Shown: in pieces, positions 1-64,000 of the stretch | Numbering within the stretch: the stretch's first letter is position 1 | How the letters are laid out: the number at the start of each line of letters is the position of its first letter | IMG/VR virus record: IMGVR_UViG_3300025141_000016 | Location: 186,001-250,000 of that record | DNA length: 64,000 nt | Reading direction: 5' to 3' (one strand) | Translations under genes and position numbers: made by a program | Notes under the pieces: generated by a model | The model's input: the letters and a program-made list of their open reading frames with translations, nothing else | Told to the model about the DNA's origin: nothing | Database searches by the model: none

Positions 1-696
1 CTCGCGCTCGGCTTCGGCAAAGAACCCGTCGAGTTCTGCCTCCCTGTCGGTGCCTTCAACCCCCAACACCTGCTTCATCACCTGCCACTTGGCTTGTGAG
101 GGCAGCACGTTGAACCACGGATCGGGCTGCTTTCCCGGCTCCGGGTACGACAGGTAGTTGCAGGCACGGAACCCACACTCCCGATCAATGGCCTTGCGGC
201 TCTTGCCCGAAGCATCGAACAGGGCGCGTAGTTCCTTTTTCAAGACCACGATAGAGACATGGATCCGGCCCTGGTGCTTATCGAGAGCCTTTCCTATGGA
301 CATGGATTTCGGGAACCCGCTTCCGTAGGTCCATGCTTCCAGGCGCAGGTCCACGAGGCCAACCTCGGCCATCGCCGCTGTCATACGGTGAAACGTGCGA
401 GTCCCACTGAACGCCTTGACCACCCCTCCGGGGCGAAGGACACGGTAAATCTCATCCCACAGCGTCAGGGAAAACGCGATGCCAGTACCATCCCAAGTCT
501 TGCCCATGAACCCCCGACGATCCGTGCCCACACGAGCGCGTCCATACGGGTTGTCCACGAACTGACGGGAAGACCCCCCACGGCTCACCGAGGTCAGGTC
601 ATAGGGGGGGTCGCAGACCACAGCCCCAACTGACCCTTCCTCATATTCTCGGAGCACCTTCACGCAATCTCCGTATCGTAAAGTCAACGTCTGCAT
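1..696 (-). CDS. DNA methyltransferase (N4-C/N6-A, beta-class), runs off the left edge
   Basis: Not in the ORF track (no stop in window). My translation from ATG 696: MQTLTLRYGDCVKVLREYEEGSVGAVVCDPPYDL...GFMGKTWDG...YRVLRPGG...WTYGSGFPKS; contains DPPY motif IV. Confidence 0.9.
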   Translation of the reverse strand, partial: MQTLTLRYGDCVKVLREYEEGSVGAVVCDPPYDLTSVSRGGSSRQFVDNPYGRARVGTDRRGFMGKTWDGTGIAFSLTLWDEIYRVLRPGGVVKAFSGTRTFHRMTAAMAEVGLVDLRLEAWTYGSGFPKSMSIGKALDKHQGRIHVSIVVLKKELRALFDASGKSRKAIDRECGFRACNYLSYPEPGKQPDPWFNVLPSQAKWQVMKQVLGVEGTDREAELDGFFAEAERE

Positions 697-706
697 CCCA
701 CCCCCC

Positions 707-1522
707 TCAAAAGCCAAACAGATCGTCAAGAGTCAACGTCACGGGTTTCCCCTCCTGGGCTTTCTTGATGGTGTCCAGATCCGACGTGACCTTCGCAGCG
801 TTCCACCCAGCTTCACGGGTGTTCCAATGACGAACGCGGCCTTCCGCGATGGTGAGGTATTCCTCCCCCATCTCGATACCGATGAACTCATGCCCCGTTC
901 GGAGACAAGCGATACCTGTCGTCCCTGACCCCATGAAGGGGTCGGCCACCACAGCATCCTGGGGCACGTCTGCCAACAGCCTCTCCATGATCCCGATGGG
1001 CTTCACGGTCGGGTGGATGTTCCGGCGTTTCTGGACTCGGTTCAGGCCGATGCCTTGGGCCGCTTCGTAGTCCTCACCATCAGAGATGGCCCCTTGTGCT
1101 CCCCCTGACATGCCGAACACCTGCTCGGGGAGATGGTCGAGCCCTTCCTCTCGCTCGGAACGGCTGGCCTTGGCGACGTAATGAAGGTGGTCCCCATCAC
1201 CGGGCTGGTCGGGGACCATGATGCAATCACGGACCTCAAAGCCTCCGTCCTCGGCGTAGCAAGCCCCCGTGTGTCCCGTGGGCTCGTCGTCGGGTGCCGC
1301 CAACATCAGGTGACCCCCTGGTTTCAGGACGCGGTGCGCTTCCTTGATCGCCTGGAGGTCATCGAGAGGGCTCTCCAACACGATGCCGTGGACGCTCTCA
1401 TCCTCATGCCCGGACCAGTCATAGCCAGGAGTTGCATGGATGAAGACCCCATCGATCCCCTCTGGGTCGCCAGGGGTGATCATCGTCCGCAAGTAGTCCA
1501 CCAGTTCAAAGTGCAGGCTCAT
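707..1522 (-). CDS. DNA methyltransferase-like protein with a degenerate catalytic motif
   Basis: HRVLKPGG, HPTVKP and DPFMGSGTTG (SAM-binding) are present; ESPL occupies the DPPY position. Start taken at ATG 1522. Confidence 0.8.
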   Translation of the reverse strand: MSLHFELVDYLRTMITPGDPEGIDGVFIHATPGYDWSGHEDESVHGIVLESPLDDLQAIKEAHRVLKPGGHLMLAAPDDEPTGHTGACYAEDGGFEVRDCIMVPDQPGDGDHLHYVAKASRSEREEGLDHLPEQVFGMSGGAQGAISDGEDYEAAQGIGLNRVQKRRNIHPTVKPIGIMERLLADVPQDAVVADPFMGSGTTGIACLRTGHEFIGIEMGEEYLTIAEGRVRHWNTREAGWNAAKVTSDLDTIKKAQEGKPVTLTLDDLFGF

Positions 1523-1845
1523 GCGCCCCCCTTGGGCTTCAAGAGTTCTTTCAGCACATCCATGACGGGTTCTCCCCACGCTTCTTCCGTCATCACCGCT
1601 CGGGTCACCGAGGGCGAAGCGTAGGGGCACGCGGGGCACCCCAAGTAGGTACAGATGCCCTTGCCTCCACGGAGTTGGGGCATCTCGGCATCCACAACCA
1701 CGGAACACAAGTGGCCCCCACAGTTGGGACACGGAGGGGTGTCTGCTGGAGCACGCTCCCAAGTAGGGGTGCCTGTGGGTTCGGGGTCAGGGAGTCCGTA
1801 ATCGCGCAGGCTCATGGCTTGTTCCGAGGTCAGAGGGTGTGCCAT
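1519..1845 (-). CDS. small Zn-finger protein
   Basis: CPNC...CPAC pairs; overlaps the next gene by ATGA. Start uncertain (1845 or 1815). Confidence 0.6.
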   Translation of the reverse strand: MAHPLTSEQAMSLRDYGLPDPEPTGTPTWERAPADTPPCPNCGGHLCSVVVDAEMPQLRGGKGICTYLGCPACPYASPSVTRAVMTEEAWGEPVMDVLKELLKPKGGA

Positions 1846-2160
1846 CTGTACCCGAGAGGGAGGGAGCCACAACCCCCCACTACCAGATGGAGTCAGTGCG
1901 AGGCACCGGCTGGCCGTGCTGGCGCACCATCACGATCCCAACGACAATGAGAACCCCCACGCACAACCCCAGATGGACCGGAATGTAGAGGATCTTCTTC
2001 ACCCGAGGGCACTGGAAACGTGAACGGGGTCGGCGGCGGTTACCTCGCATGGGATCACTCCTGGGACCAGTGGGGGGAGATAGCGAGATCCCAGCAAGCG
2101 GGGAGTAGACCACTCGTTTGACGCACGGGAGGAACCTCACATGGCACCACCCTACCCATC

Positions 2161-2175
2161 CGGTGAGGTGTCTAT
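2161..2175 (+). promoter_or_regulatory. class L (putative late) promoter motif
   Basis: CGGT-GAGGTGT-CTAT, 28 nt before ATG 2203. Confidence 0.6.
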
Positions 2176-2202
2176 CCCTTCCCCCATAGGAAGGAGGTGG
2201 CT

Positions 2203-2463
2203 ATGGAAGTCAATCCCAAAGACCCAAAGACCCTGATGGCTGCCGTTGTGGTGGTGGCAGGAGCCCTTGCGGGCGGATCCGTCCTCGGTTTCACTATCGA
2301 ACCAGAGGAAACAACTGCCCTCCGGGTAGCCAATGCGACCCTTACCGAACGGGCTTCCAACTTGGAAGCCCAAGTCGAAGGCTTGGAAGGCCGGGTAGGG
2401 GTGCTGGAGGAGATCGTAGCGGATTGCAGTAGGGTGGTCGCCGCCCTCAACACCCCCCAATAG
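2203..2463 (+). CDS. membrane-anchored coiled-coil protein (possible lysis/spanin-like)
   Basis: GGAGG RBS; hydrophobic N-terminal segment followed by a heptad pattern. Confidence 0.6.
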   Translation: MEVNPKDPKTLMAAVVVVAGALAGGSVLGFTIEPEETTALRVANATLTERASNLEAQVEGLEGRVGVLEEIVADCSRVVAALNTPQ

Positions 2464-2472
2464 AGGTCCACC

Positions 2473-2769
2473 ATGCCCACCAAAACCCCTTCCTTTGTTC
2501 TTGTGCTCGGACTCTCCCTTGCGGTGGTCACAGGTGGGCTCATCGCTGCCTTCCTGCCCCCACCAGTGTACGCCCAGGATAGCGAAGACACCTTGCAACA
2601 GGACGTGAAGTCTCTGGAAGAACGCATCCAGCAATACGGGCAGAACCTACCTGTCCCCCAAGGTCCGACACGCGAGGAACTTCAAGCGCGGATCACCGAA
2701 CTGGAAGCCGAACTGGCAACCTCCAAGGCCGCGTTGACAGCGTGCCAAAAGGCCGCCACAGAGGAATGA
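2473..2769 (+). CDS. signal/TM plus coiled-coil protein
   Basis: Hydrophobic N-terminus, AYA-like cleavage region, coiled-coil C-terminus. Confidence 0.6.
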   Translation: MPTKTPSFVLVLGLSLAVVTGGLIAAFLPPPVYAQDSEDTLQQDVKSLEERIQQYGQNLPVPQGPTREELQARITELEAELATSKAALTACQKAATEE

Positions 2770-2972
2770 TCAAGGTCACGGAAGTTCAATGGGCGGTGTT
2801 GGAAACCATGCGGGGCACTGACCGCATCTACCGGCCTCGGAGCAGCTTGGAACGCCTGGAGAAGAAAGGGCTCGTGAGCGGCAACCGGAAAGCCGGATGG
2901 ACCCTCACCGACAAGGGCAAACTCCTCACCCGTACAGCGGTGTCCTCTCTGTCGGCACACTCAATCGAGTAG
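2766..2972 (+). CDS. small winged-helix-like protein
   Basis: ATGA overlap; SLERLEKKGLV...WTLTDKG wing pattern. Confidence 0.55.
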   Translation: MIKVTEVQWAVLETMRGTDRIYRPRSSLERLEKKGLVSGNRKAGWTLTDKGKLLTRTAVSSLSAHSIE

Positions 2973-2980
2973 GGACTGTT

Positions 2981-3643
2981 TCAGTCAGCCATAAAACCGA
3001 GTTGGACCCCGGCTGGGACCGCCCATGCGTAGGGCTCATCCCAATCCATCTGCCCGTGCTTGACAGCCCACTTTGCCAGCCACAGCAGGTAGGCTTCCAA
3101 CGACTTCTGCATCGGGATCTTGACGTTCGTGGGGAGGCGGATCTCGGTGAGATCCTTGATGTTCTTGAAGATTTGCTTGTCTGGAATCTGGTCCGTCAGC
3201 TTGTACCCCTTTTCTCGGGCGGCCAACTGGTCGAACGAGAGTTTCAGCTTCATCTTTGCCATGAAGGGGAAGATGCGATCTGGGGCGTATTGCGCCGACA
3301 TACCAGCGAGACGGGCCAGTCTCTCCCGACGGGAATCATGCTTCGCCGTTGCGGTGCCGGGACACTTGGATGCGGTACGCTTCATCCCCCGGAGAGCCTT
3401 GCCCACCATAGACAGCGCATCTCCCACAAGGTCATTGACCTCTCCGCTCATGCCCTGGGATTCCAAGTAGCGTGCGGTATCCGTCAAAGCGTCTTCTGCT
3501 TTGGTGAGTTTGGGCTTGGCCGTGGCCCAAACGTAGTCCCAGTTGCCAGCCAACTTCGCCAGGATCTTCCGGCGCGTGGGGTCACCCTTGGGAAGCCCAG
3601 CGGCTTTGTGGATGAGTGCGAAACGGTCGGGGTCAGTAGGCAT
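2981..3643 (-). CDS. tag-A protein, hypothetical
   Basis: N-terminal DRFALIHKAAGLPKGDPTRRKILAKLAG; internal KRTA. Confidence 0.8.
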   Translation of the reverse strand: MPTDPDRFALIHKAAGLPKGDPTRRKILAKLAGNWDYVWATAKPKLTKAEDALTDTARYLESQGMSGEVNDLVGDALSMVGKALRGMKRTASKCPGTATAKHDSRRERLARLAGMSAQYAPDRIFPFMAKMKLKLSFDQLAAREKGYKLTDQIPDKQIFKNIKDLTEIRLPTNVKIPMQKSLEAYLLWLAKWAVKHGQMDWDEPYAWAVPAGVQLGFMAD

Positions 3644-3684
3644 GGAAGGCTCCAGTGCGGGATGCTGCTTACCCTCCCCGCCCT

Positions 3685-3698
3685 ATAGAAAACCTACC
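3685..3698 (-). promoter_or_regulatory. class L promoter motif
   Basis: GGT-AGGTTTT-CTAT, 42 nt before ATG 3643. Confidence 0.55.
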
Positions 3699-3771
3699 CA
3701 CCCCAAAAAACTGACCGACTCGTGTCCGTTTGGCGGTTCTCGTTTCGTTTCCACCTATGGAGGAACGACCC

Positions 3772-4275
3772 ATGACCATCATCGGAACCCTTATCACCCT
3801 GCGCTACCCCCTCTCCGAAGCGGAGATCGAAGCCGTCATCAAAGACCGTGAGCGGACCTACCGCAAGACACGGGAATCCCTCGACCGAGTAGAGGGAGAG
3901 TGGGCCGACCGCATCCGTGCCCACATGGACTCTCCCCGCGCCAAGAAGCGTTGGGAAGTCGAGATGGAAGGGCTCCGTCGCATCTACCGCGTGTCCCCCG
4001 AGGACCGCCTACGGAACGAGTTGGACTTCTGGCAGCGGACGGAGGAGAGGTTGATGGAAGACCGGGAGGAGCCCAACGACTACCCCCTCCTCCCCTGGAT
4101 CTACAGTGCCCAGCGGGCACTGCGAAGGGACGACTTCTGGAAAGCCGTCCTCGTCCTGCGGGAAGCACTGGCTTCGGGCGTTCAAGTCCCCGAGGGCCTT
4201 GATGTTCTCCACGGGGAGATTTGGGAGGACGTGGACGTACCCCCTGTGGTCGATGCCCGAGCATGGCCCTCGTGA
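3772..4275 (+). CDS. hypothetical protein, paralog of 18053-18574
   Basis: GGAGG RBS; shares PLSExEI and PW...RAL...W.DV patterns with 18053-18574. Confidence 0.75.
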   Translation: MTIIGTLITLRYPLSEAEIEAVIKDRERTYRKTRESLDRVEGEWADRIRAHMDSPRAKKRWEVEMEGLRRIYRVSPEDRLRNELDFWQRTEERLMEDREEPNDYPLLPWIYSAQRALRRDDFWKAVLVLREALASGVQVPEGLDVLHGEIWEDVDVPPVVDARAWPS

Positions 4276-4403
4276 CCCCTTCGTATCCGCTTGGGGGCAC
4301 CCACTCCGTCTCTACCTATACAACCCCCGGAGATCCCATGAGCATGAGCACACCCATCTGGGAGATGAAGGACATAGATCCATCACCCATATGACCCCTG
4401 CAT

Positions 4404-4418
4404 CGGTAAGGTGGCTAT
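4404..4418 (+). promoter_or_regulatory. class L promoter motif
   Basis: CGGT-AAGGTGG-CTAT, 33 nt before ATG 4451. Confidence 0.6.
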
Positions 4419-4450
4419 GGACTCGTCACAGGGTAGACGGAGACTCGTCC

Positions 4451-4588
4451 ATGCCTATTACCGCCACCAACCGAAGAACCCTCATCCGAAAAGCTGCTTC
4501 CCTACCCGTGGGATTGGCTCGGGAGGTCCAGTCGGCTCTGGGGGGTGGGAAGCTACCTGACGAGTTCGATGAGCACAGCTTTGAATGA
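4451..4588 (+). CDS. 45-aa peptide consisting mostly of a partial tag A
   Basis: GGAGA RBS; MPITATNRRTLIRKAASLPVG...; stop overlaps ATG 4585. Confidence 0.65.
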   Translation: MPITATNRRTLIRKAASLPVGLAREVQSALGGGKLPDEFDEHSFE

Positions 4589-7500
4589 TGCCCAGGCCCT
4601 CCCATAAACGAGTCGCCCGTCGTTACGCTTCCCGCACCGCGAGTGAAGCAGAGAGGTTCCCCCACGGTCCCAATGGCCCCAAGGCCGATGAGTGGTTCAG
4701 GGCATGGAGAGCACGAATAGGCCCCTACATGAGAGGAGCCTGTTACGACTTGGCGGGGTTCCTTCACGATGAAGGCGGGTTTCCCGTATGGGGGGTGATT
4801 GATGAAGACGGTATCATCGCCCACGCCTTCGCGTACAACCCCCGCATCCGAAAGGGCTTGGATGCTCGGGGTGAGGTAGACCCCGAAGATATGATGGATG
4901 GGGTAATCGGTGCCGAAAGTGTCCGTCCCCTGACCAAGAAAGAGAACCGATCTCTGTGCTCCAGATGGGGCTCCGACGAACGTGACTTCGCCCAACAGTT
5001 CGGGAAATACCTTTGGGATTTACGGGGGAGTCGTCTCGGAGCAGCCTTACGCACCGCGACCTCTACCAAGATCCCCGCAAAGACTGTCTACGCAGGGGGG
5101 TGGGAATGGAACAAGGGAGGCTTCGCGGACTGGCCTTCATTCCGACGCAAGCCCAAAAGAGAGCAGATCGCGTGGGCGAAGGAATACGTTGGCTCTGGTA
5201 TCCGCGAGCCCGTTGAGGTCACCGTGTACTCGGACGGGGGCGTGGGGTTTACGGACGGCCACCATCGAGTCATGGCGGGAACACTGCTCGACATTGAGAT
5301 CCCCGTGCGGGTCAAGTCCCGCAACTTCGACAAAGACCTGTGGCCTGACCTCCTTGCTCTGTTGAAGGCTGGGTACACACCCAAGCAGTACAACCCGCAG
5401 GGGTGGAAGCTAACCAACTCCGGTGTGCCGCCCCTGGAGGTTGTTCGCCGTGGTCCCAACGCCGCTGACGAATGGATCATGTCGAACGAGAGGGTCAAGA
5501 CCGCAGCCCGTCCCATCCGTCTCCCGACACGGGAGATCAAGGCTCTCGCCAAGAAGTTGGCGCAGCGGCTCTACCAGTGGGGGCTGCCGAAGCCCGGTCG
5601 GGTGATCGCACAGGAGTACCTGCCTCTCACCAACGTCATGGGTGACGAGGTGGAGGTCGAGATTCTACTGACGGGTACGCCCAATAAGTGGCGTGACCCG
5701 TTCAGCAGCGAACTGGTCCAAGGCGGATTCGCTCTGACGCATAAGAGGTCCGATAATCCTTTGGTGCGGATCTTTGTGAACCCGGACTTGGGCACCCGGA
5801 CGTTTGAGATGCGACCTCGCAGGATTGTCGAGAGCGAGTTGTACGAAATCCTTGCTCACGAACTCACCCATGCCGCAGACACATGGCTGGGCAAAGGCTC
5901 GGCGGTGGGCGCACTGGAAGGGCTGGGGCCGGGTTCCCACCACAACCACCCGGCAGAGGTCAAGGCACTGATGCGGGACGTGGTGACGCACCTTGAAGAT
6001 GGCGAGTACGTCCGCGAGTTGATGGGCTACGGCATGGACTTCAACACGGCTTTCCGCGAGGCACTGAAGGAAACCCAGTGGCCGGACATTGAGCCCTACC
6101 TGACTCCGAAGAACCAGAAGACCATCCTCAAAGGGGTCTACACCCACCTCCAAGACCAAGGGCTCACCAAGGCCGCGAGCAGGACCGCTGGAGGGTTCCG
6201 TCGGATCATTGATGAGATCGAAGACAAGACAGGCTTGGAGGCCAAGGTCGAGGCCGGGGCTGACAACATCAAGATCGAGTTGAAGCGCGGGACGAAGATA
6301 GTCGGCTACTTCCGAGCCTCGACGGTAGACCCAAACAGCTTCCAATGGAAGGGGGCTCCTCTGGACTGCAAAGAGGCGTGGGGTCAGATAGGGGAGCCGC
6401 CAGTCTGGATTGTCCGAGGAGCCCTGCTGAGTTGGTGGCTCCGAGGCAAGGGGTTCGGCAAGCTGCTCTACAAGGCATTGTTCTCCCACATCGCCTCCAA
6501 GAAGGGCGTTGTGGGTCCGAACCGTTGCTCCGGGGGAAACACATCACCGGATGCACAGCGGGTCTGGAAAAGCCTACGCTCGATGTACCCGAAGCATGGT
6601 CCCTTGATCGACTTGCGGAAGATGGCATCAGCCAGCCGAGTAGCCTCCCGGTTCCGCAGGATGGAAGCGGGAATGAGGACCGTCAAAGACCTTCCTGACG
6701 ACTGGTACGTCGAGATCACCGGTTCACTGTCGAATCTCGGCATCTATCTGCTGGACGGTGATGACAACACCGTAGGAAGTTTGGACATCCACCGGACAGG
6801 GGACTTCCTCCAAATCAACGAGATTCAGGCACGTCAGGGGTGGGGGCCGCTTCTTTACGATCTGGCTATGGAAGTCGCAAACGAGTTCAATGACGAGGGA
6901 CTAATGCCCGACCGTTCCTCGGTTTCGCGTGAAGCACGGGCGGTCTGGGAGCACTACCTCAATCGCCGTTCGGACGTTGAAGCGACCCTCTTGCCAGAGT
7001 GGGTACATGAACTCGCGGGTTCAGGGCACGTTCGCACACACTTGGACCGATATGAACCTGATTCCCCCCTGTCATACTCTTACCGGAAGACCACTGGAAA
7101 CCCGTTCATGCGGCAACTGGCGCTCCAAGGTCAGTTGGAGTCTGACGATTACTCTTTCGACCTCCCACGGGCCGCCGCCAGCCGTGTCGCCTCCCGGTAC
7201 GCAGGCCGAGCCTACTGCATCTGCTGGCCGACTGACGGATTGCTCTACGTCGAGGTGCCCAGCTACGACCACCTCCGCAATCTGTTGTTGACGCAGAAAT
7301 GGCGCGGGGACGCGCATTTGCGAACGAAGGACGGCTATGTCCCGTACTTCGGTGGCGGCATCGCCTTCAGCTTCACGAAGATGCGGATGAAGGGAGTCCA
7401 CCCCGTCTGGTACATCCGCAAGGGCTTCACAAAGCAACAGGCCGTGGCCCATCTGGTGGAGGATGGCTTGTTTGTGAGCGAGCGAGACGCGCTGCGTCAC

Positions 7501-9144
7501 GCTGAAGGGGATTACCCTGGCGAGTGTGAGTGGAAAGGCAAGAAGGGCCTATCGTTTACCCCGGATGCCATCGAATACGTCTGGTTAGGTAAGCGGGCAG
7601 GCAAACCGTTCGATGAGGCGAAGGCCGAGCTTCACCAGTTCATTCCCGACCTCGACGTGCGGTCGGAGGCCCCACCTTCGGGCAACAGTCCGTGCCGAGT
7701 TGCCTCCCGGTTCCGCAGGATGGAAGCGGGGCTCCTACAAGCCCCGCCGAAACTCGTCAAAGCCGTGACCGAATGGGCACAGGCCACCTTCGCTGACCGC
7801 GCCCACCACAACGCCCTGGCCAAACAGGCCAAGTTCGACCGGACAGGAGCCGGAATCATCGGGGGTCAGGACACCCTCGATCTGTGGTTCAAGAGCATGA
7901 AGCCTTGGAAGCGCACCTCCGCTGGGAAAGGGGGTGAGGTGTCCACTACGTTCGACCTCACCGACTACCTTGATGGTTGGCGGTATCGGCACCTCTGGGA
8001 CAACCTCAATGCAGGCGAGCAACGTGCTCTCCGCAAAGGCCCTCTCCGTCCGATCACCGTGACCAACGCTTTTGATGAGGGACGTTCGGGTGCCATGGGT
8101 GCTTGGTCAGACAAGAGACATGAGTTCCAAGTGTGGCTCCCCGCCGATGTCTGGATGCCAGAAGTCATCCCCGACCTTGTGGAGAAGCACGACAAACTCA
8201 TCCCGAAAACCGTTCGCCACGAGTTGCAGCACGCCACCCAAGTCATCCTCGGTGCCTTGACGGGTCAGGATTACGGGGGCCTCCCGAAACGGAAGGTGAG
8301 GCAGCCTCACAGCATCGAGGAACAACGCCAGAAGCAGATTGAGGACAACGCATCCGCATCGCGTGAAACCTTCCGCTTTCCACCAGACACGTCCAGCCCA
8401 CGCGACGACCGACGGCGAGATCGGTATTACCGCTCTGATCTGGAGTACCAGACCTCCCTCACCGATGCCGTGGGCGATTGGGAGTCCGACTCCCTACCTC
8501 CGGTGCAACGATGGTTGGACGAGACGGACCTCAATGACCGCGACAAGGGCAAGGTGCTTCGGTGGGCTGTTCGCACCTTCGTCGGTGAAGGGCGAGCACG
8601 GTTCCCCACCCTTCCGCGTGACTTCAAACGCCCTGACTGGAACCCAGGCAAGATCAAGCCGTCCGAGTTCTTTACGCACATCAAGGGCGACCGGGAGCGG
8701 TGGGCAGATGCCGTGGCGACCTTTTACAAGGAGATCGCCCGCACCACCAAACTCGCCCGCCGTGTAGCTACCCGGTATGCGAAGCGTGACTACCCGAAAG
8801 CCGGAGGCTCCGTGAGTGGGCTGCGGGTCAAAGGGGATGCCCCCAACCAGAACTCCATCAGCGCCTCGTTCTCCGACTATGAAGTGCTCCCCGACGTGCG
8901 AGAGGTACCCCTCTCCGACTTCGATGCCGCACCACATGACATGTTCTACTCGGCAAGTGACCTGGGGAGGGTCCGAGAACTCGCGGAAGCCATCGAACAC
9001 AACGGCTGGATTGCACCTCTCATCGTGGTCATAGACGATGACCCCAAGCCGTACATTCTGGAAGGAGCACACCGACTCGCCGCACTGCACACCCTGTCGA
9101 AACGAACCTTCCCCGCCCTCGTGGTGAGAGACCTCGACGGATGA
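4585..9144 (+). CDS. polyvalent polyprotein: papain-like, ParB-like, zincin, GNAT, GNAT, unknown, zincin, ParB-like; tag-B linkers
   Basis: GACY...AHAF...LDARG; DGHHR; HELTH; LRGKGFGKLLY; QGWGPLLYDL; HELQH; LEGAHRL. Modules are separated by SRVASRF/Y, RRVATRY and [KR]TA. Confidence 0.85.
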   Translation: MMPRPSHKRVARRYASRTASEAERFPHGPNGPKADEWFRAWRARIGPYMRGACYDLAGFLHDEGGFPVWGVIDEDGIIAHAFAYNPRIRKGLDARGEVDPEDMMDGVIGAESVRPLTKKENRSLCSRWGSDERDFAQQFGKYLWDLRGSRLGAALRTATSTKIPAKTVYAGGWEWNKGGFADWPSFRRKPKREQIAWAKEYVGSGIREPVEVTVYSDGGVGFTDGHHRVMAGTLLDIEIPVRVKSRNFDKDLWPDLLALLKAGYTPKQYNPQGWKLTNSGVPPLEVVRRGPNAADEWIMSNERVKTAARPIRLPTREIKALAKKLAQRLYQWGLPKPGRVIAQEYLPLTNVMGDEVEVEILLTGTPNKWRDPFSSELVQGGFALTHKRSDNPLVRIFVNPDLGTRTFEMRPRRIVESELYEILAHELTHAADTWLGKGSAVGALEGLGPGSHHNHPAEVKALMRDVVTHLEDGEYVRELMGYGMDFNTAFREALKETQWPDIEPYLTPKNQKTILKGVYTHLQDQGLTKAASRTAGGFRRIIDEIEDKTGLEAKVEAGADNIKIELKRGTKIVGYFRASTVDPNSFQWKGAPLDCKEAWGQIGEPPVWIVRGALLSWWLRGKGFGKLLYKALFSHIASKKGVVGPNRCSGGNTSPDAQRVWKSLRSMYPKHGPLIDLRKMASASRVASRFRRMEAGMRTVKDLPDDWYVEITGSLSNLGIYLLDGDDNTVGSLDIHRTGDFLQINEIQARQGWGPLLYDLAMEVANEFNDEGLMPDRSSVSREARAVWEHYLNRRSDVEATLLPEWVHELAGSGHVRTHLDRYEPDSPLSYSYRKTTGNPFMRQLALQGQLESDDYSFDLPRAAASRVASRYAGRAYCICWPTDGLLYVEVPSYDHLRNLLLTQKWRGDAHLRTKDGYVPYFGGGIAFSFTKMRMKGVHPVWYIRKGFTKQQAVAHLVEDGLFVSERDALRHAEGDYPGECEWKGKKGLSFTPDAIEYVWLGKRAGKPFDEAKAELHQFIPDLDVRSEAPPSGNSPCRVASRFRRMEAGLLQAPPKLVKAVTEWAQATFADRAHHNALAKQAKFDRTGAGIIGGQDTLDLWFKSMKPWKRTSAGKGGEVSTTFDLTDYLDGWRYRHLWDNLNAGEQRALRKGPLRPITVTNAFDEGRSGAMGAWSDKRHEFQVWLPADVWMPEVIPDLVEKHDKLIPKTVRHELQHATQVILGALTGQDYGGLPKRKVRQPHSIEEQRQKQIEDNASASRETFRFPPDTSSPRDDRRRDRYYRSDLEYQTSLTDAVGDWESDSLPPVQRWLDETDLNDRDKGKVLRWAVRTFVGEGRARFPTLPRDFKRPDWNPGKIKPSEFFTHIKGDRERWADAVATFYKEIARTTKLARRVATRYAKRDYPKAGGSVSGLRVKGDAPNQNSISASFSDYEVLPDVREVPLSDFDAAPHDMFYSASDLGRVRELAEAIEHNGWIAPLIVVIDDDPKPYILEGAHRLAALHTLSKRTFPALVVRDLDG

Positions 9145-10478
9145 TCAAACCCTCTGCCAGCCGTGTTGCCTCCCGGTATGCGGGCCGCTCTGTCCCTCCC
9201 TTCAAGGTTCGGGATGCGGCGGCGAAGACACCTTCGGATCTGCCCGATGGGTGGTATGTGGTTGCCCGCTGGGTCGGCCCGTCGAGGTCATTCCAGTTGT
9301 ACGACGGAAAGAAAGAGGTCGGGTATATCCGAGCGACCCCGAACTCCTCCTGTGGTGGGGCCTATACGGTGCGTCAAGTATGGGCACCCTCCGGTTGGGG
9401 TCCGATGCTCTATGACCTGATGATGGAGGATGCGGGTCGTTATGGGGTGATGCCGGATCGAAGTCAGGTATCGGAAGACTCCGCTCGTGTTTGGTTCCAC
9501 TACCTCACGAAACGCCGCCGTGATGTGACCGCACACCCTTTGTGGGATGACCCCTCCATTCGTGATGATCGGGCGTGCGGCTATCATTATGAAGATACTG
9601 GTCCCGGTGTGTTTGAGTCCTTGGACTATCGGTACGTCAAGGACGGTCGCGGAGTGACGGGCTCACTGGAGCGTGAGGGCAGGCTCTTTGAAGGTGAGCA
9701 TCCCGAGTGGTCCGGTGTCCGAAAAGAAGCTGTGGCGCAGCGGTATGCGAAGCGACCCTTCGACCTCGCCATGAACGGACTGAAAGGTCTGGACGAGGGA
9801 AGGACCGTGACCCTGTACCACGGCACCACACGATCCTTCGACCGCTTTGACCTCACCAAGTCCAGGGACGAACTCGTCAACGACTTCTACGGCAAGGGGA
9901 TCTTCCTGACCCCATCCAAGAACGTCGCCTGGAAGTACGCCAACGCCAACCGGAACATCGGCCTCGACCCCAGCATCATTGGCGAACTGAAACGCAAGAA
10001 GCCCCAGGCCGGAGCCTTTCTGGAAAGCCTCTACTCCCAGGGATCCGATGCCTGGGAACCCATGCTCGCAGAAGCCAAAGCCGCAGGGCACGAACCCTAC
10101 GAGCACGAGGACTTCCTCAACGGGGTGGACGGGAACACCCTCGGTGACATAGCGGGGTACATCGAAGGGAGTGCAGTCCCACCACGCGGGGGCGGCTCAA
10201 CCAACATCTTCTCGACCAGTAGCGGTGCCCCCTACTGGCTCTACGACACCCTCGATGAAGTGGGCCTCGACTCCTCGGCGTACCGACCCAAGGTCTACAC
10301 CGTTGGGGTCACCGTACAGAACCCCCTCATCACCGCAAGCGCATCCGAAGCCCGCAAGGCAAGAGCCAATGGCTACGACAGCGTGGTCTTCCACGGCTCT
10401 CGGCTGGTCGATGGCTGGCCCGAGGTCGCCGTGTTTTCACCCAGGAACGCCAAGATCAAAAAGGTCGAGGTCGAGTAA
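9141..10478 (+). CDS. tag-B protein: GNAT plus ADP-ribosyltransferase-like (ART-PolyVal type) domain
   Basis: SASRVASRY; GWGPMLYDLMME; LYHGT...YGKGIFLT...GYDSV...EVAVF. Confidence 0.8.
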   Translation: MIKPSASRVASRYAGRSVPPFKVRDAAAKTPSDLPDGWYVVARWVGPSRSFQLYDGKKEVGYIRATPNSSCGGAYTVRQVWAPSGWGPMLYDLMMEDAGRYGVMPDRSQVSEDSARVWFHYLTKRRRDVTAHPLWDDPSIRDDRACGYHYEDTGPGVFESLDYRYVKDGRGVTGSLEREGRLFEGEHPEWSGVRKEAVAQRYAKRPFDLAMNGLKGLDEGRTVTLYHGTTRSFDRFDLTKSRDELVNDFYGKGIFLTPSKNVAWKYANANRNIGLDPSIIGELKRKKPQAGAFLESLYSQGSDAWEPMLAEAKAAGHEPYEHEDFLNGVDGNTLGDIAGYIEGSAVPPRGGGSTNIFSTSSGAPYWLYDTLDEVGLDSSAYRPKVYTVGVTVQNPLITASASEARKARANGYDSVVFHGSRLVDGWPEVAVFSPRNAKIKKVEVE

Positions 10479-10494
10479 GCAAGTCACCCCACCC

Positions 10495-10596
10495 ATGAAA
10501 CCGGAACCCCATGAAATCCCCTCGTGGGTACTCATAGTGCTGATAGCAATCGTGGTCGGAGCCGTCCTACTCTCGGATTACTTGCGCCTGAAATGA
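10495..10596 (+). CDS. small single-TM peptide
   Basis: MKPEPHEIPSWVLIVLIAIVVGAVLLSDYLRLK fills the intergenic gap. Confidence 0.4.
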   Translation: MKPEPHEIPSWVLIVLIAIVVGAVLLSDYLRLK

Positions 10597-10598
10597 CC

Positions 10599-10613
10599 CG
10601 GTGACTTCCCTAT
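10599..10613 (+). promoter_or_regulatory. class L promoter motif
   Basis: CGGT-GACTTCC-CTAT, 30 nt before ATG 10643. Confidence 0.65.
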
Positions 10614-11824
10614 CGGACCCGTAGGGTCAGGAGAAACTAACCATGTCCAAGACCATTACCGCTTCTGACCGGAGCCGATTGATTCGACTCGCTTCAACAA
10701 TGTCTGCTGGCTCTCCCGAGCGGAAGGCCATCCTCGCTGGGTTGTCAAAGACCGCTGGAGAACACCCGCTGGGCCGCATGGCAATCGTCTACTTCGATTT
10801 GATCATTGAGGCTTACAACATTGAGGAGGACGCGGAAAACGGTGACGAGTTCGCACAGAGCCTCATGGATGATGGTGGTCGAGGTATGAACAAGTTGGAG
10901 GGTGACGCTCTCAAAAACCTGTCCCGCATGTTCGGACAGCGAATCAGCAACGAGGGGCATGGCCCCGACGGCGCACTTGTCTGCAAGTTCCCAGTGAACT
11001 CGTGGGCAGAGGTCAAGAAAGCCAATGACGTAATCAACAAGAACCACACTGGCGGTGACGATAACATCGACACGGGCGTTCAGTACGTTGAGGCACGGGA
11101 CTTTCGCCTCCACCCGGAGGGCGTGGGACAAAATCAGGCTTTCTACGGTGAGCACTCCCGTGCAGAGGGTGATTGGGACGAGTGGCTGTCCGACCACAAG
11201 TAATCCCTATCGGACCCGTAGGGTCAGGAGAAACTAACCATGCCCAAGACCATTACCGCTTCTGACCGAGCCAGCTTGATCCGGCTCGCTTCCTGTCTAC
11301 CCGTAGAGCGGAAGGCAATCCTGGCTGGGCTCCAGAAGACGGCAGCCATGGAGCCGTGGGATTCCCCCGATTACGTCTTTGAAGACCCAAAGGATGAAGA
11401 TGACTACATCACTCTCTTTGAGGAAGGGACCACACGCCACTACGATGTGAACGTCTCTGGCCGCGTGGATTCAGCGAAGGATGGGCTCCTCCTACTCCAC
11501 AAGGAGTTCGGTCGTGGGGGTAAGGAAAGCCGCGACTTTGAGGGTCAGTACCTCTGGGGGACAGGCTACTCCATCACAGCGATCCCCCCAAACAATCTGT
11601 CCTATGAGCGGTGGCATAACGACAAGGCCCACTTGGCAAAGATCCACAAGGTTCTGGACAGGATCAAGAAGATGCCAGGAGTCAAAAAGGTCAGCTTGGA
11701 GGAACGGCCCGACAGTGCAGACCTGCATAAGAAACAAGGGCAGGCCATGAAGCGGTGGGTCGCCAAGGGTCGGACCCTGCGAACTGCGAAGAAGACACCC
11801 TATCGGACCCGTAGGGTCAGGAGA
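10608..11824 (+). repeat. three exact 27-nt leader repeats CCCTATCGGACCCGTAGGGTCAGGAGA
   Basis: Copies at 10608-10634, 11205-11231 and 11798-11824, each followed by ATG and a tag-A coding sequence; internal hairpin GACCC-GTA-GGGTC. Confidence 0.95.
10643..11203 (+). CDS. tag-A protein, hypothetical cargo
   Basis: MSKTITASDRSRLIRLASTMSAGSPERKAILAGLSKTA. Confidence 0.85.
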   Translation: MSKTITASDRSRLIRLASTMSAGSPERKAILAGLSKTAGEHPLGRMAIVYFDLIIEAYNIEEDAENGDEFAQSLMDDGGRGMNKLEGDALKNLSRMFGQRISNEGHGPDGALVCKFPVNSWAEVKKANDVINKNHTGGDDNIDTGVQYVEARDFRLHPEGVGQNQAFYGEHSRAEGDWDEWLSDHK

Positions 11825-12244
11825 TACACCATGCCCAAGACCCTCACCGCAACTGACCGATCCCGATTGATCCGGCTCGCTTCCACTATGGCTGCTGGCT
11901 CTCCCGAACGGAAAGCGATCCTCGCGGGCTTGGAGAAGCAAGGGGGTGCGTCGAAGACGGCCTACAGCGACAAGTTTGGTCTTCGGTTCAACTTTCGGGA
12001 CGGTTTCTCATTCACGACGGTCCCTGTTGACCCCCCCTACAACCAGACATATTCGGGCTTTATCCTGATAAAGAAGCCCGGACGGGTGAAGGCGTACAGA
12101 GCGGCGATGGCCTACGTCAACCAGAACCGTAGGGAGATCGAACGCATGAAAAGAACAAAAGATGTTCTCGGTGCCATCAACGACTACGCCCGTCAGGTGA
12201 GCGGTAAGGAGCCCTACTGGCACCGATACCTGATGCCAGACTGA
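11240..12244 (+). CDS. double tag-A protein (in-frame fusion of two cassettes; internal start at 11831)
   Basis: Tag A at the N-terminus and again at ATG 11831, which has its own leader repeat and RBS. Confidence 0.85.
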   Translation: MPKTITASDRASLIRLASCLPVERKAILAGLQKTAAMEPWDSPDYVFEDPKDEDDYITLFEEGTTRHYDVNVSGRVDSAKDGLLLLHKEFGRGGKESRDFEGQYLWGTGYSITAIPPNNLSYERWHNDKAHLAKIHKVLDRIKKMPGVKKVSLEERPDSADLHKKQGQAMKRWVAKGRTLRTAKKTPYRTRRVRRYTMPKTLTATDRSRLIRLASTMAAGSPERKAILAGLEKQGGASKTAYSDKFGLRFNFRDGFSFTTVPVDPPYNQTYSGFILIKKPGRVKAYRAAMAYVNQNRREIERMKRTKDVLGAINDYARQVSGKEPYWHRYLMPD

Positions 12245-12259
12245 TTAGGAGATCCCACC

Positions 12260-12784
12260 ATGCCCAAGACCATTACCGCTGCCGACCGATCCCGATTGAT
12301 CCGGCTCGCTTCCTCGATGCCCGTAGGCTCCGATGAGCGGAAAGCCATCCTCGCTGGGTTGAGGGTTGCTGACCGCGCTATCGACAAAGCCGTGGACTAT
12401 CTGGTGAAGGCCCAGCGTATTCTCTCGGGAGTCCCCGGATGGGGCACTGCTCCGTATGGGGGGTATGACCGCTCCCTGACCGAGTTGATCAAGGTCTTAC
12501 GGGCCGGACCCAACAAGAAGGCTTCAGCTTCGTTGAAGGATGTGCTGCGAAAGTGGCCCGAGTTTGCCCCCGAGATCCAAAAGGAACTGCGAGGGCTGCG
12601 GGCGGCGTTGCGAGGCGACCCCGACTTCGGGCGCGTGAGTAATGCCCTCATACAGATCCAGATGCGGCTGGAAGACGACCACCGCAGAGACCCAGCGGCT
12701 TTCCATGCCCGCGCACCCTTCAACAAAGCACTCGCTGACTTTGCAAAGGCCGAGTACGAACACAAGACGGGCAATAAGTGGTAG
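12260..12784 (+). CDS. tag-A protein, hypothetical cargo
   Basis: MPKTITAADRSRLIRLASSMPVGSDERKAILAGLRVA. Confidence 0.85.
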   Translation: MPKTITAADRSRLIRLASSMPVGSDERKAILAGLRVADRAIDKAVDYLVKAQRILSGVPGWGTAPYGGYDRSLTELIKVLRAGPNKKASASLKDVLRKWPEFAPEIQKELRGLRAALRGDPDFGRVSNALIQIQMRLEDDHRRDPAAFHARAPFNKALADFAKAEYEHKTGNKW

Positions 12785-12797
12785 GCAGCGTAACGCC

Positions 12798-13082
12798 CTA
12801 CGCCTCTCCAACCACGTCCGAAGCCTTGTACTGGATGAGGGCATCAATCTCGTCACGGAACTCGATGAGTTCCGTCAGCGTGAACACACGAGCATCCTTC
12901 AACACACTCTCGGGGAACACCGCGATGGTCGATTGCGTGTCCTCATGGATGGAGGTCGCGATCTCACGAACCTCCTCCACCTCGTAGGGAGTAGCATCAT
13001 CCGCTACCACCAACACGATGAGGTCATACCGACCAGCCCGTAAAACCATCTGCCGAACCGCTGCTTGGCAAGCATCACCCAT
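12798..13082 (-). CDS. hypothetical protein
   Basis: Member of a tightly packed minus-strand run. Confidence 0.55.
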   Translation of the reverse strand: MGDACQAAVRQMVLRAGRYDLIVLVVADDATPYEVEEVREIATSIHEDTQSTIAVFPESVLKDARVFTLTELIEFRDEIDALIQYKASDVVGEA

Positions 13083-13097
13083 TGACCAACCCCGTCT

Positions 13098-13427
13098 CTA
13101 TACCTGATCGGGAACGATAGACAGCCTACCTCTGCCGTCCTCGACTGTAGAGCACCGCTCGCATGGCTTCTCCGGGCCACACGTCTCACAACGACCAGCC
13201 AAAGCCCACGGGAAGGTGCCCTGCGGGTTCTGGGAAGCAACCTGAAGGTGACCGCCAGACGCACGGTACTCGTCCGCTGTCACCAAGGCTTGCGCTAACT
13301 CCTCCCCCAACCGCCGTACCTCACCCTCCTGGGCCGGGTCCGTCATGTCGAACAACAGGTGAACACTCTCCTCGTCAGAACGCACACGCTCCGGGTTTAC
13401 AAACACCAACTTCATCCATCTGCTCAT
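13098..13427 (-). CDS. hypothetical protein with C-terminal Zn-ribbon
   Basis: CETC...CERC; GAGG RBS. Confidence 0.65.
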   Translation of the reverse strand: MSRWMKLVFVNPERVRSDEESVHLLFDMTDPAQEGEVRRLGEELAQALVTADEYRASGGHLQVASQNPQGTFPWALAGRCETCGPEKPCERCSTVEDGRGRLSIVPDQV

Positions 13428-13430
13428 CCC

Positions 13431-13775
13431 TCACCTCTCCTGCCCCTCCGGGCCGTTTCTCTCCAACAGCGGAGGGTCGATACGGACAACCTCCCATTGG
13501 TACTCTTCTATGGCTGATACAGGGTCAGGGTCAATGGCGACCATCTCGGCCTTCCACTCACGACCTCCCTGGAGGGCAAGGTCCATCCCGACAAACTCGT
13601 AGGGGAGTTCACCGGAAGCGTGCTCGGTGGACCACACCACCTTGTAGGTGGATGGTCGCTGCTCCTCGACCTCGGCATACCCGAGCATCTTCTCCATCAC
13701 CATGTCGTCCAAGTCCTTTTGGCAAGCCTCGCCCATGATGGACTCGGGACCACCGAACATCGTTCGCTTACTCAT
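13431..13775 (-). CDS. hypothetical protein
   Basis: Packed minus-strand run; start uncertain. Confidence 0.55.
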   Translation of the reverse strand: MSKRTMFGGPESIMGEACQKDLDDMVMEKMLGYAEVEEQRPSTYKVVWSTEHASGELPYEFVGMDLALQGGREWKAEMVAIDPDPVSAIEEYQWEVVRIDPPLLERNGPEGQER

Positions 13776-13971
13776 CCCGCTCATCCTCGACCTCATCGGC
13801 GTTGTACTGGCGCACCGTCCCCAGGACGTGCTGCCCGTCCAGCCATAGGTTGACGACCTCTCGCCCGTTGGGGAGCGTTTCGCGTTCAAGCAGCCGCATA
13901 CGCCGCCCGCCATAAGGGCGCACCCCTCGCTTGATGCGGACGGTCGTGCTCGGTTTGATCTTACTCATCAC
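13768..13971 (-). CDS. small beta-barrel-like hypothetical protein
   Basis: GGAG RBS; overlaps both neighbours. Confidence 0.55.
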   Translation of the reverse strand: MMSKIKPSTTVRIKRGVRPYGGRRMRLLERETLPNGREVVNLWLDGQHVLGTVRQYNADEVEDERDE

Positions 13972-14711
13972 TCACTCCTTCGATCCATGCAGCCAGGATG
14001 AACCCAGCCCAGGTTCCCACCACCCCACACGGGAATCACTCCGTGCGTGGGGTCCAGTAAGGACTCCCCACAGAAAGGACACCGCGTAGGCGAATGGTCG
14101 GCCAAGTCCGCAAGGCTCTCCGCAACCGCAAGACCCGAACGCCACACCCCCAACAACAACTCCGTCTGATACCGGTGTGAACCGTCGGGTCGGTCAAAGA
14201 GGGGCAACGGCAACAACGGGGACACATGAGGTCGCTGTTTGGACCTGACGTAGAGGGGTATCCCCCTCCGAGGGTCCAAGTGATAGACGTGCGGAGCCAT
14301 CTCCGTGGCCAACCGCCTTCCCACGTCAGGAAGGTGGTGGCTCATGGCGTACTCCCGATCAGTGACCGTGAAGGACACCGAGTAGATGGGAGCATCCTGT
14401 TCCGTAGACACCACCTGTTCCGTAGACACCACACGGAGGGTGAAGACCGTAGCGGGGATCCGCTCCCGATACTCCACGTCCAACCGGGTCGTGAGTGTGT
14501 CCCGGTACTTCAAGTGGCCGTGCCCAAAAAGCCTGTTGCCAGATCCGTGCCTGACTTGGACCTCATCACCCCACTTGTCTTGGTGGGCTTCACCGAAACC
14601 GCCCCACATCGCACGGAGTACCCCTTCGATGAGGGGAACCCAGAGCCCTTCCCGCTCGTCGGGAAGAGGGCGAGTGGCGGGGCCTGGGGTCGGGGTGACC
14701 GTGGGGTCCAT
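13968..14711 (-). CDS. hypothetical protein with C-terminal CxxC...HxxC
   Basis: Start at ATG 14711 after GAGGA; CPFC...HPGC. Confidence 0.65.
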   Translation of the reverse strand: MDPTVTPTPGPATRPLPDEREGLWVPLIEGVLRAMWGGFGEAHQDKWGDEVQVRHGSGNRLFGHGHLKYRDTLTTRLDVEYRERIPATVFTLRVVSTEQVVSTEQDAPIYSVSFTVTDREYAMSHHLPDVGRRLATEMAPHVYHLDPRRGIPLYVRSKQRPHVSPLLPLPLFDRPDGSHRYQTELLLGVWRSGLAVAESLADLADHSPTRCPFCGESLLDPTHGVIPVWGGGNLGWVHPGCMDRRSE

Positions 14712-15061
14712 GGGAACGTCCTCTGCTGGGTTCTGGGTTCCTCTACCTGTACCGGCCAACACCCCCTCTCGCACCCCCCTGTAGGAGTCCCCGCCCCCGA
14801 AACGCAATACTTGAAACGTACTTGTGACTACTCGATACATGGCCCATGTGACAGTCACAATCGTGAATGAAGTATTGGGGCTCCTGGGTATCGGGTTTCG
14901 CCCACCGTTAGCGGGGGGTTGGGGAGGCCGAATACAAGGTGGTTGTGATTATCACGAACACGATCCCTCCCTGTGAGGCCCGCCAATCCAGAGAACAAGT
15001 CAAGCCCCCGGAGATTTTTCTGGCATGGGGTTTGCATGGGAAAATACTGTATTGGGTAAAT

Positions 15062-15157
15062 GTAACTGTTAGGTTTGCAAACGTAACTACATGGTATGCA
15101 AACGTAACTGTATTGGTTGCGTTTGTGACAGTCACGATTGGCGTTCGTGACTGTCAC
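15062..15157. repeat. phased array of 11-bp palindromes GTRACWGTYAC (five units, some degenerate)
   Basis: Units start at 15062, 15083, 15104, 15125 and 15147 (spacing 21, 21, 21, 22); a lone copy at 14848. Confidence 0.85.
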
Positions 15158-15175
15158 ACCCAAAACCCCAAACGC

Positions 15176-15211
15176 AAAAAACCCCCGACCGCCACGGAGG
15201 CAGTCGGGGGT
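15176..15211 (-). terminator. intrinsic terminator
   Basis: CCCCCGACTGCC-TCCGT-GGCGGTCGGGGG followed by TTTTTT on the minus strand. Confidence 0.8.
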
Positions 15212-15281
15212 CGGGGGTTGTTGGGGGTTGGGTCAGCGGCGGCTGTCTCGGGTCAGTCCGAGGGTCCGTCAGTTCGTGGGC

Positions 15282-15581
15282 CTACTCGTAGTGCGGAGTC
15301 TCGGTGGGGAAGGTCCGAGCGGGGTGGTCTTCGACGTAGACCTCGACGGCGACCCCGCCGAGGACAGAGTAAATGTCTCCCTCCGCGTGATCGGCGTACC
15401 GCTGTTTGAGTTGGTTGACCATGGTGCCCACGCGCCCATCGTCGGGACCGGTGGGGGTGAACGGGAGCGGCACGGACGCGAGGGGTTCCCCAGCGTTGTA
15501 CCACCACCCGCCTTCCTCGGGTCCACCGAAATGGCGGGTGACCGCGTAGGCGTTGACGTATGTAGAGGTTGCGGTAGGCAT
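15282..15581 (-). CDS. hypothetical phage protein (GGPEEGGWWY motif)
   Basis: GGAGG RBS; FGGPEEGGWWY motif, which I recall from phage hypothetical proteins (not searched). Confidence 0.75.
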   Translation of the reverse strand: MPTATSTYVNAYAVTRHFGGPEEGGWWYNAGEPLASVPLPFTPTGPDDGRVGTMVNQLKQRYADHAEGDIYSVLGGVAVEVYVEDHPARTFPTETPHYE

Positions 15582-15640
15582 GAGAGCCCTCCAGTTTGAA
15601 AGTGTGTCAAACACCGAATGTGAATACTCGGTTCGTAAAC

Positions 15641-15694
15641 GTGACTGTCACAAGGGGTGCCTGTAACAGTCACAAGTGCATCTGTGACTGTTAC
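15641..15694. repeat. phased palindrome array (three units)
   Basis: GTGACTGTCAC 15641, GTAACAGTCAC 15663, GTGACTGTTAC 15684. Confidence 0.85.
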
Positions 15695-15759
15695 AAAGTG
15701 GGACCGCCCAATACACCAAAGGCCCCCTCCAGGGGGGAGGGGGACCGGTGAGGGGGGGA

Positions 15760-16200
15760 TCAGGCAGCGGACTCCTCGTCCTCCGCAGCCGCGACCTCGG
15801 TGGCACTGACCACTGAAACCGACAGAGCCGGGAAGGTCACCTTGCCCTTGCAGTCGGTCAGGGTCGGTCCCTTGACCGCAGCGATAGCGACCTTGGCCCT
15901 CTTCTTGAGGGACGCGATCAGCTTGGGGTCGGCGGTGAGGGCTTCGCGGGTGAGGGAATCGACGGTCACGCCGTTGAGGTGGCTCAATGCCGCAGCCAGG
16001 AGCGTCCAGGGGTCAGCCTTGGCCACGATGGGCTGGGTGTAGTCATCACCGCAACGGGTAGTGGCGACCGTGTGCAGGGTGACGATCTCGTCCACGTCGT
16101 TATCCCCGACGGGGAGGTCAGCGCGGGTCGCGGATTTCGCAGCGGCGAGCGCCTTATGAAGTGCCGCGATGGTCGCGGGGGAGAGGGAAGTGAGGTCCAT
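15760..16200 (-). CDS. hypothetical protein
   Basis: ATG 16200 after hairpin and GGAGA; has its own class E promoter. Confidence 0.75.
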   Translation of the reverse strand: MDLTSLSPATIAALHKALAAAKSATRADLPVGDNDVDEIVTLHTVATTRCGDDYTQPIVAKADPWTLLAAALSHLNGVTVDSLTREALTADPKLIASLKKRAKVAIAAVKGPTLTDCKGKVTFPALSVSVVSATEVAAAEDEESAA

Positions 16201-16274
16201 GAGAAGTCTCCATTGGCCCGTCATTCGGGCTCGTGGGGGGTGTTTTGTGTGGGTAGCGGGGCTCCCTACACTCC

Positions 16275-16307
16275 TATACGGAGAAGCAAGGGGGAGTTGA
16301 ACCCCCC
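16275..16307 (-). promoter_or_regulatory. class E promoter GGGGGGTTCAAC-N15-CGTATA
   Basis: One of eight copies with invariant spacing. Confidence 0.8.
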
Positions 16308-16328
16308 TCCGTCGAGAAAGTTGAGGGT

Positions 16329-16610
16329 TTAGAACGGCATGTCTTGGTCGTCTGCGGCCCAGGCGGGGATGACGGGTTGGTCCTGGGGCACCACAATGTC
16401 ATCCCCCGACGGCGTGTACCCGTAGATTTCGGCGGCAGTGGGCTCCCGCTCGTCCTCGTCCGGTTCGGGTCCGTAGACCACAGCAGCCAGGAGGTCGTGG
16501 CACCGTGCGAGTTCGGCTTCCTGCTGCTCTGGGAGCAGGGAGGGTGAGCGGTAGCCAGCGAGGGCGAAGTACGCCTCGCGGATGGTGGAGAGCAGTTCAG
16601 CGTGGGTCAT
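16329..16610 (-). CDS. hypothetical protein
   Basis: GGAG RBS; acidic C-terminus ending DDQDMPF. Confidence 0.65.
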   Translation of the reverse strand: MTHAELLSTIREAYFALAGYRSPSLLPEQQEAELARCHDLLAAVVYGPEPDEDEREPTAAEIYGYTPSGDDIVVPQDQPVIPAWAADDQDMPF

Positions 16611-16789
16611 GTGGCTCCGGGGGTGGTCTGTTCGGGCGAAGGTGCGTCAGGGTGCCATCCACACTTGAAGCAGCCCTTCCTCGTGTAGATGCCCACCTCT
16701 CCTTTGGGGAGGAAGGTCACGACGTTCTTGATGGCCTTTTTCTTACCGCACTGTTGGCACTTGGTCTTGATGGTCATGGTGCCGGTCAT
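16607..16789 (-). CDS. small Zn-ribbon protein
   Basis: CQQC...CFKC. Confidence 0.55.
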   Translation of the reverse strand: MTGTMTIKTKCQQCGKKKAIKNVVTFLPKGEVGIYTRKGCFKCGWHPDAPSPEQTTPGAT

Positions 16790-16807
16790 GGGAGGTTCCA
16801 GAGAGGG

Positions 16808-16984
16808 TCAAAGGGTGTAGTCGATCTCGACCACCCCCCGCTCGGGGGCGGGGTCCGGTCGTTCCAGCACAGGACGGGGAGGCACAGGACGAGGTGCATA
16901 GAGGGGGAGCCGTCGGCGCTCGCTCTCGCGTTCCTCACGCTCGCGGCGTTCGCGCTCGATGATGGCTGGGTGGATGTGGGTCAT
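16808..16984 (-). CDS. 58-aa charged protein (below the ORF-track cutoff)
   Basis: MTHIHPAIIERERREREERESERRRLPLYAPRPVPPRPVLERPDPAPERGVVEIDYTL; GGAGG RBS directly after a class E promoter. Confidence 0.7.
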   Translation of the reverse strand: MTHIHPAIIERERREREERESERRRLPLYAPRPVPPRPVLERPDPAPERGVVEIDYTL

Positions 16985-17001
16985 AGTAGGGCCTCCACCC
17001 T

Positions 17002-17034
17002 TATACGGAGATAGGGGGGTGAGTTGAACCCCCC
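17002..17034 (-). promoter_or_regulatory. class E promoter
   Basis: GGGGGGTTCAAC-N15-CGTATA. Confidence 0.8.
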
Positions 17035-17052
17035 AAAACCAAGTATTCGGGT

Positions 17053-17138
17053 GTGACAGTCACGTTTTGGGCGCGGTTTTGCCTGTGACAGTCACGTTTG
17101 AAAACGTGACTGTCACGTTTAGGGGGTGTGACAGTCAC
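17053..17138. repeat. palindrome array (four perfect GTGACWGTCAC)
   Basis: Units at 17053, 17085, 17106 and 17128. Confidence 0.9.
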
Positions 17139-17156
17139 GTTTAGGGGGTGTGGGGG

Positions 17157-17453
17157 TCAAGCGGTCCCTGCGGTGGCCTCGACCTCTTCCCAGCCGAAGG
17201 AAGCGCATCGGAGGACACGTCCATCCGACAGGCGGATGCGGTCACCGACGGAGGTGGAGCGGCATCCCTCACCAGGGAAGGTCGAGGTGACCAGAGCGTT
17301 CTCCCACCAGTAGTGTTCGATGGTGTTGGTCAGTTCAAAGACGCGGGGGTAGTCCGCGTCGGGCAGGTCCACATCAGCGACGTGGATGAACTCGGTGGGC
17401 TCCGGCCCGGACCCGAAGGTGGGGCGAGTGGCGTGAAAGACTGCGATGGACAT
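17157..17453 (-). CDS. YodL-like domain protein
   Basis: VFELTN...RSTSVGD...FGWEEV resembles the YodL RS[LM]SVGD motif; ATG 17453. Confidence 0.6.
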   Translation of the reverse strand: MSIAVFHATRPTFGSGPEPTEFIHVADVDLPDADYPRVFELTNTIEHYWWENALVTSTFPGEGCRSTSVGDRIRLSDGRVLRCASFGWEEVEATAGTA

Positions 17454-17514
17454 GGGCGCTCCTGTTGGCCTCTCGATGAGGCTCGTGGGGATGAGGGAAG
17501 GTTCTCTCACCCCC

Positions 17515-17547
17515 TATACGGAGATAGGAGGCCGAGTTGAACCCCCC
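17515..17547 (-). promoter_or_regulatory. class E promoter
   Basis: GGGGGGTTCAAC-N15-CGTATA. Confidence 0.8.
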
Positions 17548-17548
17548 C

Positions 17549-17762
17549 TGTCGTAAATAGGTAGAGCGCCGTCGGCCTTACTCAACCAGAAAGGTCTTTC
17601 GCCCCACCGGAGAGTAGCCTCGGGCGGGTGTCGTAAATCGGAAGGGCACCGTCGGGCTTACTCAACCGGAAAGGTCTTTCGCCCCACCGAGGAGTAGCCT
17701 CGGGTGTCGTAGATAGGCAGAGCCCCGTTGGGCTTACTCAACCGGAAAGGTCTTTCGCCCCA
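17549..17762. repeat. tandem repeat of a 76-80 bp unit (about 2.7 copies), possibly a structured RNA
   Basis: Units at 17549, 17629 and 17705 share CTTACTCAACCRGAAAGGTCTTTCGCCCCA; inverted partial copy at 18035-18060. Confidence 0.85.
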
Positions 17763-18052
17763 ACTTGCGGGGGGTGGAACCACAGGTCCAGTTCTGGAAC
17801 CACAGGTCCAGGGGCGCTCCCCCGTTGTTGTAAAAACCCCTGATCGGGGTGTCATCAGAACGGCGTGCGCGAAAACCCCAGTGAAGGCAAGGGTTTAGCG
17901 AATCGGGCGGCCCCGAGGACATCCCCGAGACCTCGGACGACATCGCTGTGGGAGGCTTGTGGGGTCAGATCGGTGACCCCACGGGTGAGACTACCGCCGT
18001 CTCGGACGGCAGCCGTTCCCCGTGGAACACGGGTCAACGGTGCCCTTCCGAT

Positions 18053-18574
18053 CTACGACACCCACTCGCCCCCACCGATGAAGGCCACGTCGGACCACAT
18101 CTCGGTGTTCAGGTCCAGTTGTCCTGGCACTATCCCACCGAGCGCGGTGTTCAGGTCGCGAATGATGTTGAAGGCGAGGTCGAAGTCTACGTCCTGAATC
18201 GCCCGTAGGGCTCTGCGGAGCCACGGAGCCATGGAGAGCCCTTCCTCCTCGGCCTGCTCTATCTCCTCTTGGGAGAAGACCGAGGGGACTTCCTTGCCGG
18301 TGTCTACATCGGTGCCGTTCACCTCGACGTTCCACCACCACCACACCTCACGGGACAGCCGGAGGTAGGGGTGGGTCTGGAGGTGGCCCCGGATGAGGGC
18401 ATCTCCTCCCACGTCCCTGACGAGCAGGGTCCGTCGGAACGTGCCGAGGGTCGAATCGGGCGGGAAGCTGTCGAGGTTTGCGGCACTCTCCAGCCGTTCG
18501 GCGTGCCGGGTTTCCAGCACGGTGTTGATCTCCATCTCGGAGAGGGGGAACAGGACGCGGATAGGGGTAGTCAT
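18053..18574 (-). CDS. hypothetical protein, paralog of 3772-4275
   Basis: GGAGG RBS; FPLSEMEI...PWLRRALRAI...MWSDV. Confidence 0.75.
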   Translation of the reverse strand: MTTPIRVLFPLSEMEINTVLETRHAERLESAANLDSFPPDSTLGTFRRTLLVRDVGGDALIRGHLQTHPYLRLSREVWWWWNVEVNGTDVDTGKEVPSVFSQEEIEQAEEEGLSMAPWLRRALRAIQDVDFDLAFNIIRDLNTALGGIVPGQLDLNTEMWSDVAFIGGGEWVS

Positions 18575-18641
18575 CGGGCACCTCCACAGGGGTAGACGCA
18601 GGGGGGTGTCCACTTCGCACACTTGGGGGGCCAGAAACGAC

Positions 18642-18673
18642 AAAAGCCCCCACTCCCAGGCGGGAGTGGGGGC
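18642..18673 (-). terminator. intrinsic terminator
   Basis: GCCCCCACTCCC-GCCT-GGGAGTGGGGGC-TTTT. Confidence 0.75.
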
Positions 18674-18764
18674 GGCGGATGTGTAGTCGGGGGGATGGGG
18701 GCTGAAACCCACCGCCCACGACCCCGAACAAGGCATCTGGGGGGCCGTGAGGGCGGGCAGGAGG

Positions 18765-19217
18765 TCAGGTAGGCTTGAAGCCCACCCTGGGAGTGGGTTC
18801 GGCTCGTTCGATGGCTTTGAGCACGTCTGGCACCTCGCCAGAAGCCTTGCGGGTCTTGATGACCGCATCAATGTCCTTGCGAGCGTCGTACCGCACGTTC
18901 GTCACGAAGTAAGTGTCGAAGCAGTCTCCGAGGACGTGGCGCACCACGTCCCAATCAGTGCCCTTGCGAGCCTTGAACCGGGGCGACGGGAACGTCACGG
19001 ACACGCTTCCAGCATCGGTGTCGTAGTGGACGTGGCTCTCGTCCCCCCGCTGGGTAGACGCAAGGTCACGAAGGAGAGCCTTCAGGGGGTCCAGAGCCTC
19101 CTGGGCGTTAGAGATATGGCCCGCGAGGCGGCAAGCCACGCGGGCGATTTCCTGGGCGCTGCCCCCGCGCTTGGCGAGGTCAGTGGCTTCGGTAATGAGG
19201 GGGGTCAGGTCTTTCAT
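18765..19217 (-). CDS. hypothetical protein
   Basis: ATG 19217 after GGAG. Confidence 0.7.
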   Translation of the reverse strand: MKDLTPLITEATDLAKRGGSAQEIARVACRLAGHISNAQEALDPLKALLRDLASTQRGDESHVHYDTDAGSVSVTFPSPRFKARKGTDWDVVRHVLGDCFDTYFVTNVRYDARKDIDAVIKTRKASGEVPDVLKAIERAEPTPRVGFKPT

Positions 19218-19268
19218 GGGGATACTCCAGGGGCCGGTTGGACACCGACCCAAAAGTGGGTCAGGTGT

Positions 19269-20150
19269 CTACAGCGCGATGGCGCACTCCGTGTGGAAGA
19301 CTCCACGCCCTTCAACATGGGCAGCGGTGGCGTTGGCCTCGATGGTGCCCTTGCATCCCTCTGCCGAGCAGACGCAGGCGAAGGGGACCACGACGGTCGA
19401 GTAGTCAACCGAGGAAGTGGTGGCCTCGGGAGTCGGAGCCATGGACGTTTTCAGGGCAGCTACCAACCGCGCACGTTCGGCAGCGAGTTCGGCCTCGGCC
19501 TTGGCGACCTCGGCAGCGAACTCAGCATCGAGTTCGGAGGCCACCGTCGCCAGGGTGGTGATGGTCGATGCTTGGCACAGCCCAGCCAGAGGGCACCCCT
19601 CGCACTGCGAAGACCGTGAGGACCACAGGCTGAAGCAGTGGGTGTTGTCGATGGCCACGCGCCGGAGGTCAGCCTCCGTAGCGTAGGACCCGGCAGTCAC
19701 GGCACCGACGGGGGGCAGGTAAGCCATCCCCGAATCCTCGGTGATCACGGAGATCGCCGCTGGGGCTTCCTCGGTGGCTTCCTCGGTGACCATCTCGGTC
19801 AGGGTGACCGCTGCCATCGTCTCTACCTCGGTAGCCTCGGTGACTTCCGGTGCTGGCGCAGCAGCCAACTCGGAGGCCAAGGCGTAGTACCCGCGACGTG
19901 GGTTGACGGCCATACCGTCCTTCTTCAAGCGCCCACCCGCGAGGGTGACGGCTCGGTGTCCGGCGAAGTAGGGCTTGCCCCGCTTCATCTTCGTGCCCCA
20001 GGTACCCCAGCCAGGGAAATCGGTCAGGGACTCGATATGGGCGATCACGTCGCGGAACCGTACTTCCTCCCCTCGGGGTCCGAGGGCGCGGAGCGCGGCC
20101 AGGACATAGGGCATCCAAGCCGTGGTTTCCAGGGTGGTCGGGAAGTTCAT
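19269..20150 (-). CDS. Mrr-N-like winged-helix protein with Cys-rich C-terminal domains
   Basis: VLAALRALG...RLKKDG...PRRGYYAL; CEGCPL...C; CVC...HTEC. Confidence 0.6.
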   Translation of the reverse strand: MNFPTTLETTAWMPYVLAALRALGPRGEEVRFRDVIAHIESLTDFPGWGTWGTKMKRGKPYFAGHRAVTLAGGRLKKDGMAVNPRRGYYALASELAAAPAPEVTEATEVETMAAVTLTEMVTEEATEEAPAAISVITEDSGMAYLPPVGAVTAGSYATEADLRRVAIDNTHCFSLWSSRSSQCEGCPLAGLCQASTITTLATVASELDAEFAAEVAKAEAELAAERARLVAALKTSMAPTPEATTSSVDYSTVVVPFACVCSAEGCKGTIEANATAAHVEGRGVFHTECAIAL

Positions 20151-20226
20151 GGGGTGTCTCCAGTTGCCTCGCTCGATGCGGGTCATGGGGATGGGGTGAA
20201 AGGGTGCGGGGACGCCCCTACACTTC

Positions 20227-20259
20227 TATACGGAGAAGCAAGGGGGGGTTGAACCCCCC
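20227..20259 (-). promoter_or_regulatory. class E promoter
   Basis: GGGGGGTTCAAC-N15-CGTATA. Confidence 0.8.
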
Positions 20260-20271
20260 TGCCTGTTGGTT

Positions 20272-21489
20272 TCAGTCAGTTTCCTCGTCAGTGAAGCAAC
20301 CGCCGGTCACCACAGCGTCGATCAGGCGCATCGCGATGGTCCGAGAGTCCTTGTCCAGCCGGTGCAACCACGCTGCGAAACCCCTCTTCAAGAGGTTGGC
20401 AGGAGGGGTGCCGTCGGACAGCCAGAGCACGTCTTCGCACTCCGACAGGACTTCACACAGACCACGGTGGGTGAACTCCGCGTAGAGTTCTTCCGACTCG
20501 ATAGCCGCACGAATCTTGTCCGTAGCCTTGCCCAACTGGTCGATGACGGCAGGTGCCGCTTCTACCAGCGCCGGGTACTTCGACCGCAGGATCGCGGACT
20601 CATCATCCCAGTGCATGTGGGTGAACTCAACGAACCGACCCATCCGGTCGAGGATCGAAGCATCCATCCGCTGACTCGACATACGACCCGTCTCGTCACC
20701 CGTACCGCAGGAGTTCGCGGTGAAAGCGAACTGCGTTCCAGGGAACAAGGTGTGGACTTCACCCGTCGGACCAACGATCCGCTTGGAGGTGGTGTCCAGG
20801 GTCAACCGGAACTCCTCAATCTGCTCGGGGGTGCCCCGGTCAACATCGGAGAACAGGATCAGCGCGGGACGCGCAACACCGTCGGTTCCAACAACACCGT
20901 TGACGATGGCGTTCCAGAGAGTCCCGTAGGACCATGAGGTGCCAGCGTCGGTGATCTCGCGGGAGTAGAACCACCGCTTCACTTCCGTACCCGGAGTGAA
21001 GGTGTAGGCGAACGCCGGAGTGCGGGTGTAGCTGGAGAAGGCGTGAACCACCGCATCCTTACCGGTTCCGGGGCCACCCCAGATGAACACGGCACGCTTC
21101 TTGGCGAGGGCCAGGAGCGCACGCTGGTAAGCGGTGCGTGCCTTCCCTTTGGTGGGGAACGCATAGGCCCAGGGGAGGGGCAGGCAGAAGTGGAGGGGAA
21201 TCCCATGGTCCACTCGACACACGACTCCGAGGAGATCGCGGGTCAGGTCGGTGACCTCGGGAGCCGCCTTACGCCGCTTCCCTTTGAGGGCGCGGTCAAA
21301 GGCATCCAGAGCCTTGGTGCTGACGGTGAGAGCGCCAGGGTGAGCATCGAGGTACGCCTCGGGGGTCATCCCGTGAGCCTCGACCACATGGTCGAGCAGG
21401 GAGTGGGCGCGGTGTCCACACTCGATGCACTCGACGCGACCATCAACCACCGTGAGGTTGGGCGCGAGAGCAGTTGCAGCAGCAGGCAT
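20272..21489 (-). CDS. MoxR/CobS-like AAA+ ATPase with N-terminal C2H2 Zn finger
   Basis: CIEC...H...H; Walker A GGPGTGKD; atypical Walker B LILFSDVD; TANS; ASILDR. Confidence 0.85.
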   Translation of the reverse strand: MPAAATALAPNLTVVDGRVECIECGHRAHSLLDHVVEAHGMTPEAYLDAHPGALTVSTKALDAFDRALKGKRRKAAPEVTDLTRDLLGVVCRVDHGIPLHFCLPLPWAYAFPTKGKARTAYQRALLALAKKRAVFIWGGPGTGKDAVVHAFSSYTRTPAFAYTFTPGTEVKRWFYSREITDAGTSWSYGTLWNAIVNGVVGTDGVARPALILFSDVDRGTPEQIEEFRLTLDTTSKRIVGPTGEVHTLFPGTQFAFTANSCGTGDETGRMSSQRMDASILDRMGRFVEFTHMHWDDESAILRSKYPALVEAAPAVIDQLGKATDKIRAAIESEELYAEFTHRGLCEVLSECEDVLWLSDGTPPANLLKRGFAAWLHRLDKDSRTIAMRLIDAVVTGGCFTDEETD

Positions 21490-21574
21490 TGGGAGTCTCC
21501 AGTTGGCCTCTCGATGAGGCATAGGGAAGATGAAAGGGAACAGGATGGGGGGGTGTGCTCACCCCCTGCACCCA

Positions 21575-21607
21575 TATACGGAGATAGGGGGGTGAGTTGA
21601 ACCCCCC
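21575..21607 (-). promoter_or_regulatory. class E promoter
   Basis: GGGGGGTTCAAC-N15-CGTATA. Confidence 0.8.
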
Positions 21608-21626
21608 TGGAGGAAGAAAAGGTAAG

Positions 21627-21653
21627 AAAACTGACCCCCCGGAGGGGGTCAGT
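21627..21653 (-). terminator. intrinsic terminator
   Basis: ACTGACCCCC-TCCG-GGGGGTCAGT-TTT immediately after the VWA gene. Confidence 0.7.
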
Positions 21654-21657
21654 GAGA

Positions 21658-23307
21658 TTAGCGGAACCCGCCACTGGCCATCAGGCCGTCCAATGCGGCC
21701 TTCTTGGCGTGCTTCGGGAACACGATGGTCGAGATAGTCTCCATCATGCGCTTGGCCAGGGTATCCAAACTCGGGACCGTGACGTGCAACGGGAACAGGT
21801 TGGTCACAGCGTACCCGTCCTCGCCAATGCCCACGCCGATGACGAAGATGCCAGCCTCGGCAGCGAGCCGAATCTGGCGACGAACGACGCGGGGGCAGTC
21901 GGGCTGACCGTCAGTGAGCACCAGAATCACCCGATACCGCTCCTCGCGAGTGGACAACTCCTGCATGGCGAACTGGATGCCGTCAGACAGAGGCGTGCCC
22001 CCAGAAGCCGTGTAGCTACCGAAGCGGTCCTTGCAGGTTCGGAAGGGCTCATCCCAATCCTTGAAAAGATCGATCCGAGCACCCGAGATCCGGTGGAACG
22101 AAGCGTCGTCTTCGTTGTACTGCTCGGTCGTCGTGTAGGGAGCCCGACGACCGTTCCGAGGACCACAGCACATGACCGGAGAACCCAGGGTGTCGAACGC
22201 CTCGGCCATAGCGACCATCGCTGTCGCTGCCGACCGAGCGCGACTACCACGCATCGAGCCCGACTGGTCACCAACGACTGCGACCGCGATGGACACATCG
22301 TCCGACTTGACGTTCTGGAAGTAGGGGCGGCTGGGCCGGATACCCGACTTGATCTCGATGAACGACTCAACCAGACGACGCTCCGAGAGATCCTTTCCAC
22401 GGCGGGTGCCATGAATGACCTTCTTGGTCTTGGCCATCAGGAACTTCGCCCGGAACTGCGAGCGGATGCCCGCAGTCAGGAGTCGGGCATCATCCCGGTA
22501 AATCTTGGCCATGCCATTGTAGCCCCCGCTGGGACGAACGATCTCATCCAGGCTCGGGTCGAAGGGTCGCCAAACCTGCTCATAATCGAGGCAATCGTCA
22601 TCGCGCTCACCCTCGGTGGCACTACCCATCGCCTCGTTGTTGTCGAGCAGGTCCGTGTCGTTCGCTTCCAGAGCAGCCAGGAGGCCATCGAGAAACGCCT
22701 TGGGATCATCGCCCAGGTCGCAGTGACCCCCAGCCAGTGCATCCGAACCGGCACCCTCGGCACCGGGGTCACCGAAGTCATCGGAACCGTCACCGGCTGC
22801 GCCATCGGAGTCACCACCGGAGTCGCCACCGGAGTCACCACCGGAGTCGCCATCGGAGTCGCCGTCACCGTCTCCGTCTCCGTCGCCCGAGCCTTCGCCC
22901 TCACCGTCGGAGTCATCACCCTCGGAGTCGCCATCACCGGAGCCTTCACCGTCGGTGTCTTCGTCGGTATCCTCACCGCCCTCACCGTCGGAGCCTTCAC
23001 CGTCGGAGCCTTCACCGTCGGCATCAGTGTCGGCATCTTCACCGTCGCCTTCACCGTCGCCTTCACCGTCGCCTTCACCGTCGGTGTCTTCGTCGGTATC
23101 CTCGGTGTCTTCGTCGGTATCCTCGGTGTCATCACCCTCCGAGCCCTCGCCACCCTCGGGGGTGCCGTCGGTCTCGTCGGACTTCTCACCGTCGCCGTCG
23201 CCGTCGCCGGACCCGTCGCTGTCATCCTCGCGGGGCAGCGGAGCGAGGTCCATGTTGGACCCCACCAACTCGGTTCCGAGTCGGAGCATGTAATCGAAAA
23301 GAGCCAT
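21658..23307 (-). CDS. CobT-like VWA (MIDAS) protein with a long D/E/G/S-rich linker
   Basis: DQSGSM, GGTPL, VLTDGQP, IGVGIG; acidic low-complexity tract at about 22730-23225. Confidence 0.85.
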   Translation of the reverse strand: MALFDYMLRLGTELVGSNMDLAPLPREDDSDGSGDGDGDGEKSDETDGTPEGGEGSEGDDTEDTDEDTEDTDEDTDGEGDGEGDGEGDGEDADTDADGEGSDGEGSDGEGGEDTDEDTDGEGSGDGDSEGDDSDGEGEGSGDGDGDGDGDSDGDSGGDSGGDSGGDSDGAAGDGSDDFGDPGAEGAGSDALAGGHCDLGDDPKAFLDGLLAALEANDTDLLDNNEAMGSATEGERDDDCLDYEQVWRPFDPSLDEIVRPSGGYNGMAKIYRDDARLLTAGIRSQFRAKFLMAKTKKVIHGTRRGKDLSERRLVESFIEIKSGIRPSRPYFQNVKSDDVSIAVAVVGDQSGSMRGSRARSAATAMVAMAEAFDTLGSPVMCCGPRNGRRAPYTTTEQYNEDDASFHRISGARIDLFKDWDEPFRTCKDRFGSYTASGGTPLSDGIQFAMQELSTREERYRVILVLTDGQPDCPRVVRRQIRLAAEAGIFVIGVGIGEDGYAVTNLFPLHVTVPSLDTLAKRMMETISTIVFPKHAKKAALDGLMASGGFR

Positions 23308-23414
23308 CTGTGTCTCCGGGGCCTCTCGATGAGGCGGGGAAGAAAGGAAAGGAGTCGGGTCTTATTTAGGTCGAACCCGAGAAACGACCGGGGGTGTGCT
23401 CACCCCTACACTTC

Positions 23415-23447
23415 TATACGGAGATACCCAAGGGAGTTGAACCCCCC
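23415..23447 (-). promoter_or_regulatory. class E promoter
   Basis: GGGGGGTTCAAC-N15-CGTATA. Confidence 0.8.
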
Positions 23448-23461
23448 TGGGCATAGGTTTT

Positions 23462-24562
23462 TTAGTCGTCTATGACCACCGCAAACTTCAAGCCCTGACG
23501 GCCATCAGCATCCGGCAGACCAGCGAAGGTCACCTCGACAATCTCGCCAGCGTGGGGTCCGACCTTGGCGCGAGCCCTGTCACCCACCCGGAAGACGGGG
23601 AACTTCGGGGCCTTGCCAGAGCCGCCCTCACCCTCGCCTTCCGACGGGGGACCGGGAGGTCCAGGCTCACTCTCACCACCACCATCGTTGGAGGGGGGTG
23701 GGGAAGCCGGGGGTGTGTCGTGGCCCAACGCCACCAGCAGGGCAACGATTTCCATCGCCAGCCACCAGTGCCCAAGGTCATCCTCGGGGGTCAGTGCAAT
23801 CGCACGGTCGAGCAAGGGCTTCAACGGACCCTCCGTCACCAGACGCCAACCAGCCGGGGACCGCTCACGGTAACCAGCCAGGGCTTCGTTCTGGCGGTCG
23901 GTGTCGTAGCCGAGTCCGAGATCACGGAAAGCACCCATCACGACCGAGAGGTCGTTGTGGGGGTCAATCCCTCGGTGCTCGGAAGCCTCACGACCCTCGG
24001 ACTCCATCTTCAAGATCAAATCCTGCAAGTCAGCCATCTTGTCAGGGGCACCAGGGTACTTGGCACACCCACACCGCTCGATGCGAATGTCCTCAATGAT
24101 GTTGCCCCAGGTCAACACGGCACCGATGTAGGGTCGCCAGTCAGCCAGGAGTGTCCAACGCTCGGACAGCGGACCCCACACGTCTTCTATGGTGAGGTCA
24201 CGACGGCAGGAGTATTCGGTGTGCCACGCCTCGTGGTAGTCACCACCGATCCCCGCACGCGCCAGCCAGAGGGGGATGCGGTCGGGGTTGGTCGCCACGA
24301 CGATGTGGGGGTCAGAGACATAGGTGGCGTTGGCAGCGTTGAGGGCATCCTCGACCATCTCATAGCTGAACTCGTTGCCATAAGACACCGATTCACACAG
24401 CTTCCCCTGCATCACGCGGCAAGTCCACTTGTCCTTGTTGAAGAAGGAGGAGCCTCGTGCGAGTACCTTACGAGCATCCGCTGTCCGAGGGTCAAGGATA
24501 GCGTTGACCGAAGCCTGATGGCTCGCGGCCCACTTCTTGCCGTTGATGGTGAGTTCAGCCAT
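23462..24562 (-). CDS. HExxH protein resembling the N-terminal half of CobT-like VWA partners
   Basis: YHEAWH...NIIEDIRIE...YPGA; ATG 24562. Confidence 0.7.
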   Translation of the reverse strand: MAELTINGKKWAASHQASVNAILDPRTADARKVLARGSSFFNKDKWTCRVMQGKLCESVSYGNEFSYEMVEDALNAANATYVSDPHIVVATNPDRIPLWLARAGIGGDYHEAWHTEYSCRRDLTIEDVWGPLSERWTLLADWRPYIGAVLTWGNIIEDIRIERCGCAKYPGAPDKMADLQDLILKMESEGREASEHRGIDPHNDLSVVMGAFRDLGLGYDTDRQNEALAGYRERSPAGWRLVTEGPLKPLLDRAIALTPEDDLGHWWLAMEIVALLVALGHDTPPASPPPSNDGGGESEPGPPGPPSEGEGEGGSGKAPKFPVFRVGDRARAKVGPHAGEIVEVTFAGLPDADGRQGLKFAVVIDD

Positions 24563-24637
24563 GGGGTGTCTCCGGGCCTCTCGGTGAGGCGTGGGAAAAG
24601 GTGAAAGGGGTGGGGGTGTAGATGACCCCCGCACCCC

Positions 24638-24670
24638 TATACGGAAATGCCAGGGGTAGTTGAACCCCCC
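24638..24670 (-). promoter_or_regulatory. class E promoter
   Basis: GGGGGGTTCAAC-N15-CGTATA. Confidence 0.8.
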
Positions 24671-24761
24671 TCCGGCAAGTTTTCTGCTGGAGGCCCAAAA
24701 TAAGTGGTGGTGGCTGACCCCCTGTGTGCGACAAGCCCCCCGACCCTCGGGCGTAGCCCAA

Positions 24762-24806
24762 GGGGAGAACCGTCCATCCCCCTAAAGGGGATGGACGGTT
24801 CTCCCC
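24762..24806. repeat. perfect 20-bp inverted repeat
   Basis: GGGGAGAACCGTCCATCCCC-CTAAA-GGGGATGGACGGTTCTCCCC. Confidence 0.95.
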
Positions 24807-24857
24807 GACCGGGGGTGCCAGCCGGGGGTGCCAGCCGTGCGGCCCGTCCCCCCTCCG

Positions 24858-24893
24858 GTGCATGAGTATGCACCCCCACGCATACTCATGCAC
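24858..24893. repeat. perfect 14-bp inverted repeat
   Basis: GTGCATGAGTATGC-ACCCCCAC-GCATACTCATGCAC. Confidence 0.95.
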
Positions 24894-25087
24894 GGTCTGT
24901 TCAGTGCCACAACGTCCGATAACGTACATTATGTCAAGTAGCGGGAACGGGCGAACCTGGGTTTTCGCCGTCCGTTCAGGTGAACACCTGTTCACACTGA
25001 ACACCCCTCTGTTCAGTGTCCCGTATGCACCGAATATGCAGGGACGGGGCCTACCCCCCTGGGGTAACCGTTACTTTTCTTGCCGAA

Positions 25088-25120
25088 GGGGGGTTCAACT
25101 CGGGCCGGTATCTCCGTATA
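25088..25120 (+). promoter_or_regulatory. class E promoter (divergent copy)
   Basis: GGGGGGTTCAAC-TCGGGCCGGTATCTC-CGTATA. Confidence 0.8.
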
Positions 25121-25182
25121 GAAGTGGAAGGACACCCCCCACCGATTCCCGCGCCCCATCGAGGGGCCATAGGAGACACCCC

Positions 25183-25776
25183 ATGAAGAAAGGACTCACC
25201 GTCGTCGTGCGCGAGCACGCTGACCTCTGGCGACCCGTCACTGCCGAGGAGACGGCAGAGTGGTACGCATCCCCCGAGAGTAAGGGGATGGACTGCGCTG
25301 GCGAGAGCAAGCTGCCACCCAGGTCTGTCTACCGCCGTGACACCAGCGGCACCTACACTGTCACACGCGCCCGCGTGAACGCTCCCCGTGGCTGGGGCTC
25401 GCTGCCCAAGTGCTCGGAGATCATGGACCTCGATGGAGTCCTCTGGTTCTGCCGCCGCCGTGACCTGCACTCCCTGACCCCCGTGACCCCCACGGTCAGC
25501 ACGATGGCCCCCGCGAGGGACGGCCTCGACGCGGAGATCGAGGAGTGGGTCGCCAAGGTCAACGCCAAGTACCCTGGCAGTCGCACCATCGAGTGGGGCC
25601 GCAAGTACGCCAAGGTCGTCCGTGGTGGCTCGGTCTACTGCTTCGTGGTCCGAAGCAACGGGGACATTATGAAGGCAGCCAACTGGCGAGCCCCGGCCAA
25701 GCACGCTCGCGGCAACATCCGTGACGCTGACCCGCTGGCTGGCGTGACCGACTACGGCGCAGCGTACCTCCGATGA
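25183..25776 (+). CDS. two-domain hypothetical phage protein
   Basis: ATG 25183 after hairpin and GGAGA; C-terminal GSVYCFV...GDIMKAANWRAPAKHARGNI motif, which I recall from phage proteins (not searched). Confidence 0.75.
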   Translation: MKKGLTVVVREHADLWRPVTAEETAEWYASPESKGMDCAGESKLPPRSVYRRDTSGTYTVTRARVNAPRGWGSLPKCSEIMDLDGVLWFCRRRDLHSLTPVTPTVSTMAPARDGLDAEIEEWVAKVNAKYPGSRTIEWGRKYAKVVRGGSVYCFVVRSNGDIMKAANWRAPAKHARGNIRDADPLAGVTDYGAAYLR

Positions 25777-25992
25777 TGGCGGCTGCACTCTCCCTCATCC
25801 TCCCTGGCTCGGGCCAGTTCCTCGCCGGGAGGCCAGGGAGGGCCATCTACTTCTTCTCCCTCATGGTCCTGGCGTGGCTCATGTCCTGTGGGCTTCTTCG
25901 GATGGGTCATCCACATCTGTGCCGCTCTCGACGCATGGCACCTCACCACGACCAACGACACCTAACCACTCACCACCTTACCGGAGGATCCA

Positions 25993-26256
25993 ATGGCTAC
26001 CATGTGCCCCACCTTCAAGGCTGCTGTCTGTGCAGTCATGGCCAAGCATGAGGCTCGCACTCACTTCATGGAGGGTGGCCGTGGTGTCTGCTGCTACGTC
26101 TGGGTCACTGGCCCTGCCGTGACCCCAAAGGGCAACCCCAGCAAGAGGCTGGTCAAGGCGTGCTTCTCCAGCAACGGCCTGGACCTCACGGGCACCCTGG
26201 CCGCAGACATGAAGGCCATCCCAGGTTACGTTGGCCACTACGTCAACATCGACTGA
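25993..26256 (+). CDS. hypothetical protein
   Basis: GGAGG RBS; followed by a terminator. Confidence 0.65.
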   Translation: MATMCPTFKAAVCAVMAKHEARTHFMEGGRGVCCYVWVTGPAVTPKGNPSKRLVKACFSSNGLDLTGTLAADMKAIPGYVGHYVNID

Positions 26257-26302
26257 CCCTCCCGCATAGGGCTGACCGTCATGGTCATTCCCTCCCACCC
26301 AT

Positions 26303-26340
26303 AAGGGGCACAGGACCATTCTCGGTCCTGTGCCCCTTTC
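26303..26340 (+). terminator. intrinsic terminator
   Basis: AAGGGGCACAGGACC-ATTCTC-GGTCCTGTGCCCCTT-TC. Confidence 0.7.
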
Positions 26341-26430
26341 TCTGTATCTGCCCGCCGCGCCCACGCATAGGGGGGTAGGCCCCCACGGGGGACCGGGTAA
26401 TATGGGGTGACACCTACCAGGGAGGTCCAC

Positions 26431-26646
26431 ATGAAGGACTCACCACAGGACTTGCTCCTCACTCTCTCCAAGCCGACCGGCATCATGGGGAGCAAGGACT
26501 CCCTCGACGCTGCCCAGGTATGGGCAAGGGCCGTCTGCCATTCTATCCTCGGACCAGAGGAAGGAGAGAGGTACTACAGGCAGATGCCAGCCCTCTCCAC
26601 CCTCCTGGCCTACAAGGCCATGCTCGCGTCAGGCGAGTGGCATTAG
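26431..26646 (+). CDS. hypothetical protein
   Basis: GGAGG RBS before ATG 26431. Confidence 0.55.
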   Translation: MKDSPQDLLLTLSKPTGIMGSKDSLDAAQVWARAVCHSILGPEEGERYYRQMPALSTLLAYKAMLASGEWH

Positions 26647-26669
26647 TCGTTACTCAATACACGGAGGGT

Positions 26670-26765
26670 GTGACTGTCACAAACGTAAACGTAACAGTCA
26701 CACTCGGTAAACGTAACAGTATGGTATGCAAACGTAACAGTTAGGTATGCAAACCTAACAGTCAC
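26670..26765. repeat. phased palindrome array (five units, some degenerate)
   Basis: Units at 26670, 26691, 26713, 26734 and 26755; shares GGTATGCAAACGTAAC with the 15062 array. Confidence 0.85.
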
Positions 26766-27223
26766 AAACACACCCCAACGCCGACCTGTCAGAACCGACG
26801 ACAAAACCCCTGGGGGGGTACCGGCCCCCCCTGTTGGCCACATTGAAACCGCGTCCAAAATCGGAACGCTAATCCCAACCCCCCTTGGACAAACCCTTTG
26901 AAGGGTTGACCTCCACACAGACCCCCCTTCGCTGGAAGGCCCCCCTTTCTGTGTGCGTCCGAGGGGCGACTCCCCGAATGGCAAGTGGCTGTTGGTGGCC
27001 CTTTCTTATCTGGCGGTCACAGGTGTCCTCCCCCCGGTCACAGGTGTCCGGGCGTGATCCCACGATCCCTTTCGTCGCCGGTACGGTCCAGGGCACCATG
27101 GGAACCGACAGGAACCCATAGGAAATGACAGGCAAGCAGTTGAAACATAGGCGCTTTCTATCGGGGGGTGGTGTCGTCTGGGGTCTGGGTACAGATGAAG
27201 CGCACCCCTCACCAGAAGCACCC

Positions 27224-27652
27224 ATGCCTGACCTCATCACTCTCGACATATTCACCTTGTTTGGCCGTGATGATGGCCTCGGGGTCGAAGTCCAACCCGT
27301 CATCCCTGTGCGAACAAAAGGCGACACGGAACAAAGGTTTGAGGCGTTCCACAGGATGAACCCGCATGTCTACGGCCACATTGTTGAGATCGCCCTTGAC
27401 CTCAAAGGCCGGGGTTTCGGTCGCTGTAGCATCTGGCTCATCTTCAACCGCCTGCGGTGGCTCTACGCCCTCCAGACGCAAGGGGACGAGTTCAAGCTCA
27501 ACAACAACTACACGGCGTACTACGCCCGGTTGGTGATGGCGACCGTCCCCGACCTCGACGGGTTCTTTGAGACGCGGTTGCACAAAGGGCAAGACCCTTA
27601 CGTTCCCGATCTTGTGGCGTTGGGCTTCGGCGCGAGATTGACCCATGAATGA
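27224..27652 (+). CDS. hypothetical phage protein (FKLNNN..AYYAR motif)
   Basis: FEAFHRMNPHVY...RW...FKLNNNYTAYYAR...FFETR. Confidence 0.7.
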   Translation: MPDLITLDIFTLFGRDDGLGVEVQPVIPVRTKGDTEQRFEAFHRMNPHVYGHIVEIALDLKGRGFGRCSIWLIFNRLRWLYALQTQGDEFKLNNNYTAYYARLVMATVPDLDGFFETRLHKGQDPYVPDLVALGFGARLTHE

Positions 27653-28262
27653 CGTTGTGGATTTACTGTTCGATTGGCAGGACGAGGCAGAGGCCCGTAG
27701 GCGCGAGGCTGCTGAAGCCCCCGTCGAGCGTGGTACAAAAGGCAGTGGCCCAGCCCCACTCCCTTGGCCTCCCCGCGAGGTCACGGAGGAAGAACTCGCC
27801 AGTGGTTCGACCCGGACATGCAAGACGTGTCGGGGGACGTACCCCGAAACCCCCGAGTTCTACGTCATACGTCAAAGCGGCCCGAGGAAAGGATATGCGG
27901 GAACGGAGTGTCGGGAGTGCCAAAACCAGCGAACCCGCCACTTCACCGCGCAGAAGACACTTCCCTTTCGCTGTAGGAGGATTCACGGGGAAGCAAAGAG
28001 GCGTGGGATCGAGTGGGCCTTCGATTCCCCCGAAGTCCTACGCGAGTTCTACGGTGCTCCCTGTCATTACTGCGGGGGCGAGGTCGAGCACCGTCTTGGT
28101 CTGGACCGGGTGGACAACGACAAAGGCTACGTTCCCGGCAACGTGGTTCAATGTTGTGCGAGGTGCAACTGGATGAAAAGGGAACTCGCCGTAGACGAGT
28201 GGCTGGCTCACATGCGGCGGGTGTTGGATCACACCTCTCAATCAGGAAGCGGTTGTGAGTGA
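27645..28262 (+). CDS. HNH endonuclease
   Basis: CHYCG...LDRVDNDKGYVPGNVVQCCARCNWMK. Confidence 0.85.
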   Translation: MNDVVDLLFDWQDEAEARRREAAEAPVERGTKGSGPAPLPWPPREVTEEELASGSTRTCKTCRGTYPETPEFYVIRQSGPRKGYAGTECRECQNQRTRHFTAQKTLPFRCRRIHGEAKRRGIEWAFDSPEVLREFYGAPCHYCGGEVEHRLGLDRVDNDKGYVPGNVVQCCARCNWMKRELAVDEWLAHMRRVLDHTSQSGSGCE

Positions 28263-28944
28263 CCGCGAAGTCCTCACCCTCAACATGCTCATTGAGGACG
28301 CTGTGGTCGAGGGCGAGTCTGATTCCCACCGCGTATGGATGCGGAAACACCGAGAGGTCGCCGCGACAGGGAACGGGCTTCGACGGGCGTGGCCGTGGCC
28401 TCCCCGTGTGGTCTTTCCTTCGGAAAGGGCAGGTCCGTGTCGCCAGTGCGTAGTGTGCGACGAGGTGTACCCCCTCACAGACGAGTTTTTCCCAGCCAAC
28501 AAGAACCGCCAGAAGACCCGGATCGTCTCCCATCGGAAGGAGTGCCGTGGTTGTGCTCGTATCCGTCACAGGAACCTTGAACGCCACAAGGTCCGAGACA
28601 CCCCCTTGCAGTATCGCTACAGAATGATCCGAAAGGGTGCGCTACGACGGGGGCATCGGTGGGGGTTCAAGTCTCCCGAGGGTTTGCGTGGGTATCTGGA
28701 TGCTCCCTGCCACTATTGCGGGGGAGAGGTGGAGACTCGACTTGCCCTCGACCGCATCGACAGCATGAAGGGGTACACCCCCGGCAACGTGGTTTCGTGT
28801 TGCTGGCGGTGTAACCGCTGCAAGGTCGATCTCTCCACGGACGAGTGGTACGCCCACATGGAGAAGATCCTGGCTCACCGGAAGGGGGGTGGAGAAGACC
28901 TTTCACCGAGTAATGGAGGGAGTCTATCTGACCCCAGGAGTTGA
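28255..28944 (+). CDS. HNH endonuclease, tandem paralog
   Basis: CHYCG...LDRIDSMKGYTPGNVVSCCWRCNRCK. Confidence 0.85.
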   Translation: MSDREVLTLNMLIEDAVVEGESDSHRVWMRKHREVAATGNGLRRAWPWPPRVVFPSERAGPCRQCVVCDEVYPLTDEFFPANKNRQKTRIVSHRKECRGCARIRHRNLERHKVRDTPLQYRYRMIRKGALRRGHRWGFKSPEGLRGYLDAPCHYCGGEVETRLALDRIDSMKGYTPGNVVSCCWRCNRCKVDLSTDEWYAHMEKILAHRKGGGEDLSPSNGGSLSDPRS

Positions 28945-28947
28945 GCC

Positions 28948-29499
28948 ATGAGCCATCAGGACATTTTCGAGATTTTCAGTATGCCTGACCCTTCGGATGC
29001 GAAGCCCGAGCCTCGGGTTGTCCACGCGCCACCTCCAGCGTGGGCGACGTTGGAGGATGCTGTAGCCTTTGTGCAAGCCAATCTCGATGATGGTGTGGAG
29101 TGTCCTTGCTGCAATCAGTATGCCCGTCGTTACAAGCGGAGGTTCAACGCTACGATGACCCGTTCCCTCATCTGGCTGGTTCGGGAGTGGGAGGACAACG
29201 GGAACACCTGGGTAGAGGTGCCCAAACACGGTCCTCGTTGGCTTGTTCGGTCTAACCAGCTTCCGACGGTACGGTGGTGGGGTTTGGTCAAGCGTCCTCC
29301 GAGTAACGATCCGGCCTTGAAGCATGAGGGCCTTTGGTGTCCGACGCAGAAGGGTGTGGATTTCGCTCATGGTCGCATCAAGGTGCCGGAGCGTGCGGTT
29401 ACCTACCGGGGTGTTGTAGAAGACCTCATTGGAAAGGACGTGGCTGTACAGGACACTCTGGGCAAGAAGTTCAACTATGCCGAGTTGATGTCAACGTAG
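28948..29499 (+). CDS. hypothetical protein (CPCC; winged-helix-like)
   Basis: CPCCNQ; RWWGLV...GLWCPTQKG. Confidence 0.7.
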   Translation: MSHQDIFEIFSMPDPSDAKPEPRVVHAPPPAWATLEDAVAFVQANLDDGVECPCCNQYARRYKRRFNATMTRSLIWLVREWEDNGNTWVEVPKHGPRWLVRSNQLPTVRWWGLVKRPPSNDPALKHEGLWCPTQKGVDFAHGRIKVPERAVTYRGVVEDLIGKDVAVQDTLGKKFNYAELMST

Positions 29500-29565
29500 C
29501 CAAGAGGAGGGGGGTCCATTGTTGCTCCGTTCCGGTAAGGGGATTCTGACACGGAGGACTCCCCT

Positions 29566-29985
29566 ATGGCAGAAAAGATCCCTGACTTCTCTTGGTTGAA
29601 AGACCTTCCTCCCCCTGACCCAAAGATCGCGGCTGCTCTTGCCGAGAAACATGCGGCGAAGTGGGACCACCAGACCTGGGACGTAGTGATCTCCGACCGG
29701 GAGATGATCCTGCGACACTTGGAACGCTCTTGTGGGGGCAAGCACCCCAAGCCCTTCATGTCCACCGAGGGACACAACGACGTAGCAGTGGGCGAAGGCC
29801 CGACTCCCAAAGGGTTGCTCTACTCCCTCGACATGTTGATGACCCTCCGCGATGAGGGGCTCGTGACCTCATGGAAGGACGGCAAAGTCTACGTCACGAC
29901 GAACAGCCCTTCCACGACCATTGAGTGGTGGCTCGGAGATGAAGAGTTTGAGGGACCGGGTGTCCTCAACGGGGAGGAAATCTGA
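29566..29985 (+). CDS. hypothetical protein
   Basis: GGAGG RBS; part of a coupled operon. Confidence 0.7.
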   Translation: MAEKIPDFSWLKDLPPPDPKIAAALAEKHAAKWDHQTWDVVISDREMILRHLERSCGGKHPKPFMSTEGHNDVAVGEGPTPKGLLYSLDMLMTLRDEGLVTSWKDGKVYVTTNSPSTTIEWWLGDEEFEGPGVLNGEEI

Positions 29986-30452
29986 TGGGTCACGCGCATT
30001 TAGGAAACATCTCCGAGTTCGTCATTCGATACCTGTACGCCAAGGGGCAGGTGAGCATTGATGACATTCTCAATCAGATGCACCGGAAAGGGGAAACCCT
30101 CCATGCCTCCGAAGATGAGTACGACGACTACGGGACGATGGGCAGCGGCGTAGAGTCGGTCATTACGTTTCACCGGGGGAAAGGGGTGATTGAGCCCGCT
30201 GACCCCACTCCAGAGGAAACGGCTCTGTTGGATTACCCAGACAAACTCACCAACAGCAACTTCACTCAATCATGCGAGGGCTTTGGGTTCCCGTCCGATG
30301 CCGAACTGGTTGGCTATGGCTTCGCCAAAGAGGACAACAAGTTGTGGGAGGCTTTCTACAACATCAAGTGGCGATTCTGTGAGGGCCAGCGCAACCGCTA
30401 CAAGAACGGTGGCACATCCAACTACGACCACCTCGGGTCAATCACTGTTTGA
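29985..30452 (+). CDS. hypothetical protein
   Basis: TGATG coupling to the upstream gene. Confidence 0.7.
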   Translation: MGHAHLGNISEFVIRYLYAKGQVSIDDILNQMHRKGETLHASEDEYDDYGTMGSGVESVITFHRGKGVIEPADPTPEETALLDYPDKLTNSNFTQSCEGFGFPSDAELVGYGFAKEDNKLWEAFYNIKWRFCEGQRNRYKNGGTSNYDHLGSITV

Positions 30453-30461
30453 GGGGAAGTC

Positions 30462-31238
30462 ATGCTTTTGTACCACGGCACATCGGAGCGTGTTGCTCGC
30501 CTTGCTTTGAAGGAGGGGTTGTCCCCTCGGAACGAACTGGATGAGGACGGCAACTGGGAGGAGCACCCGTCATGTGGGGCGATGGTCTACCTGACGACTG
30601 CCTACGCTGGGTTCTTCGCTCTCAACGCCACGAAAGAGGGTGAGCGGTGGGGGATCATCGAGATCGACTCCGACCGCTTGGACGAGGACAACCTGCGCCC
30701 GGACGAGGACTTCTTGGAGCAGGCATCCCGCTCGGAGGAGAACCGGAAGGCATTTCACGCCATGGGCCTGGAACATGACCCCGAGGATGTGCTTGCCATG
30801 GATGCGTCCATGGCGGAACGGACTCGTTGGATTCGTGACCACATCGAGTTCTTCGGCCCTTGGTGGGGGAACGGCGACTTCTGGAAGAAGTCTATCGACG
30901 GCATTGGGAACTGCGCCCACTTCGGCTGGATTCCGGTCGAGGCGATTACGCGGGTGGGGCTGTTTGACCCCGAGTCGAACGGCACCATCGCCATGGTTGG
31001 TCTGGACCCCTCCATCTCGCTGATGAACTTCGCCATCTGCGAGGGGAAGTATCGTGCTCACACTCAATGGCTGGTGGGCGACGAGATCGATCCGGGTGCT
31101 CTCCTGGGCGCGACATGGACCAAGGAAGCCGTGGCCGACAACCCCCACGTCGCTGACAGTATGCAGCCCCACATCGAGCGGATGCGGGAGGCCCTGGCGT
31201 TCCGTGATGGCCTGGAGGTGATCCGTGCTGTTCGATAA
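30462..31238 (+). CDS. ADP-ribosyltransferase-fold protein (untagged)
   Basis: LLYHGTS...EGLSPR...VYLT...IPVEAI. Confidence 0.65.
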   Translation: MLLYHGTSERVARLALKEGLSPRNELDEDGNWEEHPSCGAMVYLTTAYAGFFALNATKEGERWGIIEIDSDRLDEDNLRPDEDFLEQASRSEENRKAFHAMGLEHDPEDVLAMDASMAERTRWIRDHIEFFGPWWGNGDFWKKSIDGIGNCAHFGWIPVEAITRVGLFDPESNGTIAMVGLDPSISLMNFAICEGKYRAHTQWLVGDEIDPGALLGATWTKEAVADNPHVADSMQPHIERMREALAFRDGLEVIRAVR

Positions 31239-31932
31239 TCTCCATGCGTTGCTCCAAGGCGGCGACCTGCGGACAGCCCGCGCTGTCTACCGGAAGATAC
31301 GATCCCAGATGGCTCCCGAGTGGCTGGCCAACCTCTACGGTGATTGCATCGCGGTGGAGATTGGCCTCACCCGCATCTCGGAGTCTCCAGTGAACCTGTA
31401 TCGGGTGTCGGCCCAGGTGATCCTGCTCGGGGATACCGAAGACAAGCCCGTAGGAACCGTCAGGAAGGGGCTCTACGCCCCCCACACCCTTTCTTATGAG
31501 GACGGGGAAGCCATCGAGGTTGGGGTGGGGGAGATCGCTGACGCATTGGACGTGGCTGCTGCCAGGGGCGGTGCCCTGTACGACTCCCTTCGACGGGAGG
31601 GGGAAGTAGAACCCATGTCTTCGGGCTGGCTGCACCTGGGTCAGATCGAACTGTTGCCCGCGTATCGGGGGCTGGGGATCTCCCACTATGTGATGAAGGA
31701 GATCGTCGCGGCGTTGGGTTCCAACGCGGTGGTGACTCTCCAGCCGTTCCCGCTTGGAACTGACCTGACCCCAACGCAGACCGATGCGGCAGCCGCCGCG
31801 TTGGAGGAGCACTGGGTTCGGTTCGGGGTCAAGAACGTGAGCATCGCCCACGATGGTTCTCGGATGCTGTGGTTTGACATGGCTTGTGTCAATCACGGCT
31901 CTCTACTGACTTATGAAGGAGCCCTCCCATGA
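31225..31932 (+). CDS. GNAT-family acetyltransferase (untagged)
   Basis: LHLGQIELLPAYRGLGIS acetyl-CoA motif; LEEHWVRFG. Confidence 0.7.
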   Translation: MLFDNLHALLQGGDLRTARAVYRKIRSQMAPEWLANLYGDCIAVEIGLTRISESPVNLYRVSAQVILLGDTEDKPVGTVRKGLYAPHTLSYEDGEAIEVGVGEIADALDVAAARGGALYDSLRREGEVEPMSSGWLHLGQIELLPAYRGLGISHYVMKEIVAALGSNAVVTLQPFPLGTDLTPTQTDAAAAALEEHWVRFGVKNVSIAHDGSRMLWFDMACVNHGSLLTYEGALP

Positions 31933-32279
31933 ATGACCCCTCCCTGCTGATCGAGCACGCACTCACCGAGGGGGAGTGTTTGGCTTTCCTCGACAGGTTC
32001 ACGGGCCTCAATCCCCACTGGAAGGGGGCCAGGGTTGCGGACGTGCTGGCGGTGCTCGATGACACGGACTCTCACTGTGGGGACATTGAGCAGGTCGTTG
32101 ACCACTTCAAGCCCACGGACACAGTAGAAAGTGCCCTGTACCGGATGGCTTCTTATGCGGTCCTCTACTCGGCCCACGGGGAGACGGTGGCCTCGCCCGT
32201 TGGTCTTCGTGACTTGGACGCACCCGGCAACCGGAACCGCATCCAGGCTCTCGTGGCAAAGGCACAGGGTCAGCCGTGA
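31929..32279 (+). CDS. hypothetical protein
   Basis: Overlaps both neighbours in the operon. Confidence 0.6.
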   Translation: MNDPSLLIEHALTEGECLAFLDRFTGLNPHWKGARVADVLAVLDDTDSHCGDIEQVVDHFKPTDTVESALYRMASYAVLYSAHGETVASPVGLRDLDAPGNRNRIQALVAKAQGQP

Positions 32280-32971
32280 CTGCCAAGCGTCATAGGTGGG
32301 TCTGCCCTACCTGCGAGGCAGGGGTGCTGGCTCCGAGCAAGCCTCGGCGTGATGATGTGCGGAGGTTCTGTCTGCCGTGCTCTGCCGAGACGGGTCGGAT
32401 GGTTGAGCGGACATGTCCTTCCCTGGACAAGAAGCGTGAACAGCGCCGTGTGAGCCGGAGCGAGCAGGACAAGAAGAAGCGGGCTACCGCCAAGCGCAAG
32501 GCCGAAGCCGAGGCCAAGGCACGGCATGAGCGGGAGGAGTCCCGTTGGTTCGTGGAGGGCCACGACATTCGCGAGGAGTTCGTTCGGCTGACTCGCTTCA
32601 CTCGGGTCTGGGCATCCATCCGAGGGAAGCCCACCCTGATGAGGTGGTGGAAGGGCTGGACGTTGACCACCTCGTATCGGTCGAAGGGAACACGAAGCCA
32701 GAGCGGCTACTGCAACGTGTACGGTCGCCAGATCAACATCTCGGTTTCGGACCATTCCAACTGGGCCTGTGTTCGCGAGACGCTGCTTCACGAGATGGTT
32801 CATGCGGTGCTGCCCCCGGAGGAAAACCACGGTGACCGGTTCCGCTACGGGCTGGCCCAGGCAGCACATGGGGTCGGCTACGTCCCCGAGGGAACGGTGA
32901 TCCCCGTGTCGGGGGCAACACACAAGGCCGACAACCTCATTGAACAATGCTTGATGGACATGGACAAATGA
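32276..32971 (+). CDS. SprT-like zincin metalloprotease with N-terminal Zn-ribbon
   Basis: ETLLHEMVH...HGDRF; CPTC...CLPC. Confidence 0.75.
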   Translation: MTAKRHRWVCPTCEAGVLAPSKPRRDDVRRFCLPCSAETGRMVERTCPSLDKKREQRRVSRSEQDKKKRATAKRKAEAEAKARHEREESRWFVEGHDIREEFVRLTRFTRVWASIRGKPTLMRWWKGWTLTTSYRSKGTRSQSGYCNVYGRQINISVSDHSNWACVRETLLHEMVHAVLPPEENHGDRFRYGLAQAAHGVGYVPEGTVIPVSGATHKADNLIEQCLMDMDK

Positions 32972-33405
32972 CCACCCCCAAACTCACCATCGAACTTGTG
33001 CCCAAGGGCCAGTGGGGCATGAACCTACGAAGCGAGTTGCCACGGGCAGCCTGGAACCGGCTCCGCAGGGACACCTACAAGGCGGCTGACTACCACTGCG
33101 AGGTCTGTGGTGGTGTGGGCAGCAAGCATCCAGTGGAGTGCCACGAGCGATGGCGCTACGACGACGACACCAAGACCCAGGTGTTGGAGGGGTTGATCGC
33201 CCTGTGCCCTGCGTGCCACGAGGTCAAGCACATTGGCCGTGCCGGTGCCGTGGGTCGGTTGGAGCACGCTGTCGCCCATCTGATGAAGGTGAATGGTTGG
33301 GAAGCTGACCGTGCCTTGGAGTACATAGACGATGCGTTCTCGCTCTGGGCGAAGCGGTCGCAAGCAGAGTGGACCCTGGACCTATCCTGGCTCCACGAAG
33401 GGTAG
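32968..33405 (+). CDS. HNH endonuclease
   Basis: CEVCG...ECHERW...LCPACHEVKH. Confidence 0.8.
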   Translation: MTTPKLTIELVPKGQWGMNLRSELPRAAWNRLRRDTYKAADYHCEVCGGVGSKHPVECHERWRYDDDTKTQVLEGLIALCPACHEVKHIGRAGAVGRLEHAVAHLMKVNGWEADRALEYIDDAFSLWAKRSQAEWTLDLSWLHEG

Positions 33406-33575
33406 GGTGGGGGTGTGTTCACCAAGACGGCCAGTTCCTTGTATTCACGAACCCCATTCCTTGTAATCACATTTCCAATCGTGACTTTCACACCCTGGAG
33501 GGGGGTTGTGGGGTTTCCGAATCCGGTAATACCGATTTGGAAACTTGACTGTCACAACCCTCCGAGGGAGAGAAC

Positions 33576-34187
33576 ATGAAGCTGATTCTGGAGTTCCGGT
33601 CGATGGAGGAGATGCGGGCATTTTGCCGGGAGCAGATGAGCCAAGAGGTTGTTGCTCCCCAGCGCGAGGTGCCTGTCAATGGGAGTTCCGATGCCCCGGT
33701 GTTGGAGGTTCCCGAGGACCAAGAGTCCATTACGGGGTTGGGCAAACGCCAAGTAGCTGTGTTGCGTGCCCTTGCTGATGGGGCGCACCGCCCAACGAAG
33801 TGGATCTCGGAGGAGATTGGTCTTGCCGTCCCCGCCCTCTCCACGACCCTCACAAGCCTCGCCAAGCGTGGATTGGTGAACAGGGTCAAGTGGGGCACCT
33901 GGGCCAAGGCTGACGGCGCTCCTGGGGTTCCCGAGGCCCCCGAGCCGGTAGTGGAGCCGGAGGTGGTTGAGACTCCCCCTGTGGAAGTGGGGGTCACCCC
34001 TCCCCCACCCAAGCCCAAGCGAAAGGCGAAGCCCAAGCCCAAGCCCAAGCCCAAGCCCAAGGCGAAAGAGAAAGAGAAAGAGAAAGAGAAGACCGAGCCG
34101 CCCACGACCCCTTTCCCTCCGTGGACCGGATATGAGGGTGAGGAGCAGGTGTTCTCGACGGTCGATCAGATCCTCGGAGACATTTGA
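33576..34187 (+). CDS. winged-helix DNA-binding protein with a KP/KE-repeat tail
   Basis: RQVAVLRAL...ISEEIGL...LSTTLTSLAKRGLV...GTW; KPKPKP/EKEKEK tract. Confidence 0.75.
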   Translation: MKLILEFRSMEEMRAFCREQMSQEVVAPQREVPVNGSSDAPVLEVPEDQESITGLGKRQVAVLRALADGAHRPTKWISEEIGLAVPALSTTLTSLAKRGLVNRVKWGTWAKADGAPGVPEAPEPVVEPEVVETPPVEVGVTPPPPKPKRKAKPKPKPKPKPKAKEKEKEKEKTEPPTTPFPPWTGYEGEEQVFSTVDQILGDI

Positions 34188-34188
34188 G

Positions 34189-34410
34189 ATGGTCATGGAC
34201 ACGGAGAGGTTCGTGCGTGAGGAGTCCTCGTTCACGACTCCCGCAGGTAAGACCGTTCCCGTCGGGGGGTCGGTCTATCTCGTAGGCTCGCCAAGCAAGG
34301 TGGCCACATTTACGGTGAAGACCATCTGGGATGATGGGAACGTAACCCTCACCCGTCTCTACGACGGTTCTATCCACTACCGTCAGACCTCCGAGTTGGA
34401 AGCCCCGTAG
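34189..34410 (+). CDS. small SH3/KOW-like hypothetical protein
   Basis: Fills the gap up to the convergent gene. Confidence 0.5.
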   Translation: MVMDTERFVREESSFTTPAGKTVPVGGSVYLVGSPSKVATFTVKTIWDDGNVTLTRLYDGSIHYRQTSELEAP

Positions 34411-35205
34411 CTACGCAGCGGTCATTTCGGCTACGTCCTGCTCAAAGTCGGACTTCCAGTTGGGGCGCTTCCGCATAAGGCCCAGGTACAGCAGCCGCCC
34501 TTTCTTGGGATTGATGCTGACTGGGTAGGGGCGTTGCTGGGACATGATGGTGAAGATCACGTCACCGCCTTTGGTGTACTTGAAGCCCATGATGTAGCCG
34601 GAGTAGTACGGTCCCTTGCGGTCCTCACCCTTCGCCGTGCCTCGTTCCTGATACTGTTGGACGACGTGCTTGCGGTAGGGTTCGACCTCGCCAGCCTTGG
34701 CGAAGTAGACCACTTCCATGTGCTGCTTCGCGGTGCCTTCGCTGTACTGGCTCTTGGGGCTGTAGCGGTAGAGGCCGGTCTTGGTTCCGGTGGAGTGTCC
34801 GAAGAAGCGAGCGGTCTGGCCGTTCTCAAACTTGACGAGAACGCCATCCTCATCAATCTTCTCGACGGTACAGGGCTTGTACTTGAACTGGTCGGCTACG
34901 TCTTGGTTTTGGGGCGGGGCCTTGTCGGGCTTGGGTAGGAGCATGTCGCCCACCTGAATGTTCGGCCCGCGCTTGGTCTTCTTGGTGTACGGGGTCGGCT
35001 CTCTGCCGAGGATCTTCTCCAGATACGTTTCCATGGCGCGTGGGGACATGGGGTCTTGGTTGAGGACGACCCAATCAATGAACTGGGAGGTTTCTGCTTT
35101 GAGGGCAGTCCTCTGGTGCAGCCCGGACAGGATCTCTCGCCGCTCCTCTGACCCCACCGGAAGTGTGGCGGCCTTACGAATGAGGGTTCTCCGGTCAGTG
35201 CTCAT
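34411..35205 (-). CDS. tag-A protein, hypothetical cargo
   Basis: MSTDRRTLIRKAATLPVGSEERREILSGLHQRTA. Confidence 0.85.
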   Translation of the reverse strand: MSTDRRTLIRKAATLPVGSEERREILSGLHQRTALKAETSQFIDWVVLNQDPMSPRAMETYLEKILGREPTPYTKKTKRGPNIQVGDMLLPKPDKAPPQNQDVADQFKYKPCTVEKIDEDGVLVKFENGQTARFFGHSTGTKTGLYRYSPKSQYSEGTAKQHMEVVYFAKAGEVEPYRKHVVQQYQERGTAKGEDRKGPYYSGYIMGFKYTKGGDVIFTIMSQQRPYPVSINPKKGRLLYLGLMRKRPNWKSDFEQDVAEMTAA

Positions 35206-35558
35206 CACAGCCCCTTGATCTTGTCGTCAATGTCCCTGGCGATAGGGGCGAGTTTCTTCAGCGCGGAGTCGAGGTTGCTGATGATCTCCTCTCGGAGTGC
35301 GCGGAGCCCTTTCTGGTCGCTGCCGTGTTCCTCAATCCAGAGGGCTAAACCATCCTCGGGGTCATCGAGGTAGGTCCACTTGGCCGCATCATGCACAGCC
35401 TTGACGACCCCCTTGTAGAACTCGGCATTGAGTTTCTGGATCTCGCGGGAAGGCGGGTCAGACCGACCTCCCCGCTTCAGGGCAGCGAGGATTTCCCGGC
35501 GCTCCTCTGACCCCTTGGGGAAGGAGGCAGCTTTTCGGATAAGGGTTCGGCGGTTCAT
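35205..35558 (-). CDS. tag-A protein, hypothetical cargo
   Basis: MNRRTLIRKAASFPKGSEERREILAALKRG. Confidence 0.85.
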   Translation of the reverse strand: MNRRTLIRKAASFPKGSEERREILAALKRGGRSDPPSREIQKLNAEFYKGVVKAVHDAAKWTYLDDPEDGLALWIEEHGSDQKGLRALREEIISNLDSALKKLAPIARDIDDKIKGL

Positions 35559-35578
35559 CGGTTCCTCACTTCTTTGGG

Positions 35579-35944
35579 CTACGAGAGGTAGGCCACGACC
35601 TCAAATCTGTGTTCATCAAGTTCGTGATACTGGAGATAGAGCATCGAGTTGGAGATCGCTGCTCCCGGCATGAAGGGGTTGGGGTCAGTGCTGACGAACT
35701 CGATGTCCGACCTCACTGTTCCGCTGGGGCGTGGGGTGAACTGGTGGGATGAGGTAAGCCCATCCACGGTGACCCCGAACTTCTGCATGATCTCGGCGGC
35801 CTTTGCGTAGCCTCTGGTGGGGCTGGCAAAGCGGCCATTCCCGTCCAGACCTGCCCGCTCCATCGCCTTGTTGATCTTCATGCGGAGGCTGCGGTCGATC
35901 TTCTGGACCAAACCCTCGGCGGCAAGAATCTTTCGGAGGCTCAT
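35579..35944 (-). CDS. hypothetical protein
   Basis: Starts MSLRKILAAEGL; ATGA overlap with the tag stub upstream. Confidence 0.75.
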   Translation of the reverse strand: MSLRKILAAEGLVQKIDRSLRMKINKAMERAGLDGNGRFASPTRGYAKAAEIMQKFGVTVDGLTSSHQFTPRPSGTVRSDIEFVSTDPNPFMPGAAISNSMLYLQYHELDEHRFEVVAYLS

Positions 35945-36015
35945 TTTGACCCCTTGGGGAAGGATGCTCGGCGGATCAATCGGCTTCGGTCAGCGGCGGT
36001 CAGGCTCTTGGACAT
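35941..36015 (-). CDS. 24-aa tag-A stub
   Basis: MSKSLTAADRSRLIRRASFPKGSK*; TAATG and ATGA couplings; not in the ORF track. Confidence 0.6.
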   Translation of the reverse strand: MSKSLTAADRSRLIRRASFPKGSK

Positions 36016-37886
36016 TAGTACAGGCTCTCTTCAGCGCGGTGTAGGACTGCGTTCAAGGTGACCAAGGTATCGAGAACCCTCCCCACCTCGGAGGACTCCC
36101 CATGCTTTCGGGCAAAGGCTTTCATCGTCTTGTGGAGAGAATCCACAGCCCTACGATCTGGGTCACTCACGGAGGGGAAATCGACCTTGGCACTGGAAGC
36201 GGTCTTCAGGGCAGCGAGGATGGATCGCCGTTCCTCTGACCCTTTGGGGAGGCGCGAGGCGAGTCGGATGCGGGCGGCCCGAGCGGTGGGGTCACGGCGC
36301 TTCGACCCGTACTTGTCCATCGAGCCGGTGGTTTCGTAGGCGGCTTCTTCCAGGGCTTCGTTGATCGAACCCCCACCAGTGTCGTCGGCGTACTGGCCGA
36401 GTTTCTGTTTCAGATACCGTTCCAGAACCTTGATGCCCCGGTCCCCATCTACGAAGTAGTGGTCCCAGTCACCGTCCCAGATGCCGACTCCCTCACCACG
36501 GAGGGTCATCAGCACGAGGTAGGCGGCCCCGTCGTCCAAGAGATCATCGACCTCCATGTCTTCAACGAGAGCATCGGCGTTCTTGCGGTGCCACTCCTCC
36601 ATCGCCTTTTCCAAATCCTGCTCAAACTTCTTGGCGAGAGCCTTCACGGCGCTGGTAGCTTCCGCATCACGGCTGTTGTCAAGGTCAGCGGATTCCGCCG
36701 CCCCTTCGGCCAACCAATCAAGTGTTCGGGGGGAGAGCCCCCGTTCGTGTCGGCCAGCCGTTCGTGTTGCTGCCATCCTTTCCGAGTGGCCGCCTTTCTC
36801 TGCTTGCTTCACGAGCCAGTCGGCACCGTCGCCGTACATCTGGTGGGATCTCCCTGACTGACCCTCAAACTTCTTGCCTCGCATCCGGTCGAAGTCCACG
36901 CGGCCCTTGGGGGTTTCGGCGTAGAACTCTCCGAAGCCCATGTGATGCACGGAGACTCCAGAGACACGCTGGCACTTGTTGATGAACGCGGTGTCCACAT
37001 ACCACTTGCGGTCGGAACCTTGGTGGTGGCCTGCTGTCTTGCCTGGGGCATGGGGCTTGGAGAAGTCCACAACCCCTTCGTTGAGGAGTTTGGCAGCCGA
37101 GGGCACTTGTTTGGGGTCAATGACAGGCATCTGCTTCCGGTCGGGTGCCCAACCGGGAACCTTCTGGCTCATCAGCTTGACGTTTTCCGCCATCTGGTCG
37201 ATGCCCGCCTCTACGGATCCGAAGGCTTTTTCCAGGGTGGCCTTCACGGCATCGGCGGTAACAGGGAACTCCCCTCCGATGCCCGTTGTCGTGTACTCTT
37301 CCAGCAGCTTTCGGACGTTCCCCGGCTTGAAGTCAGCGATTGCTCCCTTCCCCGCGTTGCCGTTGCGGACCTTGAACTTGCCCTTGCTGATGATGTTGAG
37401 GACTTTCAGCAACTCCTTACCGGGAAGGCCCGCAGCGTATCCTCCAACCTTGCCTTTGGAGCCGCCCGCGAGGATGGTCGCTGCCCAACGATGGTGACCG
37501 TCCAGAATGTGTTTGTCTTTTGAGACGATAGCTCCAAGGTCACCACCAATCTTGTCTTTCTTCAACATCCCCAAGGCCATCCCGATAGCCTTGGGGAGAA
37601 CCATTGTCTTCTGGGATGGGTTGAGGGCGGTAGCTGCCCAGGATCCCTTCCCGGCGCTGACCACATCGTCCCCCGAGTTGCCGTCACTCAGTCCCGACTG
37701 GACAATGTATTTGGCCACTGTGGGGTCAACTGCGTCCAGCTTGCCTGCGCTCGCGACTGCCTTTTCGATCTCCTCGGGCGTAGGAACACCTGAATATGCG
37801 GTGAGGTCGGAAGCCAGACGCACAAGGGCAGAACGGTATTCTGGGTGCTGGAGTGCGAGGTTCAGAATGAGGCGGCGGTTGAGCAT
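36015..37886 (-). CDS. multi-module tag-A protein with a ParB/Srx-like domain
   Basis: ILDGHHRWAA; GKTAG and TRTAG junctions; internal RIRLASRLPKGSEERRSILAALKTA. Confidence 0.8.
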   Translation of the reverse strand: MLNRRLILNLALQHPEYRSALVRLASDLTAYSGVPTPEEIEKAVASAGKLDAVDPTVAKYIVQSGLSDGNSGDDVVSAGKGSWAATALNPSQKTMVLPKAIGMALGMLKKDKIGGDLGAIVSKDKHILDGHHRWAATILAGGSKGKVGGYAAGLPGKELLKVLNIISKGKFKVRNGNAGKGAIADFKPGNVRKLLEEYTTTGIGGEFPVTADAVKATLEKAFGSVEAGIDQMAENVKLMSQKVPGWAPDRKQMPVIDPKQVPSAAKLLNEGVVDFSKPHAPGKTAGHHQGSDRKWYVDTAFINKCQRVSGVSVHHMGFGEFYAETPKGRVDFDRMRGKKFEGQSGRSHQMYGDGADWLVKQAEKGGHSERMAATRTAGRHERGLSPRTLDWLAEGAAESADLDNSRDAEATSAVKALAKKFEQDLEKAMEEWHRKNADALVEDMEVDDLLDDGAAYLVLMTLRGEGVGIWDGDWDHYFVDGDRGIKVLERYLKQKLGQYADDTGGGSINEALEEAAYETTGSMDKYGSKRRDPTARAARIRLASRLPKGSEERRSILAALKTASSAKVDFPSVSDPDRRAVDSLHKTMKAFARKHGESSEVGRVLDTLVTLNAVLHRAEESLY

Positions 37887-37940
37887 GGCAGGATCTCCTG
37901 TTCACCCCCACGGGAGGTATAGGAGAAGTATTACCCGACC

Positions 37941-37955
37941 CGGTATTCCCCCTAT
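37941..37955 (+). promoter_or_regulatory. class L promoter motif
   Basis: CGGT-ATTCCCC-CTAT, 38 nt before ATG 37993. Confidence 0.6.
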
Positions 37956-37992
37956 ACGCAAGGGAGGGTGGCTACCCGTGGAGGAACCCCTC

Positions 37993-38694
37993 ATGCGCCT
38001 ACTGATGATCATCTGCACCCTCATCCTTTCGGCGTGCATCAAGAAGCCTGTCCCGACCAGCCCAGTGGAGTCACCGGATCCGATTCCGGTGGTGTTGATC
38101 TCATTGGAGTCCGCGAGTTCCATCAGTGCTGTAGCGGGGCAGTTTGCCCAACAGTCTGGCGACTATGTGGGTTGTGTGACCGGCCTTGCCCTATCGGCGG
38201 CTTTGACCACAGCCCGCGACGGGGTGGCTGGGAACATTGAGGGTGGCCTCATCCCTGGCGTGGACCTCGATGTGGGTGTGTGCTTGGACCTCGCAGAGTC
38301 GCAACCCGAGGGCGAGGATGTTCCGGCGCTTGTCCAGCCCCTTGTGGATGTTGGGCTCCAGACAGTCAAGACTGTCCTCGACATTTACGGCAGTCAGATC
38401 GACTGCGCGGCGTTGGCATGGACCCAGGCTGGTCTGACCTACGCGGGTCAGGTGGTGGGTGCTGCGGTTGCAGAGATCGAAAGCCCCGACGGTAAGGTGA
38501 CCTTGGGTGAGGTCAGCGTGGACCTTGCAGACTGTGAACCTGCTCCCGAGGAACCTGCTCCCGAGGAAGCCCCTGTCGAGGAACCTGCTCCCGAGGAACC
38601 TGCTCCCGAGGAACTTGCTCCCGAGGAACCTGCTCCCGAGGAACCTGCTCCCGAGGAACCTGCTCCCGTCGAGGAGTCTACCGACTCACCGTGA
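37993..38694 (+). CDS. lipoprotein with C-terminal EEPAP repeats
   Basis: MRLLMIICTLILSAC lipobox; GAGGA RBS. Confidence 0.75.
   Translation: MRLLMIICTLILSACIKKPVPTSPVESPDPIPVVLISLESASSISAVAGQFAQQSGDYVGCVTGLALSAALTTARDGVAGNIEGGLIPGVDLDVGVCLDLAESQPEGEDVPALVQPLVDVGLQTVKTVLDIYGSQIDCAALAWTQAGLTYAGQVVGAAVAEIESPDGKVTLGEVSVDLADCEPAPEEPAPEEAPVEEPAPEEPAPEELAPEEPAPEEPAPEEPAPVEESTDSP
38536..38675 (+). repeat. 15-bp coding tandem repeat GAGGAACCTGCTCCC (EEPAP)
   Basis: About nine near-identical units. Confidence 0.9.
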
Positions 38695-39751
38695 TGCGGT
38701 CAGCGAGGAAGGTGACATCTGCCTTCCCCCATGGTGCCCATATCTGTTCCCAGTTGCCGCGTTTGCCCGCCGTGGGGGGGATGTAGAGCAAGACCATCTT
38801 GACCTTGGCTTCCCCGAGCATGACCATATCCGCTCCCTGGAAGGGGATCGCTGTGTTGGCCATGACCCCAAACACCAGGGAGAATGAGTCTATCCCGTCC
38901 GACCGATGTGGATGGGCCTGGGTGAAAGCCTTGCCGGACGAAGATTCCCACCAGGGAATCGCCCCTCTCCCCAGGTAGGAAAAGAGCAGGCGACCCAGGC
39001 GGTCGGATTCCATCGGCGTTGCTTGCAACTCTCGTCTCCGTCGGACTTTCTCTCGGCGGTCGAGAGGGCGACCATCGGGGCCAAAGCCGTACTGCACGGT
39101 TTCATATCGGAGTGCCCGTTTGAGTTTGCCGGGTAAGTCGCTGGGGCCGAAATACTCTCCGTACCAGAGTTCTACGTCGCGGGGCTTCAAGCCCAGTTCG
39201 TTGATCATGTCGTCTACTTCGTCAGCAGACACCTTACGGATCTTCCCGTTCTCACCCACGGCGTACCACTGTCTCACGTCACCCTTGCTGGCGTGGACCG
39301 AGCACCCGAGCCCGGTGTAGCAGAAGTCGGGGTCAATCGAAATGGTGCCAGAGTCCGGCTTCAGTTCGCCATCAGCCCCCGTAAGATGGGCGAAGACGCG
39401 CCCGTTGCCGTCGATCTCCGCGACGAACAACTCGTGGCCAAGCCGTTTGCCTTGCTGGCTGACCCCCCACTTCGCCACCTTGTCCCTGTCGGCACCCCAT
39501 TGAGCCCCAAAGGCTCGCTCCCCCTCAACGGAGTAGGAGCCGCCCTTGATCTCACCTGTGTCCCAAATGTCCCTGACTTCTTCGCCGTCCATGACCCGGA
39601 ACAGCGGCACCGAGGAGAGGAACTTCCCCACGGCGATGTTCCCACCGAAGCGGGATTGGGCTTTCTCGGTAGCTTCGGGGATCACCTCGACCTTCACGCT
39701 TCCAGCGGAGAGGTGACGGGCTGCAACTCGGCTGCAACTCGGACGGGTCAC
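38678..39751 (-). CDS. tag-B protein, possible ART-like N-terminal domain
   Basis: MTRPSCSRVAARHLSA; LFRVMDGEE...GEI. Confidence 0.7.
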   Translation of the reverse strand: MTRPSCSRVAARHLSAGSVKVEVIPEATEKAQSRFGGNIAVGKFLSSVPLFRVMDGEEVRDIWDTGEIKGGSYSVEGERAFGAQWGADRDKVAKWGVSQQGKRLGHELFVAEIDGNGRVFAHLTGADGELKPDSGTISIDPDFCYTGLGCSVHASKGDVRQWYAVGENGKIRKVSADEVDDMINELGLKPRDVELWYGEYFGPSDLPGKLKRALRYETVQYGFGPDGRPLDRREKVRRRRELQATPMESDRLGRLLFSYLGRGAIPWWESSSGKAFTQAHPHRSDGIDSFSLVFGVMANTAIPFQGADMVMLGEAKVKMVLLYIPPTAGKRGNWEQIWAPWGKADVTFLADRITVSR

Positions 39752-40044
39752 AGGCTGTTCTCAAAGGCGACGAACCAGTCCCGCAGGGCGACCTCCGTGG
39801 CTTCACCATAGGTCGAGTCGTAGACACCCTCCGGCGAGGACTCATGTCCTACGACCGTGGCCGAGTAGCGGGGGCGCGTGCCTGCCATCAACGTGTCGAT
39901 GGTGTAGACCTCTCCTGCCGGAACCTCGATCTTGACCACAAGGCTCTCTGGTTCCTCAAAGGTGACGCTGTAGGACGGAAGCCCAGCGACCACCGCCACC
40001 CAGCGACCTTTCCAACACTCATTGGCGATCTCTTGGAGACTCAT
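39748..40044 (-). CDS. hypothetical protein
   Basis: GGAGA RBS before ATG 40044. Confidence 0.65.
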   Translation of the reverse strand: MSLQEIANECWKGRWVAVVAGLPSYSVTFEEPESLVVKIEVPAGEVYTIDTLMAGTRPRYSATVVGHESSPEGVYDSTYGEATEVALRDWFVAFENSL

Positions 40045-40052
40045 CTCTCCCC

Positions 40053-40946
40053 CTAAATGAAGCTGCGCGGGCTCAACACGCCCCGCCCCACGTTCGGGCC
40101 AAACGCGGATCTGACCCCACGCCCGAATCGGGGCTGCGCGAGTCCACGCATGTACTTGGTTGTGCGAGACTTGGCCTCGCATAGCTTGTCCCACTGGTCT
40201 TCGGCGTTCTGCTTCATGCCCTCGTACTTGCTGGACTTCTCGACGGAGAGGCTGATCCCACCGATGCTGTAGTCGAACTCGTTGGCAATCCAGTTGTAGG
40301 TGAGGGCTTGGGCCGCATTGACCAGAGCCCCCCAGAGCATCGCTGCTTTCCATGAGGGCTTCTGGGCGCAAAGCACCTCCAGTGTCCGCAGTTCCTCCGT
40401 TTCGGGGGGCTGCATGTTCCACTTCCACAAGGCCATCTCCAAATACTCCGCGAACTCCTCGTCCGTCCAGATGTAGCCAAAGACTTGGTTGAAGCACCCG
40501 ACCGTGCCTTCGCCCTCGGGGGGCATGAAGCGGTAGTTGCGGTCGGGGTTGTTATCCCTGGTGAGGAACCGCATCTTGCGGATGAGGTCAGTCACGCAGG
40601 TCGAGTAGGTGGACGAGGTGGTCACCGCGTCAGACACCACCCCCCATTCTTGGACTGCCCCTTCCTCGGGATCGACTGCTGTCTCACGGAAGCGCCATCG
40701 GATCACATAGTCACCGGGGACCGCACTCGCAGGGACTTGGAGGCTCGCGTAGTATTCCCCAACAGCCGGGTTGACCGGGGTACGGGTGGCTGACCCGATC
40801 AAGACCTCATCGCTCGTGTCAGGGTCCACGAGGTAGATGGCGTAGGAGATGCTGAAAGCGTTGACCGGATTCCCCGTATCGTTGGACAGGAAAATGTCGA
40901 GATCCCCTCGCTGTAGGGTTTCTCCTTGTGTGAAGACGACGCTCAT
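40053..40946 (-). CDS. probable virion structural protein (Ig-like N-terminus plus neck/connector-like helical part)
   Basis: AGGAGG RBS; beta-rich N-terminus (VGEYYA...PGDYVIRW); FDYSIGGISLSV. Function is inferred. Confidence 0.5.
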   Translation of the reverse strand: MSVVFTQGETLQRGDLDIFLSNDTGNPVNAFSISYAIYLVDPDTSDEVLIGSATRTPVNPAVGEYYASLQVPASAVPGDYVIRWRFRETAVDPEEGAVQEWGVVSDAVTTSSTYSTCVTDLIRKMRFLTRDNNPDRNYRFMPPEGEGTVGCFNQVFGYIWTDEEFAEYLEMALWKWNMQPPETEELRTLEVLCAQKPSWKAAMLWGALVNAAQALTYNWIANEFDYSIGGISLSVEKSSKYEGMKQNAEDQWDKLCEAKSRTTKYMRGLAQPRFGRGVRSAFGPNVGRGVLSPRSFI

Positions 40947-40974
40947 AGACGGACCTCCTGCCCCCTGCCCCTTC

Positions 40975-40989
40975 ATAGACGACCTACCG
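40975..40989 (-). promoter_or_regulatory. class L promoter motif
   Basis: CGGT-AGGTCGT-CTAT, 29 nt before ATG 40946; back-to-back with the 40999 copy. Confidence 0.65.
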
Positions 40990-40998
40990 CCCCCCAAT

Positions 40999-41013
40999 CG
41001 GTAGGCCGCCTAT
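40999..41013 (+). promoter_or_regulatory. class L promoter motif
   Basis: CGGT-AGGCCGC-CTAT, 43 nt before ATG 41056. Confidence 0.65.
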
Positions 41014-41055
41014 ACCTTCCGACAGACCAAAGACGATTTTACGGAGCCATCTCCT

Positions 41056-44000
41056 ATGGACAAAGAAGCCGCTCGGCCACCCTCGGTGACTCCTCAAAAT
41101 ATGAGCGAGTTGATCCTTTTTCTCCTGGCCTTCCGCTCCTATGTGCTCTTGAAGGGAGAGGAAGACCCTCACACGGCTCTGGGGAAGAAGATTGCTCAAC
41201 GGTACCGCAACCTCTCGGAAGCGGGGTTCGCCAGATACTTTGAACCCCTCATCGAAGGGGACCAGAAGTTCTCCCGGTTCAAGCCCTTCTACCGCAGGGC
41301 GACGATGGGAGCCCCTTTGCAGGCAGCACTTTCACAAGGGGAGTTTCTGACTGAACTCCTCCCGCTCCTTTCACAACGCGCCACCGTGTTGCAGGAGACG
41401 TTCTCGGATTCCCGCGCTGTCCAAGTTGTCCGTAAGGCTGGGCTGGCTTGCCACGAGGAAGACCCCGCAGTAGTGCTGCGGGGGATCGCCCTTGTGCCCT
41501 CTGCCGCCAAGTTGAAGATTCCCCGCGCTTGGGTTCGGGAAGCGGTTGCTTTGGCAGACGTGTCGATTGAGCCAGCCGAAGGAGTGTTGGCTGATTCGGA
41601 GACAGCCCAGACCATCGGAGAAGAACTCCGCGAGGTCGAGGCTCACATCCTTCAAGTGGACCCTCTTACGGAGGAGGGTGTTGCCCTCCGTGAAGCCAAA
41701 GAGGAGATCATTGACCGTATCGACGGTGTGGCAGCGGAGAGCGAAGTGCCCTCTGCCGTTTTTGGTGCCGCAGCGGGAGCGGCGGCACAACCCAAAGAGT
41801 ATCGAACCGCGACAGGAGCCACACGGAAGCTGCTCCCTGACAAGGAAGCGGCGATGATGATTCGTGGTCGTGGGATCATCGCGGCTGGGGCCGGAGCAGG
41901 GAAGACGATGACCCTGGCCTCCAAGGTCGTCTACCACATCAATGAGTTGGGGGTTCCGGCGAGCAGCGTGATCGCCACCTCTTTCTCCCGAAAGAGTGCG
42001 GCGGAACTACGGAAGCGTATCGAGAAATATGGGGCCTCCTTGGGGAGCAAGCGGGCTGCCGCAGGGTTCGGAACCACCCACTCGGTCGTCTCCCAACTGA
42101 TGCAACAGTACGGGAACGGCGAAAGGAAGGAAGGGCTCAAAGACTATGGTGTGACGACGCTGGTTCGTTTGGCGATGGAGCAGGTACAGATGGGGGGAGG
42201 GGGAACACCCCCCGAGGCCATGAGTCTGTTTGCTGGGCTTTCCGCAACTGCTCCCACTCCTGCGGACGTGGACTCTCCTGATTCGGCTCCTGGGATTGGC
42301 CTCACGTTCATGGAGGCCCTTCAGTTAGCCGCAGACCGGAAGCAGAAGATCAAGTGGAACAACTTTCTTTATGGCTACCTCCGAGGCTTCTTTGACTCGC
42401 GGGACCAGTGGCATCGTTTCAAGATGCGTAGCACCAAGAACATGACTGACCCTCGTGGGATGAACGACAAGAACAAGGGCATCGTGGAGCAAATCTTCCA
42501 GTATACGGGAGTGGACTACGACATTTGGAACCCCGAGCAGAAAGACCCCAACCTCTCGGGGACCACGCGCACGGGTGCCCCGAAGAAAAAGAAGCGGGAC
42601 AAGGACAAGGGGCTTCGTGAGAAGTACGAGTTCTTTGGCCGTCCGGCTCGGGAGTGGTTCAACCTCGGCTTGGACCTGACGACGGAAGGCGCGGATGGGG
42701 AAAAGACCCCCATGCCGGTGGGGGAGTTCAAGGGGGCCATCACGAAGATGAAGGGGAAGCTCATTTCCCCCACCGAGGCTTGGCATGATGATGCTCACGA
42801 GGATGCCCACGCTGCGGTGTACGCGGCGTATGAGTGGTTGAAAGGCCCTTACGGCGAGGAGGATTTCCAGAATCACGGCGACTTTGACGACGTATTGATT
42901 GATATGTCGAAGATGATGCTTCGTGACCCCAGAGCCCGAAAGAAGATCCAATCACGCTTCCGTGTCCTGCTCATTGACGAGGCCCAGGATCTCAACCGCG
43001 CACAGCACCTCATGTTTGGCCTGATGGCTGGCTTCATCGATCCCGATAAGGTCGATCAGGTCGCATCCGTGGACAACATCATGGATCTCGCAAACGACGA
43101 CGGCTCCATGACCGCTGACACATTCTGCTTCATCGGAGATGACAAGCAGGCCATCTACGAGTTCCGTGGTGCCGACCCCGAAGCCTTCATTGGCTTGTCT
43201 GATCTGGTGGAGGGGGGCGCAGGGTTTGAAACCCATGTGCTGGAAACCAACTTCCGCTCGGGCAAGCTGATTGTGGAAGCAGCCAACCGTCTCATGGCGT
43301 ACAACACACGTCAGATTCCAATGGTGTGCAACGCCAACCCGGATCGGGCCGACGAAGGTGGAATCAAGGCCATCTCTTTCGCGCCTGTAGAGGGTTCCGA
43401 TTTCAGTGAGCCCGCCGATTGGGTGGCTGGCCACATTCAGGAACAGATGGGGTTGGGGGCGGGAAACAGCGAGGACGCTCCTTCCTGGGATGCCTTTGGC
43501 ATCGGGTTGAGGACCAACGGCGAAGCCATGGCGTATGGGTTGGAACTGATCCGGCGCGGCATCCCCTTCCGGTCCAAGGTCAACTTCTTCAGTGACCGCA
43601 CCACGAAGGCTCTGCTCGGATGGCTGACTATCGCAGACGAAGGGGTCAACGGGAACCCCGACCGTATCAACGCGGCTGTGATAAACGTGAAGAACGCTCC
43701 CGTGACCATGTTGGGCAAGACCTTCGTGGAGCGGCTTGGGGAGAACGCCACAGGGAACTACATCGAATGGCTCCAGTCAGACGGGCCGAGCATCTATGGC
43801 CCGCGTGCCAGATGGACCAAGAACGTCAATGACTTCACGGCCAATCTGGTGGCGATAGCCGCATTGAAGGGTGCGGGGATGGACGCGAAGGAAATCCTCC
43901 ATGAGATTTTCCAACTCCAAGGATTCGATGGCACCAACATCAAGGAAACCCTCATTGACGCTGTGCGAGAGGACAAAGACCGCATGGCCGAGTTGATGGC

Positions 44001-44637
44001 CGCCGCTCCTGGGGGAGTGGTGTCCGATGAACAGGTAGAGGAGGAAGCCATGGGGGCTATCGGCCCCCTCCTGGGGCTCTTGGAGTCCCGTGCGGACTTG
44101 CCCGAGGCCATGGAATATGTACGACAGTTGGAGCGAGCCAACGAGAAACTGGCCGCCTACGATGATCCCGACAACGCCAAGGCACGAGAACCAGCGGTGA
44201 CGTTGGGGACCATGCACTCATGGAAGGGCTTGGAAGTCCCCAACATGTACATCCCCATGGTCGGGGGGCGCTTCCCTCGCTTCGACAAGCAGAGCGAAGA
44301 AGACCTTGCCTCTGAACGGCGGCTCGCCTACGTCGCGGTCACTCGCGGTGAGGACAACGTGTTCGTTCTCGACATTCCAACAGCGCGGACGACCAAGGCG
44401 GGAACGGTCATTCAACGGAGTCAGTTCGTCGGGGAACTGTGTGTCCCTGACCTCTCCGCTGGGGCTCGTATCGCTTCCGATGCCGCCGAGGCGGATGAGG
44501 AGGAGATGCAGCAACTTACCGAGGACATGGATGCCATGATCGATGTGTACCTTGCTTCGGATGAGGCCACACCACCGGAACAGAGACTCGCCGTATCCTG
44601 GGGATCTACCCTCTTTGCCCCTCGGGGTGAGGGATGA
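41056..44637 (+). CDS. uvrD: UvrD/PcrA-family SF1A DNA helicase with N-terminal extension and insertion
   Basis: AGAGAGKT, LIDEAQD, IGDDKQAIYEFRGADP, LETNFRS, TMHSWKGLE, ERRLAYVAVTRG. Confidence 0.93.
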   Translation: MDKEAARPPSVTPQNMSELILFLLAFRSYVLLKGEEDPHTALGKKIAQRYRNLSEAGFARYFEPLIEGDQKFSRFKPFYRRATMGAPLQAALSQGEFLTELLPLLSQRATVLQETFSDSRAVQVVRKAGLACHEEDPAVVLRGIALVPSAAKLKIPRAWVREAVALADVSIEPAEGVLADSETAQTIGEELREVEAHILQVDPLTEEGVALREAKEEIIDRIDGVAAESEVPSAVFGAAAGAAAQPKEYRTATGATRKLLPDKEAAMMIRGRGIIAAGAGAGKTMTLASKVVYHINELGVPASSVIATSFSRKSAAELRKRIEKYGASLGSKRAAAGFGTTHSVVSQLMQQYGNGERKEGLKDYGVTTLVRLAMEQVQMGGGGTPPEAMSLFAGLSATAPTPADVDSPDSAPGIGLTFMEALQLAADRKQKIKWNNFLYGYLRGFFDSRDQWHRFKMRSTKNMTDPRGMNDKNKGIVEQIFQYTGVDYDIWNPEQKDPNLSGTTRTGAPKKKKRDKDKGLREKYEFFGRPAREWFNLGLDLTTEGADGEKTPMPVGEFKGAITKMKGKLISPTEAWHDDAHEDAHAAVYAAYEWLKGPYGEEDFQNHGDFDDVLIDMSKMMLRDPRARKKIQSRFRVLLIDEAQDLNRAQHLMFGLMAGFIDPDKVDQVASVDNIMDLANDDGSMTADTFCFIGDDKQAIYEFRGADPEAFIGLSDLVEGGAGFETHVLETNFRSGKLIVEAANRLMAYNTRQIPMVCNANPDRADEGGIKAISFAPVEGSDFSEPADWVAGHIQEQMGLGAGNSEDAPSWDAFGIGLRTNGEAMAYGLELIRRGIPFRSKVNFFSDRTTKALLGWLTIADEGVNGNPDRINAAVINVKNAPVTMLGKTFVERLGENATGNYIEWLQSDGPSIYGPRARWTKNVNDFTANLVAIAALKGAGMDAKEILHEIFQLQGFDGTNIKETLIDAVREDKDRMAELMAAAPGGVVSDEQVEEEAMGAIGPLLGLLESRADLPEAMEYVRQLERANEKLAAYDDPDNAKAREPAVTLGTMHSWKGLEVPNMYIPMVGGRFPRFDKQSEEDLASERRLAYVAVTRGEDNVFVLDIPTARTTKAGTVIQRSQFVGELCVPDLSAGARIASDAAEADEEEMQQLTEDMDAMIDVYLASDEATPPEQRLAVSWGSTLFAPRGEG

Positions 44638-45500
44638 ACACCTCTCGCACAGCGGCGGGAACCTACGTCCAGATCACTCGGCAGGAGTTTGAGGATTGGC
44701 TGGACTCCCTCGGGTTCCGGGGGAAGTGGCGACTCAAACCCGGTCGGGGCGGGATGTACCAACTCTTTTTGAGCCCCCAGGTGATGATTGAGATCAACAG
44801 CACCACGGGGTCACAGGCCCAGGTGATGCAACGGGGCCGCGCCTCCATGTCGTTGAAACTCGTCTCGCGGATCACGGGGAAGGTGCTGAACAAGAAAGCC
44901 ATGGGACAGCGACACTTCGCGAGAACAACGAACTGGCGTAAGAACTGGGCCAAGGGCGTTGAGCGGATGAAGACCGCCTACGAGGGGTCAAGGGGCTGGT
45001 ACGACCAGATTGCCGAGATTGAAGACCGCGACAAGTACAAGGCTGAAATGATGGGGCGTATCGAAGCCATCCCTGACTGGGACGGTGACGCTTTTCTCAC
45101 GAGCCTCCACGAACGGCTGGGGAAGGGTGGTGTCCTGACGGGCAAGCAAAAGGCAGCCCTGGAAAGAACAGAGGGAAGACGGCAGCCTGCACGGGAGCCG
45201 GAACAACCCCCCCGGCCTCGACGCGAGCGCCCGGAACCACCTACCCGTTCGCGGGTCCGAGAGCCGGAGCCCCCAGCGGAGCCCGCATGGCAACCTCCTG
45301 ACATTGAGACGGTACGGGAACTCTATCGCAGGGCTCGTGCTTCCAACGACACTTGGACCTTGGGGTTCGTGGAGTCTGTGGGGAAGATGATCAAGGGGGG
45401 TCGTCCATTGAGCGACCGCCAACAAAAGGTGCTTGATGAGAAGCTGGAAGACTACCGGCTCGGCCCGAACTCCCGGCGTGCCCATATCGTAGGGTGGTGA
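44634..45500 (+). CDS. hypothetical protein with two F..S.......L[TS].[KR]Q helical repeats
   Basis: MNTSRTAAG; FLTSLHERLGKGGVLTGKQ and FVESVGKMIKGGRPLSDRQ. Confidence 0.75.
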   Translation: MNTSRTAAGTYVQITRQEFEDWLDSLGFRGKWRLKPGRGGMYQLFLSPQVMIEINSTTGSQAQVMQRGRASMSLKLVSRITGKVLNKKAMGQRHFARTTNWRKNWAKGVERMKTAYEGSRGWYDQIAEIEDRDKYKAEMMGRIEAIPDWDGDAFLTSLHERLGKGGVLTGKQKAALERTEGRRQPAREPEQPPRPRRERPEPPTRSRVREPEPPAEPAWQPPDIETVRELYRRARASNDTWTLGFVESVGKMIKGGRPLSDRQQKVLDEKLEDYRLGPNSRRAHIVGW

Positions 45501-45504
45501 CCCC

Positions 45505-48500
45505 ATGGCACCCTTCCCCCAGCGTCTTCGATGCCAGGAGGACGGTGACTTCTACTTGATGGATCTGGCGAAGGATACCTTCGTTCACTTCACGCCCCCC
45601 GAACGGGCCGAGCAGATCATCCGGTCAGGTAAGTTGCTGATGCGACCGCCGTACAAGAAGTTCGGGATCGACGCGGTGACGGCGGTGTCAGCGGTATGGG
45701 GTAGCTTCGTACCCGGTGTGCAAACCACCCACAGCAAGCGTGATGATCTTGTCGCGGTGGTGTTTCAGACCAGAACTCTTCCCCAGGTCGGTCACCCCGA
45801 GGAGGTCATCTGGAAGCGCGATGTGGCTCTCGTCAACCCCAAGATCGTGTCCTACTCCAAGGGCAAGGGGATGCTGCGAAGTGGGTTCGACGGTCAGGTC
45901 TACTACTCGATGCCCTCGTGGTGCGATGGGGTCGAGAGTCGAACGGCCTCCCTGCTTTGCAATCCCAATGCTCTCTCGGGAGCATGGATTGACCCCACGG
46001 GGAAGGTATACGAGATACGGCGTGGGCTGACACATGACCAGTGGGCTGACGACCACCTCACCAACGACAGGGAATACCAGCAACAGATGTGGGATGTTGG
46101 TGCAGGTTCTCTCCTCCAAGATCGAGGATGGGTCCGGTTCGTCAACTTCATCAACATGGCTGTTGGAACCCGACCCTCTCGGGCAGCGATGGAAGCGGCT
46201 GCTGACCTCGTAGCTGATTGTGTGCTCTCCAGGCGTGATGTTGACCCCGAGAAGGACACCCTTTGGCTTGAGACGGGGCCGATGCCCCATGCCCGTGAAC
46301 TGTCTATATCCACCTTCATAGAGGAATACGGTTCCAAGGCCACGGAGGAGAAAATGTGGGAAGGTTTGCTGGCCCGCTTGGCTTCCCGAGTCACTGCTCG
46401 TTATCTCGATGCCGCCTGTGGTCCGGTGCCTCGGATCGTGGTTGCAGCCAACCTCAAAGCGTTGAAGCCGAACGACTGGCTGACCGTCTACCACGGCACT
46501 ACGCTGTCCACGGCCCCGAAACTACTCAACGGGTTCGACTCTACGAGAGTCAAGTCCCGACAGTTCGGGGGGCCGCGTCATAAAGGGCTGTTCGTCACCC
46601 CCACCTTCCGCACGGCACGCAACTTCGCCTCGTATGGACCAACCGTGCTGGAAATGGTGGTCCGGGCCAAGAACCTCCACGGCACGGACTACTCCGGGGT
46701 CACTGGACGGGATGATCCCAGAAGGGAAGAGATTTGGCGAGACAAGTACCCCGACTCCTTTCGGCCTTACTTGTCCCAGACATTGACACAGGGACATGAA
46801 CCGCAGGCGCTACTTCAAGGGCTCGTCGCACCGCGCCAGATCAAACGGGTTTGGCACGCACCGGGCCAGAATGAGCCGGGACAGTGGTATTCCCGTAAGG
46901 AGTTCCTCGATCTGGGGCTGGACCCCTCGGCCAACCCACGGGACAAGCAAGACCCCCTGCGGGATCTGGGCATTGACCTCTCCTACCCCAACTACGACTA
47001 TGACGAGTTCATAGAAGCCCTCGGGGTAGCCTATGGAAAACCCGGCAAGCCAATGAGCCGTGAACGCATCGAGAAGACGCTCACCATGCACGCTGAAATC
47101 TCGATGATTCCGGGGCGTTCTGACACATTACTGGAACTGATTGAGGGGGCGGGGTTCCAAGGACGCGCAGCACAGCGTTACGCCGACCGATTCCGTGAAA
47201 CCCTCGCTCAACAAAGCCGAGAGGTTGCCGCCAGCGCAAGTCGAGTCGCTGCCCGCTACCTCGTCGCAGACTGCAATCTGCGGCTTCCCTCTCATTCATG
47301 GATTGACCCCAAGGGGAAGGTTCATTTGGTTCCCCTTATGCACGATGTCTGGGCCGAGGAAAAGATACGATCTACGCCCTCGATGCTGCGTTCGTTTGTG
47401 AAACGCTACAGGGAATACTATCCCGATGAACTCTATGAGATCGACCATCCGTGGACCAGTTTTCTGGTTGACCAAGGTTGGGTGAGGGTGGCGAACTTTC
47501 TGAACTTTGAGGGGAGAGATCACCTTGTTTCCCCGCACGCTTGGGAGTCAGCCGCAGACCTCATCATCAACTGTGTGGTCAAGAAGCAGCTTGACCCCGA
47601 GACTACTGTCGTGACGGTCGCTGGATATGGGAAGCAGCGATACTCGGTGTCCCAGATCGTCAGGGAATGGGGTGGGCGCAAGGCCGAGGATCGGTTGTTT
47701 GGGGCACTCATGGCCCGCACCGCTGCCCGACTTTGGTATCACGGGACTGAAAAGCGTTTTGAAGAGTTCAAGACCTTTGAGAGCCACACGTTTGGGTCTG
47801 ACCCCTCCGAAGTGCCTCTGTTCTTCTCGCCCTCCAAGTCCTTTGCAAAGATGCACGCCCAAGGACCGAAGGGGGTCATCTACACGGCGCGGCTGAAGTG
47901 GCGCAAGGTGTTTGATAGCGCCAACTTGTATCGGGAATCTCGGTACTGGCCCCCCGAACGTGACGCTCTGACCCAAGAGGGGAAGGCCCTGTACGACGAC
48001 CTCGTAGGGGGCAAGGTGTTTCCCGGCATTGATGAAGACGATCTGCTTGACGGGTATCCGAGTCTTTGGTCGCAGGTGCTCCGTATGGATTACGATGTGA
48101 TTGAAACGACGGAGTTCAAGCGGTGGCTCAAAAAGAACGGTTACGACGCGGCTTATGTCACGGGAGATGGTGAGCAGAACGTGTTTGTCTTCTCCCCGAG
48201 ACAGGTCGAGGTTGTGGGCGTGCAAAGGGCCTCCGCATCCGTTTCTGCTTCCCGTGTCGCTGCTCGCCATCCCGTCGTGGACATTGACCCCAGCAAAGTA
48301 AAGTTCAAGATCCGATCCAGTAGCGATGCTGTGGCTGTGGAAATGCGGTATGGCGGTAAGCGCATTGGCGGCATGAACGCCCACAAGGTCCGTTATCCAG
48401 AAGAGAAGGACTGCCCTCGGGACGTTACCGCGTTGGCTGAACGCTTCCCCGAGTTGGTGACGGGAGAATGGAAGCGCAGCGATGGTGAGGTGTGGCGATA

Positions 48501-49248
48501 CATCACCGCGCTGGCCGTCTTCAAAGCGTTCATCACCGAGGAGGAGTTTCGGGGGTATGGGCTCGGCAAGAAGATGTATAAGGCACTGATGGGGGCTTGG
48601 TTCAAGAAGGTCGGACCATTTCTTTTCATGCCCTATAAGTGTGACGGGGGTTCGGGCACGTCACCAGACGCGATGCGGGTTTGGCACTCTTTAGCCAAGG
48701 AGTTTCCATCAAGTGGCGACGTGGTTGCGGTGATGAAGAATCCGCGTGTGGCTCGGGGGCAGTTACCCCAGTACCGAAAGAGGGCACACACCCCCGACTC
48801 CAGCGAGGAGGTCGAGAACTGGGTGGATGACTTTGGGCGGGAAAACAACTACACGCCTGGAACCTGTGACCTCAACCGTGGCGACTGCGACATGATGTCA
48901 AACGTCTTCGCGGACTGGTTTGAGGACCAGACTGGCGTGGGGCTTCAGATATGGGCCGGTCAGGGGTTCATCCCTCCTCTCGGGAAGGATGCCAATGACC
49001 TCTGGGTCATGCTTTCGGGGGACAAAGCCCACAAGAAAGGCGAGAAACCCCTCTCCCATGTGGTCGTCGTCTGGGGGGATTGGGTCATTGACCTTACAGG
49101 TCGTCAGTTCGGTTCCAAGTACAAGGCCCCTGTGTACTCTCTTTCGGAGTTCAAGAAGCGGTGGGCCACCGTTGGGAAGGCCCGTCGGGCTGACCGAGGG
49201 ATCAACAACCTCCGACGGATGATGCTCCAGAACTCCAGCGATTGGTAG
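45505..49248 (+). CDS. polyvalent polyprotein: three ART-like domains, two WIDPxG repeats, GNAT, papain-like; tag-B linkers
   Basis: FVHFT...EEVIW; VYHGT...GLFVT; WYHGT...LFFS...GYDA; FRGYGLGKKMY; GDCD...SHVVV...VIDLTGRQF; linkers SRVTARY, SRVAARY, SRVAARH and RTA. Confidence 0.85.
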   Translation: MAPFPQRLRCQEDGDFYLMDLAKDTFVHFTPPERAEQIIRSGKLLMRPPYKKFGIDAVTAVSAVWGSFVPGVQTTHSKRDDLVAVVFQTRTLPQVGHPEEVIWKRDVALVNPKIVSYSKGKGMLRSGFDGQVYYSMPSWCDGVESRTASLLCNPNALSGAWIDPTGKVYEIRRGLTHDQWADDHLTNDREYQQQMWDVGAGSLLQDRGWVRFVNFINMAVGTRPSRAAMEAAADLVADCVLSRRDVDPEKDTLWLETGPMPHARELSISTFIEEYGSKATEEKMWEGLLARLASRVTARYLDAACGPVPRIVVAANLKALKPNDWLTVYHGTTLSTAPKLLNGFDSTRVKSRQFGGPRHKGLFVTPTFRTARNFASYGPTVLEMVVRAKNLHGTDYSGVTGRDDPRREEIWRDKYPDSFRPYLSQTLTQGHEPQALLQGLVAPRQIKRVWHAPGQNEPGQWYSRKEFLDLGLDPSANPRDKQDPLRDLGIDLSYPNYDYDEFIEALGVAYGKPGKPMSRERIEKTLTMHAEISMIPGRSDTLLELIEGAGFQGRAAQRYADRFRETLAQQSREVAASASRVAARYLVADCNLRLPSHSWIDPKGKVHLVPLMHDVWAEEKIRSTPSMLRSFVKRYREYYPDELYEIDHPWTSFLVDQGWVRVANFLNFEGRDHLVSPHAWESAADLIINCVVKKQLDPETTVVTVAGYGKQRYSVSQIVREWGGRKAEDRLFGALMARTAARLWYHGTEKRFEEFKTFESHTFGSDPSEVPLFFSPSKSFAKMHAQGPKGVIYTARLKWRKVFDSANLYRESRYWPPERDALTQEGKALYDDLVGGKVFPGIDEDDLLDGYPSLWSQVLRMDYDVIETTEFKRWLKKNGYDAAYVTGDGEQNVFVFSPRQVEVVGVQRASASVSASRVAARHPVVDIDPSKVKFKIRSSSDAVAVEMRYGGKRIGGMNAHKVRYPEEKDCPRDVTALAERFPELVTGEWKRSDGEVWRYITALAVFKAFITEEEFRGYGLGKKMYKALMGAWFKKVGPFLFMPYKCDGGSGTSPDAMRVWHSLAKEFPSSGDVVAVMKNPRVARGQLPQYRKRAHTPDSSEEVENWVDDFGRENNYTPGTCDLNRGDCDMMSNVFADWFEDQTGVGLQIWAGQGFIPPLGKDANDLWVMLSGDKAHKKGEKPLSHVVVVWGDWVIDLTGRQFGSKYKAPVYSLSEFKKRWATVGKARRADRGINNLRRMMLQNSSDW

Positions 49249-49470
49249 CTACCGTTTGAGGAAGGCGGCGGCGACACCCCATCCCTTCGACGTGAGCCGA
49301 CGGGGCTCTTTCTTGGTGATCCAGCCCTTTGTCAGTGCATGGTGGTGGTAGGGGCAAGGCCCCGAAACCGGGATGGAACCCAGAGGGTTTTTCAAGCAGT
49401 GGTCGGCCCACTTGATCATCACCTTCCGAGTCATCTGGTTGATGAACGCCTCTTCGCCTTTCGATCTCAT
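49249..49470 (-). CDS. small winged-helix-like protein
   Basis: GGAGA RBS; KGWI...LTSKGW. Confidence 0.6.
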   Translation of the reverse strand: MRSKGEEAFINQMTRKVMIKWADHCLKNPLGSIPVSGPCPYHHHALTKGWITKKEPRRLTSKGWGVAAAFLKR

Positions 49471-49520
49471 AGGTATCTCCTGCCCCACTATACCGAGGGG
49501 GTGCGCTTCATCTGTACCCC

Positions 49521-49535
49521 CGGTACTCATGCTAT
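49521..49535 (+). promoter_or_regulatory. class L promoter motif
   Basis: CGGT-ACTCATG-CTAT, 30 nt before ATG 49565. Confidence 0.65.
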
Positions 49536-49564
49536 GGGCACACGAGAATGAGAGAGCACCGCCT

Positions 49565-50578
49565 ATGTCCGAACTTCACCTGTATGACTTCGACGGAACA
49601 CTGTTCCGAAGTCCCCATGAGCCTGCGGTGTGGGATGGTCAGTGGTGGAACGACGTGCGCTCCCTGATCCCCCCGTGTGTCCCACAGAAGCCGGGGGCTG
49701 ATTGGTGGGTCAACCAAACTGTCAGCAGTGCCAAGCAGTCGATCTCCGACCCAGACGTGTTTGCCATGATGATCACAGGGAGGAATGCAAACTCGGGTCT
49801 TCGGTTCCGGGTGCCAGAACTCCTCAAACAGCGAGGGCTCAACTTCGATGAGGTCCATCTGACCCCCGTTAGCAGCACCCTGGGGTACAAGAAGAAGCTG
49901 CTGGGGAATACGTTGGGGCGGTATCCCCTCATCGACACCGTGCGGATGTGGGACGACAGACCCTCACACCTCCGAGCCTTCGCGCAGGTTGCGGAGAAGA
50001 TGGGGATTGACCCCGAAAACATCCATGCCACCCAGGTCCGGGCCAAGTCCAAAGACCCCGAGTGCGAAGAAGACAGCCCAGCAGGGGGTGGTTTCCTGTC
50101 AGACCCCCCTCCAATCGGAGACGTGTGCCGATATGTAGGGGTTTTTCTTGATGCTTCTTCCAAGGCAGCCCTGTCACATGCGTTCCCTTTTGCCCACAAC
50201 AAGATCAAGAACGACCATGTGACCCTCTGCCTTGGCCCCGCTCTTGGGGGAAACATAGCGGAGGGTGCCCTCGATCTCCTGGGAACGAAGGTACGCATGA
50301 AGGTGATTGGCTACGCCGAGGATGAGGATGGGCAAGCAGTAGTGGTTTCTGTTCCCCCCGGACTCATCTCGGACGCTTCCAGAATCCCTCATGTCACCTT
50401 GTCCATCTCGGACTCGGTGCAGTCCAAGTACAGCAACACTCTCCTCCGCAAAGGGTGGGAGCGTGTTCGCGGCCCCGCCATCAGTGGGGTGATTGATATG
50501 TTTCCGCGCTCCATGCGAAGGCAAGCAAGTGCAGTTCGGGTAGCCTTCCTGCATTCTCGCTTGGGCCGTAGCGGGTAG
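49565..50578 (+). CDS. HAD phosphatase (Swiss-Army-knife RNA-repair type) fused to a 2H phosphoesterase
   Basis: LYDFDGTLFRSP, ITGR, MWDDR; two HVT motifs; C-terminal RQASAVRVAFLH. Confidence 0.8.
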   Translation: MSELHLYDFDGTLFRSPHEPAVWDGQWWNDVRSLIPPCVPQKPGADWWVNQTVSSAKQSISDPDVFAMMITGRNANSGLRFRVPELLKQRGLNFDEVHLTPVSSTLGYKKKLLGNTLGRYPLIDTVRMWDDRPSHLRAFAQVAEKMGIDPENIHATQVRAKSKDPECEEDSPAGGGFLSDPPPIGDVCRYVGVFLDASSKAALSHAFPFAHNKIKNDHVTLCLGPALGGNIAEGALDLLGTKVRMKVIGYAEDEDGQAVVVSVPPGLISDASRIPHVTLSISDSVQSKYSNTLLRKGWERVRGPAISGVIDMFPRSMRRQASAVRVAFLHSRLGRSG

Positions 50579-50587
50579 CCTCTCTAT
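50574..50587 (+). promoter_or_regulatory. class L promoter motif
   Basis: GGT-AGCCTCT-CTAT, 30 nt before ATG 50617. Confidence 0.65.
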
Positions 50588-50616
50588 CAAGGCTCCCACC
50601 GTAGAGGTATTCGTTT

Positions 50617-51942
50617 ATGGCCCATGACGACGATGCAAAGAAAACCAGTGAGACTCCGTTTTCTCTGACGCAGAACCCCGCTCCGAACCCTGTGACGGGG
50701 TTGGCGTACAAGACCCAGAAACGGGATCTTGTAGAGAAGATCCTGGCGACGTTCCGGTCTGTGCTGCCGAGCAACTATGTCGCACAGGTCAATGGCCCCT
50801 GGTACTCGTTGCAGTTTCAGGCGATGGCCGAGCAGTTGGCCGAGATCCAAATCTTGGGGACCGAGGTCTACAAAGACTCTGATTGGGACTTCACGCGCAC
50901 AGACTTCTTGTGGCAAGTGCTGGGGTCACTCGTTTTTCCAGGGGCGACTGACCGCTCGGGCATCCCGGCCATCGACGGGGACACCGCCTATCGGCAGTTC
51001 CTACATAAGATGGTGTTGTTTCTGTTGGACGGAGCCACCAAAGCCAGCCTGGAAAGAGGGTTAGAGGCCCTTGATCCCGATGTGGTGGCCACCATCACCG
51101 AGAGGTATCTGGAGTCCCCCCCTCGTGATGAAGATGGGGCCTTCACCATTGATGACCAGTTCGTCATCGACGTTTTCATCGAGGGGGCAGCACCCAACAC
51201 CTTCCCTGCTGACCCCTTCGTTCTCCAGCAGAACGCGGAACTGGTGCTGGCAGCCTTGAAGCCAGCGCACGTCATCTATTCGTACTCCTACTTGTTCCGC
51301 GATGCCTTCGACAAGATCGCGGATGACAGTGGGGGCCTTTCCCTTGATCTCGACTCCTATTACTACGCCGACCTGCGGAAGTGGTGTCTGGGTGCCCAGC
51401 GCATCACCGGATCCGGGGACACCCTCACCAACCGGATGCACTTTTCGGACCCCACCAAGTCCTTCCAGAACGTCCGGGCTGGGGCAATCCTCACCTTATC
51501 CGCTGGTGCTAACAAGGGTCGCTATCGGGTGGTGTCAAAGAGGGTTCTCCTGGGGGGCATCGACCCAACATCAGTGACCTACACCCTCTCCACGTCCCTT
51601 GTTCTCACAGGGACTCTGACCGCTCCTGGCGTGGATACGGTGACATTGAGCGCGGCCCCTGATTGGAGCCTCATCCCAGTGGACACCACCATCACCATTG
51701 GAAGTGGGATCAACGCTGGGACGTATCGCTTGGACACAGTGCTGGGGCCAACGGGAGGACCAGTGGGAACTGTTGGGATCAGTGGCGCACAGGTGCGCCT
51801 GTCCCCCAGCATCCTTCAGGTGGAACGCCGAATGTTGAGCACGTTGAATGCTCAAGCCTATGAGGTCGGTGTGGATCGACTCGGGGTACAACTCCCCCAC
51901 GTTGTTGCTGGTGAGAACGTCTCCACCCAGTTCCTTTTGTGA
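50617..51942 (+). CDS. baseplate wedge-like structural protein
   Basis: LPSNY...DTAYRQFL...GAT...LKPAHV as in P2 gpI/Mu gp48-type proteins; T/G-rich beta C-terminus. Confidence 0.65.
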   Translation: MAHDDDAKKTSETPFSLTQNPAPNPVTGLAYKTQKRDLVEKILATFRSVLPSNYVAQVNGPWYSLQFQAMAEQLAEIQILGTEVYKDSDWDFTRTDFLWQVLGSLVFPGATDRSGIPAIDGDTAYRQFLHKMVLFLLDGATKASLERGLEALDPDVVATITERYLESPPRDEDGAFTIDDQFVIDVFIEGAAPNTFPADPFVLQQNAELVLAALKPAHVIYSYSYLFRDAFDKIADDSGGLSLDLDSYYYADLRKWCLGAQRITGSGDTLTNRMHFSDPTKSFQNVRAGAILTLSAGANKGRYRVVSKRVLLGGIDPTSVTYTLSTSLVLTGTLTAPGVDTVTLSAAPDWSLIPVDTTITIGSGINAGTYRLDTVLGPTGGPVGTVGISGAQVRLSPSILQVERRMLSTLNAQAYEVGVDRLGVQLPHVVAGENVSTQFLL

Positions 51943-51949
51943 GGCGGCG

Positions 51950-52771
51950 ATGACCCCTTCAAGCCAACGTGTAGCTTCCCGGTGGGCGAAGTCCCAAGCC
52001 AACTGGACGCTGCCCTATCTGGAAAAACTCATCAAGGCAGCCGAGGGTGACCCCACAGGGTGGGGGGAGAGTAGTCCTGCCGCCCGCGTCCTGCGGCAGA
52101 TGATCAAGTCCTCCGGGTTCGGGAACCTTGACCCGTTCCCAGTAGGTGAACTGTGGGACTACTTGACCTCATACGATGTGGACTCCGACGAGATCGCGGT
52201 GTTGAAGAAAGTTCGACCCCCCCGAGCACGGAAAAGGAAGGTAGGTCCGACATTCTACGAAGCACTACGCGCCTTTGAGCAGGCAACGGGGAAACACACG
52301 ACCACATCCCGCATTGACTGGGACAACGACCACCACTTGGCCCCGGCATTGTTGGCGATCACCAAAGCCGTCTCCAAGTTGCCCAAGCGGGCTGCCCGCC
52401 TCTGGCAGTCGGAAGTCAAGGAGGTGATGCTGGTCGGGCGCAACAAGAGCACCGAGGATGCCTCTTGGCGGGCCGGTGGCGTGATGCGTTTAGTGCTCGG
52501 AAAGAGTGGTTTCCACTCTGTGTCCCAAAGCGTTCCCCCCTGGCGCTCCCACATTGTCCATGAACTCGGGCACGCACTGGAGGACAAGTTGAATCTGGTG
52601 GTGACCGCTTGGTCCTCGGACCCCTACGGCCATGAACCATACATTTCGGCATACGCGGACACGAACGCCTCGGAGGACTTTGCCGAGACGTTTCAGGCTT
52701 TGGAGATGGAGCCGAGCCGCCTACGACGAGTAGCCCCTGCCAAGTATGAGGACATGAAGGCTCGCTTTTGA
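51950..52771 (+). CDS. tag-B zincin metallopeptidase
   Basis: MTPSSQRVASRW; IVHELGHALE...ISAYADTNASEDFAE. Confidence 0.8.
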   Translation: MTPSSQRVASRWAKSQANWTLPYLEKLIKAAEGDPTGWGESSPAARVLRQMIKSSGFGNLDPFPVGELWDYLTSYDVDSDEIAVLKKVRPPRARKRKVGPTFYEALRAFEQATGKHTTTSRIDWDNDHHLAPALLAITKAVSKLPKRAARLWQSEVKEVMLVGRNKSTEDASWRAGGVMRLVLGKSGFHSVSQSVPPWRSHIVHELGHALEDKLNLVVTAWSSDPYGHEPYISAYADTNASEDFAETFQALEMEPSRLRRVAPAKYEDMKARF

Positions 52772-52777
52772 GGGGTG

Positions 52778-52792
52778 CGGTAAGTCCTCTAT
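52778..52792 (+). promoter_or_regulatory. class L promoter motif
   Basis: CGGT-AAGTCCT-CTAT, 32 nt before ATG 52824. Confidence 0.65.
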
Positions 52793-52823
52793 TGATTGGT
52801 GTGGCGTAGAGGAGACTTCTCGT

Positions 52824-53201
52824 ATGTCTGACCAACCCAGTACCCGGCGAGTGGCCCGTGCGTTCCAAGCGGCACGAAACACCCGCCGCCTCAAAGAAGC
52901 CCTGGAGGCATACCTCCACTCCATCCAAATCGAATCCGAGCAGATGATGGATGACCCCAAGTGGGGGAAGGGGGGCAAGTATGACCCCGTAGCGGATGCC
53001 GGTGTTTGGATCGGGGACCGGGCCAAGGACGAAGCGGGGGCCGATGTGGTGCTCCACTTTGATGGGGCTGGGTATGACTATTTCTACTACGGGTCACGCA
53101 TGGCTGAACCTCACCGCAAGGCGGTGAGGGCCATCGCCAAGAAGCTGGGCTACGAGATGGAAGACAACACCAACTGGAACATCGGCTTCTACCCGAGATA
53201 A
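52824..53201 (+). CDS. tag-B protein, hypothetical cargo
   Basis: MSDQPSTRRVARAFQAA. Confidence 0.75.
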   Translation: MSDQPSTRRVARAFQAARNTRRLKEALEAYLHSIQIESEQMMDDPKWGKGGKYDPVADAGVWIGDRAKDEAGADVVLHFDGAGYDYFYYGSRMAEPHRKAVRAIAKKLGYEMEDNTNWNIGFYPR

Positions 53202-53238
53202 CCGCTAAAGGAGAGGCCAATGCCCACCAACGACGGAC

Positions 53239-53631
53239 CTACGCCGAGTCAGATACAGCGGGGGTAGCCAGCGCACCCACCCGAACCAGAACTTCCTCAC
53301 ACGCCGCATCTATGAAGGTGTCGGTCATCCGAAGTAGTCGTAGTCGGACTCGTTCGGCCAAGTCCTTCCGGTCCAGGGGCTCTGCGGATCCATTCTCCCG
53401 CTCGGAAATCGTGACGAGAGCCAAGAGATAGGCTTCATGCCGAAGCATCTCCACGAACAGAGAATGACCTGCTTGGGCCAGACCCCCAGAGGGCCACCCC
53501 CCCATCACTTCTGCATCAGTGTCCGAGGCTGGGCGATGTGAGGTCTGGAGGGAACCGTCGTTGAGGTTGTGCCTCATCTCCAAGATGAGACGCACGACTT
53601 CCACATCAGCTTCGGGGGTTTTGTTTTCCAT
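53239..53631 (-). CDS. hypothetical protein
   Basis: ATG 53631, downstream of nrdJ. Confidence 0.6.
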   Translation of the reverse strand: MENKTPEADVEVVRLILEMRHNLNDGSLQTSHRPASDTDAEVMGGWPSGGLAQAGHSLFVEMLRHEAYLLALVTISERENGSAEPLDRKDLAERVRLRLLRMTDTFIDAACEEVLVRVGALATPAVSDSA

Positions 53632-53704
53632 GCTGCACCTTACCCGGAGGGGTCGCCTTTCAGACCCCTGTGGCCGCTCGCGCAATCATCACGGACACCG
53701 CTGT

Positions 53705-55735
53705 TTAGGGGGTGCTGGCGTGGGCATCGAAGTCAATCTCGCAGGAACCCCCCATGCAAGCAAGGGTCTGTGCGCCCTGGCCCATGTCCTCTGTCTCGTA
53801 GCGGGAGAGGAGTCCGTAATCGACGGTGGGAAAGTCCTCACTCAACCGTAGGTATTCTTCCTCGGTGATCTTCGTGTAGGGGGCGAGTTCGTAGTTGCCC
53901 CCATCGTAGGGGAGAAACGAGAGGCCGGTCACTTCATCGAAGTGCGTGTAGAGCCAGTTCCCTACCTCGTCCCACTCATGGTCACGAACGTAGACGGTGG
54001 CACTCTGGTTGTGGCCGCGCCGAGAGCACCACGTCTGCATGATGTGAAGGTAGCGTCCAAGCTGTTCCAAAGCAGTCTCATCGTCGCGGGTCATGCACCC
54101 CTTGGGGGCCTTCACGGGGAACTCGACCACCCATGTAGGACATTCATCATCAGGTCCGTCCTTGTATTTCACGTCCTTGTGGACAGGAGCACCCGAGTCG
54201 CGAATGAGGTGGAAGAGAGGATCGGTGGCACTGACCCGCACGCGACGGATGTAGAACGGTGACCACCGTGTGTGGAACCCGCTCGCACAATCCACAGCCT
54301 GTGAACTGTTGCCACTCGGCTTCCCACAGGCCACCGAAGCGGGCATCGGAATGTTGAGGTGAGCCGAGGCTGCGGCAGCAGTTTCCAGGGCCACGCGGTT
54401 GAAGTAGGTCATGGCCTTGGGGTCATTGGACAGGGTGGGGTTGTCACAGTGCCCGGTAATGTCCACTCCCAGGAGCCGGTCCTCATCACAGTGCTTCTTC
54501 CAAGCCGGACGGAGGTACGGGAAGTGGGTGAAGGACGCTTGAATCGCGCCGATCCAAGTAGCCACCTTGACCTTTTCAGCGAAGGAATGAACAGTGTCGT
54601 CGGCTCGCATGACAGCAGCCGAGAGATTGCAGAACTGGCCTCCACCCCCTTCGCCGGTCCAGGGGTCTTCCGCTACCGCGTAGCGGAGTAGGATCTCCCC
54701 ACACGGGTTGGAGCGCATGTCTCCACGGCGTTCTCGACGCTTGGCGCTCGGGATCATGTAAAACCCACGCTCACCGCTGCCGCTGTTCCGTAGGGCGGCC
54801 CACTCTGCATCGAAGGTCTGACGGTCAGGCTTATCGCTCCAGAATGCAGACAGGTTCGCCATGTATCGGTGCTCGGGAAACTTGCCTCGGCTCCAGTCTT
54901 TCGCGTGGCGCATCTCCTCGTCGTCAGGGTCAGAGAAGCAGATGAGAGCAGCACGACGCACACCCCCTGCCTTGACGATCTCTCCGATCATGCAGCAAAT
55001 GTCGCTGACCTCCAACGAGGTCAGGTGTCGGCCCGAGGCCCCGTCGATGACCTCCTGGCAGAACTCCAAGAGAAGACGTAGAGGTTTTGGCCCGGAAGCC
55101 CTGCCCCCTTTCGTCATGCACCGTGAACCTTCAAGTCGGATCAGGGAGTAGTCGAACTCGACCGTATAGCCCTTCCACATGGAGGTGAGTCCGTGGAACA
55201 CCGCGTCGGCCCAACCCTCCGTTGAGTCTGGGATCAGGTACGAGACTGTCTTCCCGTTACGGGGGGCAACCAACGGTAGATTGCTGACGAACTTCCGTTC
55301 GACGGAGTAGCCAACGCCAGTGCCCATCATCAAGATGTAGAGCATCTCCGCGAAGGCCCGCAGGTTGTCCATCGGCAGGAAGGAGCAGTTGTAGATCATC
55401 GTGTTGTCGCGCTCTGCCGCAGGACCAGCCGACCACAATGCCCGCATCGACGGCAGCGTCCCCATCTCCAGCATCCCCTCACGCACTGACTTCAACACCG
55501 CTGATGGAATGTCCCGATTCCGGTCGATGAAATCCACATATCGGTCCACCGCTTCGGGGTAGACCTCACGCCGAGAGTCCTCTTCCCGCCATCGCAGGTA
55601 GGAGCGTGTGATCACGAACTGGGAGAGGGGGTTGGCGAAGGAGAAGGTAGGTTTGAGGTCCGCATGGAAAACCGTCCCCGGAAGCGTCTGTAGGCCATCT
55701 GTATTGTGTGCGGCGGGGGGGCGTGGTTGGTCCAT
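53705..55735 (-). CDS. nrdJ: class II (adenosylcobalamin-dependent) ribonucleotide reductase
   Basis: PSMRALW, YNCSF, GTGVG, GGVRRAA, SNPCGEI, FCNL, KPSG, C-terminal CMGGSC. Confidence 0.92.
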   Translation of the reverse strand: MDQPRPPAAHNTDGLQTLPGTVFHADLKPTFSFANPLSQFVITRSYLRWREEDSRREVYPEAVDRYVDFIDRNRDIPSAVLKSVREGMLEMGTLPSMRALWSAGPAAERDNTMIYNCSFLPMDNLRAFAEMLYILMMGTGVGYSVERKFVSNLPLVAPRNGKTVSYLIPDSTEGWADAVFHGLTSMWKGYTVEFDYSLIRLEGSRCMTKGGRASGPKPLRLLLEFCQEVIDGASGRHLTSLEVSDICCMIGEIVKAGGVRRAALICFSDPDDEEMRHAKDWSRGKFPEHRYMANLSAFWSDKPDRQTFDAEWAALRNSGSGERGFYMIPSAKRRERRGDMRSNPCGEILLRYAVAEDPWTGEGGGGQFCNLSAAVMRADDTVHSFAEKVKVATWIGAIQASFTHFPYLRPAWKKHCDEDRLLGVDITGHCDNPTLSNDPKAMTYFNRVALETAAAASAHLNIPMPASVACGKPSGNSSQAVDCASGFHTRWSPFYIRRVRVSATDPLFHLIRDSGAPVHKDVKYKDGPDDECPTWVVEFPVKAPKGCMTRDDETALEQLGRYLHIMQTWCSRRGHNQSATVYVRDHEWDEVGNWLYTHFDEVTGLSFLPYDGGNYELAPYTKITEEEYLRLSEDFPTVDYGLLSRYETEDMGQGAQTLACMGGSCEIDFDAHASTP

Positions 55736-55792
55736 GTGGTTCCTCTCGGCAGAGCGTGGAGATGATAGGGATTCAGTGCATAAGGGTAAGGG

Positions 55793-56794
55793 CTATCGAC
55801 CCGTTACCGAACGGCAACCTTGAAGGAGAGAGGCTACACAAGCCACCCATGGGGCAGGGATGCCTTTGAGTAGCCCTCGGTCGGTGAAGGCAAGATTTCT
55901 TACGAGTTGCTGGAGGGATTTTACCCCCCATTTTCTCGCAGCGGGGATGTGGTCACGACGAACGGCCCATTCGGGCACACCAATGCCGGAGGCGATCCTT
56001 TGCCCATCCCAACCTCGGGCCAGGAGCAGGGACACGCGGAGCCATTGATAAGCCAGATCAGCGGGGCCACCCCGAGCCCGCAATAGGAGCATCGTGGGGT
56101 CAGTGACACTCTTTGCTCGGATCTTGGCGAGGGCTTTCGCAACCCTTACCTCGTCTGCGTTGGCCAATGCTTCCCGTAAGGGTTGCATGTCGGCATCGGG
56201 GGATCCCCGAACGGTAGCGCGTACATGCTCCACTGTGATGGTGGGTGTTCCCTCTGACCTTGCCAGTGCAGATGCCTTGGCCACTTCAAACGCCAACGTC
56301 CCGAGATCGGTGCCCACCGCTTCGACCCAGCGTTCCCCGAGACGTGGATCGATAGCGTTCTTCTGGCCCATCAGACGTGCCGATTCGGCCACCATAAAAC
56401 GACCTGCCAACTTACGTTGGTCCTTACGTTGGGTGGGCCATTTGAAGATGGTCTGGTAAGCCCCGTGGATGGGGGCTGTGGCGGGAAGTTTCTTCTCATC
56501 CACGGCCCCCCTTGCGGTGAGGAGCAAGCATGTCTGGGAAGGCTTCCCCTCGACTTGGACTTTGACCGTCTCGGGGTTCGCGTTCTTGGCCTCGGCTACG
56601 ACAAAGGTGGGGAGTCCAAAGGTTGCCCCCATGGAGAGCGCAGCACAGATTTCATCGTCGTCAGCGGCATGAACCACCTCAAACCCGGCGACATGCGCTC
56701 CGAGTATCGCCTCGCGAACCCAGCGCCGTCGCACAAAAGCATTGTCCCCTCCCACAACCATGGCTGCGGGAGGCTTGGCCCAAGACAGCTTCAC
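55793..56794 (-). CDS. holA: DNA polymerase III delta-like clamp-loader subunit
   Basis: VGTDLGTLAFEVAK, ITVEHVR, IGVPEWAV, DRGLLKG match the HolA layout. Confidence 0.7.
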   Translation of the reverse strand: MKLSWAKPPAAMVVGGDNAFVRRRWVREAILGAHVAGFEVVHAADDDEICAALSMGATFGLPTFVVAEAKNANPETVKVQVEGKPSQTCLLLTARGAVDEKKLPATAPIHGAYQTIFKWPTQRKDQRKLAGRFMVAESARLMGQKNAIDPRLGERWVEAVGTDLGTLAFEVAKASALARSEGTPTITVEHVRATVRGSPDADMQPLREALANADEVRVAKALAKIRAKSVTDPTMLLLRARGGPADLAYQWLRVSLLLARGWDGQRIASGIGVPEWAVRRDHIPAARKWGVKSLQQLVRNLAFTDRGLLKGIPAPWVACVASLLQGCRSVTGR

Positions 56795-57405
56795 GGCATG
56801 GCCTCCATCAACGCGGAGGCTGCCACCAAGTGTGATCCCTTGCCGTCGAGGAGAGGGCGGATTGCAACCCAGGCACGCACCATCGCAGCATCTTCCGTGC
56901 CTCGTCTGGCCATGACCTCACTGAACCCCACCAAGAGGCCACCCCACTCTTTCTTGCGGTCATGCAGGATTTCCAGACAAGTAGCTGCGTCCCCTGCTTG
57001 GAACGCATCGAACAATCGCTCGGCGTGCTCATCGAGGAAGGGTGAAGCCCACTTTGCGTCTGGGGGGCACCATCGAGGGAGGGTGCGGGATTGGATGGTG
57101 CCCGTGACCCCGCCCAGGTAGTCAGCCCAGAGAATGACCCCCAGAGGTCCGTCTGCCAGATCCTCCAGGGTCTTCAAGAGAGCGTCGGAAGCCTCGGGGG
57201 TGGCACGGTCGATGGGACCAAGCACTACTACGGGAGGTCGGTCCCCAACCCCAGAGTTCCCAGCCAGTTCCACAACCCGTCGGGAGTCATCCACTTTGAG
57301 CCCATCGTCTCCGATGGGGTCGAGGATCATCCGTCCTGTCTCCCGTGCATGGGAGATGGCGAGCCCTCTGGCGAGGGGTCCATGAAACAAGATCGGAGTG
57401 CTCAT
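56791..57405 (-). CDS. holB: short DNA polymerase III delta'-like clamp-loader subunit
   Basis: ILFHGP, KVDDSR, ASDALLKTLED, TIQSRT; Walker A lysine absent. Confidence 0.7.
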   Translation of the reverse strand: MSTPILFHGPLARGLAISHARETGRMILDPIGDDGLKVDDSRRVVELAGNSGVGDRPPVVVLGPIDRATPEASDALLKTLEDLADGPLGVILWADYLGGVTGTIQSRTLPRWCPPDAKWASPFLDEHAERLFDAFQAGDAATCLEILHDRKKEWGGLLVGFSEVMARRGTEDAAMVRAWVAIRPLLDGKGSHLVAASALMEAMP

Positions 57406-57587
57406 CAGAACACAATCTGGAAGAGGCGCTTACACGTCAAGCACCGATAGCGGAGGGTCATCGGATTGATGCCCTTGGGGGGCTTGAAGACTTGGATGAG
57501 TTCTGATTGTCGGCCTTCACACGCTGCAACCGCTCGACAAGCGATCCATTCCACCTTGCCTACTACTGGTCCTTTGCGCTGTGCCAT
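57405..57587 (-). CDS. small Zn-ribbon protein
   Basis: C...C and CLTC; TGATG coupling. Confidence 0.6.
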   Translation of the reverse strand: MAQRKGPVVGKVEWIACRAVAACEGRQSELIQVFKPPKGINPMTLRYRCLTCKRLFQIVF

Positions 57588-57638
57588 TTGCCATCCTCGT
57601 GAGCACTACTACCCAGATGCGGTGCGGGCCAACCCCCC

Positions 57639-58175
57639 TCAATAGCCCGCGTTTTCAGCTACGACCTGAATGATGCCAGCCATCGCCTCGATGTACTCTT
57701 TTGATGCGTACAAGGGGGATGGCAGTTGGCGGGAGACGCGGGCCATTCCTGCATCGTCTCCCTCGGAGTAGACAACCTCTCCGTCAGGACCGACCACATC
57801 ATTGGGGAGAGGCAACGGCTGACCCCATCCGCCGTCAGGTGAACTCACAACCACCCCATCGGTGACAGTGCGGGGAGAGAACTGCTTTGCCCACTGGAGA
57901 GTCCTCGCGTCAGACATGATGGGAACAACGACGTTCTCCCACTGGGTCCAGTGGACCCATATCGGGAGTGCCGACTCCAACGACTGTAGGGCTGGGGGCA
58001 GTTCCGCCAAAGGGATGACCTTCACCGCCAAGGAAGGAGCAGGTCGCCCGTTATTGGGAAACAACGGGCCAGCAAGACCTGTGGCTAACAGGTAGATGGT
58101 TCCAGGGAGGAGTTCTGCCAGTTCTGTGGCAGAACGGATCGGAGCCCTGCCCTTACGGTAGTCAGCCCTGCCCAT
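57639..58175 (-). CDS. hypothetical protein
   Basis: AGGAGG RBS. Confidence 0.7.
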   Translation of the reverse strand: MGRADYRKGRAPIRSATELAELLPGTIYLLATGLAGPLFPNNGRPAPSLAVKVIPLAELPPALQSLESALPIWVHWTQWENVVVPIMSDARTLQWAKQFSPRTVTDGVVVSSPDGGWGQPLPLPNDVVGPDGEVVYSEGDDAGMARVSRQLPSPLYASKEYIEAMAGIIQVVAENAGY

Positions 58176-58823
58176 GGTGAACCTCCTTTACAGGAGGGGA
58201 CGATAGACGATCTACGGAACGAAGGCGCAGTTGGACCCGGACAGCGAGTCCGTGATCGGAAAAGCGGAGTGGGATGGATAGGTGTAGGTGTATGGGTGGT
58301 GTTGCTACTACTACGGGAAGGAGTCTTTTGATGAAGGATCGGAGGATCATTATTGAGTGTCTGATTTATTTTGAATCGGTCAACCTAACGGTTTCCCTCT
58401 CCTAAACAGAGTCTATTGAGTCTGTCGTCCCCCTCCTGCGCCAGTGAGGGGGTAGAGGATGCCGAAGGTGAAGGATCCGATTTCCGAGCAGCACGCCTTT
58501 TGACTCCCTCTCTCCTTTCCCGAGGTGAGAGGGGTGGTGTCAAAAGGGCCGAGCGAAGACTGATCCCGAGAACCCGTCCCCTTTACAGGGGGGTGGGTCA
58601 ACCCTTGAAGTTCCGAATGGGAAAGAGCGAGCAAGCGGGGGTGTTCCTTACCCCTCGGGTTTCCCCGATCAAACAACCCAAAGATTCAGTCAAGCACCGA
58701 TCTGGCGACCGGCCTAAATGTCCCGTGAGTTTCTGACACCCCCTCCGAAGAGGGGGACTTACCGGGTAGGGTCTACTCGGATCGGGGGGTCTTCGCAACC
58801 CCCCTTCTCCGGGGAGGGGCGCT

Positions 58824-59135
58824 GTGTACCGATTATGGATTGTGGACCGGGATCTGAAACCGACCGTGCTGAGTGCGGCTTACCTGACCGTCCATGAGGC
58901 GATGGGGTCGGCAGCGCGTTTGATGAAGGGGTTTGGTGCCCCGGCGTTGGATGCCAGGAACATTCTGATGTGGGCAGGGAAGCCCAGCCTTGTGGTCTTT
59001 GACCCCACCTTTTCGGTCGTTGTGTCGGCGGTCATCGAGGGAGGTCAACTGGTGTCGAGTGGTGACGATCCTGTCCCCCTTGATCCTGACGACAACGTGG
59101 GTCCATGCCAGACGACCCCTTCAATCTCCGAGTAG
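58824..59135 (+). CDS. hypothetical protein
   Basis: GGAGG RBS before GTG. Confidence 0.5.
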   Translation: MYRLWIVDRDLKPTVLSAAYLTVHEAMGSAARLMKGFGAPALDARNILMWAGKPSLVVFDPTFSVVVSAVIEGGQLVSSGDDPVPLDPDDNVGPCQTTPSISE

Positions 59136-59150
59136 CGGTAGGAGCCCTAT
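59136..59150 (+). promoter_or_regulatory. class L promoter motif
   Basis: CGGT-AGGAGCC-CTAT, 29 nt before GTG 59179. Confidence 0.65.
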
Positions 59151-59178
59151 AGGTTCCGAGGGGTCAGGAGCCCTCATC

Positions 59179-60201
59179 GTGAATCACCCGGACCCCAAAC
59201 GAGTTGCTATCGCTGTGTCTCCGCAGCATCAGGCGGCTCGGGTAGCGGCTCGCTACGCCTCCTCCCCTCTGATAAAGGAGTTGGAGGAAGACTACCATTC
59301 CCTCTGGCATGACAAGCATGAAAGGGAGGACGGAAAGCCTCGGCTGTGCCCACTGAAAGCTGGGGTGCCCGATTGTGAGAAGATGACCCTCAAAGAGTTC
59401 GTTGCCAAGTGGAAGAGGCACGGGCTGAAGGCGGTAAAGGTCCAACGGCTTCCTACCACCTACTCCTACTATGACTGTGGGAGCCACGCCACGCTGCGGA
59501 CGGAACAGATCCATGGCAGCCGACTTTACCCCCAAGGCGACATCACGGTTGACTTGAACACCCCCATTCCTTGGAGCAAGGCGAAGAAAGGCGACTGGGT
59601 TCAATGGCCATGGCACCACGGAGTGGTGATTGATCCCAAGCGCAAGATTGTGGAGAGTTGTTGGGGGGTAGACGGATGGGTGTTTCAACACCCCGTAGAC
59701 CTTTCTACTTATGGGGCGAAGCCTACGGTTCATTCCGTGCATCCAAAAGAGAAGACCAAGACCGCCAGTTCTGATGGTCAGTGTATCGTCGGAGGCCAGT
59801 GCTTCCGCTACGCTGTCATGTGGGATGGCAAAGGCCCAGGATCATCCCCTGACGACATTGTTGTTCACGGGAACGTGCATGGCTTGGTCGGTCCTCACGC
59901 CTGGGTCGAGCGGAAGGACGGTCGCGTATTTGACTGGCAGACGGTTGAGGGGATCTGGGAGACGCTTGGCCGTCAACCTGACCCCAGCTACACCAAGCGC
60001 GGCTGGCCGAAGCGTGAGTTCTACGCGGAGTTCAAGCCGCGCAAGATGAAGCGGTACACCGCCGAAGACGCGCTGATCAACGGGATACGGAACCGGCACT
60101 ACGGTCCCTGGGACGCGGATGAGGAGTACCGTCCTCCAATCCGATCAGCATCGCGGGTTGCCGCTCGCTACTTGATGGCTTCTCGGCGGCAACGCCGGTA
60201 G
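59179..60201 (+). CDS. tag-B protein with two papain/transglutaminase-like (Cys-His-acid) domains
   Basis: AARVAARY; YDCGSHA...HHGVV...VESCWG; KTKTAS junction; GQCFRYA...PHAWVE...VFD; C-terminal SASRVAARY. Confidence 0.75.
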   Translation: MNHPDPKRVAIAVSPQHQAARVAARYASSPLIKELEEDYHSLWHDKHEREDGKPRLCPLKAGVPDCEKMTLKEFVAKWKRHGLKAVKVQRLPTTYSYYDCGSHATLRTEQIHGSRLYPQGDITVDLNTPIPWSKAKKGDWVQWPWHHGVVIDPKRKIVESCWGVDGWVFQHPVDLSTYGAKPTVHSVHPKEKTKTASSDGQCIVGGQCFRYAVMWDGKGPGSSPDDIVVHGNVHGLVGPHAWVERKDGRVFDWQTVEGIWETLGRQPDPSYTKRGWPKREFYAEFKPRKMKRYTAEDALINGIRNRHYGPWDADEEYRPPIRSASRVAARYLMASRRQRR

Positions 60202-60210
60202 CTTCTTTAT
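60196..60210 (+). promoter_or_regulatory. class L promoter motif (TTAT variant)
   Basis: CGGT-AGCTTCT-TTAT, 34 nt before ATG 60244. Confidence 0.55.
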
Positions 60211-60243
60211 CTCTCCGATAAGGTCAAGTACCGGAGACAACCC

Positions 60244-60693
60244 ATGTCCAAGACCCTTACTGGATCTGACCGTAAACGCCTCATCCGCCTTGCTTCTACC
60301 CTCCCCACGGGGTCAGATGAGCGGAAGGCTATCCTTGCTGGGCTTCACCATGTCGCCGTCCACAAGACCGCCTCCAAGAAGACCACCCTCTCGGCAGATT
60401 TGAAGTTGAAGGACGGGACCGTGTACGCGAAGGGATCGCGTGCAGAGGTGTTCTTCTCGGAGCGCAACCCCTCCATGTCCGAGGTGGAGATTGAGGGTAG
60501 GAAGATCAAACTCCGCACGGTCAGTCTCCACAAGTACCTCCGTGGTTTTCCAAAGCCCCCCTCCACGAGAGCCTTGCAGAAGATGGACAGTGAGGCTTCC
60601 GGGCCAACGGTCAGTGGGGTACGCAACGTCGAGATGGACGGCTATGGTCCCGATGGGTCACCCTCGTGGATGCTGGCCATGGGGCTCATCTGA
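60244..60693 (+). CDS. tag-A protein, hypothetical cargo
   Basis: MSKTLTGSDRKRLIRLASTLPTGSDERKAILAGL...HKTAS. Confidence 0.85.
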   Translation: MSKTLTGSDRKRLIRLASTLPTGSDERKAILAGLHHVAVHKTASKKTTLSADLKLKDGTVYAKGSRAEVFFSERNPSMSEVEIEGRKIKLRTVSLHKYLRGFPKPPSTRALQKMDSEASGPTVSGVRNVEMDGYGPDGSPSWMLAMGLI

Positions 60694-60773
60694 CCCTGTG
60701 CGCCTCGGTGGTCGCTCCGTGAAGGGGGTCAACCACCTACCGAATGTCCGTAGAGGGCACAACGGAGAATGGT

Positions 60774-61229
60774 ATGAGCGCATCCCCCCAGAAAGTAGCC
60801 GAGCGGTGGGCCTCCGAAGCCAAGTTCTTCCGTGGCCTCCACAGTCGCAACAAGGGCATCTTCTTTCGTGGGGCCAAGAACCCCGGTGCCGGTGGCGGGG
60901 CTGGCTTTGGTGCTCTGGGACGTGGCCTTTATCTCGCGTGGGACAAGGGGATCGCCCAGTTCTTTGCTGACCGAGCCGGGGGTCAGGTATACGCCTACAA
61001 GATTCCGTCCAGCCTCAAACTGCTCGATGCCCAGAGCAGCGAGATGGCGACGATCAAGGAAGGGATGGGATTCAAGCCCTGGCAGTATTCAGACGATCCC
61101 ATGTACGCCGCTGTCGTCACAGCCGAGGTAAAAGACCTTGGATACGACGGGGTGATCTCCGACAAAGCGGCAGATGGCCTTGTCTTGTTCGATCCCCGTA
61201 AAGCGAAGCTGGTGGACCTACCGGAGTGA
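60774..61229 (+). CDS. tag-B ADP-ribosyltransferase-like protein
   Basis: SPQKVAERW; FFRG...LGRGLYLA...GYDGVI...LVLFDP. Confidence 0.7.
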   Translation: MSASPQKVAERWASEAKFFRGLHSRNKGIFFRGAKNPGAGGGAGFGALGRGLYLAWDKGIAQFFADRAGGQVYAYKIPSSLKLLDAQSSEMATIKEGMGFKPWQYSDDPMYAAVVTAEVKDLGYDGVISDKAADGLVLFDPRKAKLVDLPE

Positions 61230-62384
61230 TGCAGCGACGGCGTAGGACTCGCCGGGAGCCTCGTCCAGAAGCCCCTGCTCACAGAGGTATGCGATTGCGC
61301 GGCGGGTGTCGGCAGCGTCGAGCCGGAGGTCTGACTGGATTTCCTCGCGGGTTGACCATGGCTCATCGGCCACGAGCCGCAGGATGCGTTCGGCGTTTCC
61401 AACGGTGACTGGACCGTCACGAAGAGACTTGCGAACTCGTCCGGCAAGGTGGGCTGCTCGGAGGGTGGAGACACCTTCGCTGGCAGCGATCTCATCGCGG
61501 GTAGCCCCAGCGATCAAAGCGTCGTAGACCCGCTGATAACGCTCGGCGGCTCCTCGGTGGGCAGCACGGACGAGAGCACGACCGCCTGTGGTCTGGATTG
61601 TGTCTTCGTCGGTGAGGATGAGCATATCTTCCGGGCTCGGGCTCCGAGAGATGATCACCTCATGGAGATCATCCTCGTCTCCCTCGTAGGCGACTTCCCA
61701 CTCGGTCCCCTGGTTGGCCCGCTGGCAAACGTACTCGGGGGATTCTGTCTCGACGCGAACTCGGATCTCGTGCTGGGTCCGTGCCCCACGCATCCGAGCG
61801 AGGGGTTCTGCGCCTCGGACGAAGACGCTGGAGAAGTGCTTGCGCTTCAGAAACTTGTAGAGCGTGGAGAGCGATACGGTGCCTTTCTCGGCCAGTGCCT
61901 TGTCGAAGGTGCCACCTGCGGCCCATTTGGCGATCCAGAGCCCCGTCAACGAGAGACATTCGGCGTAGTCTTCGGAGGGGTAGTCGCGGGAGAGCAGCGC
62001 GGCGAGTCGGCGGTCCAGGGCGCGGTCGCGCAGTTGGGCTTCCAGCCATTCTGATGAGGTCAGCGGTGCGGCTTCATCGACCAGGGAGGAGAGGTGGGTC
62101 GTCACCGTCTCGTGGTCGTCTGACCGGAGGTGGGAGAGCAGCCCAGCCGCGTCACCCTGGAGAGCAGACCAGAGGTCAGCGCAGAGGAGGGCTTGTGAGC
62201 CGGTGCCCCGGTAGCCGTTCTGGTTCACGGAGTCGCGTCGAACGATACTCCGTTTGCGGGCCGTGGCTTTGGCGAGGTCGGTGATCCCGGCTGCGACCAG
62301 CGATTCAACTTCGCTGGGAGTCTGGGGGGAAGCACCGTGGATGAGATCGAGCAGGGAGAGCAGGTATGAGAGTCGTCGGGTCAT
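61218..62384 (-). CDS. sigma-factor-like protein (region 4 HTH) with an extra C-terminal winged helix
   Basis: PSPEDML...RVYDALIAGATRDEIAASEGVS...RVRKSLR; STREEIQSDLRL...LCEQGLL. Confidence 0.6.
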   Translation of the reverse strand: MTRRLSYLLSLLDLIHGASPQTPSEVESLVAAGITDLAKATARKRSIVRRDSVNQNGYRGTGSQALLCADLWSALQGDAAGLLSHLRSDDHETVTTHLSSLVDEAAPLTSSEWLEAQLRDRALDRRLAALLSRDYPSEDYAECLSLTGLWIAKWAAGGTFDKALAEKGTVSLSTLYKFLKRKHFSSVFVRGAEPLARMRGARTQHEIRVRVETESPEYVCQRANQGTEWEVAYEGDEDDLHEVIISRSPSPEDMLILTDEDTIQTTGGRALVRAAHRGAAERYQRVYDALIAGATRDEIAASEGVSTLRAAHLAGRVRKSLRDGPVTVGNAERILRLVADEPWSTREEIQSDLRLDAADTRRAIAYLCEQGLLDEAPGESYAVAASLR

Positions 62385-62497
62385 GGGATTCCTTGGAGTT
62401 CCGATGCCAGCAAGCTGGACAGGATGGGTGAGTGGTTTTTGGTCGAGGACGGGGACGGTGCTCTTACCGAGCGGGTCAAGGTCTGCGACTTCTCAAC

Positions 62498-62526
62498 ATC
62501 CTATCCGCCGTGACCCTATGGGTCAA
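62498..62526 (-). promoter_or_regulatory. sigma70-like promoter for the 62384 gene
   Basis: TTGACC-N17-TAGGAT. Confidence 0.45.
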
Positions 62527-62625
62527 CCCCACCTTGGCCATCAAGTGGATCGAAGTGGGCCAGATGCGGCCCCGTGCCCCATGCTTATTTTTTGGCGGGG
62601 GGATCACCCCTGATCAGGGTGGTGT

Positions 62626-62640
62626 CGGTAGGTCGTCTAT
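62626..62640 (+). promoter_or_regulatory. class L promoter motif
   Basis: CGGT-AGGTCGT-CTAT, 45 nt before ATG 62685. Confidence 0.65.
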
Positions 62641-62684
62641 CTGGGTAGTGGGGGTAGAAGAGAAGTCCCTTTGGAGAGATCCCC

Positions 62685-64000
62685 ATGAATCGCTACGCTG
62701 CCGCTTTGGTTCGTTTGGCGGTATCCCTGCCGTCAGGGAGCCGTGACCGCCGAGTGATCCTTGCTTTGATCAAAGAGGCGGGAGCCCGTGAGGATTTTCT
62801 GGCTCGCTACGAGTTCCTTGGGGGGCTCACCGGCAAGTCGGGTGATCGGGTCAAGAGTGATCTGAAGCAGGGCGACTACGAGCCGTATGTGAAGGCACTT
62901 GCCGCTAATGGCTGGGACGAGGGCACCGCACAGCGCCCCGGAGAGGCCCTTACGTTCGTTGACCCCACGGCCAACATGGGGCTGTGGACGGCTTTGGTGA
63001 GGGGCGGAAACTCGGCCTTGGGCCGTGCCGTGGACGAGGTGGCCAAGTGGCAACCTGCCCTGTCAGGAATCTCTGGTGAGGATGTTGCCCAGGTACTCTC
63101 ACACGGGGGTCAACACTGGCCTGGGATGCGCTTCGACTCTCGCGTGAAGAATGAGAAAGGTGGCTTTGGTGATTATGTCGAGCGCGTGAGCGGCGAGGAG
63201 CCCTACGCGACTGGAGACAACATCTTCCGGTCTGTCGGGAAGGAACTGAAGTCCAAGAAGTTCAACCTCGCTTTCATTATCAAGAGGTTGATGGGGATTG
63301 CCCGCAACAAGACGAAGGATTGGGTCCGCTCGGTGGATGCCGGGAAGTGGGAGGGACCATTCCCCGAAACCGAGGAAGGCCAGCAGATTGTCCCGAGGGG
63401 ATACACACCCCCGGACCCTGCTGACATGCTCACCAAGGAGTTGTATCTGAAAGCCATCGATCCCGTGATGAAGCGGGTGTTGGCTGATGCCCCTGCACAG
63501 GCTCGGATTTGGGAGGCTCTGTTGGCTTCCGTCCAGGCCAACAAGAACTTTCTTGGGGTATCCGCGAGAGGAAAGGGGGAGGGTGATGTGACCCTGGAGG
63601 GCACGAAGTTCCGTCCCTTCATGGAGAAGTATTTTGAGGGGCAGACGGATGAAGACGACAACCCCATCCGAATCCCCACCACCCAGAAGATCGCCGCAAA
63701 CTTCCAGAAACTCCTGAAGAAGATGAGGGCTGCGTTGGCGGGTCTTTCCGACGCAGAGTTGGCCAAGGGGCTCCCGAGACAAGACCGTGAGATCCTGAAA
63801 GACCGTGACATAGCGAGTGTCTACTGGTCGGAGGTCCATCGTCGCCGTCGGGCTTTGCTCATTCGTATGGCTTCCACGTTCCCCGTGGGGTCAGAACACC
63901 GCAAGGTGTTGCTCCGGCAGGCATCGGATGTGGGGGCGAAGGACGTGTTGACCGAGAAATCGCTCATCAAGTATTTGAAGGCGACGGGGGATACTGTCTC
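62685..64000 (+). CDS. tag-A protein with a possible ECF-sigma-like domain, runs off the right edge
   Basis: Not in the ORF track; open from ATG 62685 to the window end. Tag A at the N-terminus and at about 63850; SGEDVAQ, RLMGIARNKTKDWVR, KLLKKMRAAL between them. Confidence 0.75.
   Translation, partial: MNRYAAALVRLAVSLPSGSRDRRVILALIKEAGAREDFLARYEFLGGLTGKSGDRVKSDLKQGDYEPYVKALAANGWDEGTAQRPGEALTFVDPTANMGLWTALVRGGNSALGRAVDEVAKWQPALSGISGEDVAQVLSHGGQHWPGMRFDSRVKNEKGGFGDYVERVSGEEPYATGDNIFRSVGKELKSKKFNLAFIIKRLMGIARNKTKDWVRSVDAGKWEGPFPETEEGQQIVPRGYTPPDPADMLTKELYLKAIDPVMKRVLADAPAQARIWEALLASVQANKNFLGVSARGKGEGDVTLEGTKFRPFMEKYFEGQTDEDDNPIRIPTTQKIAANFQKLLKKMRAALAGLSDAELAKGLPRQDREILKDRDIASVYWSEVHRRRRALLIRMASTFPVGSEHRKVLLRQASDVGAKDVLTEKSLIKYLKATGDTV

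Follow-up and report, generated by a model that had tools for sequence, protein, structure and literature searches.

How do seven dissimilar modules come to lie in one phage protein, and what is the short peptide that recurs between them? These questions are raised by an open reading frame (ORF) in a 297-kb IMG/VR record of an uncultivated huge phage, about 67% complete and with 284 genes, for which no cultured relative was found. Unless marked as genome positions, coordinates refer to the window, the 64,000-nucleotide stretch of this record that was analysed.

Gene and module order

The frame is a single ORF that starts with ATG and encodes 1247 aa plus a stop (Table 1). It is a real gene and no chance GC-rich ORF, because its match to Pfam ART-PolyVal exceeds the gathering score, because 17 database relatives share single modules with it at 43-83% identity, and because an identical copy is present on an independent 150-kb IMG/VR contig. 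It is flanked by a UvrD helicase and an RNA-repair gene, with virion genes not adjacent and the head genes about 210 kb away. In a syntenic relative, UvrD is followed by small ORFs and then by a polyvalent protein that begins with module M1. A preliminary description, made from the letters alone, had divided the frame into seven modules, and every motif that it named was found in the proposed order: HFT (residue 28), EEVIW (99), WIDPTG (161), HDQWA (177), GWVR (208), YHGT (329), GLFVT (361), WIDPKG (599), HDVWA (613), GWVR (658), YHGT (745), LFFS (772), GYD (879), TSPDA (1052) and RVW (1058). The content amounts to three ART-type modules, one GNAT-like module, one thiol-enzyme-like module and two copies of an unnamed domain, here called WIDP. 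Judged from its sequence, the protein is a phage polyvalent effector, with several unrelated enzyme-like modules of presumed activity in one polypeptide.

Table 1 Modules and junctions of the 1247-aa ORF and other tagged genes of the window
Feature	Residues	Position	Strand	Evidence or remark
Whole ORF (P0001), predicted polyvalent multi-enzyme protein	1247 aa	45505..49248	+	
M1, divergent domain of predicted ART fold	6-150	45520..45954	+	AF2, Foldseek, VIA; alignment A7
Junction 1, degenerate short tag S-R-T-A-S-L-L	145-151	45937..45957	+	WIDP Cys152 comes next
W1, unnamed WIDP domain, copy 1	152-292	45958..46380	+	
Junction 2, tag ASRVTARYL	293-301	46381..46407	+	PSSM 16.5
M3, divergent ART-PolyVal-like core (about 312-470) and helical C-terminal extension	302-577	46408..47235	+	
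Junction 3, canonical tag ASRVAARYL	578-586	47236..47262	+	PSSM 33.0
W2, WIDP domain, copy 2	590-736	47272..47712	+	
Junction 4, degenerate tag ARTAARLW	737-744	47713..47736	+	
M5, ART-PolyVal domain, PF18760	744-912	47734..48240	+	Pfam; family alignment A3
Junction 5, canonical tag ASRVAARHP	915-923	48247..48273	+	PSSM 28.2
M6, GNAT-like module	924-1078	48274..48738	+	Motif A; TSPDA-RVW-SL stretch
Junction 6, degenerate tag PRVARGQL	1080-1087	48742..48765	+	
M7, candidate papain/transglutaminase-like thiol enzyme	1088-1247	48766..49245	+	Alignment A6, Cys/His/Asp pattern
Second polyvalent protein	1519 aa	4585..9144	+	N-terminal tag and four internal tags; GNAT-like M6 paralogue
Tagged ART-PolyVal protein (ORF 9141)		9141..10478	+	Pfam; best-scoring tag of the genome, residues 4-14
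Unknown-function protein with N-terminal tag (ORF 39751)		38678..39751	-	Tag
HExxH zincin-motif protein		51950..52771	+	Tag at residues 3-13 from the given start
Transglutaminase-like pattern protein	403 aa	58990..60201	+	Cys / H-A-W-x-E / Asp; no Pfam match
Small protein with ART-PolyVal-like C-terminal motif		60774..61229	+	N-terminal tag variant, PSSM 20

The ART-type modules

Three modules had been proposed as ART-like, and they fared differently. M5 matches Pfam ART-PolyVal (PF18760) at 46.3 bits against a cut-off of 31.2 (E 9.5e-12) and is an ART-PolyVal domain. M3 missed the Pfam gathering score (17 bits against the same 31.2, E 0.011), and all five members of its family match PF18760 at E-values of 0.009 or above, in alignments confined to the N-terminal half of the model; its homology was nevertheless recovered by an iterated profile. 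A jackhmmer profile built from the Pfam-significant domain of ORF 9141 pulled in residues 312-379 of M3 (iE 1e-15) together with all M3 homologues, in a search of a small local database in which the link covers the N-terminal half only. M3 is thus a divergent relative of ART-PolyVal, homologous to bona fide domains of that family. The YHGT His is invariant within the M3 family and within the M5 family.

For M1 the proposal stood at the level of fold but not of sequence profile. Searches of Pfam, NCBIfam and PDB profiles returned no match for M1 and placed it in no described ART family, and hhalign gave a probability of 0.2% against the M5 family. The AF2 model has a pLDDT of 89.5, with low values in the junction-1 linker. 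ART folds made up nearly all of the best 50 matches in VIA (Z 6.0-2.9), including TreTu (Z 6.0, rmsd 2.9, 83 aligned), KptA (5.5) and DarT (4.6), and just 74 chains reached a Z of at least 2. The top Foldseek matches were DarT, cholera toxin A1 and Tpt1, all at E-values of at least 0.075. The fold scores are modest, with Z at most 6.0. An alignment of the M1 family (A7) shows no variation at H28 and S62 and at least 90% conservation at E100, all three on predicted strands; Y50, the candidate Tyr, varies. M1 is predicted to have an ART fold, and the model points to a mini-ART of the DarT/Tpt1-like kind from a family absent from Pfam.

The duplicated WIDP domain

The internal duplication already described joins residues 152-297 to residues 590-743 at 32% identity (BLASTP E 2e-21). 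The domain had also been left unassigned, and it remains so: it defines a family, so far without a name or a Pfam entry, that counts at least 283 clusters, and neither profile searches nor structure searches of the predicted model (pLDDT 96) against PDB, BFVD and ESM Atlas gave a convincing match, the best Foldseek E-value against PDB being 0.97. A gelsolin-like fold was considered and rejected, as the best Z of 5.2 (rmsd 3.0, 87 aligned) lies below the tool's stated background of 7-8. The domain carries Cys and His residues, and its conserved Cys is Cys152 in copy W1. Up to eight copies per protein were confirmed, and some relatives consist of tandem WIDP copies and nothing else. The linker [KR]-T-A-S-x-C, seen at junction 1, joins tandem copies in relatives. 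In the predicted model the junction peptide forms the end of the last helix of the domain, continuous with it, and no extended linker is seen.

The GNAT-like and thiol-enzyme-like modules

The stretch TSPDA-RVW-SL, which the preliminary description had noted in M6 and in the 1519-aa protein, is indeed common to both (near residue 650 of the latter), and a third paralogue sits outside the window. The GNAT assignment drew repeated weak matches but missed the Pfam gathering score (13.7 bits against a cut-off of 27, E 0.085). An orthologue, P0007, matches Pfam GNAT at E 7e-4, and in a PDB profile search of M6 the best match was an N-acetyltransferase (E 0.0095), with at least 11 more GNATs among the weak matches. 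M6 contains the acetyl-CoA motif A, R-G-x-G-x-G-K, invariant within its family. The signal is weak but consistent and suggests that M6 is a GNAT.

M7 had been called papain-like; a conserved Cys/His/Asp pattern agrees with this, but searches of Pfam, NCBIfam and PDB profiles found nothing, and hhalign detected no similarity to the C39-like and transglutaminase-like proteins of the genome. Its seven-sequence alignment (A6) shows an invariant G-D-C-D, then H-V-V, then W-V-x-D-x-T-G, in which C49, H106 and D117 (numbering P0001:1080-1247) are invariant, in the order Cys (at a helix N-terminus in such enzymes), His, Asp. On this motif M7 is a candidate papain/transglutaminase-like enzyme, probably a thiol hydrolase or transferase. 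Most relatives lack it, as do the other tagged polyvalent proteins.

M1, M3, M6 and M7 all fall under curated family thresholds, and some relatives are purely tandem WIDP copies, as might be expected if the modules were catalytically dead and the protein served as a bulk filler of the internal-head or scaffold-like kind. Within each family, however, the candidate catalytic residues are invariant (H28/S62/E100 in M1, the YHGT His in M3 and M5, motif A in the GNAT-like module, Cys/His/Asp in M7), and this account is considered the least probable of those weighed here.

An 11-residue tag at the module junctions

All six module junctions of the protein carry a version of one peptide, three canonical and three degenerate, with the 11-residue consensus (A/P)S(A/P)S-RVA(A/S)R(Y/F)(A/L). 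A PSSM score of at least 12 is reached by 32 tag sites, spread over 23 genes, where 0.15 would be expected; a further 29 weaker sites compare with an expectation of 4.4. The core RVA[AS]R was counted 20 times, whereas shuffles gave 0.49, and 18 times with a following aromatic or His residue, for which the figure is 0.04. Tags were also found in 13 of the 17 relatives and in 36 of 149 WIDP-family representatives, where 0-0.2 were expected. Besides junctions, they occupy the N-terminus in many proteins with a single module and, in a few cases, the C-terminus; nine of the 32 strong tags are within about 10 residues of the start codon. The degenerate forms have counterparts elsewhere: that of junction 4 is retained ahead of M5 homologues in other proteins, that of junction 6 aligns with a canonical tag of the paralogous 1519-aa protein, and standalone M7 homologues are also preceded by tag variants. 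Some junctions of relatives P0002, P0009, P0015 and P0017 have no recognisable tag.

The Arg, Val, Ala and Ser codons differ freely among tag copies, and selection therefore acts on the peptide. This bears on whether the tag has a function at all. It might instead be a linker or end helix passed on with a mobile cassette, or a scar of recombination that makes module shuffling easier. The modules are clearly shuffled, the tag is helical and runs on from the last WIDP helix, and it has been lost at some junctions. A functionless peptide would nevertheless hardly keep 11 positions conserved over more than 30 paralogous sites and in distant relatives despite free synonymous change, which also makes it poor as DNA microhomology, nor would it be expected to recur at the N-terminus of proteins whose folds are unrelated; this reading is very unlikely.

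The Arg residues at positions 0 and +4 are nearly invariant (31/32 and 30/32), and ART-type modules are unusually abundant in the genome. Both would suit a regulatory or modification site, for example arginines ADP-ribosylated by the phage's own ARTs so that enzymes are held inactive, or a degron or adaptor site for an AAA+ machine. The ART-PolyVal clade is, however, of the H-Y-D type and grouped with PARP/diphtheria-like enzymes, not of the Arg-specific R-S-E type (PMC5512222), and many tagged proteins are non-ARTs, so that such a role is quite improbable.

Tagged genes elsewhere in the genome

The tagged set comprises about 23-30 of the 284 genes, or about a tenth of the genome, and its products are enzyme-like: ART, GNAT, NUDIX, C39-like peptidase, ParB-like, nucleotidyltransferase and zincin. 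At least six of these genes lie around the capsid and head-protease genes (genome 9-34 kb). The 1519-aa protein gives weak zincin and ParB_N signals, and its stop is overlapped by 4 nt by the start of ORF 9141. Tagged genes form arrays with such 4-nt stop/start overlaps, and N-terminal and junction tags are therefore equivalent positions. Three further ORFs had been proposed as tagged and ART-like. This proved correct for ORF 9141, with its N-terminal tag and Pfam ART-PolyVal match, and for the protein at 60774, whose first residues form a tag variant and which has the C-terminal motif; this protein is homologous to the final module of P0002. ORF 39751, listed as a possible case, has the N-terminal tag but yielded no evidence of an ART. 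The zincin-motif protein gave Pfam metallopeptidase matches at E about 0.1 only, and the transglutaminase-like pattern protein is flanked by two canonical tags, at residues 84 and 389. A further tagged protein, C39-like, lies at genome 287254-288507. Scans for strong and weak sites found no tag in the major capsid protein, the scaffold candidates or the protease.

These genes bear on whether the 1247-aa protein is virion cargo at all. It could instead be a cytoplasmic polyprotein, like those of RNA viruses, cut at the tags in the infected cell by the phage's own tagged peptidase, the tag being a protease site; the candidates are M7, ORF 58990-60201, the C39-like protein and the zincin-motif protein. 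A replication/repair gene context away from virion genes, a thiol-enzyme module at the C-terminus, three other peptidase-like proteins that are themselves tagged, and the untagged capsid proteins all agree with this. Against it, C39_2 is the sole significant peptidase assignment, the other tagged polyvalent proteins and most relatives have no M7, a site meant for cleavage alone would hardly lie 10-15 residues from a terminus, as some tags do, and the head module itself contains several tagged genes. On balance, this alternative is regarded as unlikely.

A proposed capsid-recruiting or cleavage signal

The favoured explanation, with a probability of about 0.55, is a polyvalent effector made of shuffled 'tag + module' cassettes, in which the tag is a capsid-recruiting and/or cleavage signal. 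Shuffling is indicated because the relatives have single modules only in common, and the 1247-aa gene may have been assembled in this way from such cassettes. The tag would act as a portable signal by which proteins enter the capsid during assembly, or as a mark of the cut sites between enzymes, or both, and the tagged set would be cargo delivered with the DNA for host reprogramming early in infection. Under this explanation the modules would be enzymatically active, the proteins packaged and injected, possibly after cleavage, and the tag read by a protease or receptor. The same peptide might even suffice on its own for capsid loading and processing, in place of the MuF/MPTase system that classical polyvalent proteins use, a tentative extension put somewhat below even odds.

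Several observations count against this explanation. The gene lies far from the head module, between the helicase and RNA-repair genes. The packaging and processing hubs MuF (PF04233) and MPTase-PolyVal (PF18818) had no match in the 1247-aa protein or in the record, at its 67% completeness. The capsid protein, scaffold candidates and protease are untagged, unlike T4- and phiKZ-type cut sites, and Glu, after which prohead proteases of those types cut, does not occur in the consensus. The tag is helical in the WIDP model, half of the junction tags are degenerate, and some junctions of relatives are tagless. The sub-threshold scores of M3, M6 and M7 and the modest fold scores of M1 also weigh against it.

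Effectors packaged in the head are the opening move of a phage against host defences, and they usually come to light only when virions of cultured phages are analysed by proteomics. If the tag is an address label readable from sequence, the set of ejected proteins of uncultivated huge phages would be predictable from metagenomes, and the tag might also be transferred to foreign proteins to load them into capsids. The whole injected effector repertoire of a clade of uncultivated huge phages (about 10% of genes here) would then be legible from sequence alone, including two new effector families, the WIDP Cys/His domain and the DarT/Tpt1-like mini-ART, both targets for biochemical and structural study of anti-defence mechanisms.

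Comparison with known systems

T4 cargo proteins share a short N-terminal peptide that directs them into the prohead and is then removed by the gp21 prohead protease; this capsid-targeting signal is found at the N-terminus and nowhere else, and cleavage follows a Glu (L/I-x-E). The tag resembles it as a short peptide near the N-terminus of several putative cargo proteins, and differs in being Arg-rich, without Glu, also internal and C-terminal, and missing from the capsid protein. T4 Alt is an R-S-E enzyme, whereas the ARTs predicted here are H-type. Alt is an ADP-ribosyltransferase carried in the head and injected (PMC5512222, PMC9026906). The Alt-like injected arsenal proposed in the preliminary description is a reasonable idea. 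Its 'expanded Alt strategy' is the already published polyvalent-protein hypothesis and hence not new (PMC5512222, PMC9503650).

Phage polyvalent proteins were proposed by Iyer, Burroughs, Anand, de Souza and Aravind in 2017 to be delivered with the DNA for early host takeover, and an ART beside a GNAT is typical of them (PMC5512222). The 1247-aa protein shares their giant size, unrelated enzymatic domains, more than one copy of the signature ART-PolyVal domain, a GNAT beside an ART, and mosaic domains shuffled among relatives. Unlike them, it has no detectable MPTase-PolyVal, MuF or named LPD domain, its gene is not adjacent to virion genes, and it includes two non-Pfam families, WIDP and the M1-type ART. 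Its modules are also separated by a conserved peptide tag, which PMC5512222 does not describe; this tag is the new element relative to published polyvalent-protein work.

In giant phages such as SPN3US and phiKZ, many packaged and ejected proteins are processed by the prohead protease at one short motif (PMC5694885, PMC7411985, PMC10052503). One short motif common to many putative cargo proteins of a huge phage is likewise seen here, but the SPN3US and phiKZ motifs are (A/S/G)-x-E and are present in shell and scaffold proteins too. The predicted fold of M1 resembles those of DarT, Tpt1/KptA and TreTu, its nearest structures, in being a compact ART fold (about 120 residues) whose first core strand bears a His and leads into a helix (H-F-T in M1). 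Identity to them is only 8-16% and Z 4.6-6.0, and no sequence profile matches. In encapsulins, a short terminal or linker cargo-loading peptide suffices to load diverse enzymes into an HK97-fold shell. The sequences of these peptides and of the tag are unrelated; what they have in common is a short, conserved peptide at a terminus or in a linker.

Module architecture and genomic context

Window positions 45505-49248 (+) form a single open reading frame (ORF) with an ATG start and 1247 codons, ORFs being read with translation table 11 only. The window spans bases 186001-250000 of a 297,104-bp IMG/VR virus record. This record is about 67% complete by CheckV and roughly 60% G+C, and at this size and completeness the source is a huge phage. 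All sequence motifs listed for the ORF in the preliminary description were found, in the order stated. Because module M5 scored above the Pfam curated threshold, 17 proteins from other metagenomes had single modules in common with the ORF (43-83% identity), and a second contig of 150 kb carried an identical copy, the ORF was taken to be a real gene. Nothing similar to it turned up when cultured phage genomes were searched at the DNA and protein levels.

Seven modules were delimited, two of them copies of the duplicated WIDP domain (W1 and W2). In relatives these modules occur in different orders and combinations, the pattern expected of shuffled cassettes. Local synteny is kept on a related 218-kb contig, where a UvrD helicase is followed by small ORFs and a polyvalent protein with M1 first. 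The UvrD-type helicase gene and the 288-aa gene upstream of the ORF are translationally coupled; they overlap by 4 nt, and a 4-nt gap separates the second from the ORF. No tRNA or tmRNA genes were found by ARAGORN in window 1-64000.

Modules of the ORF and related genes. Module limits are from BLAST against relatives and searches for in-genome paralogues; G000:C1 denotes full-record coordinates, outside the window.
Feature	Position	Strand	Remarks
Second polyvalent protein, 1519 aa	window 4585-9144	+	tag at residue 9 and four internal tags
UvrD-type helicase, 1193 aa	window 41056-44637	+	upstream of ORF
288-aa protein	window 44634-45500	+	between helicase and ORF
M1	ORF aa 6-150		
W1	ORF aa 152-292		
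M3	ORF aa 302-577		
W2	ORF aa 590-736		
M5	ORF aa 744-912		
M6	ORF aa 924-1078		
M7	ORF aa 1088-1247		
RNA-repair-type protein	window 49373-50578	+	directly downstream of ORF; HAD_SAK_1 E 9e-22; weak cyclic phosphodiesterase match; weak tag-like peptide 12 residues before C-terminus
HExxH zincin-motif protein	window 51848-52771, likely true start 51950	+	metallopeptidase matches weak, E about 0.1
Transglutaminase-like Cys / H-A-W-x-E / Asp protein	window 58990-60201	+	two canonical flanking tags
tRNA nucleotidyltransferase-like protein, 905 aa	G000:C1:11563-14280		phrog_2244 E 2e-23; head-gene region; N-terminal tag variant S-P-S-Q-V-A-R-R-W
Further ART-like: 180-aa Y-H-G-T protein	G000:C1:38154-38696	-	weak link to M3
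Further ART-like: 620-aa protein	G000:C1:109482-111344	+	clear M3 paralogue (aa 387-625)
Peptidase_C39_2 protein	G000:C1:287254-288507		E 2e-8; canonical tag at aa 272

ART-type modules

Three modules had been described as ART-like. For M5 this was borne out by a match to ART-PolyVal (PF18760; E 9.5e-12, 46.3 bits against a cut-off of 31.2). When the ART domain of ORF 9141, a tagged ART-PolyVal protein encoded in the same window whose match to Pfam is significant, was used to seed an iterated profile on a small local database, the profile recruited M5 (iE 4e-26) together with M3 aa 312-379 (iE 1e-15) and all M3 homologues. Direct comparison of M3 with PF18760 gave a weak match (E 0.011), as did its four homologues, always to the N-terminal half of the model. 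On this sequence evidence the ART-like call for M3 is accepted for its N-terminal half, as a divergent ART-PolyVal relative.

M1 had no sequence match in Pfam, NCBIfam or the PDB. Its AlphaFold2 model, built with 36 homologues (pLDDT 89.5, pTM 0.82), gave weak Foldseek matches (best E 0.075) led by DarT, cholera toxin A1, Tpt1/KptA and pierisin. In VIA, a structure search independent of Foldseek, ART-fold proteins made up nearly all of the best 50 matches listed, beginning with TreTu (Z 6.0), KptA (5.5) and DarT (4.6) and continuing with diphtheria toxin, PARPs, Arr, pertussis toxin and RES toxins. Z 2 was reached by only 74 of 48,161 chains. Although the scores are modest, this specificity is striking, and M1 is accordingly predicted by its model to have an ART fold, in agreement with the initial call. 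Comparison of M1 or M3 with the M5 family by hhalign (probability 0.2%, shallow alignments) was uninformative and is superseded by the VIA search for M1 and the iterated profile for M3. Within the M1 family, H28 and S62 are invariant and E100 is at least 90% conserved, all three on predicted strands, and they are candidate catalytic residues. With the two further ART-like proteins in the table, the phage carries at least six or seven ART-type modules.

The WIDP domain and the C-terminal modules

W1 and W2 are copies of one domain (32% identity, E 2e-21), as first described. An exhaustive HMMER search recovered 283 cluster representatives at E <= 1e-3, of which 126 also reached E <= 1e-10. Some members stand alone at 140-190 aa and others contain as many as eight full copies (a maximum of nine matched stretches per protein in the search table); some proteins consist of WIDP copies and almost nothing more. 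With a median pI of 5.8 the family is mildly acidic, and its neighbors in other proteins include topoisomerase IB and GGACT domains. Three WIDP-containing giant proteins of related phages (P0018, P0028 and P0057) harbor type IB topoisomerase domains (PF01028, E 1e-26 to 1e-28), and one of them a gamma-glutamyl cyclotransferase domain too. In an alignment of 107 sequences G17 and H28 were invariant and C3, S9, W12, P15, A32, L55, G59, W60 and C90 were at least 90% conserved; H20 is present in 58% of members.

No Pfam match was obtained with W1, W2 and ten standalone members, nor any NCBIfam match, and the family profile found nothing meaningful in the PDB. The predicted structure is very confident (pLDDT 95.8, pTM 0.90). 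Foldseek against the PDB gave a best E of 0.97, the ESM Atlas shape search TM <= 0.51 to unnamed proteins, BFVD a best E of 0.012 to an uncharacterised phage protein, and a protein-language-model atlas no usable match. VIA listed gelsolin-like domains, but at scores (Z <= 5.2) below the tool's stated background. The preliminary description was right to leave the domain unassigned, with nothing convincing in the PDB, BFVD or ESM Atlas; it is labelled here neither gelsolin-like nor a new fold, simply unassigned. One might guess that C3, H28 and C90 (plus H20) make up a zinc site, and our best guess is that WIDP is a metal-binding or thiol-dependent effector unit working as a single domain. The family is of interest as a confidently predicted orphan fold.

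M6 contains GNAT motif A. Pfam GNAT models matched it at E 0.085 and an orthologue at E 7e-4, and its profile found an N-acetyltransferase as top match in the PDB (E 0.0095), with many more GNATs among the weak matches. The stretch reported as common to M6 and the 1519-aa protein was confirmed. In that protein a GNAT-like paralogue of M6 occupies about aa 610-680, aa 394-437 give a weak HExxH zincin signal, and the C-terminus is ParB_N-like. An ART beside a GNAT is typical of phage polyvalent proteins (PMC5512222). The last module, M7, has six standalone homologues, with invariant G-D-C-D, H-V-V and W-V-x-D-x-T-G in that order. The order Cys, His, Asp is typical of papain/transglutaminase-like thiol enzymes. 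Residue pattern and order agree with the earlier papain-like call, to which profile and hhalign comparisons added nothing; M7 is, by this pattern, a candidate papain/transglutaminase-like thiol enzyme. The protein-language-model atlas returned unnamed look-alikes only.

A conserved peptide tag

The main addition here concerns the tag, on which the preliminary description had only touched. This 11-residue peptide, with the consensus (A/P)S(A/P)S-RVA(A/S)R(Y/F)(A/L), is canonical at junctions 2, 3 and 5 of the ORF and degenerate at junctions 1, 4 and 6, where it was validated by paralogues and relatives that have canonical tags or a short [KR]-T-A-S-x-Cys linker in the corresponding positions. 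RVA[AS]R occurs 20 times genome-wide against 0.49 in shuffled proteins, and 18 times against 0.04 when followed by an aromatic residue or His. A position matrix located 32 sites in 23 of 284 genes (0.15 expected) and 29 weaker sites (4.4 expected). Of the 17 relatives, 13 carry tags, as do 36 of 149 WIDP-family representatives (0-0.2 expected); some relatives lack the tag at homologous junctions. Codons vary freely among copies, Ser being encoded by both AGC and TCC, so the peptide is conserved and not the DNA, which rules out a repeat, promoter or recombination site as an explanation of the tag. Nine of the strong sites lie about ten residues or fewer from a start codon, three are at extreme C-termini and 20 are internal. 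Tagged genes are often consecutive, the stop of one overlapping the start of the next by 4 nt, so that N-terminal and junction tags occupy equivalent positions. At the W1 end the tag is predicted to be helical. The tag strings appear in no searchable paper.

Tagged proteins are enzyme-like: ART, GNAT, NUDIX, C39-like peptidase, ParB-like, nucleotidyltransferase, zincin-motif and a doubly tagged transglutaminase-like protein. In the last of these one tag lies 14 residues before the stop codon; the protein had no Pfam match, and its true start is probably downstream of the annotated TTG. In the zincin-motif protein, a candidate processing peptidase, a tag directly after Met at 51950 suggests that the longer ORF is mis-started. 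The C39_2 protein is another candidate tag-related protease.

At 9-34 kb of the genome, several tagged genes are interleaved with those for the major head protein (phrog_2522, E 9e-55) and a head-maturation protease (phrog_18299, E 1.3e-12). The protease was detected by PHROGs only, with no match to T4-type (PF03420) or HK97-type (PF04586) models. The tag is absent from the capsid protein, scaffold candidates and protease, which are encoded at genome 19549-24226. When aa 60-330 of the protease were modelled in complex with the tagged N-terminus of ORF 9141 (45 residues), the score was 0.00, which speaks neither for nor against. Long dipeptide repeats open two ORFs outside the window: (VS)n at G000:C1:28403-28702, just upstream of three consecutive tagged genes, and (SR)n at G000:C1:4734-5834.

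Proposed role and relation to polyvalent proteins

We favor, with a probability of roughly 0.55, a reading in which the product of the ORF is a polyvalent effector and the tag acts as a portable signal. Recognized by a reader, the tag would load tagged enzymes into the capsid and/or mark sites at which modules are separated by cleavage, and a set of active host-modifying enzymes would be injected together with the phage DNA. What the analysis demonstrates is the set of modules, the ART identity, the duplication and a non-random conservation of the tag, as a peptide and across the clade; enzymatic activity, packaging, injection, cleavage and a reader of the tag are inferred. Against this count the neighbors of the ORF, a UvrD helicase and an RNA-repair protein rather than virion genes. 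This reading is further opposed by the failure to detect MuF and the polyvalent zincin peptidase in searches of the protein and the 297-kb record, by the helical tag at the W1 end and its absence from some relatives' junctions, and by the tag's lack of Glu, a residue that T4-type and phiKZ-type protease sites contain. The main rival, in which the ORF product is a cytoplasmic polyprotein cleaved by a tagged peptidase of the phage itself, is considered rather unlikely. The tag is of interest as a possible address label by which the ejected proteome of uncultivated huge phages could be read from sequence.

The "much expanded Alt strategy" of the preliminary description is the hypothesis already in print for polyvalent proteins (PMC5512222); it has been stated again for jumbo phages (PMC7824862) and with regard to NAD-dependent systems (PMC9503650). 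Like polyvalent proteins (PMC5512222), the ORF has their defining architecture and carries the signature ART. It departs from them in four respects: it lacks the hub peptidase and the MuF domain, two of its domain families have no Pfam entry, a conserved tag is used between modules and at N-termini, and the gene is located apart from the virion genes.

What the first reader, a model, noticed from the sequence alone, without database searches (positions are those of the whole stretch)
61218..64000. Divergent pair of sigma-like genes, one carrying tag A twice: a possible virion-packaged sigma factor
Seen: the ORF from 62685 (missing from the track) has tag A at its N-terminus and near 63850. Between them are SGEDVAQ, RLMGIARNKTKDWVR and KIAANFQKLLKKMRAAL, which resemble ECF regions 2.2 (AEDLxQ), 2.3-2.4 (WLxxIARNxxxDxxR) and 4.2. 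It follows a class L motif. The divergent 62384(-) gene has a sigma-4-like HTH and a sigma70-like promoter. Inference: a sigma made late, packaged through the tag and released at infection could fire the ECF-like class E promoters at once, tying the tag system to the transcription cascade. The sigma assignment rests on short motifs only.
Basis: inference. Interest (0 to 1): 0.75.

Follow-up and report, generated by a model that had tools for sequence, protein, structure and literature searches.

The report
Hidden phage sigma factor beside tagged protein
In this uncultured marine giant phage the gene carrying the repeated peptide tag shows no sign of being a sigma factor, while its untagged neighbour on the other strand probably is a very divergent one that standard family searches miss.

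Summary
The window is part of a 297-kb marine jumbo-phage contig. Both genes are real and form a conserved divergent pair.

**Tagged gene (62685 to 64121, 478 aa).** It carries tag A twice (residues 5-29 and 388-412). Pfam, PHROGs, five structure libraries and profile comparison found no sigma fold. Its parts are tag, unknown core, tag, then a C-terminal winged helix.

**Untagged gene (61218-62384, minus strand, 388 aa).** This is the likelier sigma factor:
- Its full-length structural matches are nearly all sigma factors, though weakly (E 0.05-0.4).
- Its named language-model neighbours are mostly sigma-region families.
- In a co-fold, residues 114-156 dock on the E. coli beta-prime clamp helices (score 0.66, best control 0.00).
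- It adds a C-terminal winged helix and has a sigma70-type promoter conserved across relatives.

**Tag A.** It is real: 22 copies in 17 proteins, selected at peptide level, with no known family. It is enriched behind a compact motif (GGTAGG-N4-6-[CG]TAT) that also precedes tail-sheath and endolysin-like genes. One such motif lies 58 nt upstream of the tagged gene.

"Packaged sigma" is not supported. Virion packaging of the tagged winged-helix protein stays untested.

The parts
61218..62384 (-). Gene for P0002 (388 aa), a cryptic sigma-like factor without tag A
   Evidence: ORF and coding score. 17 metagenomic homologues. Foldseek top full-length hits are sigma factors. Co-fold with beta-prime clamp helices passes. 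No tag A hit.
62085..62384 (-). P0002 residues 1-100: confident N-terminal helical domain of unknown role
   Evidence: AF2 pLDDT 84-90. Aligned by Foldseek to the region upstream of sigma-2 in SigA and SigC.
61740..62072 (-). P0002 residues about 105-215: sigma-2-like region, followed by the invariant RGARTQHEI block
   Evidence: Invariant W113, L123, R126, S145, G148, W150, W154, F160, D161 and R199-I207. Residues 114-156 (61917-62045) contact beta-prime 271-302 in the co-fold. Boundaries are inferred from Foldseek ranges.
61419..61607 (-). P0002 residues 260-322: sigma-4-like four-helix helix-turn-helix
   Evidence: AF2 helices 260-275, 277-291, 296-303 and 307-322, pLDDT 86-90. hhalign is colinear with regions 3-4 of E. 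coli RpoS/RpoD/RpoH/FliA at P 0.056. No Sigma70_r4 HMM hit here.
61221..61418 (-). P0002 residues 323-388: C-terminal winged helix domain
62498..62526 (-). Sigma70-type promoter candidate for P0002: TTGACC, 17 nt, TAGGAT
   Evidence: Scan hit. Equivalent TTGACA-17-TAGTGT in L011 and TTGACC-17-TACAAC in L013 upstream of the homologues.
62608..62619 (.). 12-bp perfect palindrome CCCTGATCAGGG, 7 nt upstream of the class L motif; possible operator
   Evidence: Read from the sequence. Not seen in relatives. Function unknown.
62627..62640 (+). Class L motif GGTAGGTCGTCTAT, 58 nt upstream of the P0001 ATG
   Evidence: 18 genome copies against 2.7 +/- 1.4 shuffled, and 12 lie 22-121 nt upstream of gene starts. 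Like motifs stand upstream of P0001 homologues in L011 and L013.
62685..64000 (+). Gene for P0001 (478 aa; continues to 64121 beyond the window): tag A, core, tag A, winged helix
   Evidence: Homologues only in metagenomes.
62697..62771 (+). Tag A copy 1 (residues 5-29)
   Evidence: HMM iE 3.2e-12. Conserved in all homologues.
62772..63839 (+).
   Evidence: Invariant SGED.AQV, GG..WPG and SVDAG. AF2 pLDDT mostly 80-95. No match in PDB, AFDB, BFVD or the Atlas. No Pfam or PHROG family.
63846..63920 (+). Tag A copy 2 (residues 388-412)
   Evidence: HMM iE 5.1e-14. A second or third tag is present at this place in all homologues.
63927..64000 (+). Start of the P0001 C-terminal winged helix domain (residues 415-478; ends at 64118 outside the window)
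   Evidence: Profile of 15 homologous domains hits ADAR1 Z-alpha at E 3.7e-4 and EutK_C at 1.3e-3. Pfam winged-helix families. The domain also occurs as stand-alone tag-plus-winged-helix proteins in relatives.

Best explanation
The locus is a conserved divergent transcription unit of a marine jumbo phage in which no RNA polymerase gene was found.

Leftward gene (P0002). It encodes a very divergent sigma70-family factor made of an N-terminal helical domain, a sigma-2-like region, a linker, a sigma-4-like helix-turn-helix and an added C-terminal winged helix. It is probably transcribed by host sigma70 holoenzyme from a conserved TTGAC[CA]-17-TAnnn[TC] promoter. It then binds host core polymerase through the beta-prime clamp helices and redirects it to phage promoters. 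By inference these are most likely the compact class L promoters, one of which faces it across the intergenic region.

Rightward gene (P0001). It is not a sigma factor. It is a fusion of two tag-plus-module units: tag A plus a 350-residue core of unknown fold, then tag A plus a small winged helix. It sits behind a class L motif and belongs to a set of 17 tag A proteins.

Basis of each step:
- Shown: both genes, the tags, the motifs and the synteny.
- Supported only in silico: the sigma fold and the beta-prime docking.
- Inferred: which promoters the sigma reads, and what tag A does. My favoured guess is that tag A is an address peptide bringing late proteins, several of them DNA-binding, to a common site such as the prohead.
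For: P0002 as a sigma factor:
- Foldseek top PDB hits over about 366 columns are Thermus SigA chains.
- In AFDB Swiss-Prot, 18 of the top 30 hits are sigma factors (SigC, SigA, SigF, RpoH, sigma-28, sigma-35). They cover residues 69-324 or 1-322 at E 0.06-0.4. Of the other 12 hits, 8 cover only the C-terminal winged helix and 4 are RPC3.
- 68 of 100 language-model neighbours carry no family. Most named sets carry Sigma70_r4, r4_2 or r2; three are other helix-turn-helix families.
- hhalign against four E. coli sigmas is colinear over regions 3-4 at P 0.056.
- The co-fold with E. coli beta-prime 220-350 scores 0.66 against 0.00 for the best of 3 controls. That mark was reached by 58 of 80 solved complexes and 2 of 110 mismatched pairs. 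The interface is beta-prime 271-302 with P0002 114-156, a stretch holding family-invariant residues.
- No Pfam hit to RNA polymerase Rpb1 or Rpb2 in the 297 kb.
- Jumbo phages without their own polymerase are known to carry sigma factors (PMC7824862).
- The promoter is conserved in two relatives.

P0001 as not a sigma factor. ARN..D..R is not conserved.

P0001 parts: winged helix; stand-alone tag-plus-winged-helix relatives.

Pair conserved in five loci at 36-100% identity.

Tag A.

Class L: it precedes the tail sheath gene, an endolysin-like peptidase and the gene after the portal. It is enriched before tag genes, 5 of 12 against 12 of 245, Fisher p 4e-4.
Against: - No Pfam, NCBIfam or PHROG sigma model hits P0002 or any of its 16 homologues.
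- All Foldseek E-values are above 0.05 with TM below 0.3.
- The AF2 model is poor (pLDDT 50-70) over residues 105-260, exactly where sigma-2 and sigma-3 should be.
- hhalign probability is low.
- The co-fold used E. coli beta-prime, not the unknown host's, and my own alignment, so the calibration holds only roughly. A pass can reflect learned likeness.
- The genome is estimated to be 67% complete, so an RNA polymerase could lie in the missing part.
- Two other sigma-like genes exist: genome 271749-272357 with Sigma70_r4 at E 6e-15, and genome 107568-108488 with a weak r2 hit. The assignment of class L to P0002 is therefore a guess.
- Class L also precedes a UvrD-like helicase.
- There is no direct evidence on timing, packaging or cleavage.
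Confidence: 0.6

Rival explanations
1. The tagged protein P0001 is itself an ECF-like sigma factor that is made late, packaged into the virion through tag A, and injected to fire class E promoters.
For: - Three short strings resemble ECF regions 2.2, 2.3-2.4 and 4.2.
- A class L motif lies upstream.
- Tag A occurs twice.
- The protein has a DNA-binding winged helix.
Against: - No sigma HMM hit.
- hhalign against E. coli sigmas gives P 0.22 on an irrelevant stretch.
- The model places a beta-hairpin (149-165) between the supposed regions 2.2 and 2.3.
- ARN..D..R is not conserved in P0005, P0006 or P0007.
- The family is unrelated to P0002.
Confidence: 0.07
2. P0002 is not a sigma factor. It is a multi-helix-turn-helix transcription regulator, such as an activator or repressor with tandem helical and winged-helix domains like MotA or RPC34/TFIIE. 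It acts on DNA or on the host holoenzyme without replacing sigma.
For: - Only the C-terminal winged helix is confidently assigned.
- PHROG hits are to MarR-like and MotA-like regulators.
- RPC3 appears among the Foldseek hits.
- No sigma HMM hits, and sigma-fold E-values are weak.
Against: - 18 of the top 30 AFDB Swiss-Prot hits are sigma factors, and they are colinear over about 250-320 residues.
- Most named language-model neighbour sets are sigma-region families.
- The co-fold puts the family's invariant stretch 114-156 on beta-prime clamp-helix residues 271-302, with all three controls at 0.00. To my knowledge this is where sigma region 2.2 docks.
Confidence: 0.22
3. P0001 is a DNA replication or partition accessory protein of the surrounding replication module, for example an origin-binding or initiator-like protein with winged helices. 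Tag A is a hub-binding or oligomerisation peptide that gathers proteins at phage DNA inside the cell, not a packaging signal.
For: - Conserved neighbours are a RecD2-like helicase, a clamp-loader-like protein, ribonucleotide reductase and UvrD-like helicases.
- Tags also occur internally and at C-termini.
- Class L also precedes a UvrD-like helicase and ParB-like genes.
Against: - All structural hits are at noise level.
- Tag genes also sit beside the portal, tail sheath and endolysin-like genes.
- One tag protein carries a fusellovirus VP2 virion DNA-binding domain at E 1e-7.
Confidence: 0.15

Closest known systems
Phage-encoded sigma70-family factors of jumbo phages that lack their own RNA polymerase (group 2 of Iyer et al. 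2021, PMC7824862); also T4 gp55 and SPO1 gp28/gp34, named from my own knowledge
   Same: - The phage has no detectable RNA polymerase genes.
- A phage protein is predicted to dock on the beta-prime clamp helices.
- That protein has a sigma-4-like helix-turn-helix.
- The likely role is to redirect host core polymerase to phage promoters.
   Different: - No sigma HMM recognises it.
- It carries an extra confident N-terminal helical domain and a C-terminal winged helix.
- No T4 gp23-type capsid was found, only a weak HK97-type hit, so it need not belong to that phage group.
Capsid-targeting and cargo-loading peptides: the T4 internal-protein capsid targeting sequence, phiKZ-like head propeptides, encapsulin cargo-loading peptides, and the P22 scaffold helix-loop-helix (all from my own knowledge)
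   Same: - One short peptide is shared by many otherwise unrelated proteins of one phage, mostly at the N-terminus.
- It is associated with a late-type promoter motif and with genes next to the portal and tail sheath.
   Different: - The tag is 26 residues long and predicted to be a helical hairpin.
- It also occurs internally and at C-termini, up to three copies per protein.
- No cleavage motif is strictly conserved.
- No sequence match to any Pfam or PDB entry.
- Packaging has not been tested.
Small winged-helix domains of the Z-alpha, EutK_C, FeoC and MarR kind
   Different: Both are appended to phage-specific proteins. Ligand is unknown: B-DNA, Z-form nucleic acid or protein. The two domains were not compared directly with each other.

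Membership tests
Sigma70 family, for P0002 (61218-62384, minus strand) | Sigma-2 domain recognisable by family models (Sigma70_r2 or NCBIfam sigma models) | tested here: not met
   No hit in P0002 or its 16 homologues at E up to 1. The genome scan with PF04542 hits only another gene.
Sigma70 family, for P0002 (61218-62384, minus strand) | Overall sigma-2 / sigma-3 / sigma-4 fold | tested here: inconclusive
   Sigma factors dominate the full-length Foldseek hits, but with E 0.05-0.4 and TM below 0.3. The model is poor over residues 105-260. Named language-model neighbours are mostly sigma-region families.
Sigma70 family, for P0002 (61218-62384, minus strand) | Region 2 helix binds the beta-prime clamp helices of core polymerase | tested here: met
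   In silico only. Co-fold score 0.66 against 0.00 for the best of 3 controls (mark reached by 58 of 80 solved complexes and 2 of 110 mismatched pairs). Interface is beta-prime 271-302 with P0002 114-156. E. coli beta-prime was used, not the host's.
Sigma70 family, for P0002 (61218-62384, minus strand) | Sigma-4 helix-turn-helix (Sigma70_r4 or r4_2) | tested here: inconclusive
   No HMM hit. hhalign is colinear with regions 3-4 of four E. coli sigmas at P 0.056. A confident four-helix unit spans 260-322.
Sigma70 family, for P0002 (61218-62384, minus strand) | Confers promoter-specific initiation on core polymerase | not testable with these tools
   Needs in vitro transcription.
Sigma70 / ECF family, for P0001 (62685-64121, plus strand) | Sigma-2 and sigma-4 domains by HMM, profile or fold | tested here: not met
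   - No Pfam or PHROG hit.
- Genome scans with PF04542, PF08281 and PF04545 do not touch it.
- hhalign P 0.22.
- No fold match in five libraries.
Sigma70 / ECF family, for P0001 (62685-64121, plus strand) | Conservation of the region 2.4-like ARN..D..R residues across the family | tested here: not met
   Replaced by AAKRTLDWM, ARNLANNWM and VFNLTSNFI in P0005, P0006 and P0007.
Virion-packaged (capsid-targeted) proteins, for tag A proteins including P0001 | Presence in virions or proheads, dependent on the tag | not testable with these tools
   Only circumstantial evidence: the class L association, neighbours of the portal and sheath genes, and a VP2-like domain in one tag protein.

The most novel reading that the evidence does not exclude
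Tag A is a new kind of modular address peptide. It is a 26-residue helical hairpin, usable at the N-terminus, internally or at the C-terminus, that loads a late-expressed set of about 17 proteins into the capsid of a marine jumbo-phage lineage. The set includes DNA-binding ones such as P0001 (winged helix) and a VP2-like protein. P0001 would then be injected with the DNA as a transcription or DNA-handling partner of the cryptic sigma encoded next to it.
Probability: 0.22. Interest if true: 0.8.

Novelty: new variant of a known kind. Interest (0 to 1): 0.5.

Why it matters
**A sigma factor that annotation misses.** A protein invisible to Pfam, NCBIfam and PHROGs still shows a sigma-like fold and the expected sigma docking on beta-prime in silico. 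This suggests that jumbo phages scored as having no polymerase and no sigma may hide their transcription factors. It also gives a concrete protein to test, together with two well-defined promoter-like motif classes in the same genome.

**A testable peptide tag.** Tag A is one 26-residue peptide on 17 unrelated proteins. It is statistically tied to a late-type promoter motif and absent from all cultured phages searched. If it proves to be a packaging or localisation signal, it would be a simple portable tag for loading cargo into large capsids.

**Correcting the record.** Showing that the tagged protein is not a sigma factor stops a wrong link between the tag system and the early promoters from spreading.

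Tried and rejected
**Direct family and similarity searches**
- Pfam, PHROGs and NCBIfam on both proteins and on all P0002 homologues gave only winged-helix hits.
- megablast and tblastn against GenBank phages with the locus, P0002 and a tag peptide gave no match.
- The PDB sequence search with the P0001 and P0002 profiles gave nothing beyond winged helices.

**Structure searches**
- VIA-align on the whole P0002 model was swamped by the winged helix and said nothing about the sigma part.
- The Atlas shape searches were uninformative.
- P0001 gave only noise in PDB, the wide PDB set, AFDB clusters, BFVD and the Atlas.

**Profile comparisons**
- hhalign of the P0002 family against the phage's two other sigma-like proteins as single sequences found nothing.
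- hhalign of the P0001 family against the P0002 family found them unrelated.

**Tag A**
- I suspected tag A was a helix-extended-helix (Rho_N or SAP-like) motif. Neither Pfam nor PDB supported this.
- I considered tag A as a phiKZ-like protease site (S-x-E). The E is not conserved, and neither P0001 copy has it, so I did not pursue it.
- I considered a DNA or RNA element under the tag. Codon-position identities rejected that.

**Other checks**
- Rfam on 60000-64000 gave nothing.
- No RNA run holds the locus, so no transcript ends could be read.
- Earlier notes said 27 tags in 20 proteins. The correct count is 22 in 17.
Full report
**Setting**

The window is bases 186001-250000 of a single 297,104-bp virus contig from IMG/VR. 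The contig is linear and CheckV estimates it at 67% complete. G+C is about 60%.

The same sequence is held by several marine metagenome runs. No RNA run holds it. No GenBank phage resembles the locus at the DNA or protein level.

A codon-usage gene finder of my own gives about 257 genes. Pfam models of the two large polymerase subunits find nothing in the contig. A portal gene lies at genome 2986-4707, and the C-terminus of an 1829-aa protein is a tail sheath. A weak HK97-type capsid hit lies at genome 23.5-24.0 kb, and there is no T4 gp23 hit.

**The observation**

The + strand ORF from 62685 is real. Its coding score is 119. It has a GGAG box just upstream of the ATG, and its N-terminus is conserved in homologues. 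It runs off the window to 64121 and is 478 aa (P0001).

Tag A is a peptide of about 26 residues with consensus DRxxLIRLASTLPVGSxERKAILAGL. An HMM built from the first regex hits finds 22 copies with iE below 1e-6 in 17 proteins, mostly at residues 5-35. Five proteins carry two copies. P0001 has copies at residues 5-29 and 388-412.

Pairwise nucleotide identity among the tag copies is 0.63, 0.74 and 0.36 at codon positions 1, 2 and 3. Identical residues share a codon only 39% of the time. The conserved object is therefore the peptide, not a DNA or RNA element.

The tag matches no Pfam family and no PDB chain. It matches no cultured phage. It is rare even among 5.8 billion metagenomic proteins.

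**Is the tagged protein a sigma factor?**

Nothing supports it.
- Pfam and PHROGs give no hit.
- Genome-wide scans with Sigma70_r2, r4 and r4_2 do not touch it.
- A 21-sequence family profile does not align with E. coli RpoS, RpoD, RpoH and FliA (P 0.22 on an irrelevant stretch). It finds nothing in the PDB by sequence.
- The ARN..D..R string is not kept in the more distant homologues. What is invariant there is SGED.AQV, GG..WPG and SVDAG.

Positively, the last 64 residues are a small winged helix. A profile of 15 such domains hits ADAR1 Z-alpha at E 3.7e-4 and EutK_C at 1.3e-3. In related phages this domain occurs alone behind its own tag A, as in P0058 (117 aa) and P0044. P0001 is therefore best read as two fused units: tag plus core, then tag plus winged helix.

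Distant homologues of 770-890 aa carry three tags that bracket other modules.

**The divergent gene**

Four independent but individually modest lines point to a sigma factor.
1. The best PDB Foldseek hits over about 366 columns are Thermus SigA chains in holoenzyme structures, at E about 0.05.
2. In AFDB Swiss-Prot, 18 of the top 30 hits are sigma factors (SigC, SigA, SigF, RpoH, sigma-28, sigma-35). They are colinear over residues 69-324 or 1-322, with probability up to 0.85.
3. 68 of its 100 language-model neighbours carry no family. Most named sets carry Sigma70_r4, r4_2 or r2.
4. hhalign against the four E. coli sigmas gives one colinear alignment over regions 3-4 at P 0.056. The RDEIAASEGVS..RA.HL..RVRK.LR stretch is in register with region 4.2.

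I then used the single complex job. P0002 residues 60-330, with its family alignment, were folded against E. coli beta-prime 220-350. The score was 0.66, against 0.00 for the best of three controls. That mark was reached by 58 of 80 solved complexes and 2 of 110 mismatched pairs. These counts hold only roughly, because my own alignment was used.

The confident interface is beta-prime 271-302, the clamp helices, against P0002 114-156. That stretch holds the family-invariant W113, L123, R126, S145, G148, W150 and W154. By eye it resembles sigma regions 2.1-2.2.

As the tool warns, such a pass shows likeness to solved sigma/beta-prime complexes rather than real binding. Likeness is the question here. 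I therefore rate "P0002 is a sigma70-family factor" at about 0.7.

Against this, the AF2 model is weak over residues 105-260, all E-values are poor, and the host polymerase is unknown.

The two proteins are not paralogues, and P0002 has no tag.

**Regulatory signals**

Two over-represented intergenic elements exist.

The first is a roughly 35-nt element, GGGGGGTTCAACTCNCCCCCCTATCTCCGTATAGG. It has about 25 copies, each directly in front of a ribosome-binding site and an ATG.

The second is GGTAGG-N4-6-[CG]TAT, with 18 copies against 2.7 +/- 1.4 in shuffles. Twelve copies lie 22-121 nt upstream of a gene start, and seven of those at 48-60 nt. It precedes:
- the tail sheath gene,
- an endolysin-like metallopeptidase,
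- the gene after the portal,
- P0001,
- a UvrD-like helicase.

Five of the 12 genes directly behind this motif carry tag A, against 12 of the other 245 genes (Fisher p 4e-4). So "class L is late" and "tag A proteins are co-regulated" both have some support.

Upstream of P0002 the scan finds TTGACC-17-TAGGAT. That is not significant alone. However, TTGACA-17-TAGTGT and TTGACC-17-TACAAC stand at the matching place in two relatives whose proteins are only 36-54% identical. Class L-like motifs face the P0001 homologues in the same relatives.

**Synteny**

In five loci the P0002 homologue is the divergent neighbour of a P0001-family gene with two or three tags. The loci are L011, L033, L034, L035, and L032, whose P0002 copy is 100% identical to the window's. 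The pair is followed by a zinc-ribbon gene and a RecD2-like helicase. On the other side lie a clamp-loader-like gene and ribonucleotide reductase. The pair is a conserved unit.

**Most likely mechanism**

Host sigma70 holoenzyme transcribes P0002 early. P0002 then replaces host sigma on core polymerase through the clamp helices and directs it to phage promoters. I favour class L because one such motif is its conserved neighbour. This is inference only, since two other sigma-like genes exist: genome 271749-272357 with Sigma70_r4 at E 6e-15, and genome 107568-108488 with a weak r2 hit.

P0001 is then made with the other tag A proteins. Several facts are compatible with tag A being an address for the prohead:
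- its position on 17 unrelated proteins,
- its modular use,
- its link to the late-type motif,
- tag genes lying next to the portal and sheath genes,
- a fusellovirus VP2 virion DNA-binding domain in one tag protein, at E 1e-7.

The same facts fit a hub-binding or DNA-localising peptide equally well. None of this is tested.

**Comparison and novelty**

Phage-encoded sigmas in polymerase-less jumbo phages are known (PMC7824862). What is new here is the degree of divergence, the N-terminal domain and the C-terminal winged helix, so this is a new variant of a known kind.

Tag A resembles capsid-targeting or cargo-loading peptides in logic only. It has no sequence relative, and its function is open.

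**Verdict**

The central interpretation, a tag-packaged sigma, is not supported. The sigma is the other gene.

Noticed in passing
window 16296, 17023, 17536, 20248, 21596, 23436, 24659, 25099 (and about 15 more places in the genome): A roughly 35-nt element, GGGGGGTTCAACTCNCCCCCCTATCTCCGTATAGG, sits directly in front of the ribosome-binding site and ATG of many genes, here the minus-strand genes of 15.7-24.6 kb. It holds a G6/C6 inverted repeat and reads as TTCAAC-17-TATAGG or as AAC-15-CGTATA (ECF-like).
   Followed up: partly
genome 271749-272357 (+) and 107568-108488 (-), outside the window: Two further sigma-like genes. The first is a 202-aa protein with a clear Sigma70_r4 domain (E 6e-15) and a second weaker one. 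The second is a 306-aa protein with a weak Sigma70_r2 hit and a region-4-like C-terminus.
   Followed up: partly
genome 285824-287254 (window coordinates 99824-101254, outside the window): A 476-aa protein with two tag A copies carries a Fusello_VP2_Capsid domain (E 1.1e-7, above the Pfam cut-off). By my own knowledge this is the virion DNA-binding protein family of fuselloviruses. The gene lies just after the giant tail-sheath gene.
   Followed up: partly
window 10643-12784: Three consecutive tag A genes (186, 334 and 174 aa, the middle one with two tags) lie directly downstream of a 1519-aa protein and a 445-aa protein with an ART-PolyVal domain. A second ART-PolyVal protein of 1247 aa lies at 45505-49248.
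   Followed up: no
window 62608-62619: A perfect 12-bp palindrome, CCCTGATCAGGG, lies 7 nt upstream of the class L motif of P0001. It is a possible operator for one of the two winged helices. It was not found in the two relatives examined.
   Followed up: partly
window 40988-41013: Two class L motifs stand back to back, GGTAGGTCGTCTAT on the minus strand and GGTAGGCCGCCTAT on the plus strand. They lie between a 314-aa gene and the 1193-aa UvrD-like helicase gene, so this motif class is not restricted to structural genes.
   Followed up: no
window 59137-59150: A class L motif, GGTAGGAGCCCTAT, lies inside the long TTG-started frame 58990-60201. The true start of that gene is probably downstream of the motif, near 59190. 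The tag A gene 60244-60693 follows it.
   Followed up: no
genome about 87360-87400 (minus strand) and genome about 4755-4800: Short in-frame tandem repeats inside genes: a run of (C/A)GGTAGGGA-like 9-mers, and GGTCGA repeated (reading EVEVEV in the tag A gene next to the portal).
   Followed up: no
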